DNA of 64,000 nucleotides, from the NCBI RefSeq assembly GCF_001194135.2, contig NC_068986.1, positions 89,304,202-89,368,201 of the forward strand, given 5' to 3'. Source of the DNA: Octopus bimaculoides. Taxonomy: Eukaryota. The translations under genes and the position numbers were made by a program. Positions within the stretch are counted from its first letter, which is position 1. Each line of letters starts with the position of its first letter. The notes under the pieces were generated by a model, which saw nothing but the letters and a program-made list of their open reading frames with translations, did not search any database and was not told where the DNA came from. Positions 1 to 64,000 of the stretch are shown in pieces.

Positions 1-539
1 CGGACTATGAACCGCACTGCCTATAGACCGGCAACTCTGAAAATCACAACTAAATCCTCGCAACAACCCATAGGGATACAGCAAATACACATGAAAATAT
101 GGGGAATCAGTGGAACAATTAGTTGCAACACAATTGAGAAACAAAAGCAGTCAGAAAATATACCGAGCATCTTGTATTAACAATTGTGTAAAACTGATTT
201 ATGCCTAGTTAGCAGACAGAAACCGCAAGTCATACACCGTAAACTGCGGCACATATACGTACATAACAGTGGTTCCAGAGCTTTTGATATCACCCTCCCC
301 TTTTGCCATGTTTTGGGATGCTATTCCTCCCCACTGTCATTCCTCTTATTCATTATCCAAGAGGTGCATTTCAACGAATTTAGCTATTTTCAGCAGAAGA
401 ATTGTAACAGCATCCCAAAATGTACAGAAGTTTCTGCTAATTGGACCACTAGTGTGCACGGAAAACCACAATTTTAGTAGAACTGTCTTCTCCTCCTCTC
501 TTGAAGCCAGCCATCTCTCTTCCTGAATCCCTGATAAAT

Positions 540-1500
540 AACATGACAACAACAAAAAAGTATATAAGAAATTATTTATTTACAAACGCAGACTATTTGT
601 TATTTTATTTACAGCAGAGTTCAGTGTGATAGATGTACCTGCTTTGCAGTGACCAGCTCTTTTATGTTCGACTCTGTTCCGGAGAGAGCAAGCCTCATTT
701 CTGGTGTGACATCCAGTCGATTTCGTTAATTCAATTTTGATGGCAAAGAGAGTGGAAAACGCAGTCTCACACTCGTAAGTGACTAGAAATGGCATTAGTA
801 CTCCAAGAGCCATCTTTGCGACATCAGGATATGACCGTACCATTTCATTCCAAAAGTCAGAACAGCACATTTCACAGAAGAAAAAAACATTTTGTACCTC
901 CATCGTTGACCAAATCAATGAACAGCGCTTGAATTAAATTATCTTCTATAGGCAGATCGCTAACAGAGAGTACATAGGGATTCCTGATAAAGCGGCAGTA
1001 TTTGTCAGTGCTGAAGATCGGGAAAAATAAAAAGATATTTCCCTGCCAAGTACTGACATGTGTTGTTTTATGAGTTCAACGATGTCGTCACCGACTTGCA
1101 GCTCGTTCTTATCAATAAACATATTTAGTTGATGAAATGATGTAAAATTCGTTGTATCCAACTTTGGGTGCAAAAGTGCAGGCCTCATTTTGAAAGCACT
1201 TATTTTTTCATGAGAATGAAGCATAACTATATCTTTCCCTTCCCTTGCAGTGAATGATTGACGGCATTCACTGACTCGAAAATGTCCACCAAAAATGCCA
1301 AACAGATCAGAAAACGAACATGGCTTGGCATCCTCTAAAAAGTCGTTCACTTCTTTTCGTTGGAGGAAGATCCTCTTTACTATTTTTTGTCTCGGAAGTC
1401 ATCTCACTTGTGAGTGCAACAGAAGAGTTTAAAATTCAAAACCTCTTTCTTTGCACAACTCGGCAAATATATGGAAGTTGAGTGTGTTCGCTTTGATGAA
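540..1500 (-). mobile_element. Degenerate hAT (Charlie/Buster-like) transposase fragment
   Basis: Minus-strand ORF 580-918 has FWNEMVRSYPDVAKMALGVLMPFLVTYECETAFSTL, matching the hAT C-terminal dimerisation motif. ORF 946-1350 continues upstream. Frame is broken and boundaries are approximate. Confidence 0.75.
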
Positions 1501-1599
1501 GTTCCCCCACTGTAATGACGTAATCTAGAACATTTTCTAATTCATTAAGCATGGTTTTCACCATTAGCAGTTAGGGATTTTTCTTTCACCAAAATCTGA

Positions 1600-1790
1600 A
1601 AACCGGAACGGCAACCAAGCACCGTAACTGGTGAGGAACTAGCAGAGCAGCTTGGATTTAGTCATTGAACCATTCATCGACACCTGCGAGCTATCGGAGA
1701 AGTCAGCAAATTGGATCAATGGGTTCCTCAAAAAATTTCCGAGTCTAATCGCGCGCAGAGGGTGAATGTGTGCCCTCTTTGCTTTCATGC
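1600..1790 (+). mobile_element. Mariner transposase fragment (second HTH to WVP motif)
   Basis: With frameshift it translates to EELAEQLG..TIHRHLRAIGEVSKLDQWVPQKISESNRAQRVNVC. Confidence 0.7.
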
Positions 1791-1804
1791 CACAGGAATG
1801 AACC

Positions 1805-1847
<43 letters not shown>

Positions 1848-1865
1848 TGTCTGTGTATGTATGCC

Positions 1866-1904
<39 letters not shown>

Positions 1905-2702
1905 AATAACAAAGGTGTATAAGTGTCAATTCATCTTTGTTACCCGTGTATATCTTACTCACCTACCCTTGTATTTACTATTCGGAAGTACTTGGAAAGT
2001 ATCGTTATATGAATTGCATGTCTGAACAAACAAAAACGGATTTATTCACTAAGTTGGATTGTGCCATTTGCATACACAGCATAAATATTGGGTGGAAAAA
2101 ATTCTATGTAGAGTTTGATACCTAATATTGTTTGAGCGTACACATAAGTTCGTCTTAGCAAGGTGCCTGAATTTAAGTACCTAATCCAACTGAATCTAAA
2201 TTACATTATGTGTGTGTGTGTGTGTTTAATAAAATTAAAACATGAAAACACACTATCTTGAAAAGCAACACATTCTCTTTTAAATAAAAATAAGACATTT
2301 TGCCAATGCGTTTTATTTCTGCGGGAATTTTAAAATTTGATTAAAAACAAAGCTCAGGAATTATTAATCAGTCCAAAATATACATATGTAGTGGTATGAG
2401 TGAGTGTTCTATCTGAGTGTGTGCCTTAGTGTGTATCTGTGTCCACATCTTAGTGTCCGTGCATGTCTTCTACAACAGCTTTACAACTGGTGTTGGTATG
2501 TTTAGGTACCTGAAGCTTAATGGTTCGACAAATGGTGACCATTAAAATAAGGACCTGAGTCGATTTATATGAATGAACACTCTTCAAGGAGTTGTGCAGC
2601 ATGGCCATAGTCTAATTGACTGTAACAAATAAAAGATAAATAATGTTTATCATCTTTTTTAAATTTTGAAATAAAAATTTGCGATTTATTTTTTTCTTCC
2701 AG

Positions 2703-2794
2703 ACGCCTTGTTGTGTTAAAACAATGTGCTGAACTAGAAAAAAACACAGTGTGTGCAGAATTCTTTAAAAAACTAATTGAGAAAAACTGCCCCC
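2703..2794 (+). CDS. Cys-repeat exon A1-1: [30 protein letters not shown]
   Basis: tttcttccag|ACGCC...CCCC|gtaaga; 92 nt; phase 2->1. Confidence 0.9.
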
Positions 2795-5700
2795 GTAAGA
2801 ATATTTTTATTAATTATATCTTATTGGATGTAATTTTGTATTGATGAACTATATTCGAAAAGATATTAGGAAGGTGGGCTGAAAAGTTCATAAGCTGGCT
2901 TTGAAGGAATGACGCAGGATCTGTGAAATCATGCATGTATTAATTTCAACGATTCTTATTAATAACTGCTTTGTTTGTTTCCAGATAAACTGGCATCTTA
3001 CTGTTCAAGGAAGACTTCAAATGTGATCAGTAGCAACTTCTTTTGAAAATGAACAAAATTTGGTATTGTGGTGTTATCAAGTACCTGCAGCAAAAGGATT
3101 TAGCATTCAAGGACATTCATGTTGCTATGCTTGCTACTTTAGGGAATGGCAGTCCAGCTTTATCAACAGTGCAAAAATGGGCAGTTAAATATAGGATGTG
3201 AAGGGAAAGTCTTGAAGTATATTTTGGCATATTTACACCATTTGTGTAGCAGCGAGAGGAGGTGCAATGGCCCAGTGGTTAGGGCAGTGGACTCGCAGTC
3301 ATAGGATTGCGGTTTCGATTCCCAGACCGGGCGTTGTGAGTGTTTATTGAGCGAAAACACCTAAAGCTCCCACGAGGCTTCGGCAGGGGATGGTGGTGAA
3401 CCCTGCTGTACTCTTCCACCACAACTTTCTCTCACTATTACTTGCTGTTTTTGTTGTGCCTGTAATTCAAAGGGTCAGCCTTGTCATGCTGAATATCCCC
3501 GAGAACTACGTTAAGGGTACACATGTCTGTGGAGTGCTCAGCCACTTGCACGTTAATTTCACGAGCAGGCTGTTCCGTTGATCGGATCAACTGGAACCCT
3601 CGACGTGGTAAGCGACGGAGTGCCAACAAGTAGCAGCCAGAAACTTTCTCCACGTCAAAACTCACTGAACGGCTTTCTTACGGGTTGGAATATGACTCAA
3701 GTATATTTGAACTGATAAAAGCTATGTATTTATACACATTCCTGCTTAAAGCTGCCACCACATAATTAGTTTGCAGTGACCCACCGATTAGCACTACCAG
3801 TCATTGCACAATGATGAGAATATCAAATGAGAGACTGCCTCTCAGATCAACTCTCTAATTTTTATTACTGAGACGAGATAACCACTCCGAAATACTTGCA
3901 TCTCAAAGTCTGGGTAGGTGACACTGAGAGCTGACTTTGGTCTATTTTCACTGTTTGACTGTAGCTGAAAGTTGCCTCCACGACAAAATACAGTAAACGG
4001 CTTTGTTAGGGATTCGAATATGAGTCAAGCATATTTGAACATTTAAAATTTTGTGTCTGCAGAAGGCACATTGTGCAGTGCCACGATACATGAACATATC
4101 TGCATGACACGAGAATTACACAGAAATGGAAATCGAAAGACTACATCCGTATTTCTCAGTCATGCGAGTAATCAGTAAAAATCCTTTATGAACAAACCTA
4201 TGCTTAGTGAAATTTACCCTCTTCTGGTATGGGAAAACAGAGATTACCAAATTGCTGGTGTCAGAAATGGAATGGCGCGCAATGTATGTATGTATCTATG
4301 TATGTATGTAGATTGATGAAGACATACCTGTATATACATATATGTAAATATACACATGCGCGCGCACACACACGTATATTATACATNNNNNNNNNNNNNN
4401 NNNNNNNNNNNNNNNNNNNNNNNNNNNNNNNNNNNNNNNNNNNNNNNNNNNNNNNNNNNNNNNNNNNNNNNNNNNNNNNNNNNNNNNNNNNNNNNNNNNN
4501 NNNNNNNNNNNNNNNNNNNNNNNNNNNNNNNNNNNNNNNNNNNNNNNNNNNNNNNNNNNNNNNNNNNNNNNNNNNNNNNNNNNNNNNNNNNNNNNNNNNN
4601 NNNNNNNNNNNNNNNNNNNNNNNNNNNNNNNNNNNNNNNNNNNNNNNNNNNNNNNNNNNNNNNNNNNNNNNNNNNNNNNNNNNNATATATATATGTATGT
4701 ATATAAATCTTTTTTTGTAGGAGCGGGAATATTTGAATTTTTAAGTAAATTCATAAAGCTATATAAAATGGACATATTGGGTTCAAAATTACTTCTGTAT
4801 GTGTGCGTATGTGTGTGTGAGTGTATGTGCGTGTATACATGCATACGTACACACATACATACATACAGACAGACAGACAGACAGACAGACACATACCTAC
4901 AAACATACAGGCCTGATCAATAAGTATCCGGACTGTTGCAATAGTAACGAAGCTAAAGCATGAAGAATGAAGCCGCTTGGCACAGGTTGACCTTCAACTC
5001 CGCAGTGCAAGTGCACTAACTTTTAACATGCTTGGAAGGAAGTTGTGTAACATGTGATCGTCGCATTTACCATAACAGAGAAAGTTGTCAAAGTAAAACC
5101 TGTCCAGAGGCTTACGCAAGGTTGCAGAAAGTGTAATTTCTGTATGTTTTCTTTTCTTGCTCGACCTACGTGTCGATTCTGCATTCACTTGTGGTTTGGG
5201 GACCTCGAACATGTAATACCATATATCCACTGGCTCATCTTGGTATACCCTTTCTTTAATTGGTTAAAATGCCTTTAATGTTCATAATTTGATCCTTTTT
5301 CCATGTACATTCCATTACCTAGACGTTCAGTTATATTACCTTGTTCCCAGTCCTGTTTTCCATTGTTATATATTTTAAAATACACTTCATCACCAGTGTT
5401 AAAAAATTTCGTTCGACTTCTCGAATTTTGTATTTTCCGTTTCCTACTCGGCAGAGGTTTGTCAAACACAACGAATCTTTCTGGAGAACATCAAATCTGA
5501 GGGTGACTTGCCCGAATCTGTATTTGGATATGGTGTTATTCTGTACAATTGTAATAACTTTGTCATATTTCTATCTTCAAAAGTTTATGTCTGGTCTTTC
5601 TTAAGGCTCTCATGAATGTGTCGACGAATCTTTCCACTAACGCATTTGCCCTCGGATGGTATGGCGGAGTTAATACATGCTTCATCTACACTGACTTACA

Positions 5701-7032
5701 AATGCACCGTCTACAACATAGTAAATAAATCCTATAGCTACTACATAGGATCTACCACAAATTTTTAAAGATATTATGTACATTTAAACTCGTTTGAATA
5801 TAAAGAGAATAACAATTCTACATCGCTAGCTAGCCACATACACCATCTAATTAATGGAAAAATACAATATAGACTTTCCCGGGCTATAATAGACTCTGGT
5901 ATGTTATATCAGGGCCAGTATTCCGTTTGTGGACTCTACTTAAAGGAAGCTCTCGAAATTTTAACCTATAACTAACCACAATTGCTTAACAAACACAACG
6001 AAGCCTTCACAACGTGTAAACACAAATTGTTCCGTACTTTTAAATTCTTTCATAAATCTAAGTGTAAATTCGCCCCTACGAATATCACCCACATGCAAAC
6101 CGCCATGATCATTAACACATACCCATCTATATCTCTTCTATCAACCTTACCTCATCACTTTATAAGATAAAGCTTAAGTCTTTAATTTATTTTTAAAGTT
6201 TAACCTAATAAACCTCCTAATATTTAATTCTACTACCTACTCCTAAATAATTTAACATTCAACTAGTTTCTCCATCCACGACTACCTACACACCCGTAAC
6301 TCCATTGCTAAAAATAACTCTACATCCACTGATCTTAGCCAGAACGGAAACAAGTATTTACTACTAGATTTCATCCCCCAACCCCTATAGATCATTAGAA
6401 TGCTACTGGCACCTACTATTCTCTTTAAATTCATTTCATTTTGCCCTATTCTGTTTTTTTTTGTTTTTTTTTACGTTATCTTCTTTTGCCTCCTCCTCCT
6501 CCTCTCTCTTATCTTCTTGACTATCTTTGTACACTATATTCTTAGATCGTATATTTTTATATACCTTACATTATCCTTAACGCCAATCCTTAATTCCACC
6601 TCACTCTATCTACCTCCCTTTCTATTTATTTATTTTTCTTTCTTTTTACCACTTAATAGTCACCTCCGTTACCATTCTGTTATTGAAAGTTGATATATTC
6701 GCGTTTTTTTTTTTTCTGGATTTACGCAGGATTGCACCTAAGGACTTATGGACTTATATCTACAAGGTTGGAAAGTTAAAGTGTGAACGTTTATGCTTTT
6801 TTCTTCTCTTTCTTCATCTCCTTATTCCTTTATTCCTGTCATCTATATCGTCATTTCATTAATCTTATTTTCCCCATTTCTCTTTGATGACAGAATATGA
6901 CATACTTTGGGATGTCCCAAAAACAGCTGTCAGACATTTAATTTATTTCCAATAATGTATATGACTTAAGAAGTTTGCCTTGCCTTAATGCTTGTTGTCC
7001 TCTTTAATATACATACATACATATATATATAT

Positions 7033-7107
<75 letters not shown>

Positions 7108-7425
7108 CACACNNNNNNNNNNNNNNNNNNNNNNNNNNNNNNNNNNNNNNNNNNNNNNNNNNNNNNNNNNNNNNNNNNNNNNNNNNNNNNNNNNNNNNNN
7201 NNNNNNNNNNNNNNNNNNNNNNNNNNNNNNNNNNNNNNNNNNNNNNNNNNNNNNNNNNNNNNNNNNNNNNNNNNNNNNNNNNNNNNNNNNNNNNNNNNNN
7301 NNNNNNNNNNNNNNNNNNNNNNNNNNNNNNNNNNNNNNNNNNNNNNNNNNNNNNNNNNNNNNNNNNNNNNNNNNNNNNNNNNNNNNNNNNNNNNNNNNNN
7401 NNNNNNNNNNNNNNNNNNNNNNNNN

Positions 7426-7461
<36 letters not shown>

Positions 7462-10400
7462 CACGAAAAGTTAAGCATATTGTTACTAAAAGTCAGCATA
7501 AGAAGAGATCTGAATTTACTCGCATGTCAATTACAGTAGTCGGAGGTTTAAGTTGATGATGGTTTAAAATGCTACACCATGAATGTAAAATGGTGATTAA
7601 AATACAAATGCAATTATTTGATTATGTCTTTATTTCTAATACAATTAATTCGCCACGCTGGCAGAATCGTTAGCACGCCGGGCGAAATGTTTGGCGGTAT
7701 TTCGTCTATCTTTACGTTCTGAGTTCAAATTCAACCGAGGTTGACTTTGCCTTTTATCCTTTCGGGTCTGATAAATTAAATACTAGTTGTGAACTGGGGT
7801 CGATCTAATCGACTGCGCCGCCATCCCAAATATTTCAGGCCTTGTGCCTCTAGTAGAAACGATTTTTTCTGATACAATATTGTGATAATTGTCACTATTT
7901 TTGTATCAATCTAACTGAACTACCACTATCGTTTGCTACGCACAAAATTTTAAAGGCATTTCTATTTCGTTAAACCACGTAATATGTATGGCGAAAAATA
8001 ACACAGATTACGTCCGTATATAGATGCTTGAATTTATTTTGTATTATGTAATATATCATGAGGATGTCAAACGCTTTTAGGATACAATAAAAGGTGTCAA
8101 ATTTGAATGTATTGCAGCGGCCGACAAGTGTATGATTTCTTTCAAAGAAATTTGTCCTGAAGCGGAAAAAAAGTATCCTATACTTATACCAGATACGAAT
8201 TACTGCAGGTACATATATCTTATTATCAATCTTAAAATTTATTATTTTACATGGAATGTTTGAAAGATTGTACATCTAATTACTCACTGGTACAAATTAC
8301 TTCTACTTATTACGTTATTTGCTTGGAATAAACAAGTTTCAATACGAAACAGTAATTGACAGGTGCTAACATCATCGATCTAAAATTGGCGGGTATGGAC
8401 AACGGTATGTAGGGAATCAATATTTAGCCGATAAATAACTTTATGGCTAATTCCAAATATAGGCACCAGTCCACGAATGTGCACTTAAGACAGTGGTTAT
8501 TGAATAATTCACGCCAATCTTTAGAAAACTTAGAGTGATATCAGTCTTTATATCATACTTAAAGCAGACAGACGCATCATAAGCTGCAGTATTTATTTTG
8601 TGATAACATCTCTTATAGACGTACAGCATTAAAATAAAACACATAAATACATCAGTCATAGGTGGAAATTTTCAGAAATTGTAGTGGAATTGTTATATAT
8701 GTTTTTCTGTCACTCGGGATTTTGTCAAGAGCAAGTATTCACTGGCAATCGCATGTTGAGCCCGAATCAGCCGTTACTGGTGTCATCACGAAAAAAAATA
8801 ACTATTCAGAATTTTGTTATTTTTAAGTATAGTAATGACCTCATTCAGTCATGAATGGCTATGAGATTGCACTTAGATTGCACTTCCAAAGCACAAGTCC
8901 AGGTAAGGTTGTTCATGGAAGACCGGCAGTTGCCCATACATACCAGCCTCCCATCTCCACGCCACCGATGCTATCCTAGGGAAAGACAGAGGCCGATACA
9001 GCTTGGCACCAGTGGTGCCACAGATAATTTCTAAAGCTGAGTGAACTGGAGCAATGTGAAATAAAGCGACTTGCTCAAAAATACAATACACAGCCCAGTC
9101 CGGGAATCGAACTCATTACCTCATGACTGTGAGCCTCACATTCTAACCACTGAGCTATATGTCTTCATTAGTCATGTGTATACACTTATGATTAAGTGTA
9201 TTTTTTCTCTAATGTTTCACAAAACAAAAGATCATTTTCCTAACGAAATGTGCTAGTATTGTTAAACCAATAATCCTCATTGCCAGCGGTTCGATATCAA
9301 TTTGCAAATTATAATTCGTCACTTGATTAAAAATTATTTTGCCTATCCCAGAAATAACAAAAACAACTTCAACCCAGTGACAGCTTAATTTCAGAATGTG
9401 AATAAGATGATTAGATACTTAAAGCTGATACACAATTTATGAGCGGTAACGAAGTTTAAATGTAGTACATGGTTAATAGAAAATATTGCCAAGTATATCT
9501 AAAATTTTCATTTTTCTGAAATCAATTTATTTTACCTTTATATTATAGTCGTTTGCGCGTATATGAAGTATGTGCTTATTCGAAAAGCCACTCCTGCAAA
9601 CTGCACTTCAACGAACTCATTCATGCAATATGTGAAGGTACGATTTTTTATTTTGTGTTTTCTTTTTTTTTGTTTTTTTCTGAATGGTCGAAATAGTGCC
9701 GCTTTTAAAATCAAGGTGTAGTTCTTCGCTGAACCTGGTGAGATCTCTTTTGTGCTGTTGCAGATTGATGACATTCAAAAATTTCTCCATCGAATAATTG
9801 AATAAATATATGACGGTAATGACAGTGATGATGAAATCACAGGCAACATCAGTGTCTAACAACAAACTCACTATACCTAATATTAGCAACATCATGACAA
9901 CTGTAGAAAATGAAAGCTAAACACACACAAAGGTACCATAATCGAAAAGCGTAAGACGTACGCTATCCTCTTAGACCCCCAACTTAATTTATATTTCTCT
10001 GTAGCATTGTAAACCTATAAAAAAGATTGTGAAATTTATAAAAGACAGTTGTTGAAAATGAAAATAAGTTGCATTAAATCTAAAAGTATTATTAGAATTA
10101 TCAATAATTTTCAACTACGTAAGACAAAATTTAACCCGGAATATGTATGGTCAGTATTTGAATAATTATCAACATTACTTTTATCTAATTTCAAAATTAC
10201 AACACAACTCCTATCCATTGGATGGCACAAAATCGCATAATTATGTAGATGACACCCATTCCGTCGGTTACCTCCGTATTATGGATTACAGCAGATACTA
10301 TGGATTCGCAGTAGAAGTAAATGCTTTAATTTATGGTATATCATGTAGTATTTTCGCTATATGGTAAGAATATTTTGAGAAATTAAGACGGAATATGTCA

Positions 10401-13400
10401 CATTTGTAGCTCATGAAGAACAACGTGACTGCATGGAAATATACAGAACAACTTGCTTCAAGGCCTTTAACGATTATCCTGAATTGAATCCAGATACAAG
10501 CTACTGCAAGTACATATATTTACTTACTACTATCTCCTACATTATTATATTTATTTGACATTTCAATGGTCAGGAAGTGTGTTTTGCAAGAATGTGGTTA
10601 CGGATCCTGTCTCACTGCGCAGCAATTTTGACGATTACCTCTTATATAGACTCTCGCACCCGACGACTTGTGGCTGGATAAATTTGATTGATGGAAATCT
10701 TGAGTAAAATGTCGTATGTATGTATGTATGTACGTGTGAGTGTGTCTGTGTGTTTGTGTGTGTCATGACGGCGTATCCTGAGATTTTCCTTCAGCACTCG
10801 ATACATTTTAAACTTTTGAGATAATGTAATTGTATATCTTCATCTTCCAGACGCCTCTTCGTATTTCAAAAGTGTGCTGAAGGTGATGATAATAAGCACT
10901 GCATGACTTATTTCGACGCAATCTCTAAAATCCAATGTGGCGGTAAGATCTGAGTTATTTTGCCTGAATATAACGCAATCATTAAACTATTAAATCAAAC
11001 TATGTAACATGATTAATATGTCTGTCAGTAGTCTTGCCTAGTACGACATAACAAACAGGAAACATCACGAATACAAGATAGATATGCTCAGCATAGCTTA
11101 TGAAATCCTTTTCCAAGATAATGTACTCTATTACCCGCAAAACAAAAGTCTGTAGTCATAAGATAAACCATCTAGATTGTCTCTTCTTCACTACATTTCT
11201 GCATGGCACCGTTATACAATAATGAGTTGTTAAAACACCAAATTTAACAGTTATGTAAATACAAATATATTACTCCCAACCCGAAGGTATAATATCAAAA
11301 TTGAAATATTTATAATGCCAAACGCAACAGGAAAAGCAGGAAAACGGGCAGTAATATGATAGACATTTTTGCTTAAATCTTGCTGAAGTAGCCGCATTGT
11401 TTGGCATACATAAAATGGTAATATGTCGTACAGAAATTATCTTTGTCATCGTCAAACTGCATAAGATAGATTACAAATGATATGTATTAAAATCATAGTT
11501 AAATGCTTTAATTTATATTGTATCATATAATTTTTTCTCAATTCGTCAATTATATTATGATGTAAAGAAATAAAATATCAAAATGTGTTGTAAAATCAAA
11601 ATGTATTGCAGAGGAAAATATATGCGTACATGAATTGCAAGTAAAATGCCCGTCAGGTGAAAAATTGTATCCGATTGGTAACCCAGATTTCAATTACTGC
11701 AAGTACATATATTTTCATACTACTCTTACTATTCTTACATCTAATATTTACATGTTTATATATTTCTCACATCGATACTAATATTGACATGGTTGCTTGG
11801 AGTGTGTTACATTCAATAGAAAACAGTTAATTACAAATACTGACTACGTTGAACTGAAAATGCAACAATATCGGCAATATAACTACAATACCTTTTGGCA
11901 GATCAATAAATATTGGGTTGTCCGGAAAGTTCGTGCCGATTTATAGTAGCTTACCTTTCGACTTATTTTAGAACATGGCTGAGTCCTTAAAATAGGATTT
12001 GACTACATCTCTATTTAGAGCACAGTTTAAGCTATCTTTTCGTGGAAGAAGGTTTATGTTCCTATAACCTGTGTTAATTCTGTAACCCTTTAAAATAGAA
12101 GATGAGAAAATTCAATTTCGGCACTTGATGCTTTCTTTTTCCGTAAAAAATGCCTCATAAACAACCAAAGAAATATGCGCAGTTTACAGTGATGTTTCTT
12201 TATCCGAAAGAACTGTGCGGAAGTGGTTCGCAAGGTTCAGAGCTGGAGATTGTAGCCTTATTGATAAAGAGCAATCAAGCAGACCATCCACTAGAGATGA
12301 TGACCAAATCAAGTCATTAATTGAGAATAACCCACATTGCACAACCCGAGAATTGGCAGAAAGCCTCAATATATCAAAATCCGTCGTTCATGAACACCTG
12401 GTAAAGCTTGGGTGCACAAATCGCTGCGATGTTTGGGTACCACATGAGTTGAGTGAGAAGAACCTTTTGGATCGCATTTCCATCAGTGATTCGCTTTATA
12501 AACGGAATGAAAACGCGCCTTTTTTAAAGCAAATTGTGACAAGTGATGAGAAATGGATTATCTACCAAAATGTTCAGAGAAAGCGATCCTGGAGTAAGCG
12601 ACATGAGCCACCCTTAGCCACCCCAAAAGCGGGTCATCACTCTAAAAAACTCTTGCTTTGTGTCTGGTGGGATTGGAAAGGAATTCTGTACTATGAGCTT
12701 CTCCCAAGTAACTAGACAATTAATTCTGAGAAATACTGCATACAACTGGACGAGTTAAAAGCAGCAATTCAAGAGAAACGTCCAGAATTAGCCACAGGAA
12801 GGGTGTTGTTTTCCAACATGATAATGCAAGACCGCACGTTTCTTTGGGAACCAGACAAAAATTGCTGCAGCTCGGCTGGGATGTGTTACCCCACCCACCG
12901 TATTCACCAGATATTGCTCCTTCGGATTTTCACTTATTCAGGTCTCTGCAGAATAGTCTTAATGGTAAAAGTTTCAATTCCTTGGATGACGTAAAAAGAT
13001 ACCTTGATGAATTCTTTGCCATGAAACCACCTCAATTCTGGGAAGAGGATTTTTCAAGTTAAGGGAAAGATGTAGACGCATTGTGCAACAAAATGGCTCA
13101 TATTTGGTTGATTGAAAATATAATAGCATGTATTTATTGACCTTTTTCTCTCCTTTAAAAATCGGCACGAACTTTCCGGACAACCCAATATATAGGTAAT
13201 ATCATGTATGAGTACATTTACACAAATGCGAACTTAGGACAATGGTTCATGAAAGATCGATATCAGTCTTTAACAATATGTTATACTTTAAAAAACCTGC
13301 AGTAATGTCGATCGTCTTGGAAAACATGCTATTTAGAATTGTGTTATTCAGAAGAAAAGTATGATAAATAAATATTTAGTTGTATCTTTTATTCTAATAC

Positions 13401-16367
13401 TTCATATTTAAATTAATTTTGTAAGAATTTTCCATCTGAAATGCGCTAATATCTACTTTTTATTTAGTCTTCAAGGCTCAAATTTAGAAATCAGTTTATA
13501 AAATATGATTCTTCACTTGATGAGTAACCATTTTACCTACCTACGAAATATATAAATTACACACAATGACAATTTGACTTCCGTATGCAAAGCTAAATAT
13601 TGTTATATAATTAAGGCTATTACAGATTATACTCCCCAGTTGTATTTAACCTCAGAGTATCAATAATCGCTAATATTGCCAAATATAATAAAAACTCATT
13701 TTTTCTAAAATAAAAATTCTCAGATTTATTCTCATTTTCCAGACGCATTGCCTACTATAGAACTTGTTCTAACGACATCAGTAAGAGGTGCGAGGATTTC
13801 TTCCAACGAAGTGGTCTTGATAAATGTCCTAGTAAGATTTGTTTAATTAATTAACGCGTATTGGTAGAAACGTTATACTAACAACCTAAATTCGAAACAT
13901 AATACACTTGTCAAGTTCAATTATAATACAGACATTATAATGATATCTTCCACTTCTTATCTAGTTGAAATAACATTCCACCAAAATATAGTTTCCATGT
14001 AAGCCAACTTTTATAAATAACATATCTATTTCCACGACAGACTACATATTACATTACTACATATAACAGACACCTTAGAAGGGTTATTATAATAATTATG
14101 TCTTCCTTTCACATCTAGTTGCAGTACCTCTGTCAAGTGCCGCTCACAAGCTTTCATATAGAAAGAATACACATAATCATTAGTCCACGCAATATAGATT
14201 ACAACTGCTAATGCTTACTAAGACCTGAATTAAGTTATGTAACTTATGTTGTATCATGTAACATTTACTCCATGTATCATGTCTGATACAAACGAAGAAA
14301 ACACTAAATTTGAATATTTGCAGAAATCGACTCGTGTATAGAAGAGGCCAAAGATATTTGTCCCGATGCGGAGAAACTATATCCCAAGCTGCCTCAAGAT
14401 ACGAATTTATGCAAGTACGTGTTTCCTTACTACTCTTACAATTATTACTACATCTAATATTTGCATGCTAATATATTCAATAATATAGTGGAACATTCAA
14501 ATATCTTAGAACAATATTTCTTACATCGGCACAAACCTAGAAATGCTTACTTGAAGTATATTAGATTAAATAGGGAGCAGAAATATGTTAGAACTAACTG
14601 CATCAATTGTAAGAATGATGCATATCGACGACAATATATTGTGAGCCGACTTTTGGAAGATCAATAAGTACGTAGGTAATTCCTAATATAGGCACAAATC
14701 GACACATATGCAGTTAGACTAATGGTTTCTGAAAGATGCGCGTTGGTTTGGATTTTCTAGTATAATGGAATTCTTTAGAAAACCTAAAGTAATGTTTAAT
14801 TGTGATCTAAAAACAGATGACAAACGGAAAAGTTGCGCGAAAAAAGTATCAATTAAAACTTGAAACGTACAGGCCAATAGATATATTAAAAAAAGCTTAA
14901 AATTGTGGAGCTGAAATTGATTTTAACTTCAATTAAATGTAAATGAATTAAACGAATACCCCTTCTTTAGGTTCTGACTCTACCTGTAAGGAACGTATCA
15001 ATATGGAGCAGCCGTTATTTCCTCCAATTAAAAATCATATAAATTGGATTATGGAGAGAACCGAAGCACTCGAATATGAAGAGATTTTGTTCTAATATGC
15101 ATATTTTTCTTCAAAGTATATTTTAATTTTGAAACATCTTTTGTTCGATTGATATTGGAATGCAAATATAAAATCGACCTATTTTATCTCATAATGTATT
15201 TTAAGATTATATCTGTTTAAAGCTCTATTCCATTGATTTATCAAATCGCAGTATATTTTTATAACTTAATGAACGTTTCTCATCATTTGTTATTTTCGTA
15301 GATTATTTGTAACAGGAGATGTAACGATCATATTATATATTAGTAGTAATTTCGTATAAATAAAAACATATTTGTATGAAAATTTGGGTGCCATGCTTCT
15401 CATATATGAATTAATAAGTGTTCTCAATTTTTCTTAGTAAGGTCGTTTTGTTTTGGTTGATAATGCCTCTTTCGTTTCAGATTTATATTGATGCCCTCAT
15501 AGACTATGAAATTTTCAACGCGAAATGTAGAACAAATATCAGCCACCAAAGATTGCATTTGGAGGGCTCCAGGTACATAAATACCTGACATATACTCATA
15601 TGAAAAATTATGACTTCAAATTTCTGTATATTTAAATGTTTTATGTATTGTCACCAATAATATACTTCAAAGGAGTTATCATTTCACAAAATTTGACGCA
15701 CAATGATCAGAGCAGTGTAGGGCAAATTTTCGGTATTACCATTACACACCGGCCCAATCGGGATCAAGTGTTAATACTTATCATCAACAAAACATACCTA
15801 CAATATATCCCTCATCTGATATTTGTAATAGCTTTCCAATTCCTGAATTTTTCTCTCCAATTTCCTGAAATTGAGTCCAAAACGTTTACTCTGAAATGTA
15901 GCACCATGCCTATAGGCCGCGAAATCAAAGTAAAAAGAAATTAAATTAAAAAATAATTACAGACAATGTTCTCGTTCACACCTTTACTAAAACGAAAGTA
16001 ACGAAAAATCCATCATATAAATTATAAGCTACGCTATAAATTACACTGATATACAATTATCTGTTTAAAAAAAAAACAAAGATATAAACTTCCGATATGA
16101 TTCAAATCTTTCCAACTACAGTAAGCTCACAGTTATATATTGAATTACCCTTCACACAGAACTTCAATTTAAATCATAGGAGTCAAACTAAACAAAGAAA
16201 CAAATTATTATATGTATTGTTATTTTCCTTATATTTAAAATTTCATACCCAAGTCTATATTACCAACGAAAAAGGATTTTTGAATTCATTTGAATATCCT
16301 GAATATCACATTTGTTAACTTTGATAAAGATAATATAATTTTGTCTTCTTCCTTTCGNNNNNNNNNN

Positions 16368-16401
<34 letters not shown>

Positions 16402-19130
16402 GGACCTGCATGTGAAACCCACAGACTCAGTAACGTCTTGGATATTCTTCTGAAATCCATCCTAAAACACATATAGAGCTACATACGAGACAACCTGGAC
16501 GTGCTAAATCATCTACCAAAATCGACAAATGAACATAATTTGTGTTGCCTTCGCCGTTATCAACCTATACACTAATAGACCCCGTAACTACGGAATGACG
16601 GGAATCAAATACTGGCTAGACACACCACAAATATGAACAAACGACACGAATTGAAAATTACTTCATCACTGGTAGGCTAAAATTCATCCTCCAAAACAAC
16701 TGCTTTACATTCATGGTTCAGCAGGGTCACATTGGCCTGGAACTGCAATGGGAACGAAAGTAATCCCTACGTATACCAATTTAGTCATCGGATTTTATGA
16801 ACTAAGGATCTACATCCAATCTCTTCTTCTCTTTGGAGATATATTCCATCCACAATTCAAAAATAATTGGAAGAGATACCTAGATGATTGCTTTAACTTA
16901 TGGGAGGAAAACCAGGATACACTCACAAGATTCAACAATATACTGAACTACATAAACAACAACAACAACCAATTTACAGTGGAATTTAACACTTAGGAAC
17001 TTGCCTTCCTGGATATTTCAATCACCAACAAGGATGGGAAAACAGAAACAGAATATTCTATGAACCCATGGACTCCAAACAGCATCTTCTATTCACGTCA
17101 TGCCATCCTAAACACACCAAACTGAACATTTCGTTTAACCTGGCAAAACGAATTTGTACAATAGTGTCAAACCCTTTAAATTATGAATAAAGACTGGAAG
17201 AAATTATAAACATACTCATCCAAAGAGCATTCCCACTACGCTTAATCACCCATGGAATAGACAGGGCGAAACATACTAATATCCAGGAACTAAGGAAAAT
17301 GAAAATCAAAACAAAGAAAAATATTTGACCATATGGGTTAACCTTCAATCTTAGAAACACTGAAATTTTTTACCTCATCCACAAAACCTCCTAATTCTAC
17401 TTGAAGATGAAAGTCTGAAAACGCTTCGGGAAACATACCAAATCAACAAATGCAAAAGGCAAAACACCCAAACAAATCTCCACTTGAAAAAAAAACATGT
17501 GGGAAAATACCCAACTCAACTGTGACAATATATTGAAGAACAAATTGCGGCATCAGCTTATACCTAATGGAAAGACCAACATTCAAATTTAAAGATGGAT
17601 AGACCCTTAAAGTAAAAGGAAACTCCACCTGTAACTCCGCAAACCTAATTTACGCAATAACATGCGGTGGAATCCAACAAAACACAAAGGACAGACGGGC
17701 GTTTCATTACGCAAAAGAATAACGATACCACGCCAACAGATCCGAGAGGACAAGGAAGATTCCCCTGAGAAGTCACATTGCAAACTGCGCGGGGATGATC
17801 TTGCCCAATTTTAAAAATGCGCGAACTCTTTCACCCAACAACAGAGAATATGCAACGAAAACCAATTCATCTATAAATATAAACTACAAATATCGAAACA
17901 CCCACCGTTAATCAAGAATTAAGAACATGTCACACACATCACAATAACACACACATACAGCATTATAACACACACACAGCCAAAACATTCCTATTAAACC
18001 AAACACACACCACAATAACACCCACGCACCAGAAATTTCAGAACGTTTCCCCCCAAAAAAAACACATATACCCCCCACATACACTACCAAAAAATGTTTA
18101 AATACATACACGCGTACACACGCCAGAATATATATATATATACACCACTAAAAGCATACACACACTCTACATAAAACAAACATACACACCAAACCTTTTA
18201 ACAAATTTAAAACTATAACTAAATATCTAAACACTCACCATGAATCAACAAATAAGGATGTGCCACACACACGCTCGCACACAAACACACACACTCACAC
18301 ACACACACAAAACGTCCCCACCACGATAAGACACACACAGAATTTCTCCAAAATCAAAAACACACACAAAGGCGCAGGAGTGGTTGTGTGGTAAGTAGCT
18401 TGCTTACCAACTACATGGTTCCGGGTTCAGTCTCACTGCGTGGCACCTTGTGCAAGTGTCTTCTATTATAGCCTCGGGACGACCAAAGCCTTGTGAGTGG
18501 ATTTGGTAGACGGAAACTGAAAGAAGCCCGTCGTATATATATGTATATATATATATATATGTATGTGTGTTTGTGTATCTGTGTTTGTCCCCCCGCCATC
18601 GCTTGACATCCGATGGTGGTGTGTTTACGTCCCCGTAACATAGCGGTTCGGCAAAAGAGACCGATAGAATAAGTACTAGGCTTACAAAGAATAAGTCCTG
18701 GGGTCGATTTGCTCGATTAAAGGCGGTGCTCCAGCACGGCCGCAGTCAAATGACTGAAACAAGTAAAAGAGTAAAAGAGTAAAAGAGTATACCAACCACA
18801 TTATTTCCAAAAAGCAAAAACAACACACATACACTCACTCAGACAAAACAACACACACACACATACATGCAGCTGGTCCGAATTACTGACTGCATCCCGT
18901 CAATAGAAATAAGAGGAAAAGTAAAATAATTTCACAGTAAAGCCAAAACACACACACTCACACACACACACACACACACACACATGCACTCACACACAAA
19001 AACTAAAACAAATGGCAAATAATCCCACCTTAATTCTTTGAATAACCATCTATGAAATACACTTAACCATTTTCTCTCTATAGAAAAAGTAAAAAAATAA
19101 TGCTTTTGACAATTTATTCCAAACACACAC

Positions 19131-19213
<83 letters not shown>

Positions 19214-20855
19214 AGCTGCCGAAACTATGAATAAGAGACTTCACAATTAATTCAAATGACTTCCTGAAACTAGGAACATTAAACCCCACATGAAACCTAC
19301 ATAGACAAAGCATCTATAAGAAAATGACTAGAGCATATGGCGTAGTGGTTAAGAACGCGGGTTATTAACCCCAAGATTCCGAGTTCGATTCCAGGTAGTG
19401 ACCTGAATAATAATAATAATAATAATAATAACAACATCGAAAAAATCTTAGGAATGGGAACCCAGGTTCGAAATTTCCCCCAAGGCAGCTGATGAAGGCT
19501 GGAGGGTATATCAGCCGAAACGTTGTGTTAGCAATTAAAAAGATGAGGACAAATATCCGTCAATTGTAGATAATGTAATTAAAATTTGATTTGGGTACAG
19601 ACACTCACACCCCACAATTTTTTGTTTGTTTTTTCTCTGACTCGCCAAAAGATTCTTTCTAATATTTCTAATATTTGATAAGATGGATACATAGTAACTG
19701 GTTATAAGTATGATTTTTTATTTGAATTGGAATCAACAAGGAGTACGGTTGGACAGTTATTTTTTAATCGCTACAATTGTTTCGACGCAACGTAGTTCTC
19801 GAAGAATACAGGTTCTTGATTATGCAACTGTTTGTTTGCATAATAAGATTTAGTTGTTTCATTATCGTAAATAGAATTTAAATAAGTAAAAACATAAATT
19901 TATTGTATAGACACAAAATTCAAGACATTCATAATCAGAAAAAAAGATACTCATTTACCGCTCTCATTACCCGTCGCTCCCATGAAAGTTATCTTCAATG
20001 ACACAGAATATATTAATGATCACCATCGAATTTCACATTTTGTGGCACATTTGTTATGTCGCTGTTTTCATTATTTGATTCATTTGTCTCATTTTATTCT
20101 TTTCAAAAATTTCATGTCCGCTGTATCCTTTTCTAATATAATAGAGATAAGAATATTTAAAAACATTATTGAACATTACCCTATTCCTAAGTTGAGAACT
20201 TTTGGCATAATGAGCATAATTTTTTTTATTATTTTCTAAAATTACGCAGGTATAATTTAAACACTAATTTGAAACTCATTCTTCATTATATTCAATCACT
20301 TTGGGCCTCAAATTTTCTAATGCGTCACCACTGTCAAGGTTTACAGATTTATATTTTCTTCATTGAGATCTTTTATTTTAGTGTAATTAAAATAAAAGTA
20401 TGATAAACAAATGAAGGAAACTATACTGTTTAATATTTGCATTTATGCGTTATTCTATCTTTCTACAATTTATGCTTTTCCGTAACGTTTTTTACATAGC
20501 ACATCATATTGAAATACATTTCGATATGATGGGCTACAACCATTTTATAGGAAACAGGCCGTACCTTTATTTTATTTACTTTTTTTTGGTGCAAGATTGA
20601 ATCAGTAAAAGTAGTCGCGAGAAACTAAATTCTATCAATATGAATATTATTAAATCAAATTGTCATTGTTTATAATTCACATTTTATTTATTAGAATCAT
20701 TACTAAACTACGTAGACAATATTCTGGGCTTTTTCTTTTAGATATTAATTTTAAAAGAAACTTTTTTTTAATCTTGCAAACGAAATGTGCTAGTATGTTT
20801 TTAAATTTTATCTTCACTACCAGAGAGACAAGTAACCCTGTTTTCATTGCGCGTC

Positions 20856-20890
<35 letters not shown>

Positions 20891-21694
20891 ATAAAATTAA
20901 ATAGAGAGATACAATAATTTATTTATATCAGAATATAACATAACATAAACAATTATTAAAACATCAAAAAGCCAACAATTTGCTTCGACTTATACACAAT
21001 TTTATATATATATAAACAATTCCTTTATATATAAGTCTCATTAGAGCCAGAGTTTAAAGATACACAAAATTCCATGTGAAAGGACAGCTGGATTGTAAAA
21101 AAAATTGATTCAAATGTCTATGTATTATGAACGTGAGCGTTAACTATTCAATTACTTATCAATTACAATTAAAAAAGAACAAAAAAATTTTAACGGACAA
21201 AATTATTAAGTAAGTGTAATCTACTACTATCGAAATATATTTCTATAGATCTCAAATGATATTAATCCAAACTCTTTTGTGTCTACAAGAATCTTTTGCT
21301 TTTATAACATACGACAATAATATATATATATATGTGTATATGGTTCAGTATCAGGGTCTTGCTTTATCTAGAACTGTAATAAAACGTGTAAAAATATATA
21401 AATGATAATTATATCTTTAATATATAATTCTTCAATTTCTTTAAAGTTATTGATATAAAAAATATTGTTTAAAGTAACTCATAGGAATGTTCTATAATTA
21501 TAGTTTCTCGGATAGACAATTCCGTAATAAATATGAAGATAAACTTATATGGCTGTAAACATTATAACCTAAATACCCCATAGATATAGAGTTCGACTAA
21601 AAGGCAGTGTTCCAGCATAGCCACAGTCAAAATAACTGAAACAAAAAAGGAATAAAAGTATATATATACTTATATATATATATACTTACATATA

Positions 21695-21761
<67 letters not shown>

Positions 21762-24700
21762 CCGAGTACTATAAACTGGTACTTAATTTGTCAATCTTAG
21801 TGAGATTTAAGCTCTATACACTAGTAATGGAAAATCTTACCTGGTATATTGTATATTCATGATCGTATTTCTGAAATGCCTTTCCTCTCGCTATTATATC
21901 CCAGACGTCTCATGCTATATATCACGTGTGCTGATGAGAAGAGATACCATTGCCAAGACCACATCGTCAAAATATATCGCGAAAAATGCAGAAGTAAGAT
22001 TGTCTTTATATTATTTTATTCATGCTTCAGCCAACGTAATTTCAAGCTAAAATTTCATACTACAGTAGCCTTGATTTTACTTTGAATAATTTAGTGAACC
22101 AATTATAAATGTTTATTGTTTTACCTTCGTCTCTTAATCCTTTATGCAGTAGTACGGGTGGTTTCGTTATATTTTGTAGACTAGACTTTGAGATGTGCAC
22201 CAGATATCGTTTGTTTTTTTTTTCTATTGCTAAACAATGCAAAAACCAGTAAAAGGTTTGACTAAATAAAAATGTGCCCAAAGTAATCAGGCGCAGGAGT
22301 GGCTGTGTGGTAAGTAGCTTGCTTACCAACTATGGATGCACATTCAGAATAATCAAGCACGCAAAAAAGTTGATGCTCAGAGATTTTGTGTATTGTTTGA
22401 GAGATCAGGCTGTAGCAATAATAGTTTATATTCAGATATTTCTGCGAGAAATAAATTCAGCAATAACCAGACTTGTACTATGTCAGCATAGATTTCAGTG
22501 ATGTCGTTCATAGATTCTTATGACTCACCATAAACAGCATAGAATAGGTTGACACATTATATCCTACTGTTTTACGCTAAGGCACCACCGAGTTTCTATA
22601 TTTAGACACACAGTTCAGTGGATGAAAAATTTCTTATGACCAAGGTGTACGCATATGCTGACGACATTTTAAGGACTAACTGGAAATGAAGACAAATTGA
22701 TAATTTTTGCCAACCATCTACATAGTGCTTGTATGCAGTTTCGAATGGAAATCTGCGCTGGTAAAGAACAACAAAACAGTGCAGCAGTTCGGCCAAAACA
22801 CGGATACAATCATCACTGTTCACGGATAAAAACCTCAAACCGTGTATAATCCGCAGAAATAACGAGTGCACAAACCCAACTCAAGATATATGGAGACAGA
22901 AAAAACATCACTATGTAGAACAAGAACAGCCTTTTAATTGCATTAACAAATTTTATACTACTGGTAAGTGCATATTAAACCACGTTCGAATCTGATACTG
23001 CAAAATAATTCTTATGTGACATTTATGGTCATTATCATTAGTGAGTTTTATGAGTTGTATGTGAATCCCAAAGTTGGTTGGCACCAGGTTTGCGGAATAT
23101 GACGTCATTCATAAATCTTTCTGTTGCACCTCTGTAAATAGGATCAATATCGATAGATGGATATATGAACTCTGAATCTCAGCTACCTACAATGCATCCA
23201 GTAATGTTGAATGTATGGCAGTAGATTCTAACGCAGCATAGGAGCTGCATTGAATGCTTTTGAAGATAACTGGGTACATTGAGATTAGTTAGTATGTGTT
23301 GAATAAATGATATATGATAGTAATGATAGTGGTAATATCACTACAAACAAATTTCAATGAGAATTTAGACCGTTTGTAATAATTGTGGTAGTATATCATA
23401 GTAATGATGATATCAATGTTGCTGCAAACGGATCAAGTTAAGAGTCGAACATCAGGATCAGATTTATTTTTATGATTCTTCTTAAATGCATACATTATAC
23501 GAATGGTGTTAGAATGACTGGCGTTACTGGAAAATAATTTTCGTACGAAGCTACCAAAGTATCACAAGCAATCAGTGACTCTCTCGAAGCTAAGATATTT
23601 CAGAAAGATCATGACGACATATATAAATGGGCTGGAGAAAATCACATGCAATCTAATGCAAGAAAATTACAAGGCCTTTGCTAACAGACAACTTGTTCTA
23701 ACAGTCCACATCAAAAATATTTGGACCAAAAGAAGTGACAATTCCAGAGTCAAACACTGCGTGATTTGGAGATTGATATGTTGCTTCGTTTCATGTACAT
23801 ATCCGCAAGACGGTGACAATGCGCAGGCGAATTACCAGATGGATTCTAAGAACTTTTTGGTCAAGGGAACAAGAAACTATGCTGTTCCTATGGAGGACAA
23901 CCCCTTACTGTCAAATTAATAGCGGAACTTGTGTCATTTCAGCGGTGCTACACCAAGAATATTGCATCACTGAAACAATTGAACTACTTGAAGTGATAGA
24001 AAGAATTACCACTCTACTCTACTCTACTCACTGGAGCAATGATTGGAGAGATATACATTGATATACACACGGAAGATCCTAGAGAGGCTGACAACGAACA
24101 TGGACTCCGTGTGAATTACACTGGTCTGCGAGTAGGACGAAATTGCACTTTCCCAGAAGCACCAACCTTCTAGTGTATGGTAAGAACGAGGTGCTGTAAT
24201 AGCTGGGTTTTTAAAGCTCACAATTATTTGATATCTTGCCGAAATCCCAATGAATGTACATAGAGTGGAGGTAGATGTTATCAAGAAACACCTTCATCTT
24301 CAGCTATAGAAGATCCCAGATGAGACTACATGACGGAATGAACTCAAAAGCTAGTAGCACTACCAAACGCCCCTTTTCCTCAAATGCCCTACACAAGAGA
24401 ATGTCAGTTGAACAGGTGATGATTATGGTGGTTCCCCCAGCATGACTACAGCCTTTGCGGGCGCGATAATGAAAGAATAATAGAATGTGTTGCATATTCT
24501 CTACCATGCCAATTTTGCGTCAGTTACTTTGCACCAGCAGTGTAATTTCGGTTTATATTATGGATGTTTTAATTTCTTCAACTATCTTGTTCTCTATGGT
24601 AAGAATATTTAAGAATTAAGAATCTATGTATGTAATTTGCAGCACCACTGGAAGCAGCTGACTGCCAAGGAGTATACAGTTCAACTTGCTATCCTGGCAT

Positions 24701-27700
24701 AAGAGACTACCCGGTAACATATCCAGATACGAACATCTGCCCGTTCGTATATATGTTTGCTACTCTGTTTCTATTATTACTATATCTTATATTAAAAGTT
24801 TTATTTGTTTACATAAATCAAAAGCCGAGTCAGGTAGTTTTGCATTTAGTTTCACTGCTCAGTACATTTGAAAATGCGCTCGTATATACACAGGAATGTG
24901 TGGTTGTATATATTTGGAAAGCATGTGCTCGTCATTTACTATTTGACAACCGCTGTAGTTTTGTTTACATCCCCGTGACTTAGCGGCTCTTGAAAGAAAG
25001 GCTAACAGAATACCTACCAGATTTAAATGAAGTAATGTGATGCATATTTTAGTATATTACTGATGTCAGACGTAGAGTAATAAACTAAGGCAATACAGCG
25101 ATATCATTGGAATGCGGTATCTCAATAGTATACTGCATCTGCTCGGTACTAAATGTCTTTTTTACTACAGGCACAATGCCTGAAATTTTGGGGAAGTGGG
25201 CTAGCTGATACCATCGAACCCAGTGAGTAACTGATGCTTTATTTTATCAACCACCGAAAAGGTGAGAGGTGAAGTTGACCTCGGAGACATTTGAACTCAG
25301 AACGTAAAGATGGACCAAGTGCTGCTAAGCATTTTGCCCAGCGTGCAATCGACTTTGAATTCAACGCACGTTTAGTAGTTATTAAACTCATTTGTACACA
25401 AATGCAGGGCTAGGCAACAGATTGCCAAGTGATAACTCCTGCTCCTAGCTACGAATAATTTCGTAAATACCAGATGTATGAACGGATAGTTACACATCGC
25501 ACAATATAAATAATGATTATATTGCTAAATATTTTAAACTGGAACATCTTCACTCCGAAAATTCGAAATTGTATGTGAAATTTATGATTGTTTGTTTTTT
25601 GTTTTCTTTTGTTTCTATTTTTAATTTGGAAGTAATGTTTACTGACATATTTTCCTCATCCAGGCGCCTTGTCGTTTTTAAAACATGTGCTGACAAATAC
25701 GCAGACAAACATTGTTTCCAGTCCTTTCAAAACGCCTATAAAGTTTATTGCCCTGGTAAGATCATATTAATAATTTAGAATTGCTGACAGAAACATAGTG
25801 TCTGCGAACAATAATGGACTAGGTTAAAATATGGAAATGAGCAGTATTATAATAAGATTTTTCCTTAATTCTAAATGAGGTATCTCAACGAATTGTCAAA
25901 CACAAAATCACAAACTTTCATGCAGAAAGTATCTTTGTCATAAAAATACGCAACATAGTTTACAATTCATAACACTGATTAAGACTAGACTTGAATAGAT
26001 TAATTTATGTTTTGTGATTAGATATTTCCTTAAATTTACAATTCCTAAGAATTTTAAGTATGACAAAAATAATATATCAAATTTGTATGCTTTCAGAGAA
26101 AGACAGCTGCACAGATTTATTCAAAGTATATTGTCCGGAAGCCGAAGAACAGTATCCCATACGTGAAGATGATATTAATCTTTGCAAGTAGATATACTAT
26201 TATTATTATACATAATATTTGCATGTTAATATATTTACTTATACAGTGGTACTATCAACTATTACTATTTGTTACATTGGTAAGGCAGCGAGCAAGCAGA
26301 ATCGTTACCACGCCGGACAAAAGACTCAGCGGCATTTCGTTCGTCCCTAAATTCTGAGCTCAAATTCAGCGGAGGTCGACTTTGCATTTAATCCTTTCAG
26401 GATTGATCAATTAACTATAACTATCAGTTGCACACTAGAGTTGATATAATCGACTTACCTCTCCCCCCAAAATTGCCGGTCTTGTGCCAAACTTTGAAGC
26501 CAATTGTTGGATTGATGCAGACCTAGAAATGCCTGCTTAGAGTGCACTAGATGCAATAAGAAACAGTAATTTATTAGTGATAACTGCATCAATCTAAGAA
26601 TAAGGTGCGTCGAGGACAATATAACTTGAAAGAACACTTGGAATTTTAATAATTATATAGATAATTCCTACTATAGCACAAGTCCTTAAATATAAAATTA
26701 GGAGTGAATTTTTTTTTAACTATTTGCGTTAGCTTTTAAATATATGCTTTAAAATGCTTTAACAACTCATAATAATATTAGTTCATCTTGAAAAACGTAT
26801 TATTCTTATTGTTTCAAAGTATGATTAGGTATGTTTTACTGTCTTTGTTTTGTTTTGTTTTTTTTTTTGTCTTTTGGGGTTTTTTTTTCTTACAATTAGC
26901 ATTAAAACATAATTTTCAATCAAATTTCCCCTGGAAATTCACATGTTTTAAAAAATCTTACACTTCATTATCAGAGATCCACTGGGTTAGGAATCAGATT
27001 GTAAAATATATGCATATTAGACCCTCTGGTACATAGTTTGTTACCTCTAATGCAATTGAATCACACTACGTCCATGAACAAAAATATTGCCAAATATATT
27101 TGTTTTCATTTTTGTTATTTTATAATTGTTCCCTTTTTGTATACCCCAGTCGCTTGCTTACATATGAAACATGTGCAATTCATAAGAAGCATAACTGCAC
27201 AAATCACTTCTACTTGACGTCTCTCGCTTTGTGTGAAGGTACGATATTTTTAATATAGTTTAAATGGCTGTGCCAACGCTGTAAATTCCAAACAGAAATA
27301 GCATTCGTTAAGTGACGTTTACAATCAATATAAATAAATGTTTGGAAAGAAATATTGGCCTGTAACAGTGTTAGTATGCAACTCTCACTTCTTGATGGAG
27401 TCATAAGAGCGGCTGCATATAGTGTGTGCTAAGTTTTCTGGTCACTACCACTTCTAAATTTACTAAAGCCTGTTTGTTCTTCTTCTGTGATGTTATATTT
27501 CTCAGTTCTTAATTTTTGCAAGTTCATTCTGAGTGCTACCATGCCTGTAAGACTGATGTTACTGACAGTAAAATTATTCAGATATAGTTAGTGTTCCTGC
27601 GTTATAGAATACGATACAAGTAACTGCAATATTAAGGTATCCCAGGTAGATGAATGGAAGAAATACCTTCCATCAGTGACGACCCAACTCATAACCTCAC

Positions 27701-30700
27701 TAATTCCATGACCACTTTTTCTTGTTAAACCTGGGGCTAGTGGATATATAAAAACAGATTTCAGCAGTAGAAAGATTACAAATGCATAAATGGAGTACCG
27801 TAAATTCCCAATATAGCTAGCTTGTTGGGTATACCTTCAGTTTGCTGGCTATATCGTTTTGCAATGTTCCTAATTGAAGCGGCCGGGCATTATCCGTTCG
27901 AAATAGGAAACATTCAATGAGGATTTGGAACAGTGTTTTCAGCCTTTTTAGGAGAGAGATAGACAGCCAGACATACAGACAGAAACACAGAGAGAGAGAT
28001 TTCTTTATTAGCCATGCAGAGCCCAACACAGAGGGATACAATACAATTTAGAATTTTTCTTTTTCAAAATCGATCAAAAGGGATCGAAAAACATTTTGGG
28101 ACGTGTACACTAGGAAATAACAAAAATGTCGTTTTTAACAATTAGAGTTCCCAAAAGGGGGAGTGAATATAACATTGAATAGGTTTATCTGTACAAAGAA
28201 AAACCTACGTAAAAGAGCCACGGTAACCTCGGAAACGAAAACAAAACCATAACATGAAAGCAAAGTATTCCTTCTCTCTTTGTATTATAGGATCATGCTG
28301 AGTGTGTTTCCATCATTCATGCGTACCATCTTTGCCACATTCACCTACATTTTGTTAACATTTTCATTAAAGAAAACCTCCCTCGCTATTCTCACCTTCC
28401 CTTTCAAGTGATGAGAGGTTGGCCAGAGAGGAAAGTGTTTGTCGCTAAACCTTTCAAACGAGTCCTCCATAACATTCTTTTATCATAGTCACCAATACTA
28501 TGAAAACTGCCTTTCCTTCCCGGTTAAAGGAAAGTGGCGAGGCAATATTGACGATAGACTCGGCTGACAACTGATTTCCTCCCACGCGTGACAGCAGCCA
28601 TTCCACATAGTCTCACAGGTCTAAAATGGTTGGACATTGCACGAGTGCAGGCAGAACGGTTTCGTCGCTCTGGCCGCATCTCGGTTTCTTGAAACGTGGT
28701 TGTAGAGCTTATCTTGAATGGCCAATGCTTCCCGATAGTACTTCCAGGCCAGGGAATTCTGGAAATTGTCCATAAGTCCTAAAGTCCTAGCCCGAAAGTG
28801 TTCCTGAAGAGGCGGGTCAAGTATTCCCCGGCGACGCCCAGGGTCTCCCCCAAAACGTCGTTGCACCTCCCCTCCACTAAAACTCTATAGAACTCTTTCG
28901 TGGAATTGAAGTCGCACAAGTGTGATCCCAGCAGAGCTGCTGGAAAGCATGGCGACACTCGCGGTTCCACTTACCCAGCCTCGGTCTCAGTTTGATCCAT
29001 GATTGCAGTTCGGTCAATAAGACGAGCTGCAGGAAGACGCGTCTCACAAAAGGCGACCACACCTGTTCACCGTCGTCTATGAAATGCTGGAGATGTCGCG
29101 CATCATCAACCACAGCATGCCCAGCCCACCATTTAGCGGATGTTGGCAGCAAATAGATCACCTGACCATCGGAAAGCTTCCCTTACACAGAAAGCGGAAG
29201 ACAATGCATTCCAGATTCGTGATTGTAGGATCGGATCAAGGCACGACGGTCAGACGGTTGTAGATAACGGATGCGATGTACGCATTCGCCACCTCAACCC
29301 GAACTTTTAGAGATAGCCTCCTCTCGGCCCACTACCGTGTGAGAGTGGCCACCCTACACGTTATCTCATCCCAGTTCTTCTCCATGTATGTATGTATGTA
29401 TAAGCATCTATATATGTTCTAGTACGCTTTTGAATCTAACATTGTCATATTAAGTATATATTTTGAGTGACTGCTCTGTGAGGGAAAGATTTAAAAACAG
29501 TGTCTGACATGACATGTACTGTATCACGCTATCCTTGAAATTAAATATTAAATAGGGTTTATAAGAGAAATCTGTTCAAGCTTCGGGAACTGAAACTTTT
29601 TACTATTGATTGGTTAATAATTTTTATTTAAAAACATAATTCGAATATTCTTGAAAAGTATTAGGAGAATGATAGCGTTATAAACACCTACATACAAAAT
29701 TCTTTTCCAAACCGATTTTGTATAGAGGCAATACCCTACACAAAGAAAACATAATCAAAAAGAACATGATATGCACCATTCATCCACAACATAATGTTTA
29801 TGTTATATATCTGCATAGCATTGTAAACTAATAAGAGAATATAAATACTCACAGAAGACCTAAAACTATCATTAGAATTACCGACATTTTCAAATACACG
29901 TAACACCAAAATCAAGATAATGTGCAATCTTTTAATAATTATTAATTTTATTTTTATTCTACTGTTAATACTACATTAGCAGCTCAACAATTTTTTGTGC
30001 ACAACATCACAGGGTTTAATAACGTTAATGCCTTTCTCAACCACTATATTGTGGATGACGACAGATAATTTTGAAACATATTTGAATTAGATACTTAGAT
30101 TTATGGTGTATCATGTAATACTTTGTCTTTATGTTATGGCTTAATCCTAAATTATCAAATTTGTAGGATTTGAAGTACGAAGTGACTGCGAAAATAGATA
30201 CTTGCCTCAATGCACTCAAATCTTGAAGCACTACCCATTGAAAAGTCCAGATCCGCACAGCTGCGCGTATGTATTCATATATTTACAACTACTATTACTT
30301 CTACAATTAATACATATTATATTTAAATCAGTGGTTGTAACGTTAAAAAGGTCGCTGATCGGCGACGTGATTTCGGTTATAATTCCATTGCAATCGACTG
30401 ATGTCTTGAATATCTGAAGCCGAAACTTTTCGGAAGACCGTTGTAGCGTATTTTTATGTGCGCGTATGCATGTGTGGTTGTGATTGTATATATATATATA
30501 TGGAAGTGTATGTCTCTTACTACTTGACAGCTACACTAAGTTTGTTTACACTCCGTAATTTAGATGCTCATTAAAACAAAGACTAACAGAATACCTACCT
30601 GCTTTAAATGAGGTAACAGTACTGATATGATCAATGAGCCTACTCAAAGCTAATACCTCAAATATGGATTCGCTCCAATGACTGAAACCAGTAATAGAGT

Positions 30701-31750
30701 AATACAGTGAACAATACAACGACATCGTTAACAACTAAGTCCTATTTCTTCCATTGACACAGAACTAGAAATAATTACCTGGAGCGCAGTATTTCAATAG
30801 GGTACTGTATCCGATTTGTAATGAATATATCGACCTCAAAATGGAGTAAACCAACCACATTCAGAATTCAACACAAGTTTAGCAAAATATTAAATATAGT
30901 TGTATCCGGTGGAAATTCCACAGTTATTTTGAAAATTATGTGTAATTTTCTGAGTCATTAAATCCTTGAGATGATGTAAAACTCCATACAAGTAGTAACA
31001 AAGGTGTAATCTCAAGATACATCTGAATGATTTTATATTCTTTCATCTACTTTCTGAGTTGTCTGTTATTTTTCACTTTGTCTTAAAAAAGTAAACAGTA
31101 TTAACTATTAAGCAAAATCAAAGATATTATCTATAATCTTATTTTGCTTCAACACATTGGTAAAATTCTAACAAATGTTAATAAGACCTTTAAAAAAAAT
31201 TTTAAAAAACCTCAGCAATCTTTAACTTACCAATCTTTAACTAACACTTTTCATTCACTGTTCCCTTCAGCAAATACATTCTTTCTCTCTTATTTTCTCT
31301 ACCCCTTTCTCCGTTTACTTCTTTCTTCTGTGCTAAATATTCTCTTCCATACTCTCTTTCTCTACCTCTCCCTTCAACAATTTAACCACATACCTTAATA
31401 ACAAACCTTTCCTCCTAGGTCTCGCTGCTAACCCCCCCCCCTTTCCCTGTCTCTCTCTCTCCCTTTCCTCAATANNNNNNNNNNNNNNNNNNNNNNNNNN
31501 NNNNNNNNNNNNNNNNNNNNNNNNNNNNNNNNNNNNNNNNNNNNNNNNNNNNNNNNNNNNNNNNNNNNNNNNNNNNNNNNNNNNNNNNNNNNNNNNNNNN
31601 NNNNNNNNNNNNNNNNNNNNNNNNNNNNNNNNNNNNNNNNNNNNNNNNNNNNNNNNNNNNNNNNNNNNNNNNNNNNNNNNNNNNNNNNNNNNNNNNNNNN
31701 NNNNNNNNNNNNNNNNNNNNNNNNNNNNNNNNNNNNNNNNNNNNNNNNNN

Positions 31751-31800
<50 letters not shown>

Positions 31801-33566
31801 CTTTCTTTATTTCTTTCTTTTGTCTAAGGTCTCTTCTTCTTTCTCTCGCTCCACTCCTATCTCTCATTCCACCTCCTTCTCTCACTCTCATTCTACCTCC
31901 ACTATCTATCTTTCTCTCTCTAACTAACATGTGCGGTGCGAACGATAAAACTGGTTTCTACTATATGAACAAGTATACAATTATGGAGCAGGCAATGCAC
32001 TGTTAAGTATAACTCCTGCTTCTGGCTACAAATAATTTTCTTAGTACCGGAAGTATGAATGGATAGTTACAAATTGCAGTAAGGTGAGCTCACAATGTAA
32101 ATAGTGACTACATTGACAGATATTTTAAACTGGTACATACTATTTTCAATACGAAAATTCGAAATATTTTCAAATTTACGGATAATGCTACGTTTCGTTT
32201 TTTAACTTGGAAGTAATTTTTACCAATTTATTTTCCTCATTTAGGCGCCTTGTCCTGTACAAAACGTGTGCTCAGAAACACAAAGACCATCATTGCATGG
32301 AAGCATTTCAAAGAAGATTTGAATCTGATTGCCCTAGTGAGATTATTATATTAATATTCATTTATTAATACGATAAATATATCTTTCAATTTGTTTTATG
32401 ATGTAAAGTTTTAGCAAAATTTTCAAGAACTTTAAGAAGTAAACAAATAAAATATCAAACGTTTAAACCTTTCAGGCAAAGACGACTGCATGGAGATATA
32501 CAAACGTTGTCCGATACCCGTAAGGGATATTCCCTTAGATGAATCAGTTATGAATGAGGAGGACTGCAAGTACATATATATTTTTTTACTCCTCTCACTA
32601 TTATTATTACGTCTAATTACATCTAATATTTGCATGTTTATATAGTAGAATAACTAGTAAAATTTCTTACGTTGTTACAAACCTAGAAATACTTATTGAG
32701 GTGTACTGGGGTCAAAAGGAAACAGTTATCGATCAAAGAATGGTGCATATTCAGGAAAATATCAAATGATCCAGCTTTTAACAAATCCATAAATACGTAT
32801 GTAATTTCAAATAAAATCACACGTCTTGTACTTTTAGGACAATAGTCCTTGAATGGATCGCGTTAGGTTTTAAAATATAATTCAGTGATAATGTTCGAAA
32901 GTAATGGTCGAAAACTGGGAGTAATGTTGGAAAGACGTGTTATTCAATTTTCTTTTTATTTACAAAAAAGATCAGAAATTCTTTGGTTGTGTGGTAAGAG
33001 GATTGCTTCCTAGCCACATGATTCCAGGTTCAGCCCAACTGCGTGACACCTTGGACAAGTGTCTTCTATTAAAGCCGACCAAAGCCTTGTGAGTGATTTG
33101 GTAGACGGGAACTGAAAGAAACCCGTCGTGTATACATATATATATATATAATTGTTCATAGAAAACCATGTAATCGTTACCAATATAGCAAGAGATTTCA
33201 CTGCAAAAGTCTAAATTAGACTCCTTAGGGATCGTTCTTGGTTATATATCCAAAGTTTTAAATTTAAGAGAGAGATTTGACGCTATTATCCATTATTATT
33301 GTAATTTATTCCTATGTCAACATTTCTGTATAAGGCTATATTTGACTATCAAATTTAAGTCAAACATATAAGTTGCCTTACATGTCTTCAGGGAATACAT
33401 TTGGGAACAAACAAAAATCAAACAAAAGTCAAGAATAGGAGATCAATGCCACATTTCTAGGTTTCGCCCATATTTAAAACTTTGGATATATATATATCAA
33501 AAATATTTCAATACAAATGTATTAATTTCCGGTAAATATTGGTGCCTTGTTGTACCACTCTTCTGA

Positions 33567-33622
<56 letters not shown>

Positions 33623-34626
33623 ATGCATGTATGTTTATATATGTGTGTGTATGCATTTGAGTGTCTGTGTTTGTTCCCCCCCAATATCGCTTGACAACCG
33701 ATACTGGTGTGTTTACGTCCCCGTAACTTAGCGGTTCGGCAAAAGAAGATGATAGAATAAGTACTAGGCTTACAAAGAATAAGTCCCGGGATCGATTTGT
33801 TCGACTAAAGGGAGTGCTCCAGCATGGTCGCAGTCAAATACTGAAGCAAGTAACAGAGTATAAAAGTAAAACAGATAATAGTATTAAAACATAATTTCAA
33901 AGAAACATTCCATATGAAATTTGTTTGCATTTTTGTCAAGTTATATCTTCCTTTCCAGAGATCTACTTATTAGAAATTAGTTTGTAAAACATATTTCCTG
34001 TTTCATTAGGAAATATTTTACCAATCCCGGTATAGCTGGCCAAATTAACTCCTGTCCAGATTAAACTTCGGTATTGTTTGGCCTAGGCCAGAGTATATCC
34101 GGTGGATAAACTGTCCTAGGCCAAAACTATACTTGGGGTGTAAAATAACCCAGGCTAGTCTATACCCCTCCAGGCCAAAATATTCCCGTTTAATGTTGTA
34201 GTCAATCTCAAACAATGTCTCGTTAATTAATGCGTATCAAGAGAGTCGTGAACTGTGATTTGATTTTAACAGTAAATTGGTTGAGATTTTTAGTTGTTAG
34301 CAGACGTGACAAATATTTGCTGTCTTTTATGAAAAAATGATCACAAACCCAGGATATTCGACCCGCTTAACTGAATCGGGGATACAAAATCTCAGTGGGT
34401 AATAAATGTATATAGTGCAAGATTTTAAACCTGCTAGATAACAAGATTGAACTACATTACATCGATGATGCAAAATATTGTCAAATATATTCAGGATTTT
34501 CTATTTTGTGCAATGATATTCCCATATTTGTATATTGTAGACGACTAGATAAATATGAAAGATGCTCAACTGAAGACCAAAGATGCAGTAATCTGTTCCA
34601 AACGATGTTTAGTGTCTTATGTTACA
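2703..34626 (+). CDS. Multi-exon gene encoding a tandem six-cysteine repeat protein (17 exons, 1568 nt, ~520 aa, 51 Cys; partial at both ends)
   Basis: Manual reading found 9 A-type and 8 B-type paralogous exons, each bounded by AG and GT. Intron phases are complementary (A 2->1, B 1->2) and no exon has an in-frame stop. Cys spacing is A: C-x6-8-C-x11-C and B: C-x6-7-C-x16-18-C. Confidence 0.9.
2868..3222 (+). mobile_element. 5'-end fragment of a mariner element
   Basis: TIR-like tattaggaaggtgggctgaaaagttc followed by [48 protein letters not shown] (mariner N-terminal HTH). Confidence 0.7.
3258..3632 (+). mobile_element. tRNA-derived SINE
   Basis: tRNA-like head with A box (tggcccagtggtt) and B box (ggtttcgattccc), then a non-tRNA body. 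Confidence 0.75.
5000..5665 (-). mobile_element. Ty3/Gypsy integrase C-terminal fragment
   Basis: Minus strand reads [19 protein letters not shown] and [33 protein letters not shown], typical of Gypsy integrase core and tail. Confidence 0.7.
5700..6940 (+). mobile_element. Degenerate Penelope-like element (GIY-YIG region plus terminal repeat)
   Basis: [18 protein letters not shown] resembles a GIY-YIG motif; the 3' end carries a hammerhead-like relic at 6881-6934. Confidence 0.45.
7651..7865 (+). mobile_element. SINE family with head ggcagaatcgttagcacgccggg (other copies ~25150-25340 minus, 26281-26495, 35216-35260, 49760-50100 minus, 54005-54050, 63400-63560 minus)
   Basis: Dispersed near-identical copies within the window; B-box-like gagttcaaat. 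Confidence 0.75.
8118..8208 (+). CDS. Cys-repeat exon B1-1: (P)[29 protein letters not shown]
   Basis: gtattgcag|CGGCC...TGCAG|gtacat; 91 nt; phase 1->2. Confidence 0.9.
8875..9160 (-). mobile_element. tRNA-derived SINE
   Basis: Minus strand begins atagctcagtggttagaatgtgaggctcacagtcatgaggtaatgagttcgattcccggac (A and B boxes), then a body. Confidence 0.7.
9549..9637 (+). CDS. Cys-repeat exon A2-1: (S)[29 protein letters not shown]
   Basis: tattatag|TCGTT...TGAAG|gtacga; 89 nt; phase 2->1. Confidence 0.88.
10410..10509 (+). CDS. Cys-repeat exon B2-1: (A)[32 protein letters not shown]
   Basis: catttgtag|CTCAT...TGCAA|gtacat; 100 nt; phase 1->2. Confidence 0.9.
10851..10942 (+). CDS. Cys-repeat exon A1-2: (K)[30 protein letters not shown]
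   Basis: catcttccag|ACGCC...GGCG|gtaaga; 92 nt; phase 2->1. Confidence 0.9.
11612..11702 (+). CDS. Cys-repeat exon B1-2: (E)[29 protein letters not shown]
   Basis: gtattgcag|AGGAA...TGCAA|gtacat; 91 nt; phase 1->2. Confidence 0.9.
11913..13188 (+). mobile_element. Full-length (1276 bp) defective mariner (DD34D) transposon
   Basis: Perfect 30-bp TIRs (11913-11942 and 13159-13188) with TA duplication on both sides. Motifs [21 protein letters not shown] and [13 protein letters not shown] are present. The start codon appears mutated to ATA, and there are an in-frame TAG at 12713-12715 and frameshifts. Confidence 0.97.
13743..13831 (+). CDS. Cys-repeat exon A2-2: (K)[29 protein letters not shown]
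   Basis: cattttccag|ACGCA...CCTA|gtaaga; 89 nt; phase 2->1. Confidence 0.9.
14324..14414 (+). CDS. Cys-repeat exon B1-3: (K)[29 protein letters not shown]
   Basis: atttgcag|AAATC...TGCAA|gtacgt; 91 nt; phase 1->2. Confidence 0.9.
16400..17950 (+). mobile_element. Penelope-like retroelement fragment (RT plus GIY-YIG), degenerate
   Basis: [21 protein letters not shown] and WKRYLDDCF (PLE reverse transcriptase); [15 protein letters not shown] (GIY-YIG); followed by a CA-rich tail. Confidence 0.85.
18370..18790 (+). mobile_element. Abundant SINE with internal (AT)/(GT) microsatellite (other copies 22290-22330 head only, 32985-33135 plus 33640-33870, 62547-63182 minus, 63620-63775)
   Basis: Head ggcgcaggagtggttgtgtggtaag...ccgggttcagtc and tail gcagtcaaatgactgaaacaagtaaaagag are repeated across the window. 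Confidence 0.85.
19331..19580 (+). mobile_element. tRNA-headed SINE-like element with (TAA)n spacer and hammerhead-like 3' part (second copy 52417-52680)
   Basis: Head gagcatatggcgtagtggttaag...gagttcgattcc; CTGATGA-stem-GAAAC at 19489-19521; two similar copies in the window. Confidence 0.75.
21905..21993 (+). CDS. Cys-repeat exon A2-3: (K)[29 protein letters not shown]
   Basis: tatcccag|ACGTC...AGAA|gtaaga; 89 nt; phase 2->1. Confidence 0.9.
22620..22900 (+). mobile_element. RTE-like LINE reverse transcriptase fragment
   Basis: YAYADDI followed, after a frameshift, by [28 protein letters not shown]. Confidence 0.55.
23540..24420 (+). mobile_element. CR1/Jockey-like LINE 3' fragment, degenerate
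   Basis: Resembles the LQxDLxxIYKWAxxNxMxFN region ([19 protein letters not shown]) and the downstream YTxKILExL region. Confidence 0.5.
24643..24742 (+). CDS. Cys-repeat exon B2-2: (T)[32 protein letters not shown]
   Basis: aatttgcag|CACCA...TGCCC|gttcgt; 100 nt; phase 1->2; donor is weaker than in paralogs. Confidence 0.85.
25664..25755 (+). CDS. Cys-repeat exon A1-3: (P)[30 protein letters not shown]
   Basis: ctcatccag|GCGCC...CCTG|gtaaga; 92 nt; phase 2->1. Confidence 0.9.
26097..26187 (+). CDS. Cys-repeat exon B1-4: (E)[29 protein letters not shown]
   Basis: gctttcag|AGAAA...TGCAA|gtagat; 91 nt; phase 1->2. Confidence 0.9.
27150..27238 (+). CDS. Cys-repeat exon A2-4: (N)[29 protein letters not shown]
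   Basis: ataccccag|TCGCT...TGAAG|gtacga; 89 nt; phase 2->1. Confidence 0.9.
28000..29390 (-). mobile_element. Tx1/L1-like non-LTR retrotransposon 3' fragment (zf-RVT region)
   Basis: Minus-strand [21 protein letters not shown] region. The homologous fragment at 47390-48000 has ACPRCAQSHETVLHTLVQC. Confidence 0.75.
30167..30266 (+). CDS. Cys-repeat exon B2-3: (G)[32 protein letters not shown]
   Basis: aatttgtag|GATTT...TGCGC|gtatgt; 100 nt; phase 1->2. Confidence 0.88.
32245..32336 (+). CDS. Cys-repeat exon A1-4: (A)[30 protein letters not shown]
   Basis: ctcatttag|GCGCC...CCTA|gtgaga; 92 nt; phase 2->1. Confidence 0.9.
32476..32569 (+). CDS. Cys-repeat exon B1-5: (S)[30 protein letters not shown]
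   Basis: cctttcag|GCAAA...TGCAA|gtacat; 94 nt; phase 1->2; spacing variant C-x6-C-x18-C. Confidence 0.85.
34541..34626 (+). CDS. Cys-repeat exon A2-5: (K)[28 protein letters not shown]
   Basis: tatattgtag|ACGAC...TACA|gtaaga; 86 nt; phase 2->1; last recognisable repeat exon. Confidence 0.87.
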
Positions 34627-34899
34627 GTAAGATTTTTTTCATTAATATATTTCATTTTATTGGCGAACAGTCAGCATCCACGTAGTAAATTCCAAACGAA
34701 AACTGCATTTGCAAAATTACATTTAGGATAACTTCACTTCACTTCTTACTTCCTGATCGAGCAATAGAGGAGGCCCATGAACTGAGTTCTTGATTTCTCC
34801 AGCTGACTTTGCCGTGCGCGAGATCTGGGTTTTTTTTTCTAATAACATATGTGTGTGTCCACATTACCCCTACTTATGTCTTCTTTCTACCACTCAAAG

Positions 34900-35200
34900 T
34901 TTCTTAAAGAATGATTTTTGCCAGGTTAGTAGATCTTTCTGAATAAGCCCACCGTCTCACATTGCTTTTACACAGAATTGTTATATTATCTACTTCGATG
35001 CTACTGTGAGTTAGATGGGTTCGCGCACTTCTTCGGTGGTGATTTGGTCCATGTACAAGAATCATAGGAGGCTCCATCTTATTTCGATTGCATGTGTTTT
35101 TCCTTGTATCAAAGTTGTGACGATCCATATTTCGCATGTTTATGGAAGATTTCGGGTACATATGCTCTGCGGTACCTATACACTTTCTAATGTTAGTTTT
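34900..35200 (-). mobile_element. RTE-like LINE 3' fragment
   Basis: Minus strand reads CEIWIVTTLIQGKTHAIEIRW..LYMDQITTEEVR, resembling the RTE C-terminus (CETWTLT..AFEMRC..DHITNEEVR). Confidence 0.6.
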
Positions 35201-37149
35201 CAACTTCAGACTGTAGGCTGGCAGAATCGTTAGCACGCTAGGTGAAATGGTTGGCGGTATTTTTGACTCCAGTTACTTCAACTGTTATTTATGCCTAGAC
35301 TCTCACTTTTGGAGCAAGGTATCTCTTTTGATGAAACCATTTCTACAGCTTTTATTCAAAGCTATTGGAGAACTTACCAGGGCACCGTCTAAGTCAGCCA
35401 ATTTATATATACTTACTGTCAGCTTATCAATTTTATTCAGCAAATATTAGCATTTTGATATTCGTTTCTCCGAATATACTTGTGCTTATATTATTTTAAG
35501 GGTAACGTTTACAAATTACATAAGTCAGAGGGCGAAGAAGAAGAGCCTAGTCAGTCACTCCTAATGTGACATAAACCTCACTTTTCGTTGTTGCCTTAAC
35601 TTCAAGGAGTTGCTAAAATGAATCAGCTGCTTTACCCTAATGAATATTTTTACGATGACAAATCATTAAGCTCCTTTCTAAAGTCTATGAAGACAAGCTA
35701 GAATTTTCGTTCTTGTCCACTGTATTTCTTGTTGAAAAAGCGGTGTTGAAGACCTAATTAGTAGTACTTCTAACTTTACTGAAACCCGCCTGTTCTATAA
35801 CTTTTTGAGTCGTTAATCTTTTCAGAGGGATTTTAAGTAGTATCTCGCTTGCAAGATTGGTCTTACTGATAATATGATCATTGTTGTAATGTTGGTTTTA
35901 GTACACTATGGAAATCAGTAACACAAAACTTCGAAATTAAGATATCTAGTATAAACGAATGGAGGAAATAACCTTCCATGAGTGACAGATTCCTATTGTC
36001 TAACAAGGAGAACGTAGACATATGCACACAGAGGTTAGATGCTGACAGAAAAATGACTAACCTGCTTGCTAGTATCGTAAAATTCCTTTATCTCCATCAT
36101 ACTAGTTATCCCCACGGTTTGTAGACCATTTCTGTTTCCAACGTCCGTAATTACACCAGTCGAACGGTACCCATTGGGAATATGAAACATTCTTTGAGGA
36201 TTTGAACCTTGTTTATCAGTGGAGTTTTGCATTACACTCACTTTAATTTCTATAAATACGTACACATCCATGTGCGAACTAAGAACAGAACGTGTATATG
36301 TATATTCAAGAAAGGTTAGAATTACAGCTTTAATCTTATTGTAGTGATTACTTTCTTGCTATCCTATTTATATATGTTCCATTTTGAAGTCATACACCCC
36401 AACAGTACGGCTTGAGCACAGCTATCACAAGCACTACTTTACTGACATGCATCAATTAGAATTCGTACACATAATTCGAAAAGGGTGAGACACCATACGA
36501 AGTAAAGAAACTGCAAAGACCAAGGAATCTGCCTTCATCCTGCAATAGGATGTTCATAATTATGTATAAGACTCGTTGACATCCTATTAAAATGGCCTAG
36601 ATGGATATGTTGAGTATGAACGCCACCACACTTGTATACCTGTTTTTCTTTCTACTACAGGGGAGTAGGTCTTTTCCTGGTCTGTGATCCTCCAGTGTTT
36701 TTGCATTCCATATGATAATTGGTCTGTCTTCAGAGAATCTCTGCCAGGTCATTTATCACATTCAGACAAATATAGTAGATATTGTTAATCTGGGTTGATA
36801 CTATTGCGGTATATAGTTACTTTTTGCTTGTTTATTTCAGTGAGCTTTTTCCTACTTACCTTTTGTTTGTTCATTTCACTTGTTTATTTCAATGAGCCAA
36901 TCCTTCATTTCTCACCACAGCTTATTTCTTTCAATTAGATTGTTGAAACGAGGCTGTTTCAATTCGTTTGAGAATTTTATCCTGGCTGGTGAATTAATTT
37001 TCGAAATGATACATTGTTTGGGGGCATTTACTTTTTCCCTCCAGCTGAGTAAGAAATTTTGGGGTTAGCTGACTACCAGGGATAAACATCCACTCCGCTT
37101 AACTAGGGAGCAGTATGCCATTCATCAAAGGCACTCCTTTAATTCAAAG

Positions 37150-39060
37150 CTACCCTATACTAAAAGCAATTATTATGGTTATTCCTGAAATCAATATTTT
37201 AGTAAACAATGGAGCGTTGAAAACACTCCTTGCAGTAGTGATTTTGGCTCATCATATCCCTAGAGTTTATCAATCGATTATCGAGTCGTGAGTTGATATG
37301 AAACCCCACTATATGATATGGTTGTATTTAAGTTAGTATAATTGACATTAGTAATTTTGTTAAAGTTACAATTATTTTATTAGTAATTAATCTATGAAAT
37401 TTAAAGGAAAACTGAGACTGCGAAAATATGAACTATTCCTGCAACTTAACTGTAATCTCAAAGGATTAATTTCAATTAAGTTATATCGGGTCGTCAAAAT
37501 CTAATTACACATTATACCACATAAGTAAACTAATCATGATTGCTAGAATCGTGGCTTTCTCCTGTTTCACAATCTTCCATGGTACTCTTTCATAGCGAAT
37601 TGATAGAAATTTGTAGCGAATTGATAGAATTCAGATTAATTGGATGAGGACACATTTGATGTGAATATATTCATAATGATATATTAGGTTTAAAGTGCAT
37701 AATAAGTTTTACTTTCACAATATAACAACTTTCTTTTCAGGGTGATATATATACCTGAAGGTTGAAAATACTAGAAGTACTACTGAGGTAAGTTCTATAT
37801 TTCTAACATTAATTCATCAAATCGCATTATCAATTTCATATTGCTTGTACTTCATCATTACATCTTTTTCAATTACTGGGTGTTGAAGATATGACTTTTG
37901 CAGGCCCTCAATGCAAAGTGAGCTTGATGCAGCTGGGGTTCCATTTAAATGGCTGGGGTTCAATTCCTGCAGGAAAGAGATGAGCAGGGAGAAGATTCCA
38001 AATGGCCTATGTTCTGAAGAAGAAAGATTAGGCATGATGCTGTTGTGCGAGCCAGACACAAAGGTAACGGGAGGTGAAGAGACGAGAGGCACAGGAAAGC
38101 CAAATGGAATAGATACGGGACTAACTATCTCCGATGGTGTGAAGCTGTGATAACAGATTTAGAAAAGGCAGGGGGAGTAAACCTTTTGTATGTGGGTGAT
38201 TTAATGTCAATACTCGAATATTTGTGAGTATATACCAGCAGCAATATCCGCGGCAGAGCGTGAGCACACTATTGTAGTCCTCATTTTCACTTTACCTTGT
38301 TTACTGTTGACATATTTTCTGGACTTGAAATAAAGAAGAGCTAATGAAGCTCCTCCACTATAATAAATCCCTTAAAATTTGGAGTGACTGTGAGGGCAGT
38401 AGCTCCCTTCTGCTCGGTTTCAGTGTGAACTCATGGTGTTTTCTCAAATAGCATATAATGTCAATGATATAGCATGGGATATATGAGCGATATCTCCTCA
38501 ATGTGCCTGCTCACAACTATAATACCGCTCCGTTAATAAACATAATAAGATATATGCAATATATATTTAATATTTTGTTGTAATGTAGTTTCCATCCTAC
38601 ACAGCTATGTGTCAATATTAACACTAATGAAACGCCATCAAGAGATGTACGTAGGATTTCAATATAATATACAATGTCGTTACTCATGTAGTAACATGAC
38701 ATTTACATATTGATTGCCATTATTATTACTTAATCGTTAATAGAATAATATCAGTGCAACGCTTCATGTAGGTATAATAGGATATGATTTAAGTTTTATA
38801 ATCAGAAAGCAGATAATACCTTGACCGTTCCAAGGCCTTTGAAAGTTAGAAGGCGAGAGGAGATATTTTCAATCAGAAAACTGTATGCTTACAATAGAAT
38901 GAACTCAACTAAATGCATTTAAGAATCAATTGGTGATATCAAACTAAGTGTTTAATAGGACCGCTGTAAAAGTAACTAGAATTACATTGTGAACCAAAAC
39001 ATTACTTTTTGCAATTTCATTACCAAAGTCGCATTAATAGATAATACTGTATTGCATAAG
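37150..39060. repeat. Copy 1 of a diverged ~1.9-kb local duplication
   Basis: Collinear by eye with 42630-44490, e.g. ttggatgagga..tgtgaatatatt, aagat.tgacttttgc, ttcct.caggaaaga and tgaaccaaa.cattac. Confidence 0.85.
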
Positions 39061-42000
39061 ATAAATATACCTTCTCTATTTTAAATCACTCTTCAAAACA
39101 AATGTTTATCGCTATATTTTTCCATTCTCTTTACAGGTCTTATTCCGATTAGCAATCAATCCTGAAGGTTATGGCACTCAATTAAAATTCCTATAAAATA
39201 AAATTGAATTTTTAAATAATTACCCGTGTGTGTGTGTTATTTTGCAATCTTCTTCAAATAAGGATAGTCGGTAAAAAATTCTACATCGTTATTTGATGTT
39301 GCTGTATGTGGTAGTGAAGGCCAAAGTGTGCAAATTCAAAAGTATCAGATATTCATAATGTAGGGAATATATATTATATATTCAGATATATATATATATA
39401 ATGTAGAGACCACATTATTACATAGTGTAGTGACATAATGAAGGGATTCTACATTATTTATAATAACGACTCTACATTATATATAATGTAGAGTCAACGC
39501 CAAAGTGTGTAGATTGAAAAGTTTCAGATATACATAACGTAAAACTATATAGGGTTCAGTCCTTAAGCAGAGCTTTTATTCTGTATATCTGCCGTTAAAT
39601 TCAATGACACACTTCTCTGTCCCAACTACAGTTACCATGTTTCAAAGCTACAGTAATACATATGTTAGATGCCATTGCTCGAGTAGCATGGTGTTGCTTC
39701 TGATATTTCTGTTCAATAGTAGGGCAATATTTCCTGTACGACTTTAACTTTTGTAGGGTGTAAAGAAAAACTGTAATTTATTTATCAGCAGAAAGGTGTT
39801 TATTGGTGAATATTTAGAACTTTTGCGTGGAAAAAAGTCTCGCATTGTAGTAAATACTAATATATCATGTTTGTCTTCTTAGTAAACTGGAACATGTAAT
39901 ACATACAAATATATCATCTTTATACTTTATCAAATACTTTTGGTCCACCTTGCAAACCAATAATGAAAGATCTTATGGTTACTGTTTAATAACTAAAGTA
40001 TGTACAAACAATAGCATTACGCTGATATATTTGTTATTTGTTTTCTTAATAGAATTCTCACGTGACAAAATAAGTGAAACTTCTCAAAATGCGTGTAATA
40101 TATGTTTATTATTGTCGGAGAACACATAAATGAATTGACATTATAAAATGTTCAATTTTATTTCCAAGTGTTTAAATCGTGAATTATATCAGGCAATTTA
40201 TATTTCTAATTCCGTTAAGCACTAACTTTGTGGTAGTGCTTGAGATGTGGAGATAGAACTAATAAGTATGTGAATACTTAGTCATTGATTTACACTGTTA
40301 ACCTCAAGATCAATATGCTGGAAATACTGAAATAAAACGTTCCTATGAAATTACAGAGTTTGAAATCTTTAAGTTTCAAATATATCAACAAACATTAGTG
40401 AAGAAAGAGGGAGTTTATTATTTTCAAAGCAAATTGATTATAACACATTGTTATATGATATACGTAAAATGTATAAACGAAATGCAATATAGCAATCGGA
40501 TTTATCAATGTAACTATAATTTTTATATAATCACATTATCTATCAAAGAGTAAATTTGCATTTCGAGGAATTCTGGGAAGTAGTATGCATACGAATAATA
40601 AAACGTGAACACGACTGAAAACATATCAACATGCGAAGTAATGTAGAGATTACGCAAAATCAAACAATGGGAAGGTACTAGCAACTGGTAAAAGCACACT
40701 CATCTAGTCTAAACATTACCTGGGAAATGTAAGGCGTTAGAAAATATATTGAACGCCTTGCCGAAGAGAGGACACCGTACTGACTCACTGAGTGGAAATC
40801 CGTTTTAACGGATAATATCATTAAAGTACTAACAAACATTATGTAAAGAAGAAAAAATCATAAACGATTAATACAAAATCATCATGAATATATATCTGAA
40901 TATGTGTTCAGATCATATGTGAATATTCAGATCATATTCGCATCATGAATATATATCTGGTTTCGAAAAATCATTTTCAGAAGATATGAATGGATGTTGC
41001 GAAGTGTTAAATCCCAGGTAGTGTGCCTACAAGATAGTAACTAGCTGATAGTACGTGTATTCACTTTGTCCTTGAATTCTTCAAGAAAACTGCGTAAAAA
41101 TTTGTAAATAATTTAAGTTCAAATTACGATAAACGCAAACAAACAAACGAAGTTTGCTTTTAGGAGCGTTGAGATGTCTTGGAAAGTTAAAGAAGTGATT
41201 TTAAATTCTCAAACGCAGGATAATGCTAATAATATAGCCTGAACAGGATAAACTACCCCTATTTTGCAGAAAAAAAGTGTAGGCGGTTAGCTATGAGACG
41301 TAAATAAGTTGCACTAACATCCTGCGCGTACACCGAGTACATTGGCATAGATCTAGAATTGCTTCCTTGAAGTGTACTAGATTTAACGGGAAAAAGTAAC
41401 AGATTTATGCTATCGATCTAAAAATGACACATATCGACGAAAATATGACTCGAACTAACAACTGGTGTATCATTAAATACATAGACACATGTCCACAAAT
41501 GTGCGATTACAACGAGGCTTCTTAAAAGATTCACTCTAGTTATTTCTTATACTGTTTATCGGTGAGCACATGCTTTTTCATGTCAGAACATAGCAGATTT
41601 CTTCCACCTAGACGATGCCTTATTCGTAAACACGGAGCTGTTTCAATTCCTCTGGAAATATGTTTTACTCTGACCGGTGACATTGTTATGGAAAGGAATC
41701 ATCCATTGGTGACATGTTAAGTGCACATTTTATTTTGTTGTACACATCGGCAGAGTAAGAACTTAGAATTTAGCTGGCTACCATTGATAAACACCATCCT
41801 TCAAAGATACTACCTCAATTCAAGCCTGCCTTACACAATGAATAATTATTAGTAGCGGCACTCGTGAATATTTCACGGAATTAATGGTAAACCTATTTCT
41901 ACAAATTTCATTCAAAAAACCTGAAAGCGTGGCCTGTGTTGTGTTTGTATGGAAAGATAATCGCTTGTCTGCTACTCATTGAAAAGTGAAAGAAATTGGA

Positions 42001-43301
42001 ATACAATGATTATTTAATGCACTTTATATACACATTTTATACACTTTATGCACAATTTCATAGACTTAATACGCAGCACTCACAAAATAAAATTTGACTC
42101 TTATTTTTCTGTTTTTCTCATATACAAAAAAAAATATCCCGTAAATATGATACAACCTTTAGTTAAGTTGCATATATCTGCCACGTAAATAAGCGTGAAT
42201 ATTTCACGGAATTGCACTTATACGCATACGTTAAGTGATAGGTGATACAAAAAAACACTTAGTACAATTTTTTAAAAATTACTTTCCCTATCCAATCACC
42301 ACAACCTCCATCACCACCATCACCGCTACCACCCCCTTCATCTCTCTCTCCCTCCTTTCTCTCCCCTCTTTCTCTTCCTCCCCTCTCTCTCTCTCTCGCC
42401 CTCTTTCTCCCCTCTCTGTCATTCTTTAACCTCCCCATCAGAACATCACCCCCTGCTAAAATCATTACTTTTCCTCTCCCTCAAGTCATGGACGCTTCTC
42501 TCTCCCTCTTTTTCTTTCTCTCTCTTTCTGTTTCACTCATCGCGTTATTCTCTTTTATTCTCTCTTTTCTTTCTCTCTTTCCTTTCAACTAACCACGTGA
42601 AAGCGTTACAATTGCATCCCCACGGGCTAAGTAACGCAATAACAAGCAGAATTATTACAAGATTATCATTTCTAAAAATCAATTAATAATGTAGCACTGA
42701 AAGCACATTTTTCAGTGGTTTTGGCCCAGTAATTTCTTTGAGTTCGTCAATTGATGTTCGAATTATAAACTGGTATGATAACCATAGACAAATTGGTATC
42801 CATATACTAATATAAGTCCATATAATTAGCGTTAGTAATTTTAATTAAATGTACACGAATTTTATTGTACTTAATACATAAAACTTGAAATGCGAAAATG
42901 TGAACCATCCTCAGAATTTAATTGTTCTCATACAGTCAAAGAGTTAAATCCAATTAATTTGTAAAGTTAGCCAATCGTCAGAGCCAGACCTAAATCACAA
43001 ACTTACGCATTATATTACTGATTGCATCCAATTAATATATTACAGATTCCTTGGATGAGGAGATATTTTATGTGAATATATTTATAAAGACAGTTTCTAT
43101 TAGCTTATAGTTTGCATTAGCTTTCGCTTTTACAATATATCAAACTCTTTTTTTGCAGTTTGGACACAAACCTGAATATAGAAAACACTGGCTGTACAAG
43201 TGAGTTAAATACAATATTTCTAACGCTAATTCATCAACGTTACTGTGACTGTAATGTCAATTAAAGATCGCTTTGATTTCATTATAATTTTGCTAATATT
43301 T

Positions 43302-43463
43302 TTAGTTGCTGGGTGGAGAAGATGTGACTTTTGCTGACCCTCTGTCTTTAGTGAGTCTGGTGCCGTTGAGGGCCCATTTCAACTTTTGTATTTCGATTCC
43401 TACAGGAAAGACAAGAGACGCGGGAGAAATTCCTAATGGCTGATCTTCTGGAGTATAAGACAT
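43302..43463 (-). CDS. Candidate 53-aa small ORF MSYTPEDQPLGISPASLVFPVGIEIQKLKWALNGTRLTKDRGSAKVTSSPPSN
   Basis: ATG in gcatcATG context (A at -3) about 90 nt after the candidate TSS. The paralog at 37869-38035 keeps the ATG context and the PSN-stop but has a 1-nt frameshift and an internal TGA. Confidence 0.25.
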   Translation of the reverse strand: MSYTPEDQPLGISPASLVFPVGIEIQKLKWALNGTRLTKDRGSAKVTSSPPSN

Positions 43464-43547
43464 GATGCAGCTTCGTGAGAAAAGTAAACTGGTTGCGAGG
43501 AATGGAGAGGCAATTGAACCGGGAATGCTTGGTTGGAAGGAGTACGG

Positions 43548-43663
43548 GAGTAACCAGCCCCTGGAGACAAGCTTTTATAGCAGTTTTAGAAAAGACGGGG
43601 GAGGTAGGCGGGATGTCTGTGAGTGAGAGCCTAGAGCGCTTTTGTGAGTGATGTCACGCCAAT
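43548..43663 (-). promoter_or_regulatory. Candidate Pol II core promoter on the minus strand
   Basis: CCAAT 43659-43663, CRE-like TGACATCA 43649-43656, GC box 43607-43612, TATAAAAG 43579-43572, and Inr-like TTACTC with A at 43551 (28 nt from the TATA). Confidence 0.45.
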
Positions 43664-44559
43664 TAGACGAACAGCTATCTTGAGGATGCGATCGATTACA
43701 TAGAGGCAACAGTATTCCAAATACTGAGTCAATATTTCATTGTGGTCACCACTTTAGCTTTTCATTTTTAAGGGTTGAAATATTTTGTAAGCCTGAAAAG
43801 AAGAGCCTGTCTTAAGAACACTGGCCTAGTTGTGTTAAAACTGACTTCTCACCAAAGGAGAACCTCGGCGATAGTGTAGACCTCTAGAATTTGGAGCCAT
43901 TGTGAGGGCTCTTGCTGAGAGCAGCTCATGTTTAGTGTGAGCATGGTATACGTGAGCGAGGTCTCCTCAAAATGCCTGCTTATAACTAACAAACCACTCA
44001 GTTAAAAAATGTGAATAAAATATGTGCAATATATATTTAATAGCCCATTATAATGTGGTTTCCATACTTCTGGAATAGCAAAGTGATTACCTCTAATACA
44101 ATGACATCAAAAGAACTAAAAAGGATATCATTATATAATAAAACTTACTCATGTGATAACACGAGATTCTATTATTGATAACTTTGATTATTCCTAAATT
44201 ATTACAAGAATATCAATGCAATGTAGTGGTACTTCACATAGTTACAATGTGATATAATTTAAGTTTTATAGTCAAGAAGAAAACAGCCCCTTGCTGTGTG
44301 AAGGCCACTGAAAGTAGTTGGAAAGGAGATATTCTCAAACCGAAAACCTGATGCTTACAATCAAGTGGATTTTACTAAAAGCATTCAAATACCAGATGGT
44401 GATGTTAAACTAAGTAAGCATTGTCATAATAAACAGCCTCTCATGATGAACCAAATCATTACCATTTGGAATATCATTACAAAAATAATACAAGCTGCGG
44501 CAAAATGATCTGACACATTTGTAGGTTTAATAGAAGTAAAATAAAGTAAAGAACCAAAA

Positions 44560-44960
44560 ATGGGTTTTTATTTTCGCGATGTACATATAATGCCATTTTG
44601 TTTCAATAGGTGCAATTTGTGATATTTTGTTTCATTTTGTTTTCACTTGCCGACATGTATCGGACGGGTGACCATCGCGCTTTTATTTTAGAAACGTTTA
44701 TCAAGAACAACGAATCCGTAACTGCAACATGAAGAGCGTTCCGTGTGCACTTAAAGTTAGGTGGACACGATCTCGTACCTATTAATTTGGGGTCCGTACT
44801 TCTTTGAAGAAGACAATGTTATAGTGACTGTGAATTCTGATTGATTTTGTGTGATGCTTGAGACTTTTCTGAAACCGAAATTGAATGAACTTGATGGGAA
44901 CAATGTTTGGTTTCAATGCCCTTCCTGAATTTCTTGAATGGGATTTCTTTTCTGGTCGAG
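44560..44960 (+). mobile_element. Internally deleted Tc1/mariner-superfamily element (DUF4817-type N-terminus)
   Basis: HRAFILETFIKNNESVTAT and TVNSD.FCVMLETFLKPKLNELDGNNVWFQ. Confidence 0.6.
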
Positions 44961-46082
44961 AGGTACTGGCTTCTTTATATTAGGCAAACAATGGAATTAC
45001 TGTAGTCACATCACCTCAATTTACAGCTTACCGGTTTAGCCTCTCATCAATCTGGGCTTGTATTTTTGCACGTGATCATTGTGTGTCTGTTTATTTCATA
45101 ATCGTGTGATTCTATAAGTCATTCCACATTCATCATTTATGGTTTTTAGGCAATTCTGTATAGCATATGTGTTGATCACTAACGTTTTCCCATATAATTT
45201 TGTTCTTTATGTTCTCGTGCAATGCTATACTTCCTGGTTATCAACACGCACTAACATCAGGAGCAATTGCATTGTACTGCACAATGCAAAATGAATTATC
45301 ATGTGATTGAATAATACACAAATACGCGAGCTCTTCGCTTAATTCTCAAGCCTACTCAGCCTAACACACTATGTACCAAGGCTGCACCCATGAACTAAAT
45401 GTACAATCCAGACATGCTTTCACTGTGCCTGTTTCACTCAATTTCATTCACAGAGCTTGGATTAACTCGAGGCCTAAGTGAGAAGTACTGCTCCAAATGC
45501 CATACAGTGGGATCAAACTTGAAACCGCATGATTACGAAGCAAACTTCTATATCTGTACCTAAAAATTGTACTCTCTGACATTCATACGCATATACAGTG
45601 GTGTGTATTCTAGAGATATACGCTTGTGATATAGCCACATTAAAATAATGTTATATTTCTGTGTCTTATTTGTACGCGTTTCATTACGATTGTATATGAG
45701 TCTGTATTTTTTTTTTTTTCGATTTTGTTGTGGGTGAATACGAACGTGAGTTTTTACGAGGTAACCAAATTCTCTGATTTCTAGTTGACTTTTCATATAA
45801 CTACTCGCAAATGGAGATATGAAATGCTTGTTATTATACACGCACAAACACTCACATATACATATATATATATATATATACATGTACCTACAGGGGACAT
45901 GCACATATATACACACATACACACACGTACACACATGCTCACACATATATACACACATGATAAAAGTAACAACGCAAAAATAAACGTATACATATATGTA
46001 TGCCTGAATATATATAGGTATATATATATATATATATATATNNNNNNNNNNNNNNNNNNNNNNNNNNNNNNNNNNNNNNNNN

Positions 46083-46114
<32 letters not shown>

Positions 46115-46162
46115 CTGTGTGTATATGTGTGCCTGTGTGTGTGTACATATATAGATATATGT

Positions 46163-46197
<35 letters not shown>

Positions 46198-46238
46198 ATT
46201 ATATATATGTGTACATATATATATGTATGTATGAACAG

Positions 46239-46277
<39 letters not shown>

Positions 46278-46369
46278 CGTGTGTGTGTACATATATGCAT
46301 GAACAGATGTATATATATACATATATACGCATGCATGTATGTATATATATACATATATATACATGTATG

Positions 46370-46434
<65 letters not shown>

Positions 46435-46739
46435 TTGTGTGAGAATATATATGCATATGTACTTATATATGTATGCATATAAATACACATACATACAGAA
46501 AGAGAGTGAGAGAAAGAGAGAGTGAGTGGGAGAGTAATTGGGGGGGAGCCGTTTCCAAAAGTTTGCAATAACTGTCAACATACATTAAAAGAAGAGCCAG
46601 AAAGATGGAACTTTGTAAAGAGCTTAATTTCACTTAGCCGACTAATTAAAGCAGCGCTAATCTTAATTAGGAACTGGCTTGCTGTGGAAGAAGCCGGGGT
46701 GATGATACAGACGACAGTGGTGGAGGTTTTGACAGAAGT

Positions 46740-46753
46740 AATGGTGGTGGTGG

Positions 46754-46784
<31 letters not shown>

Positions 46785-46995
46785 GCTGGTCCTGGTGCTG
46801 GTGAAAGGGTGACGTATACGGCGGAAGGAGCGTAGGAAAATGAAATAAAAATTTTGATGACGATGGTGGCAGTGGGTATGATGATGTGATGGTGGTGCTG
46901 GTGATGATGAGGAGGAGGAGGACGACGACGACGACGAGGACGACGACGAAAAGAAGGAGGAGGATAGTGATGATAGTAGTGGTGGTAGTGGTGTT
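46740..46995. repeat. Compound trinucleotide microsatellites (GGT, GCT, GAG, GAC, GAT)
   Basis: Direct reading; source of the low-complexity ORFs at 46522-47075. Confidence 0.9.
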
Positions 46996-47389
46996 AGAGA
47001 TGTCGATAATAAAAGGCAAGAAAACAAAAAAGCATAAAAAGATGAAGAAAGAAACATAAAGTTATGGAAAACCATGAAAAAAAAATTAGCAAAAGGAAAC
47101 GAAAATTAAAACAATTATATAAATTCAAAACAAAAAAGGAAAAGAAAGAAGAGAATATAAGAAAATATAAAAGAAAATATTAACAATTTAATGAGCAGAT
47201 TATAAAGAGGAAAGCGTAGGCGAAAAGGGAGCTAGGAAGAGAAGCAAATAAAATATATAAATATAAATATATGAAAAAGTATATATTGAGAAACTAGAAA
47301 GAAAATACATTTTGTTATAATTGAGCTGATTACGTCTGTTTTTGTCTGCTTAAAGACTCTCTCAATAATATGGTTTAAAGAAATTATTA

Positions 47390-48000
47390 CATTATACCAC
47401 ATGGTTTTCTATGGGCCGACAATGCAGTCCTCGGGTTGCTGCTTCACCTGACATAACTCCACATGTCAGCAATGCACGAACACTGAACGAGTGTGTGCAG
47501 AACGGTTTCGTGGCTCTGCGCGCACCTCGGACAAGCCCGTCTGACAGCACATCGGTGCCTGTAGAGTTTATCTCGAACCGGTAGCGCCCCTTCCCCGGTA
47601 GCATTACAAAGCCAAAGACATCTGGAAATTGTCCATAATAGTCTCCGACCGATAAGTCCTCCTGAACACACGTTAACCTTCTAGAAATCGGTGCAGGTGG
47701 CGCAACCTAGGCGCATGTCTGTGCATCAAAATCCACGGCATGCCTAAGCCGCCAATCAGAGGGAGCTGGCAGCAGACAAACCCTCTGATCAGTGGAATGC
47801 ATCCCTTCCTCAAGAACATGAACAAGAGACGCTCCAACTTGATCATACAGTAACTGAGGCAAGGCACAACGGTCAGACGATAAATAATAACGGATACGAT
47901 GTAGGTATTCGCCATCTGTGCCCGACCTTTTAAGGACAGCTTCCTCTCTGCCTATTTCAGAGTAAGACTGGCCATCTTGTTCGACACCTCATCTCAATTC
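47390..48000 (-). mobile_element. Tx1/L1-like fragment homologous to 28600-29350
   Basis: RLERL..LFMFLRKGCIPLIR..GGLGMPWILMHRHA and CPRCAQSHETVLHTLVQC. Confidence 0.75.
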
Positions 48001-48479
48001 TTATCCACCGGAAAAGCAGGACCGAACCAGACCGCAAGGGAAATTGGAAAGGTTTGAAATGATTTTATCAGCATTTACTTGTACTAAAGAGCACTTTTTC
48101 GATAGACAAGTTGATCTCATTAAGTATCGCGGGATGGAAATAAACGCAATTACCAAACTTTCATTGCATTATTTATTTATATTATTTATTTATTTATTTT
48201 TTCATATATGTAAAACGACGTCCTTTATTTTTTAATCCTTATCTGCTGATATCAAAATAAGTAGTACATTGAAAAATAAAAATATTTACTAGGTGGCGGG
48301 GGCATTTGTGACTCCAAGGTCAAAATGGGTTAAGAACCTTTGGTATAGACCATAATATAAGGTGTGAAAGGAGAACGCTTGCCGAACATTTGATAAATAG
48401 TGACGAAGGTCTGCTACAATATACCGGGACCCATATTATTATTGATAATTTTAAATGTTATAGGTAGAACGATGGTGGT

Positions 48480-49745
48480 AATGATTATCACTGTGGTTGT
48501 GGAGGCGACACAATGCAAGCACGCTATTTATATATATATGCCAAAGATTGATTACTGCAATGAATATGTGGGCAGTTGCTGTGGTCAGATATAGTGCGTC
48601 CTTCATCAAATGGACTAAGGAGGAAATATCAACACTGCATAAGAGGACGAGAAAGTTGATGACGCTGCATGGGGCGCTAAACCCCAAAGCAAACGTAAAC
48701 AGACTGTATATGAAAAGAAAGAATGGTGGCAGAGGACTATTCAGTATAGACCATTGTATAAGGAGTGAAAAGAGAACGCTCTCCAAGCATATCATAAATA
48801 GTGAAGACCTGCGGCAATATGCCACGAAAGATATGGGTGTAAATGCAGATGAAATGATGGGCAAGGAAGAGTTTAAACAAAGAGGTGAAGAGAAGAGAAA
48901 AGAAGACCTTCTTGAAATGAGAAGGCATGGACAATTTGAAAGGAATACACAAGACGTTAAGGATAATACAGCATCGAAGGCATGGCTTGAGCGAGGTGAT
49001 TTGAAGAATACCACCGATAGCCTGTTTATTGCTGCACAAGGCCAGACTCTCGCCGCCAATTCACTGAAGTATAACATCTATAAAAGTTCTGATACCCAGA
49101 AATGCAGACTCTATGGAAAGAGTGTAGAAAATGTGACCCACTAGGTAAGTGGATGTGAGAACCTTGCACAAAAAGAATACAAGAGTCACCACGATAAAGT
49201 GTGTTTGCATCTTCATTGGCTTTGATGCTGTAAATACCAATATGAAGTAACAGGGAAGTGGTATGAGCATGTAGCAAGTAAAGTTAAGCAGGAGGATGGA
49301 AAAGTAACGATACTCTGGGGTTATGATTTTGAGACGGATCGTGTAATCGAACACCGTCGGCCGGATATTGCCATATTGAATAAGAGAGACAAATACTGTC
49401 AGATCATTGATGTAGCCATACGAAATGGCATGAATGCTGTGAGTAAAGAGATAGAAAAAATGACCAAGTACTCCGAATTGAAAGTGGAAATAACAAGACT
49501 GTATGGAATGCGAGAGGGTAATGTAAAAGTGATACCAGTGGTGATCGGAGCGTTGGGCTCAATCCAGTTGAAAATTCAAAACTTAAGGCAACTGGAAATC
49601 CCGTGCAAGGTTTATGTCTTGCAAAAAGCAGTTTTATAGGGCACAGCACACATCTTAAGGAAAGTATTATCTATCTGAGGTCCTTGTGGTAACTTGACAG
49701 ATGACTAAAAATTCCGGTGCATTTTTACCTACACTGTGTTGCGAA
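48480..49745 (+). mobile_element. R4/Dong-like RLE-type non-LTR retrotransposon 3' fragment
   Basis: AVVRYSASFIKWTKEE..RLYMKRKNGGRGL; CCHC-like CRLYGKSVENVTH.VSGC; RLE motifs RRPDI..IIDVAI..KY.EL..VIPVVIGALG; ends at (TAA)n. Confidence 0.88.
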
Positions 49746-50124
49746 GGAATAATAATAATAATCCTATCTTCTAAAGGTACAAGGCCTGAAATTTGCGGTA
49801 AGGGGACTAGTCGATTATATCGCCCCCACTGTGTAGTGCTGTTTTTTTTGTTTTTTTGTTTTTTTTGCTGTTACCGCTTGTATTATGTGTTGAATGTGTA
49901 ATGTTTTGGTTTTACGAATTGTTGGTGGAAGTTTATTTCACTGGGTAAATTTGTGAGGAGTAGGTAGTTGATGACATTGATCTCAGTATTTGACTGGTAC
50001 TTAATTTATCGACCTTGAAAGGATAAAAGAATAATTCGACCTCGGCGGAATTTGAACTCAAAACGTATAGACGGACGAAATGCCGCTAAGCATATCGCCC
50101 AGCGTAATAATAATAATAACAATA

Positions 50125-50900
50125 AGGGAAGTTCAGGACTCAAAGCAGAGACTGAACGATTTTAAATCGCAGCACAAGATCAAAGCGTCTCCGCTAAAAA
50201 ATACCAGAAACACAACATGAAGAAAAATACAGCAAGGAACTACAGAATGTGTATTGATGGGAAAGAAACAATAAATCATATTTCTCTGGCTTCCCAGTCC
50301 TGGCTAAGAAGAAATAAATCCACAAGAATGACAGAGTTGGAACCTATATACACTAGAAGCTATTTCAACACTGTGGAATGACAAGAGAAAAAAGATAGTA
50401 TGGACATACCTCAAAAAAGGTCTCAAAAAAAGGTCTCAAAAAGGACAAAGTAACAGTATGCTGGGATATGCCAATGCATACAGATAGAGAAACCAAGGCT
50501 AATAGACCGGTTATAGTTGTCAGAGATTTCCAAGAATAATATGCTTTCTAATCGATGTATTAATATTAACAGATGACAATGTATCTTTAAAAGAAAGAGA
50601 GAAACTCTGAATACACAAAGATCTGAAAATAGAGGTAACCCGAATGTGGAGCCTAAAATCAGAAACAATCCCTATAATTTTAGGTGCATTAAGTATGATT
50701 AAAAAAACATTCGGACAAATACATAACTAAGTCACCAGGACTTATATAACACACAGAAAATAGCACTACTAGGTACCGCACACGTCTTACGTAAGGCATT
50801 TTCAATACAGTGAAAAGCGCTACAACAAATCACAGCACGTACCCAAGGCACACAGAGCTGCGCTCGGTTGTGCAGCAAATGCACGTGATACAAACATGAC
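50125..50900 (+). mobile_element. Second R4/Dong-like 3' fragment, degenerate
   Basis: ETKANRPVIVVRD..CFLIDV and TIPIILGALSMI (RLE); flanked by TAA runs. Confidence 0.75.
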
Positions 50901-50927
50901 TAAATAATAATAATAATAATAATAATG

Positions 50928-50989
<62 letters not shown>

Positions 50990-51570
50990 CATAGACGTAA
51001 CAATGCGACAAGAATGATCCATTAGGAGCTCTGTGGAAATCGCGACCTACAAAGAGCAAAGATGGAGTATGAGCAAACACCCGAAGGAGTCACCTAGAAC
51101 GAAACTTGCAAAATCCTATGGGATGCAATGATCCAGTGCAATCACCTGACCAGATATCGAAAACCGGACATTGTCGTGGTGAAAAAAGAAAGAAAGAACA
51201 TGCATGATAATCGGTATAGCATGTCCGTGTGATAGCAGGATCAAAGAGAAAGAAGAAAAACTGAACAACTACGAGGAATTGAAATGGGAAATACACTGGT
51301 TATGGTCAATGAGGAGAGTAGACGTGGAACCAATAGTAATTGGCGCACTTGGAAGTATCAGCACTCAACTGCCAGCATGGCTCAAAAAGTTTGGTATAAA
51401 TGTAAAGGTAGAACACCTACAAAAATCAGCATTGCTTGGAACTGCAAGAATTCTTCGCAGGGTTCTTGAAGCATGACCAATAAATAAGTGTCACCTTAGT
51501 CTGCTAGCTAAGGACAGCTGATCCGTTCCATCATACCCAGCAAAATAAACTGTAAGTTTTTATCAAATAA
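50990..51570 (+). mobile_element. Third R4/Dong-like 3' fragment
   Basis: MIIGIACPCDSRIKEKEEKLNNYEELKWEIHWLWSMRRVDVEPIVIGALG..LQKSALLGTARILRRVL; flanked by TAA runs. Confidence 0.85.
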
Positions 51571-53299
51571 TAACAATAATAATAATAATAATCCTTCCTT
51601 TATTGGCCACAAACGCCGAACACAAAAACAAAATAAGGACAATACAAAATAACGAACAGGTGTGGTTTAAAATAAAAAATCGTGTAAACAATAAAAAACA
51701 AAAATTCTAACAAGAAAATTCCCCAATAGTAGAGCGTTTCACCTAGGGCCAAGCAGGGTACCCGCTACATCCTGGTCACCCCGACTGTCAAGGGCACCCC
51801 AGATAAGCACTGCTCTTCCCCGCAGGTACTCCGGCTTACAGGCAAATATTCAGAGTAGACCCATTCACACGAGCCATTTTTGCAACGTTCACCCAATTAT
51901 AGTGGTTTCTTTATATCTGTGCGTGCATGTACGTGTATTTCTGTGTGCGTGTGTGTGTGTGTATGTGTGTGTTTATGGGAAGTGTATATACATGTGTGTG
52001 CATGTGCATGCCTATATATATAAGCGTATGATGTGATATATGTATGCGAGTACAATAGCCTCTAGAAGATTTACGACCAACAAATCCCTCACCGAGTCAG
52101 CCGGAACCCTCGGTGCATTCGGTCACAACGTAATACAGAAATGGCAGGACATTTATCAAAGAGTTTAATGACAAATATTTAACTGCATATGGGAGAGTGT
52201 GTATGTACACATGACAGCAAGTTTGGGTACGGAAATAATTATATGTAGGTACTCACGCAAATAATCTTTTACTTTATGGTAAGATTTTTATTTTTTGTCT
52301 TATTTTCTTAATTACTCCCTGTTTTTGTCTATAATGTCGTAACAGGATCCGTCCGTCACCATTCCTACCTGACGGATTAAACATATTGTCGCTAACAACA
52401 TGCTGAAATTAAAACCGAGCATATGGCATAGTGGTTAAGAGCGCGGGCTACTAACCCCAAGATTCCGAGTTCGATTGCAGGCAGTGACCTGAATAATGAT
52501 AATAATAATAGTAATAATAATAATAACATCGAATAATACCTTAGGAATGAGAACCCAGGTTCAAAATTTCCACAAGACACCTGGTGAAGGCTGGAGGGTA
52601 TATCAGCCGAATCGTTGTGTTAACAACAAATTAGATGAGGACAAATATCCGTCAAATGTAAATAATGTAAATAACGTAGGATCGATTTGTTCGAATAAAC
52701 CTTTCAAGGAAGTCCTTCATCATGGCCGCAGTCCAATGACTGAAACAAGTAAATAGTATTGCTAACAGTATTACTAGCATTATCAGCATCATCGTCGTCG
52801 TCGTCATCATTGTTGTTGTAGTCGTTTCCTTGAAGTAGCAAAACACAAAAAGTTATTTTCTCAATTTACATATTTCTACAAAGAAATCGACACCACATTT
52901 TCCATACAAAACTACAAAACAATGGAACAAATACGACAATTCAGAACAAATTTAAAGAAAAGAGAGAAAATCTCATAATAGGGTTTAATTGAAAAGGAAT
53001 TTCATGGGGGTTCAAATCTAAAGACAAATCTTTAGATTCTGTCGCATGTTTCGTCAAACCCTCACACACATACGTGTATAAATGAATGATTACAATCACA
53101 ATAGTAGCACAGTACACGTTGAATATTTGGCAGTAAGTGGAATCAGGTCGGTAGCATTTGGTACGAATCATTAATTGGTATTTAATTGAATAAAAATATA
53201 TTACGAATTAATGCCAGCATTTTTATTTTCTATGCATTAAATCTATATTTAATTTTACATTTTTCTCCGATACATGATAAAGTTAAGTTCGACTGTACA

Positions 53300-53331
<32 letters not shown>

Positions 53332-53541
53332 NNNNNNNNNNNNNNNNNNNNNNNNNNNNNNNNNNNNNNNNNNNNNNNNNNNNNNNNNNNNNNNNNNNNN
53401 NNNNNNNNNNNNNNNNNNNNNNNNNNNNNNNNNNNNNNNNNNNNNNNNNNNNNNNNNNNNNNNNNNNNNNNNNNNNNNNNNNNNNNNNNNNNNNNNNNNN
53501 NNNNNNNNNNNNNNNNNNNNNNNNNNNNNNNNNNNNNNNNN

Positions 53542-53590
<49 letters not shown>

Positions 53591-53933
53591 ATATATATAT
53601 ATGTAAGTATATATATACAAAATATACATATATGTATATTCTTTTATGTGTATATGTGTGCACGTTTATTTAAGTATAAACTGTATATATAAACATCCAT
53701 AGGTATATGCGTGTGCGAGTGTGTGAATATTATATATATATACACGCACACACACACATACACATACAAATATAGCAATCTACTAAAAGTGTTGTAGGGG
53801 GTGCCATGGGTATATTTGCCCTAATAATACCTTTATACATACAGATTTTTAGGTTAAGAATTAAAATCACTCCACGATGAACTTTTTGTCTCTCAAGAAT
53901 CTATCGAATGAAGTGGCTTATGCGTTAATTGGA

Positions 53934-54004
<71 letters not shown>

Positions 54005-54419
54005 GGTGACGAACTGGCAGAATCGTTAGCATACTGGGCAATTTCAAACACTTGGAGCACTAAACTTAGCCATTTATATTAGTACAATAAAAGAGACAAA
54101 AAGAATTAGAAGGATAAACTTTAATTTTAATGTCCTAACAACAGCAAGAATACCAACAACAGCAGCATTTCATCATTTGCCAAATTTGTGGTGTAAAAGA
54201 AGTGTAAACGTCAAAAAGAGCAGAGCCCCGTTTCCTTACACACACACACACATACACACACACACACACACACGCACACACCAACGTTCACACACACACA
54301 AATATATATACATATAACTATAATTATGTGGAGAATGGAGAAACAAACACAAGAAGAAACAAGTCAATTGGGCTAGTTAGCCATTGATTTAATATGTATA
54401 CATATATATATATTTCGGA

Positions 54420-56000
54420 TTAGTCATTCTATTTTCTTGCCAAATAACCTATTCAACACTGTCTCTGGGATATGGTGACTTGTACATGGGATTATCTTTC
54501 TTGTTTTATGACGTATGTCTCTTAATTCTTCTTTAGTCCAGTTCAGGAAAGCAACAGAATATCGTATTAGAGACACCACCCATGTGTTTACTGCAGACAT
54601 ACTTTTCTCTCCATTCAGTTTTGAGATTACCACCTATTTTACTCTAAAGAGATATTCATTTCTCATCTCTTTCATTTCTTGAGAGAGAATTCTATCTGTC
54701 TCCAATACACTATGGTACTTGTAACTCACACCGTCATTCATTGCCCGGAATGATGTCTCATCTGGGAGTTTCATCCCTTCTAGCTTGGATGTTTTTCCGC
54801 TCTTTATTACTGGCACCGCACATCTACCTTTTTCAGATTCCATGCCAATGTCATCATTCATAGCTCTAACAGTTTGAACCAGTGAATCTAAAGCTTTCTC
54901 ACTTTCGGCAAATAATTTCAGGTCGTCCATAAATAGGAGGTGTTTCATTTTCTTACAACTGCTGAATTTGTAGCATAGTTTAACTTCTCTCTAGATAAAC
55001 GTAAGTGGGATACGAGCAACCATGAATGCCATTGGGGAGAAAGAGTGTATCACCTTGGAATATTCCCTTACTTATGCTGACTTGACATTAATATAGTTCT
55101 CCATTTTGGCATATTGTTTTGTTAGAGCTGGACAACATTTTCAGCAATCCAAATTATATTGAGACATTCTAGGCTCCATGACAGTGGCACATTTTCACAT
55201 GCCTTTTGGTTATCAATCCATGTAGTTGCTAAGTTTCTCTTCCTGCTTTTGACCTGTCGCAGAACTTGTTGATCTTTATATTATAACCTACTTGTCCCTT
55301 TAGAACCTTTGTTACATCCTTTATTCTTCTGACAGATATATATTTATATATATCTTCTGCAAGAAAACCTTTTAGCAACTTTCATATCAGTAGAAGGCAA
55401 GTTATTGAGCGGTAGTTACCTGCAATATTTACCTTCTTTTGGTCTTTCCATATCAACACCATCCTGCCTTTCGTCATCCATTCAGGAATAATCCCCCGTC
55501 TCACTACAACTATTTAGGAGTGTGTTCGATCTTTCATGGAGCGCAGTGTAACGTCTTAGCTAAAATCTTTGGACCAGATCTGGTCCTGGAGATTTCATGT
55601 TTGGCATCCCTTTCAAGACATTTTTCAACTATTCTCCTGTGATCCCTATTTTTGATTTGGAAAATCTGCTTATTTGACTTTATCTGTTTTATCTGCGTAG
55701 TTATTGTACTTCACATAGTGGCTCCAAATATTTCTCCAGAGTTCCTTTGTCTCTTCCTTGTTTGATGGTACGTTCAGTGTAACATCACCATTTATTTCCT
55801 CGTGAAATCTACTTTGATCTGTTTTGAACAGCTTATATTCTCTAAACTGTTCAATTCTGTTAATGAATCTCTTGATCTTTGCAGCTTTCACGTTTATCGT
55901 TTGTTTTAATTCTTCCATTAATCTCCTATATCCTTTTTGCTGCAGAGAGTGCTTTCTTCGGATTGCTTCAAGGAATCTAGTTTTATCTTATCCCCGTTGC
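54420..56000 (-). mobile_element. R4/Dong-like reverse transcriptase fragment
   Basis: HLLFMDDLKLFAESEKALDSLV; AVNTWVVSLIRYSVAFLNWTKEEL; RFINRIEQFREYKLFKTDQSRF. Confidence 0.85.
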
Positions 56001-56287
56001 TAATAATCTCTACTCTCGCAAGGGCTTTTCGCAACTAGTCTACCTGTCCCTACAGAAGCTTTTCCCCTAGGGTTTATCTTTATATGCATAAATACAACAT
56101 GCATATATACAACATTTACACACACACGCACACACACACACACACACAGATAGATAGATAGATAGATAGACAGATGTTCTTTGTTCAAATCGCATGGATT
56201 ATNNNNNNNNNNNNNNNNNNNNNNNNNNNNNNNNNNNNNNNNNNNNNNNNNNNNNNNNNNNNNNNNNNNNNNNNNNNNNNNNNNNNN

Positions 56288-56318
<31 letters not shown>

Positions 56319-57908
56319 CTTTAATAACTGCACCTACAGCAACAGCACGTGCAGTAAAAGTTTGAACAACAGCAGCAGCAGTAACAATAGTAGTAGTAGT
56401 AGTTGATATAGCAGCAATAGCTGGTGTGGCTGGTGTGGTATGCCTTTAACGAGATGAGGAATCAGTAAAAGATAAAACTTGCAGAGAGATGTTAGGTTCC
56501 AATGATGCCTTAATTTTCTAGAAATTCTATGCCATTATTTCCCCACCTATCTCCCTACATCTCTCTCTTTCTCTCTATTTCTCTCTTTCTCTTTCTCTCT
56601 CTCTCTCGCTCGCTCGCACTGTGCGTGTTTCTCTCTCTCCCTCTTTGTATCCCTTTCCTTGTCTCTTACTTCACTCTCTCCCTCTTTCTCTTTCTACCCA
56701 ATTACTGCGTGGAATTAATTGAATTTTCTACTCAAAAACATGAAGATTTCATTAATAGATGAAGTTATTTCCGATGTCTCATTCAGATTCCTAAAATAAT
56801 TGTCAATCTTTGTTGTTTTTGTTGTTCGTGTTGCTGTCGTTGTTGTATGTGCCGTTGTCGTTGTTACGATTGTTATTGTTGTTTTGTTAATGTTGCTGAG
56901 GCTGTTGTTTATGTATGTTGAATGTCGTGCAAGAGACTTCACCTTATAATCGTTGTTGTTGTTGTTGTTTAACCATAGGTCAGACGTAGCCGTGATTATC
57001 CCGTCATTTATTCAAACATAGTCTAAATTGGAGTACATATTCGACTTTTCCCTTTTTTTGTTTTTAAAGACAGCATGTGATATTCAAAGATATGGCCCTA
57101 GTTTCTAGTTTGCTGAGCGACAAAATAGCAATCTCTCTCATTATTTCGTTCCCTTACTGTTGTTTCAAATGTTGTTTCTATGATTGACAGGAAGTAACTA
57201 AGTCCCTTCCTTTACAACTGAAATGCATCTAATAAATTGAACGGGAGTAATCTACGGAACTTTGCAAGCTAGATTCACTTTACTTGATCTCACACTTACA
57301 CATTGCGCATAAAACTTTATACCATAAGGTTTCGCTAATAAGCGTGAACGCTTCCAAAAGCCAGCCCAGCGGGTCAGACGGATAATCTGCTCGAACATAT
57401 CCCCAGATTAATGTCTACGGAGAAGAAACCAGAAATCATTGCAGCAGTGTGAACTAAAAACACCTCTTGAAGTGGCGGTGTTAAACAGGGTGCCACGTTA
57501 GGGCTATTAGAGTAGTTTTATATCTTATGTTAGGGCTATTAGAATAGTCTTTTTATGTTATGTAAATCATTAGATCTGATGTTATTGTTCTGATACTTTG
57601 TTGTTATTGCTGAGTTTATTAGAGGCGTCAATGGCAGAAGAGCTTTTAGTGTACTCGAGAAAATAGCTGGCAATGCTTAGCGACCGAGACACTAATGTAG
57701 GGCATAAAAAGCTTTGAAGTGCAGGATGACAGCTGAATCTCTAATGCAGGGGCAAAATCCCTTGTGAGGTACAGCCATTAGTACAAGGGACAAAATACTT
57801 CGTGGTTATCCAGTTGTATCTTGTTTTGTTCCCAACTTTGAACTGCAGGTTCTCAAAGTTGATGACATAAGTACAAGTAATATACTGACTTAAGATATTT
57901 GTGTAACC

Positions 57909-57958
<50 letters not shown>

Positions 57959-58639
57959 CAGTTGTGATGGTTTGGGGTGGTATTTAAAGCTTAGTCAACC
58001 TTAAACAGATCTACAGCATCATGCTTTCTGGCTATTCTTCGAGGAGTAATGTACGGTAACTTGCATCCGTTTTGTAAGAATTCAAAATGTTTAGCTAAAG
58101 ATATATGCCATGCCTTGAAAACATGGCTGCATTTGTTACTGAATATACATATTGTCACCATGCTGTTCTCATTTTATCACTGTGTATTTTCCATGATATT
58201 TTTCTTAGGAGGAAAAGCCAAAGCGCATGACCTATGACGCTTAAAGGGCTTCCGAGATGAATAGGAGGGATGGAGGCATACTGAAACCATATTTGGGACC
58301 TGAATGTTTGTAATAACATGGACATCTCCCTAAACGCTGTGATGGTGGTGATAGGTAGTGAGAGGATGATAGTGATGGTGGTGGTATAAACTAAACTGTT
58401 AGTCGTGGGTTAATAAAATCCACCTAAAGTTCACCCCTTTCAACATCTTGCAAGTCATAAAGAAATAATTCTTTAAATAATTTATTTTCTCAGAATCTTT
58501 CTACTTTTATATATTTTAGGAATTTCTTCATCAATGGATCCAAAAGCTTGATGGAAATTTTGGATCCATTGAACATTATCTTCTTATGTTAGTATGTCCT
58601 TTTAATGTTTTATAATATCAAACTTTCCACTTGCGTTTG

Positions 58640-58990
58640 TGTTGTAACTTGTAAATTTTTATTCCTATATCATATCGTGTGAATGTATAATTCACTATGT
58701 CTTATATCATGTCGATGTTTTCTGTTTTTAAAATGCCTACGTATTTATAAATATTTTAAATATTTTTAAATATTTTAAAATATTTTTATCTTTATATGCT
58801 TGTGTTGTAACATGTAAAAAATTTTTTTATTCCTTTATACTATATCGTGTGAATGTATAATTCACTATGTCTTATATCATATCGACGTTTTTTATATCTA
58901 TTTATGTATCTATTTATGTATTTATATATTTTTAAAATGCCTACGTATTTCTAGATATTTTTAAATATTTTTAAATATTTTTAAATATTT
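58640..58990. repeat. Imperfect direct tandem duplication (unit ~160-190 bp)
   Basis: ttgtgttgtaac..tatcgtgtgaatgtataattcactatgtcttatatcat..ttttaaaatgcctacgtattt occurs twice. Confidence 0.8.
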
Positions 58991-59169
58991 ACGTGCTTTC
59001 AAATATTTATATGTTTATATGCTTGTATGTTTTATACTTCTATTATTCTGAGCTTTATATTGCTTCATTGATGTCGAAAAAAATACACATATATATGGAA
59101 TGTTCTGCTGGATGATAGGTCTGGTTCCTCTAGTTTTCCGCTCGTATTTTCTCCATTCAAATTATATAT

Positions 59170-60078
59170 ATACTATAATAGTGTATAAATACACGAAGAG
59201 AAGACTCTCGATAGGACTTCTTACTTTCTCGAAACGGCAGCCATAACCCAAACCACTAAAAAAATTCTCAAGGCACGTCGCTTGTGGGCAACTGGAATGA
59301 ATGAAAATTCGGTAAACCTTATATTCATGAGTTTCGCTTTTAACGACGAAATAAATCAATTAATCAATTGATCGATTAGCCATATGTAGCTTGTCAGTAA
59401 GGTTGCTTGGTTGTGACTGCCCTTTCTAGGATGTAAGAAGTTCTATCAAGGGTCTTCAGTTCGTGTATTTATACACTTCTTATAAACAAATATTTTACGT
59501 TTTATGACTTTTATTACACATGCACACCACTGGAAATAAATTATTTTAATATTTTTTTACCTTTATATTTATATAGTTAAATCTTTCAATTCTTATGCCA
59601 GTTAGTACATGATTGAATTTAGTCACTGCTGTATTATTCTGTACTATGCTGCTGCACTATTCTAAGTACGTTGAGACACTAGGTGTATAAATATGCAATT
59701 GAGTGCGCGCATAGTTACTTTGAGTTCTCGGTACGTATTTCAGTTTCATAATTATTCGTTTTTTTCCCAGCGACCTTACTGACGAGCTATAGATGGCTAA
59801 TTGATCAACTGATTAATTGATTTATTTGGTCATGAATAGCGAAAAACTTGAGTATAAGGTTTACTGAAATTTTATTCATTCTAGTGCCCACAAGCAACGT
59901 GCCTTAAGAATTTTTTTTGTTTCGTGGTTTGGGTCGTGATTACCCTTTCCAGCATGTAAGAAGTCCTATCGAGGGTCTCCTCATCGTGTATTTATTCACT
60001 CTTTTAAACAAATATTTTATGTCTCATGATATCTATTATACATGTGGACCACGGGTAATAAATTATTTTAATAATTTT

Positions 60079-60090
<12 letters not shown>
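59170..60090. repeat. Foldback / MITE-like inverted-repeat cluster
   Basis: 59181-59410 is an inverted copy of ~59765-60000. 59181-59255 is also inverted against 59400-59477. 59400-59570 is a direct copy of ~59925-60090. Confidence 0.75.
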
Positions 60091-60115
<25 letters not shown>

Positions 60116-60119
60116 GGAG

Positions 60120-61130
60120 AATTCACAAAAAAACAACCGACGAAGACAGGTGATGTAGACAACTAACAGATGTATTAGTTTAACGCTCGGAAAGAGAAAA
60201 TGTCTTTAACGTTTCGAGCCTACGCACTTCCACAGAAAGGAACACAGAGACAAACAAGGAGACAAAATTAAAAAAATCTGTAGTGGCTAGCGATCTATCA
60301 TGGCGAATGCCGGACAGAGGGGTCACACAGGAGAGCTGGGAAGAAGAGAAGATAATAATGTAGTGGTGATCCCAAAACGAAGGTGCGCGTGCGTGTGTAT
60401 AAGAGAGCATGTATGTGCGTGTGGAAGAGGGCTGGTGACCTTGACGTGTGCGTCTGTGTATGTGTAGGTGTGTGGATGTGGGGTTGGAAGGTGGTCAGTG
60501 CTAGTGTGTGCGTGGTGGTGTGATGTGATGTGATGTGCTTGTGTGATATAGTGGTGTATGGTGTAGTGGTGTGTGGTATGTTGTGATGGTGTTGGGATAT
60601 GGGAGAGGCGAGAGTAGGGAAAGCAAGGGTGGGGTGTGGGTTAAGCTAAGGGTGGGGTAGAGGTGGGGTATGATGGTAGGCTGAGGGTGGGAGTTGGTAT
60701 AAGGGGTAGGGTGGGGGTGCGATGGGATTGATAGGGAAGGATGACTTTGGATTGTGTGGTGGGGTTACGATGTAGGGGGTGACGATTAAGGGAGAGGGGG
60801 AATGGAGAAGGTGGTTAGGAGTAAAGAGAAGAGAGAAGGAGAGTAGGAGTGAAGAGAAGGAGTCGGAGCAAGATAGGAGGGGTGGGTGGGAGGAAGTAGG
60901 TGTGAGAGGGAGAGAGGAGAGGGGAAGAGTTGAGCCTATGTGGCACAAAGGACGAAGAGAGAAGATTAATCCCTGTTCACAGCGCAAACGGGAGTCCGGG
61001 TGGCCTTGTGCTAGGACAATCCGAACATAGACAGGTGTTGCAATGAGTGACCGATAGAGCGGAAATGGCCTGAGACCGGGGAGTCATTGCCGAGTCGGAT
61101 ATCTCGGAGGTGTTCACAAACACACACACA
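60120..61130 (-). mobile_element. Penelope-like element 3' part (GIY-YIG C-terminus, pyrimidine-rich UTR, terminal repeat)
   Basis: Minus strand reads EHLRDIRLGNDSPVSGHFRSIGHSLQHLSMFGL..EQGLIFSL; hammerhead-like motif at 60204-60239. Confidence 0.75.
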
Positions 61131-61176
61131 TACATGTGCATAAATCTATAAATATATATATGTAGATACATGTAGA

Positions 61177-61229
<53 letters not shown>

Positions 61230-61780
61230 NNNNNNNNNNNNNNNNNNNNNNNNNNNNNNNNNNNNNNNNNNNNNNNNNNNNNNNNNNNNNNNNNNNNNNN
61301 NNNNNNNNNNNNNNNNNNNNNNNNNNNNNNNNNNNNNNNNNNNNNNNNNNNNNNNNNNNNNNNNNNNNNNNNNNNNNNNNNNNNNNNNNNNNNNNNNNNN
61401 NNNNNNNNNNNNNNNNNNNNNNNNNNNNNNNNNNNNNNNNNNNNNNNNNNNNNNNNNNNNNNNNNNNNNNNNNNNNNNNNNNNNNNNNNNNNNNNNNNNN
61501 NNNNNNNNNNNNNNNNNNNNNNNNNNNNNNNNNNNNNNNNNNNNNNNNNNNNNNNNNNNNNNNNNNNNNNNNNNNNNNNNNNNNNNNNNNNNNNNNNNNN
61601 NNNNNNNNNNNNNNNNNNNNNNNNNNNNNNNNNNNNNNNNNNNNNNNNNNNNNNNNNNNNNNNNNNNNNNNNNNNNNNNNNNNNNNNNNNNNNNNNNNNN
61701 NNNNNNNNNNNNNNNNNNNNNNNNNNNNNNNNNNNNNNNNNNNNNNNNNNNNNNNNNNNNNNNNNNNNNNNNNNNNNNNN

Positions 61781-61816
<36 letters not shown>

Positions 61817-64000
61817 TTACACACACATGCATACACATTATCCAATAGGGCGCTATCATCTACAATATGCTGTATATTTGAGTTATCATGAATATACAGT
61901 CATATAGTGTTAGATTATTTATATTTTGCAATAAATGATGAGTTCACACAAATGTATAATTACTTACAAATGCGTACGCGTACATACATACATATATATT
62001 AGTGTATATGTGTGCAGATATATGAGTATGTATGACTTCAAGTTCATGGATAACCACTTATTCTCTCCCATGCAGATATATGCATCGAAAATGCACATAA
62101 TACGCATACAAGTGTGAACGTCTCTTCATTCTTATTCAAACATACACATTCCATTCACACCAACAGTCACATACGGATACGTACACTTCCATAAACGCAT
62201 AGATACATACAGAGGCAGGTGCACATATACACATATAGACTGACGCAGGCGTAGACACACATATTTCCCACACACACCACTAACGAAAGCCAGATGTCTT
62301 GATGCCTTCTTAATGCAATGGTAAATTAATTCCCTAAGTTTGATCCTGTGTTATATCGAGGTATGGAACACTCAACGGCAACACGATCACAGCGACCACT
62401 GTTGAGTGTACTAATGCTATAGCCACTATCACTGTTATTTCTACTTCTAATAAACACTGCTACGTGCATCAAATGTTACTGTTATCACAAACATCCACAA
62501 TTGCTATTACTGCTACTTCCTCGCTAGAATAATCACATCATATACTCTTTTACTCTTTTACTTGTTTCAGTCATTTGACTGCGGCCATGCTGGAGCACCG
62601 CCTTTAATCGAGTAAATCGACCCCCAGTACTTATTCTATCGGTCTATTTTGCCGAACCGCTAAGTACGGGACGTAAACACACCAGCATCGNNNNNNNNNN
62701 NNNNNNNNNNNNNNNNNNNNNNNNNNNNNNNNNNNNNNNNNNNNNNNNNNNNNNNNNNNNNNNNNNNNNNNNNNNNNNNNNNNNNNNNNNNNNNNNNNNN
62801 NNNNNNNNNNNNNNNNNNNNNNNNNNNNNNNNNNNNNNNNNNNNNNNNNNNNNNNNNNNNNNNNNNNNNNNNNNNNNNNNNNNNNNNNNNNNNNNNNNNN
62901 NNNNNNNNNNNNNNNNNNNNNNNNNNNNNNNNNNNNNNNNNNNNNNNNNNNNNNNNNNNNNNNNNNNNNNNNNNNNNNNNNNNTATATATATACATATAT
63001 ATATACATATACATATATACGACGGGCTTCTTTCAGTTTCCGTCTACCAAATCCGCTCACAAGGCTTTGGTCGGCCCGAGGCTATTGTAGAAGACACTTG
63101 CCCAAGGTACCACGCAGTGGGACTGAACCCGGAACCATGTGGTTGGTAAGCAAGCTACTTTACCACACAGCCACTCCTGCGCCTATACTATATGACGGGG
63201 TGAGCGCGAACGCAAACCCCACACTTAGAAATAGCGCACCCGAGTCGCCCACATTTGGGGCGATCGCAAAGGTCAACCCAACCGGAGTGCAATGGAAGGG
63301 CTTCAATTTGGGAGAACCACCTTGAGGATTATGGTTTACTCCTGTGCCAGGTAAGTATATATATATAGTGAAATAACTTTCTTAGGGAACACCAGCCATT
63401 TTGAGAAAAACTAGTAGATACCATCGATACCAGTATTCTACTGGTATTTTATTTATGGTTTCCCGAAAAGCTGTCAAGCGAAGTTAACTTTAGCGATAAT
63501 TGAACCCAGAATGCAAATGCCACAAGATATATTTTCGACGTTCTCACAACATTGCGAACCTACTGCTCTTGTGTAGTGAAATAATCAAATATATGCTGTA
63601 ATATATTGTAAAACATAGAGGCATGGCAATGTGGTAAGACACTTACTTCCCAACCACATGGTTCTGGGTTCAGTCCCACTGTGTGGCACCTTGCGCAAGT
63701 GTCTTTTATTAAAGCCTCGGGCTGGCCAAAGCCTTGTGAGTGGATTTAGTAGACAGAAACTGAAAGAAGCCCGTCCGGTCACTTACTTAGCCATATAATA
63801 TTATAATTCGTACGTAACCTTATCATTTCGCATTTGTCTTGCTGCTATATGTTGGTCCCCTGATGATGAATATATGTGCAATTCCAGCACCTCTTACTTC
63901 TTTGGAGCAGAATGCACATATATTTTGAAATATGTAGGAATTAAAGGAACTTTTGTTTATATGCGTTTTGCTCCATTTATTATTATCATTCATATATATA

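Follow-up and report, generated by a model that had tools for sequence, protein, structure and literature searches.

Duplicated half-domain exons in the Octopus bimaculoides gene LOC128248050, which encodes eleven tandem six-cysteine domains

The gene LOC128248050 of Octopus bimaculoides has 24 exons and codes for a 704-aa protein annotated as "uncharacterized". Two of its exons, designated A1-3 and A1-4, have diverged from each other about as far as the alignable intron next to them, with their cysteines kept. The preferred explanation, with a probability of about 0.55, is an old intragenic duplication of half-domain exons in one gene, the protein having a strongly constrained scaffold and near-neutral surfaces. 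All positions refer to the window, i.e., the whole stretch of 64,000 nt that was analysed.

Gene organization and the duplicated exon block

The gene was identified by a 98% match to the XP protein P0001, mapped one exon at a time. Its product has a putative signal peptide followed by 11 tandem six-cysteine domains of about 61 aa each. The hydrophobic N-terminus MKYAISMCFLTVVMGILHA was judged by eye to be the signal peptide, and the protein is probably secreted. It stops two residues past the last cysteine of domain 11, and a hydrophobic tail is absent. Each domain is coded by a B exon (91 or 100 nt, ≡1 mod 3) and an A exon (89 or 92 nt, ≡2 mod 3), and because the protein begins with a B exon and finishes with an A exon, the domain is B+A and not A+B. 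The lengths of an A and a B exon always sum to a multiple of three nt, so that exon blocks can duplicate in frame. The idea that A1-3 and A1-4 are paralogous genes was rejected, as both are exons of the single gene LOC128248050. The exons and the other features are listed in Table 1.

Table 1. Positions of domain exons of LOC128248050, homologous intron segments, and the assembly gap in the window.
Feature	Position	Strand	Basis
A exon, domain 3	2703–2794	+	
B exon, domain 4	8118–8208	+	
A exon, domain 4	9549–9637	+	
B exon, domain 5	10410–10509	+	
A exon, domain 5	10851–10942	+	
B exon, domain 6	11612–11702	+	
A exon, domain 6	13743–13831	+	
B exon, domain 7	14324–14414	+	
A exon, domain 7	21905–21993	+	
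B exon (B2 type), first half of domain 8; modelled donor weak, GTTCGT at 24743	24643–24742	+	
Upstream intron segment, copy X, alignable with copy Y and with copy Z of the paralog	25394–25663	+	alignments
Exon A1-3 (exon 18), A (second) half of domain 8, copy X of the four-exon block	25664–25755	+	
B exon (B1), first half of domain 9, copy X	26097–26187	+	
A exon (A2), second half of domain 9, copy X	27150–27238	+	
B exon (B2), first half of domain 10	30167–30266	+	
Assembly gap, 276 N, noncoding, in the intron between the B2 exon (30167–30266) and exon A1-4	31475–31750	.	
Upstream intron segment, copy Y, homologous to 25394–25663	31973–32244	+	alignments
Exon A1-4 (exon 22), A half of domain 10, copy Y of the block	32245–32336	+	
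B exon (B1), first half of domain 11, copy Y; 94 nt, YP/PD motifs degraded	32476–32569	+	
A exon (A2), second half of domain 11, copy Y; last domain exon, protein end ...SVLCYR	34541–34626	+	

Exons A1-3 and A1-4 are members of copies X and Y of a duplicated four-exon, two-domain block (A1-B1-A2-B2), and the two blocks are collinear, homologous intron pieces included. The gene has one tandem paralog; its isoform X1 is mis-spliced in one unit, and isoform X2 was therefore mapped onto the X1 locus. An A exon of the paralog is probably concealed by two assembly gaps there. In O. vulgaris, at least five block copies lie in one gap-free array, so that block copy number is unequal between the two species. 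The O. vulgaris locus is badly under-annotated, its approximately 30 repeat exons being modelled as a 205-aa protein. X and Y are about as far from each other as from the neighbouring paralog and from O. vulgaris. With dS at about 0.55 and intron K at 0.26–0.35, neutral sequence has diverged by roughly 30%. The block duplication is most likely old and intragenic.

Copy Y (the exons starting at 32245, 32476, and 34541) could also be a decaying dispensable tail, composed of pseudo-exons or over-annotated, whose divergence is neutral decay. The paralog finishing after a single block (copy Z) would fit this, as would the state of domain 11, which diverges more than any other domain and no longer has the YP/PD motifs, and an ω of 1.2 on the Y branch that is not distinguishable from 1. 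Nevertheless, copy Y keeps all aligned Cys codons, the Arg-Leu start, open frames, exon phases, and canonical splice sites with about one third of its nucleotides differing, copy X evolves equally at ω≈1.2, and the O. vulgaris blocks have intact frames, which makes such decay improbable.

The assembly gap precedes exon A1-4 by 495 nt and the start of the alignable intron by 220 nt, with a CT-rich tract and (TA)n sequence flanking it. The annotated protein is continuous over the junction that contains it (...PHSC-A-RLVLYK...), and further exon matches were not found in the five equivalent B2-to-A1 introns (0.6–3.3 kb) of the gap-free O. vulgaris locus. As the gap is intronic, the frame continuous, and the O. 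vulgaris introns without an extra exon, the comparison of the exons is unaffected. A gap of estimated length so close to A1-4, one of nine microsatellite-flanked gaps in the window, might suggest that the whole pattern of duplication and divergence is an assembly artefact. This is hardly credible, since the copies differ at 33% of positions and have distinct indels, in disagreement with a collapsed or duplicated read pile, the reading frame is unbroken, and the gap-free O. vulgaris assembly has the same block structure.

Fold of the domain and its relatives

The AlphaFold2 model of domain 8 has a pLDDT of 89.9 and helices at residues 2–14/16–21, 31–44, and 48–61, a confidently predicted three-helix bundle. 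Six cysteines are invariant across the domains, implying probably three disulfides per domain. A two-unit peptide had zero matches in Pfam and among PDB sequences. The family comprises 27 matches in 1.84 billion representative proteins, and all 12 whose source was looked up (P0005 and P0006 among them) are from Octopus; in the databases searched, the domain family is restricted to Octopus species. Literature searches did not find a description of it.

Relative P0004 matched RGM_N (PF06535) with 37.9 bits (gathering threshold 24.2, E 2e-9) and is tied to the domain profile of P0001 and P0002 at E 3e-38. P0001 itself, the product of LOC128248050, gave nothing against RGM_N at E≤10, and P0002 gave E 0.83. 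Altogether, 24 of 52 family domains matched RGM_N at E≤1 (best 2e-4), while any other family was matched by one member at most, and P0005 has a precomputed PF06535 match, unmarked in one record and flagged 'faint' in another. When PDB sequences were searched with both domain profiles, the N-terminal domains of RGMB and RGMC ranked top and alone had E<1 (0.035–0.5), the match spanning just 24–26 residues (PDxxYCKRLxxYxxCAxxxxxxC vs. FDSEFCKALRAYAGCTQRTSKAC). Foldseek of the domain model against PDB, a method weak on small helical bundles, returned no RGM entries, a designed helical protein being the best match (E 4.4). The profile matches suggest that the domain is a remote relative of the RGM module, the homology being transitive. 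The RGM N-terminal domain binds BMP/GDF ligands, and by analogy the product of LOC128248050 would most plausibly be a multivalent extracellular ligand-binding or recognition molecule.

A polyprotein precursor with dibasic convertase sites at the C-K-R-L / C-R-R-L motif was considered and rejected, because the K-R is internal to the fold, in the interval from Cys3 to Cys4. In this motif the Arg is at least 90% conserved in the family, single-domain relatives included, and in RGM the aligned residues are C-K-A-L.

Divergence and selection

Both A1 exons are 92 nt long and share a common phase (1 nt + 30 codons + 1 nt), with a pyrimidine tract and AG upstream and GTAAG/GTGAG downstream. The sequence-only reading had counted 29 differences in 90 coding nt, 15 in 30 residues, and only two synonymous differences in codons for shared residues; the recount was exact, the two being ACA/ACG (Thr) and TGT/TGC (Cys). 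Over the whole exon, 30 of 92 positions differ, and by codon position the differences are distributed 12/6/11. The upstream intron homology is also genuine, as blastn aligned 25427–25774 with 32005–32356 at 68.5% over 368 nt (E 3e-38), and global alignment of the intron pieces named in that reading gave 178 identical columns of 228 with six gap events. In a three-way MAFFT alignment, identity was 72% in the upstream intron (202/281) and 67% in the exon (62/92). The exon is thus as diverged as the alignable upstream intron (67% vs. 72–78%), as had been claimed, and Fisher p was 0.47 when it was compared with all aligned flanking intron. Alignable upstream intron extends over about 270 nt, and the downstream intron of X and Y is practically unalignable (42%). 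Lax-gap global alignments of the 200-nt flanks of 17 exon pairs were dropped in favour of BLAST and MAFFT because shuffled controls reached 62–67% "identity". The statement that Cys is fixed needs widening: inter-cysteine residues vary greatly on a fixed cysteine framework, but the A exon also has family-wide conservation at Arg1, Leu2, position 5 (an aromatic residue), Ala9, and Phe21.

An excess of dN over dS, read from the two synonymous differences, is not borne out once the amino-acid-changing codons are counted. The pair has Sd 6.7 over 17 synonymous sites, dS 0.56, and dN 0.39, and its ω is 0.71 (NG86) or 0.46 (ML), with a range of 0.46–0.76, although pairwise ω at such high divergence understates that of fast sites. 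Diversifying selection on solvent-exposed inter-cysteine positions, in the style of venom or immune genes, would make the excess exon divergence adaptive. It is regarded as a tentative alternative, with the low ω of the exon pair and of the whole gene against its tandem paralog (0.51, significantly <1, Fisher p 9e-8) speaking against it. In its favour are the many radical changes of charge that separate A1-3 and A1-4 (N→R, A→R, K→E, and Y→D), the species difference in block copy number, and individual units with ω≈1.1–1.5, namely aa 1–55, the B half of domain 7 (aa 366–425), and D6 across species. For aa 1–55, signal peptide included, ω was 1.17, and the N-terminus is conserved no better than the remainder. 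The three exon pairs of the duplicated block gave ω of 0.87–1.14 (about 1.0, bootstrap CI 0.53–1.89), and the non-Cys codons of the block 1.1–1.3 by counting methods and 1.97 by ML (Fisher p 0.51). The branch model estimated ω at 1.20 for Y, 1.21 for X, 0.30 for Z, and 0.53 for the background. The elevated values of both X and Y are in agreement with selection, but they are indistinguishable from 1 (p 0.64 for Y vs. 1; p 0.034 for Y vs. background).

Under M1a, 19–25% of sites had ω 0.06–0.08 and the remainder ω=1. The M1a/M2a test on 19 domains, with p=0.10, counts against diversifying selection, and nominal significance was reached only with the O. vulgaris repeats added. On those 33 domains, the LRT of M2a vs. 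M1a was 24–27 (27.2), with ω2=1.88 for 28% of sites and nominal p 1e-6, and the per-exon-type trees gave 13.7 (B) and 14.5 (A). A parametric bootstrap of the joint set exceeded the observed 23.98 in only 1 of 42 null simulations (empirical p ~0.05), but the null is heavy-tailed (5/42 replicates >11), and the A-exon half is not significant, its observed 11.85 being surpassed in 2 of 16 null replicates. The chi-square p-values were discarded, as null simulation showed bad inflation for short, saturated repeat alignments, where they can err by orders of magnitude. Further points against the selective explanation are that the trees are NJ trees on 84–168 nt with a length of about 30 substitutions per codon, that block boundaries leave the two domain halves with different histories, and that the codon model assumes no synonymous-rate variation. 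Of the claim that the inter-cysteine residues are under positive selection, the M2a class with ω≈1.9 and the joint bootstrap value speak in favour, but not the exon pair or the A half. The protein of LOC128248050 is evolving very fast, and diversifying selection on its repeats is weakly supported; positive selection may be acting there, and 'near-neutral' could understate it.

In the preferred reading of an old duplication with a constrained scaffold, the array would have grown by tandem, in-frame duplication of the A1-B1-A2-B2 block. About a quarter of domain positions would be under strong purifying selection (ω≈0.08), this scaffold being formed by the six Cys, the Arg-Leu with which the A exon begins, the aromatic residue, Ala, Phe, Tyr-Pro, and Pro-Asp, and the other positions, on helix surfaces, would change at about the neutral rate. 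After duplication, both X and Y would have evolved at ω≈1.2 and the single-copy counterpart in the paralog at ω≈0.3, so that ω≈1 would more probably be caused by relaxation than by adaptation. The exon would look intron-like in divergence with its Cys fixed because the scaffold is constrained, the surfaces are near-neutral, and the copies were relaxed after duplication.

A fold and a probable distant relationship to the BMP/GDF-binding N-terminal module of RGM are hereby assigned to "uncharacterized" genes of Octopus only, and the phase-compatible exon pairs show a route for in-frame multiplication of a two-domain block whose copy numbers differ between O. bimaculoides and O. vulgaris. If diversifying selection is true, cephalopods would have in this family a candidate recognition system that evolves rapidly; if false, it is an ordinary disulfide scaffold tolerant of almost any surface residue. 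More speculatively, and rather unlikely, the family could be, instead of a repeat protein that drifts passively, a lineage-restricted RGM_N-like system of extracellular recognition in octopus, made of single-domain GPI-anchored proteins and copy-number-variable secreted arrays (9 to >15 domains) with exposed helix faces under diversifying selection, and immune-like, reproductive, chemosensory, or growth-factor-trapping in function.

Comparison with known systems

The RGM N-terminal domain (PF06535; RGMA/RGMB/RGMC; PDB 4UHZ, 4UI0, 4BQ6, and 7NDG) is, like the octopus domain, small, with three α-helices and six cysteines, and both have the core motif (F/Y)-C-K-x-L-x-x-Y-x-x-C-x(7)-C. It is a three-helix bundle held by three disulfides, and the C-terminal RGM domain binds neogenin (PMC7354924). 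RGM has one copy of the N-terminal domain, whereas the octopus protein has eleven in tandem. RGM also has the C-terminal domain and a GPI anchor, whereas the LOC128248050 protein has neither a Pfam-detectable C-terminal domain nor an anchor signal, and the RGM C-terminal family was absent among the Pfam matches of P0001 and P0002. RGMs are described as GPI-anchored (PMC8902710), and many single-domain octopus relatives, with a signal peptide and a hydrophobic C-terminal tail, look GPI-anchored as well.

Families of the conotoxin type have in common with the octopus gene a fixed cysteine framework, variable residues between the cysteines, and a coding exon as diverged as its flanking intron. 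They differ in that LOC128248050 does not have a conserved signal/pro region contrasting with a hypervariable mature peptide (cf. ω in aa 1–55), and that dN/dS of the octopus repeats is not demonstrably >1. The toxin analogy drawn earlier is unsupported by the anatomy, which is that of intragenic repeats of one 704-aa protein plus one tandem paralog, not of many small genes. Secreted cysteine-rich repeat proteins (SCREPs), as described in PMC6262176, similarly have a signal peptide and then tandem disulfide-rich domains, at least two by their definition, a number that the octopus protein exceeds. That source introduces them in the context of venom peptide toxins, with tandem domains that fold independently and multivalency as the proposed rationale of the architecture. 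The octopus protein differs in having 11 RGM_N-like helical domains.

Family member P0009 (A0A0L8GPX5) is named 'GDNF/GAS1 domain-containing protein' in UniProt, but none of the 10 proteins or 52 domains scanned had a Pfam GDNF-domain match. The GDNF/GAS1 (GFRα-type) domain is all-helical and disulfide-rich and occurs in GPI-anchored co-receptors for ligands of the TGF-β superfamily; it has up to 10 Cys and is larger than the octopus domain. In progranulin, every granulin module is split over two exons, an arrangement leading to in-frame exon-block duplication. Like the octopus protein, progranulin is described as a secreted chain of small Cys-rich modules (PMC4527844). It has another fold and Cys pattern and no sequence relationship to the octopus domain, and the octopus dibasic sites, unlike those of progranulin, sit within the domain and not in linkers.

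Repeat architecture of LOC128248050 and related loci

A and B exons, the second and first halves of one domain, alternate through half of the window, as located by tblastn and exon-type HMMs (see table). A exons are 89 or 92 nt long and encode the pattern RLxxYxxCAx7-8Cx3Fx7-8C, and B exons of 91, 94, or 100 nt encode xDCx7Cx5YPx3PDxNxC. The concatenated exon translation was a 98% match to "uncharacterized protein LOC128248050" of Octopus bimaculoides (P0001, 704 aa) and also matched its paralog LOC128248155 (540 aa), which lies in tandem directly upstream. Both loci were taken from chromosome CM046606.1, and every exon was mapped. The LOC128248050 protein opens with a hydrophobic signal sequence and continues with 11 units of B exon plus A exon, each of about 61-64 residues with six cysteines. 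As the protein begins on a B exon and finishes on an A exon, the structural unit is B+A, and each domain is encoded by a phase-compatible exon pair. The exon-length series A92-B91-A89-B100 recurs as a four-exon, two-domain super-repeat (A1-B1-A2-B2).

Within this single gene, A1-3 is exon 18 and A1-4 is exon 22; they represent the A1 exons of blocks X and Y, which lie in tandem and are collinear, several intron patches included. Both exons are 92 nt long, read as 1 nt, 30 codons, and 1 nt, and are flanked by an upstream pyrimidine tract with AG and a downstream GTAAG/GTGAG. The conotoxin-like analogy proposed in the sequence-only reading fails on anatomy, as the repeats are exons of a single 11-domain protein. 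The weak donor annotated on one B exon (GTTCGT at 24743) yields ...NIC-P-RLVVF; other units have a CAA|GTA junction and Lys.

LOC128248155 has a single four-exon block (Z). At 31690-36255 of the paralog locus, the gene model splices B exon to B exon via a non-canonical GC donor, with no A exon where the repeat order calls for one. Precisely this place is occupied by assembly gaps at 32692-32905 and 35114-35344, so the exon is probably concealed rather than lost. Domain 4 is mis-spliced in isoform X1 (P0003). The gap-free O. vulgaris locus (OX597819.1:103907629-103967769) carries about 30 alternating A/B exons at 1156-46688, with at least five copies of the A1-B1-A2-B2 block in one uninterrupted array, and is annotated with just a 205-aa 'hypothetical predicted protein' stitching exons of different blocks. 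The four-exon block was duplicated in tandem a number of times that differs between species. This block-wise, species-specific expansion and the tandem arrangement of 11 domains appear to be new observations, as does the severe under-annotation of the O. vulgaris locus.

Features located in the window
Feature	Position	Strand	Remark
LOC128248050 A and B exons	2.7 to 34.6 kb	+	alternating
B exon with weak donor	24643-24742	+	
Exon A1-3	25664-25755	+	block X
Exon A1-4	32245-32336	+	block Y
Homologous segment, copy X	27450-27942		intron 3' of A2 exon
Homologous segment, copy Y	35766-36219		3' of last domain exon
Transposase relic, mariner/Mos1-type	12161-12991	+	intron between B exon 11612 and A exon 13743
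Long ORF	48485-49640	+	downstream of LOC128248050
Long ORF	51183-51476	+	downstream of LOC128248050
Long ORF	54634-54948	-	downstream of LOC128248050
N gap	31475-31750		flanks: CT-rich tract, (TA)n run
Eight further N gaps	4387-4684, 7113-7425, 16358-16367, 46042-46082, 53332-53541, 56203-56287, 61230-61780, 62691-62983		

The N gap upstream of A1-4 sits within the 1,978-nt intron that follows the B exon at 30167-30266. The annotated protein is uninterrupted at the junction spanning it, and no additional exon was found in the five equivalent introns of the gap-free O. vulgaris assembly; the sole effect of the gap is to cap the upstream distance of traceable intron homology. Two further gaps lie in the 5.3-kb intron between exons 2703 and 8118. 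Microsatellites of the (TA)n or (CA)n type border those gaps whose flanks are visible in ORF translations, an indication that the assembly broke at repeats. An in-frame stop at 12713-12715 interrupts the transposase relic, whose Pfam matches are Transposase_1 (E 1.4e-15) and HTH_48 (E 8e-10). Two of the long ORFs end alike ('...VIPVVIGALGSI...LQK[AS]xL'); the three had no Pfam match and could be pieces of an uncharacterised retroelement.

Divergence of exons and introns and tests of selection

Recomputing by script confirmed the earlier counts for A1-3 and A1-4, which differ at 29 of the 90 coding nt and in half of their residues (15 of 30), with synonymous differences in just two of 15 shared-residue codons (ACA/ACG, TGT/TGC). 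The introns upstream of the pair are still alignable, as had been noticed by eye: blastn of 25427-25774 against 32005-32356 gave 68.5% over 368 nt (E 3e-38), and the intron pieces at about 25420-25663 and 31990-32244 were identical in 178 of 228 columns with six gap events, a likeness far above chance. In a three-way MAFFT alignment, identity was 72% in the upstream intron (~280 columns) and 67% in the exon, with Fisher p of 0.47 for the exon against all aligned flanking intron. The exon is therefore as diverged as its upstream intron; that it is more diverged is non-significant. The downstream intron was unalignable between X and Y in MAFFT (42%). The segments 3' of copies X and Y (59% over 500 nt, E 3e-26) are homologous, so the duplicated segment once reached beyond the present coding end; no B2-like exon relic was found downstream of copy Y in the window.

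An excess of dN over dS, deduced earlier from the two synonymous differences, was not supported for the exon pair. Nei-Gojobori counts were Sd 6.7/17.0 and Nd 22.3/73.0 (dS 0.56, dN 0.39, ω 0.71), and ω was 0.76 by LWL85 and 0.46 by ML; the shortcut was off because synonymous change within amino-acid-changing codons went uncounted. The 88 codons in the three X/Y exon pairs gave ω of 0.87-1.14 by method (bootstrap CI 0.53-1.89), and without Cys codons 1.08-1.36 by counting methods and 1.97 by ML (Fisher p 0.51). LOC128248050 and its paralog (535 codons) had dN 0.29, dS 0.56, and ω 0.51, below 1 at p 9e-8, with ω of 0.4-0.5 for the unit with exon A1-3. Codon models were computed with our own code (GY94-type, F3x4, NJ tree). 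For the 19 domains of both genes, ω was 0.57 under M0; M1a placed 19% of sites at ω 0.06 and 81% at ω=1, and M2a an additional 10% at ω 2.0 (LRT 4.5, p 0.10). In the branch model, ω was 1.20 on the terminal branches of Y, and X had a similar value (1.21), against 0.30 for Z and 0.53 for the rest of the tree (Y vs background p 0.034, Y vs 1 p 0.64). These values fit relaxed constraint on both copies after duplication within the gene, with the single-copy paralog constrained, and such relaxation would be the main cause of ω≈1.

Between O. bimaculoides and O. vulgaris, domains 3-7 had dN 0.2-0.5 and dS 0.3-0.7, similar to the values that separate the two genes of O. bimaculoides, so the duplications are about as old as the species split. 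The evolution of the LOC128248050 protein is very fast overall. For 33 domains, ω was 0.65 under M0, and lnL was -4605.0 under M1a and -4591.4 under M2a, with ω 1.88 at 28% of sites and 0.08 at 24% (LRT 27.2, nominal p 1e-6). Because domain halves at block boundaries may differ in history, exon types were refitted on their own trees, giving LRT 13.7 for B and 14.5 for A. In a parametric bootstrap, data were simulated under the fitted M1a, the NJ tree was re-inferred, and the test was repeated. The observed 23.98 of the joint set was exceeded by one of 42 valid null replicates (31.05), five of which were above 11, and the 11.85 of the A half by two of 16 (13.6, 15.0). The chi-square approximation thus fails badly for these alignments; with these few replicates, the joint set has a calibrated p of about 0.05, and A exons alone give a non-significant result. 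Positive selection on the repeats, as put forward in the sequence-only reading, is suggested, not established, by models run on NJ trees of short alignments (tree length 20-32 substitutions per codon), with a constant synonymous rate and gene conversion left out. Scaffold residues are strongly conserved, and others change at about the neutral rate.

Fold and affinity of the domain

Seven columns of the 19-domain alignment are invariant (six Cys, one Arg), and conservation extends to L, Y/F, A, F, YP, and PD. From this alignment, AlphaFold2 gave a confident model (pLDDT 89.9, pTM 0.75) with helices at 2-14/16-21, 31-44, and 48-61. Three disulfides per domain are predicted, and the LOC128248050 protein would be secreted. 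Two units searched directly against Pfam and against PDB sequences gave no match, and Foldseek of the model against PDB gave nothing significant. A profile search run exhaustively over 1.84 billion representative proteins yielded no more than 27 matches; all 12 whose source was looked up are from Octopus (O. bimaculoides, O. vulgaris, O. sinensis) and named uncharacterized or hypothetical. Many family matches have one domain, a signal peptide, and a C-terminal hydrophobic tail. UniProt labels one member "GDNF/GAS1 domain-containing", a label for which Pfam gave no GDNF match. A 55.6-Mb O. bimaculoides chromosome record, other than that of this locus, has at least five members (LOC128249887 with six isoforms, LOC128249787, LOC128249883, LOC106875519, LOC106870881), which suggests a second cluster. 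Among its proteins, P0007 has three domains and P0013, P0014, P0021, and P0037 have one, several with GPI-like hydrophobic tails. A limited literature search found no description of the family.

The four-domain O. vulgaris protein P0004 matched the Pfam repulsive guidance molecule N-terminal domain (RGM_N, PF06535) at E 2e-9 (37.9 bits, gathering score 24.2). RGM_N was matched by 24 of 52 family domains at E≤1 and any other family by at most one, and the relative P0005 has a precomputed PF06535 match, elsewhere flagged 'faint'. Among PDB sequences, RGMB/RGMC N-terminal domains rank first with both domain profiles and are the sole matches with E below 1 (E 0.035-0.5). In the alignment, the octopus core PDxxYCKRLxxYxxCAx6C is paired with FDSEFCKALRAYAGCTQRTSKAC of RGMB/RGMC. 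The RGM_N domain has the same gross architecture as the octopus model. On this evidence, the octopus domain is regarded, with a probability of about 0.75, as a divergent RGM_N-like module, and the assignment of such a fold to an Octopus-only family appears to be new.

The LOC128248050 protein is not an RGM: RGMs have a C-terminal domain and an anchor, whereas it has no Pfam match to the former and no anchor signal. By analogy with the BMP/GDF-binding RGM_ND, its role may be extracellular, multivalent ligand binding. Disulfide-rich domains commonly pair a fixed Cys framework with free surfaces, as the octopus repeats do.
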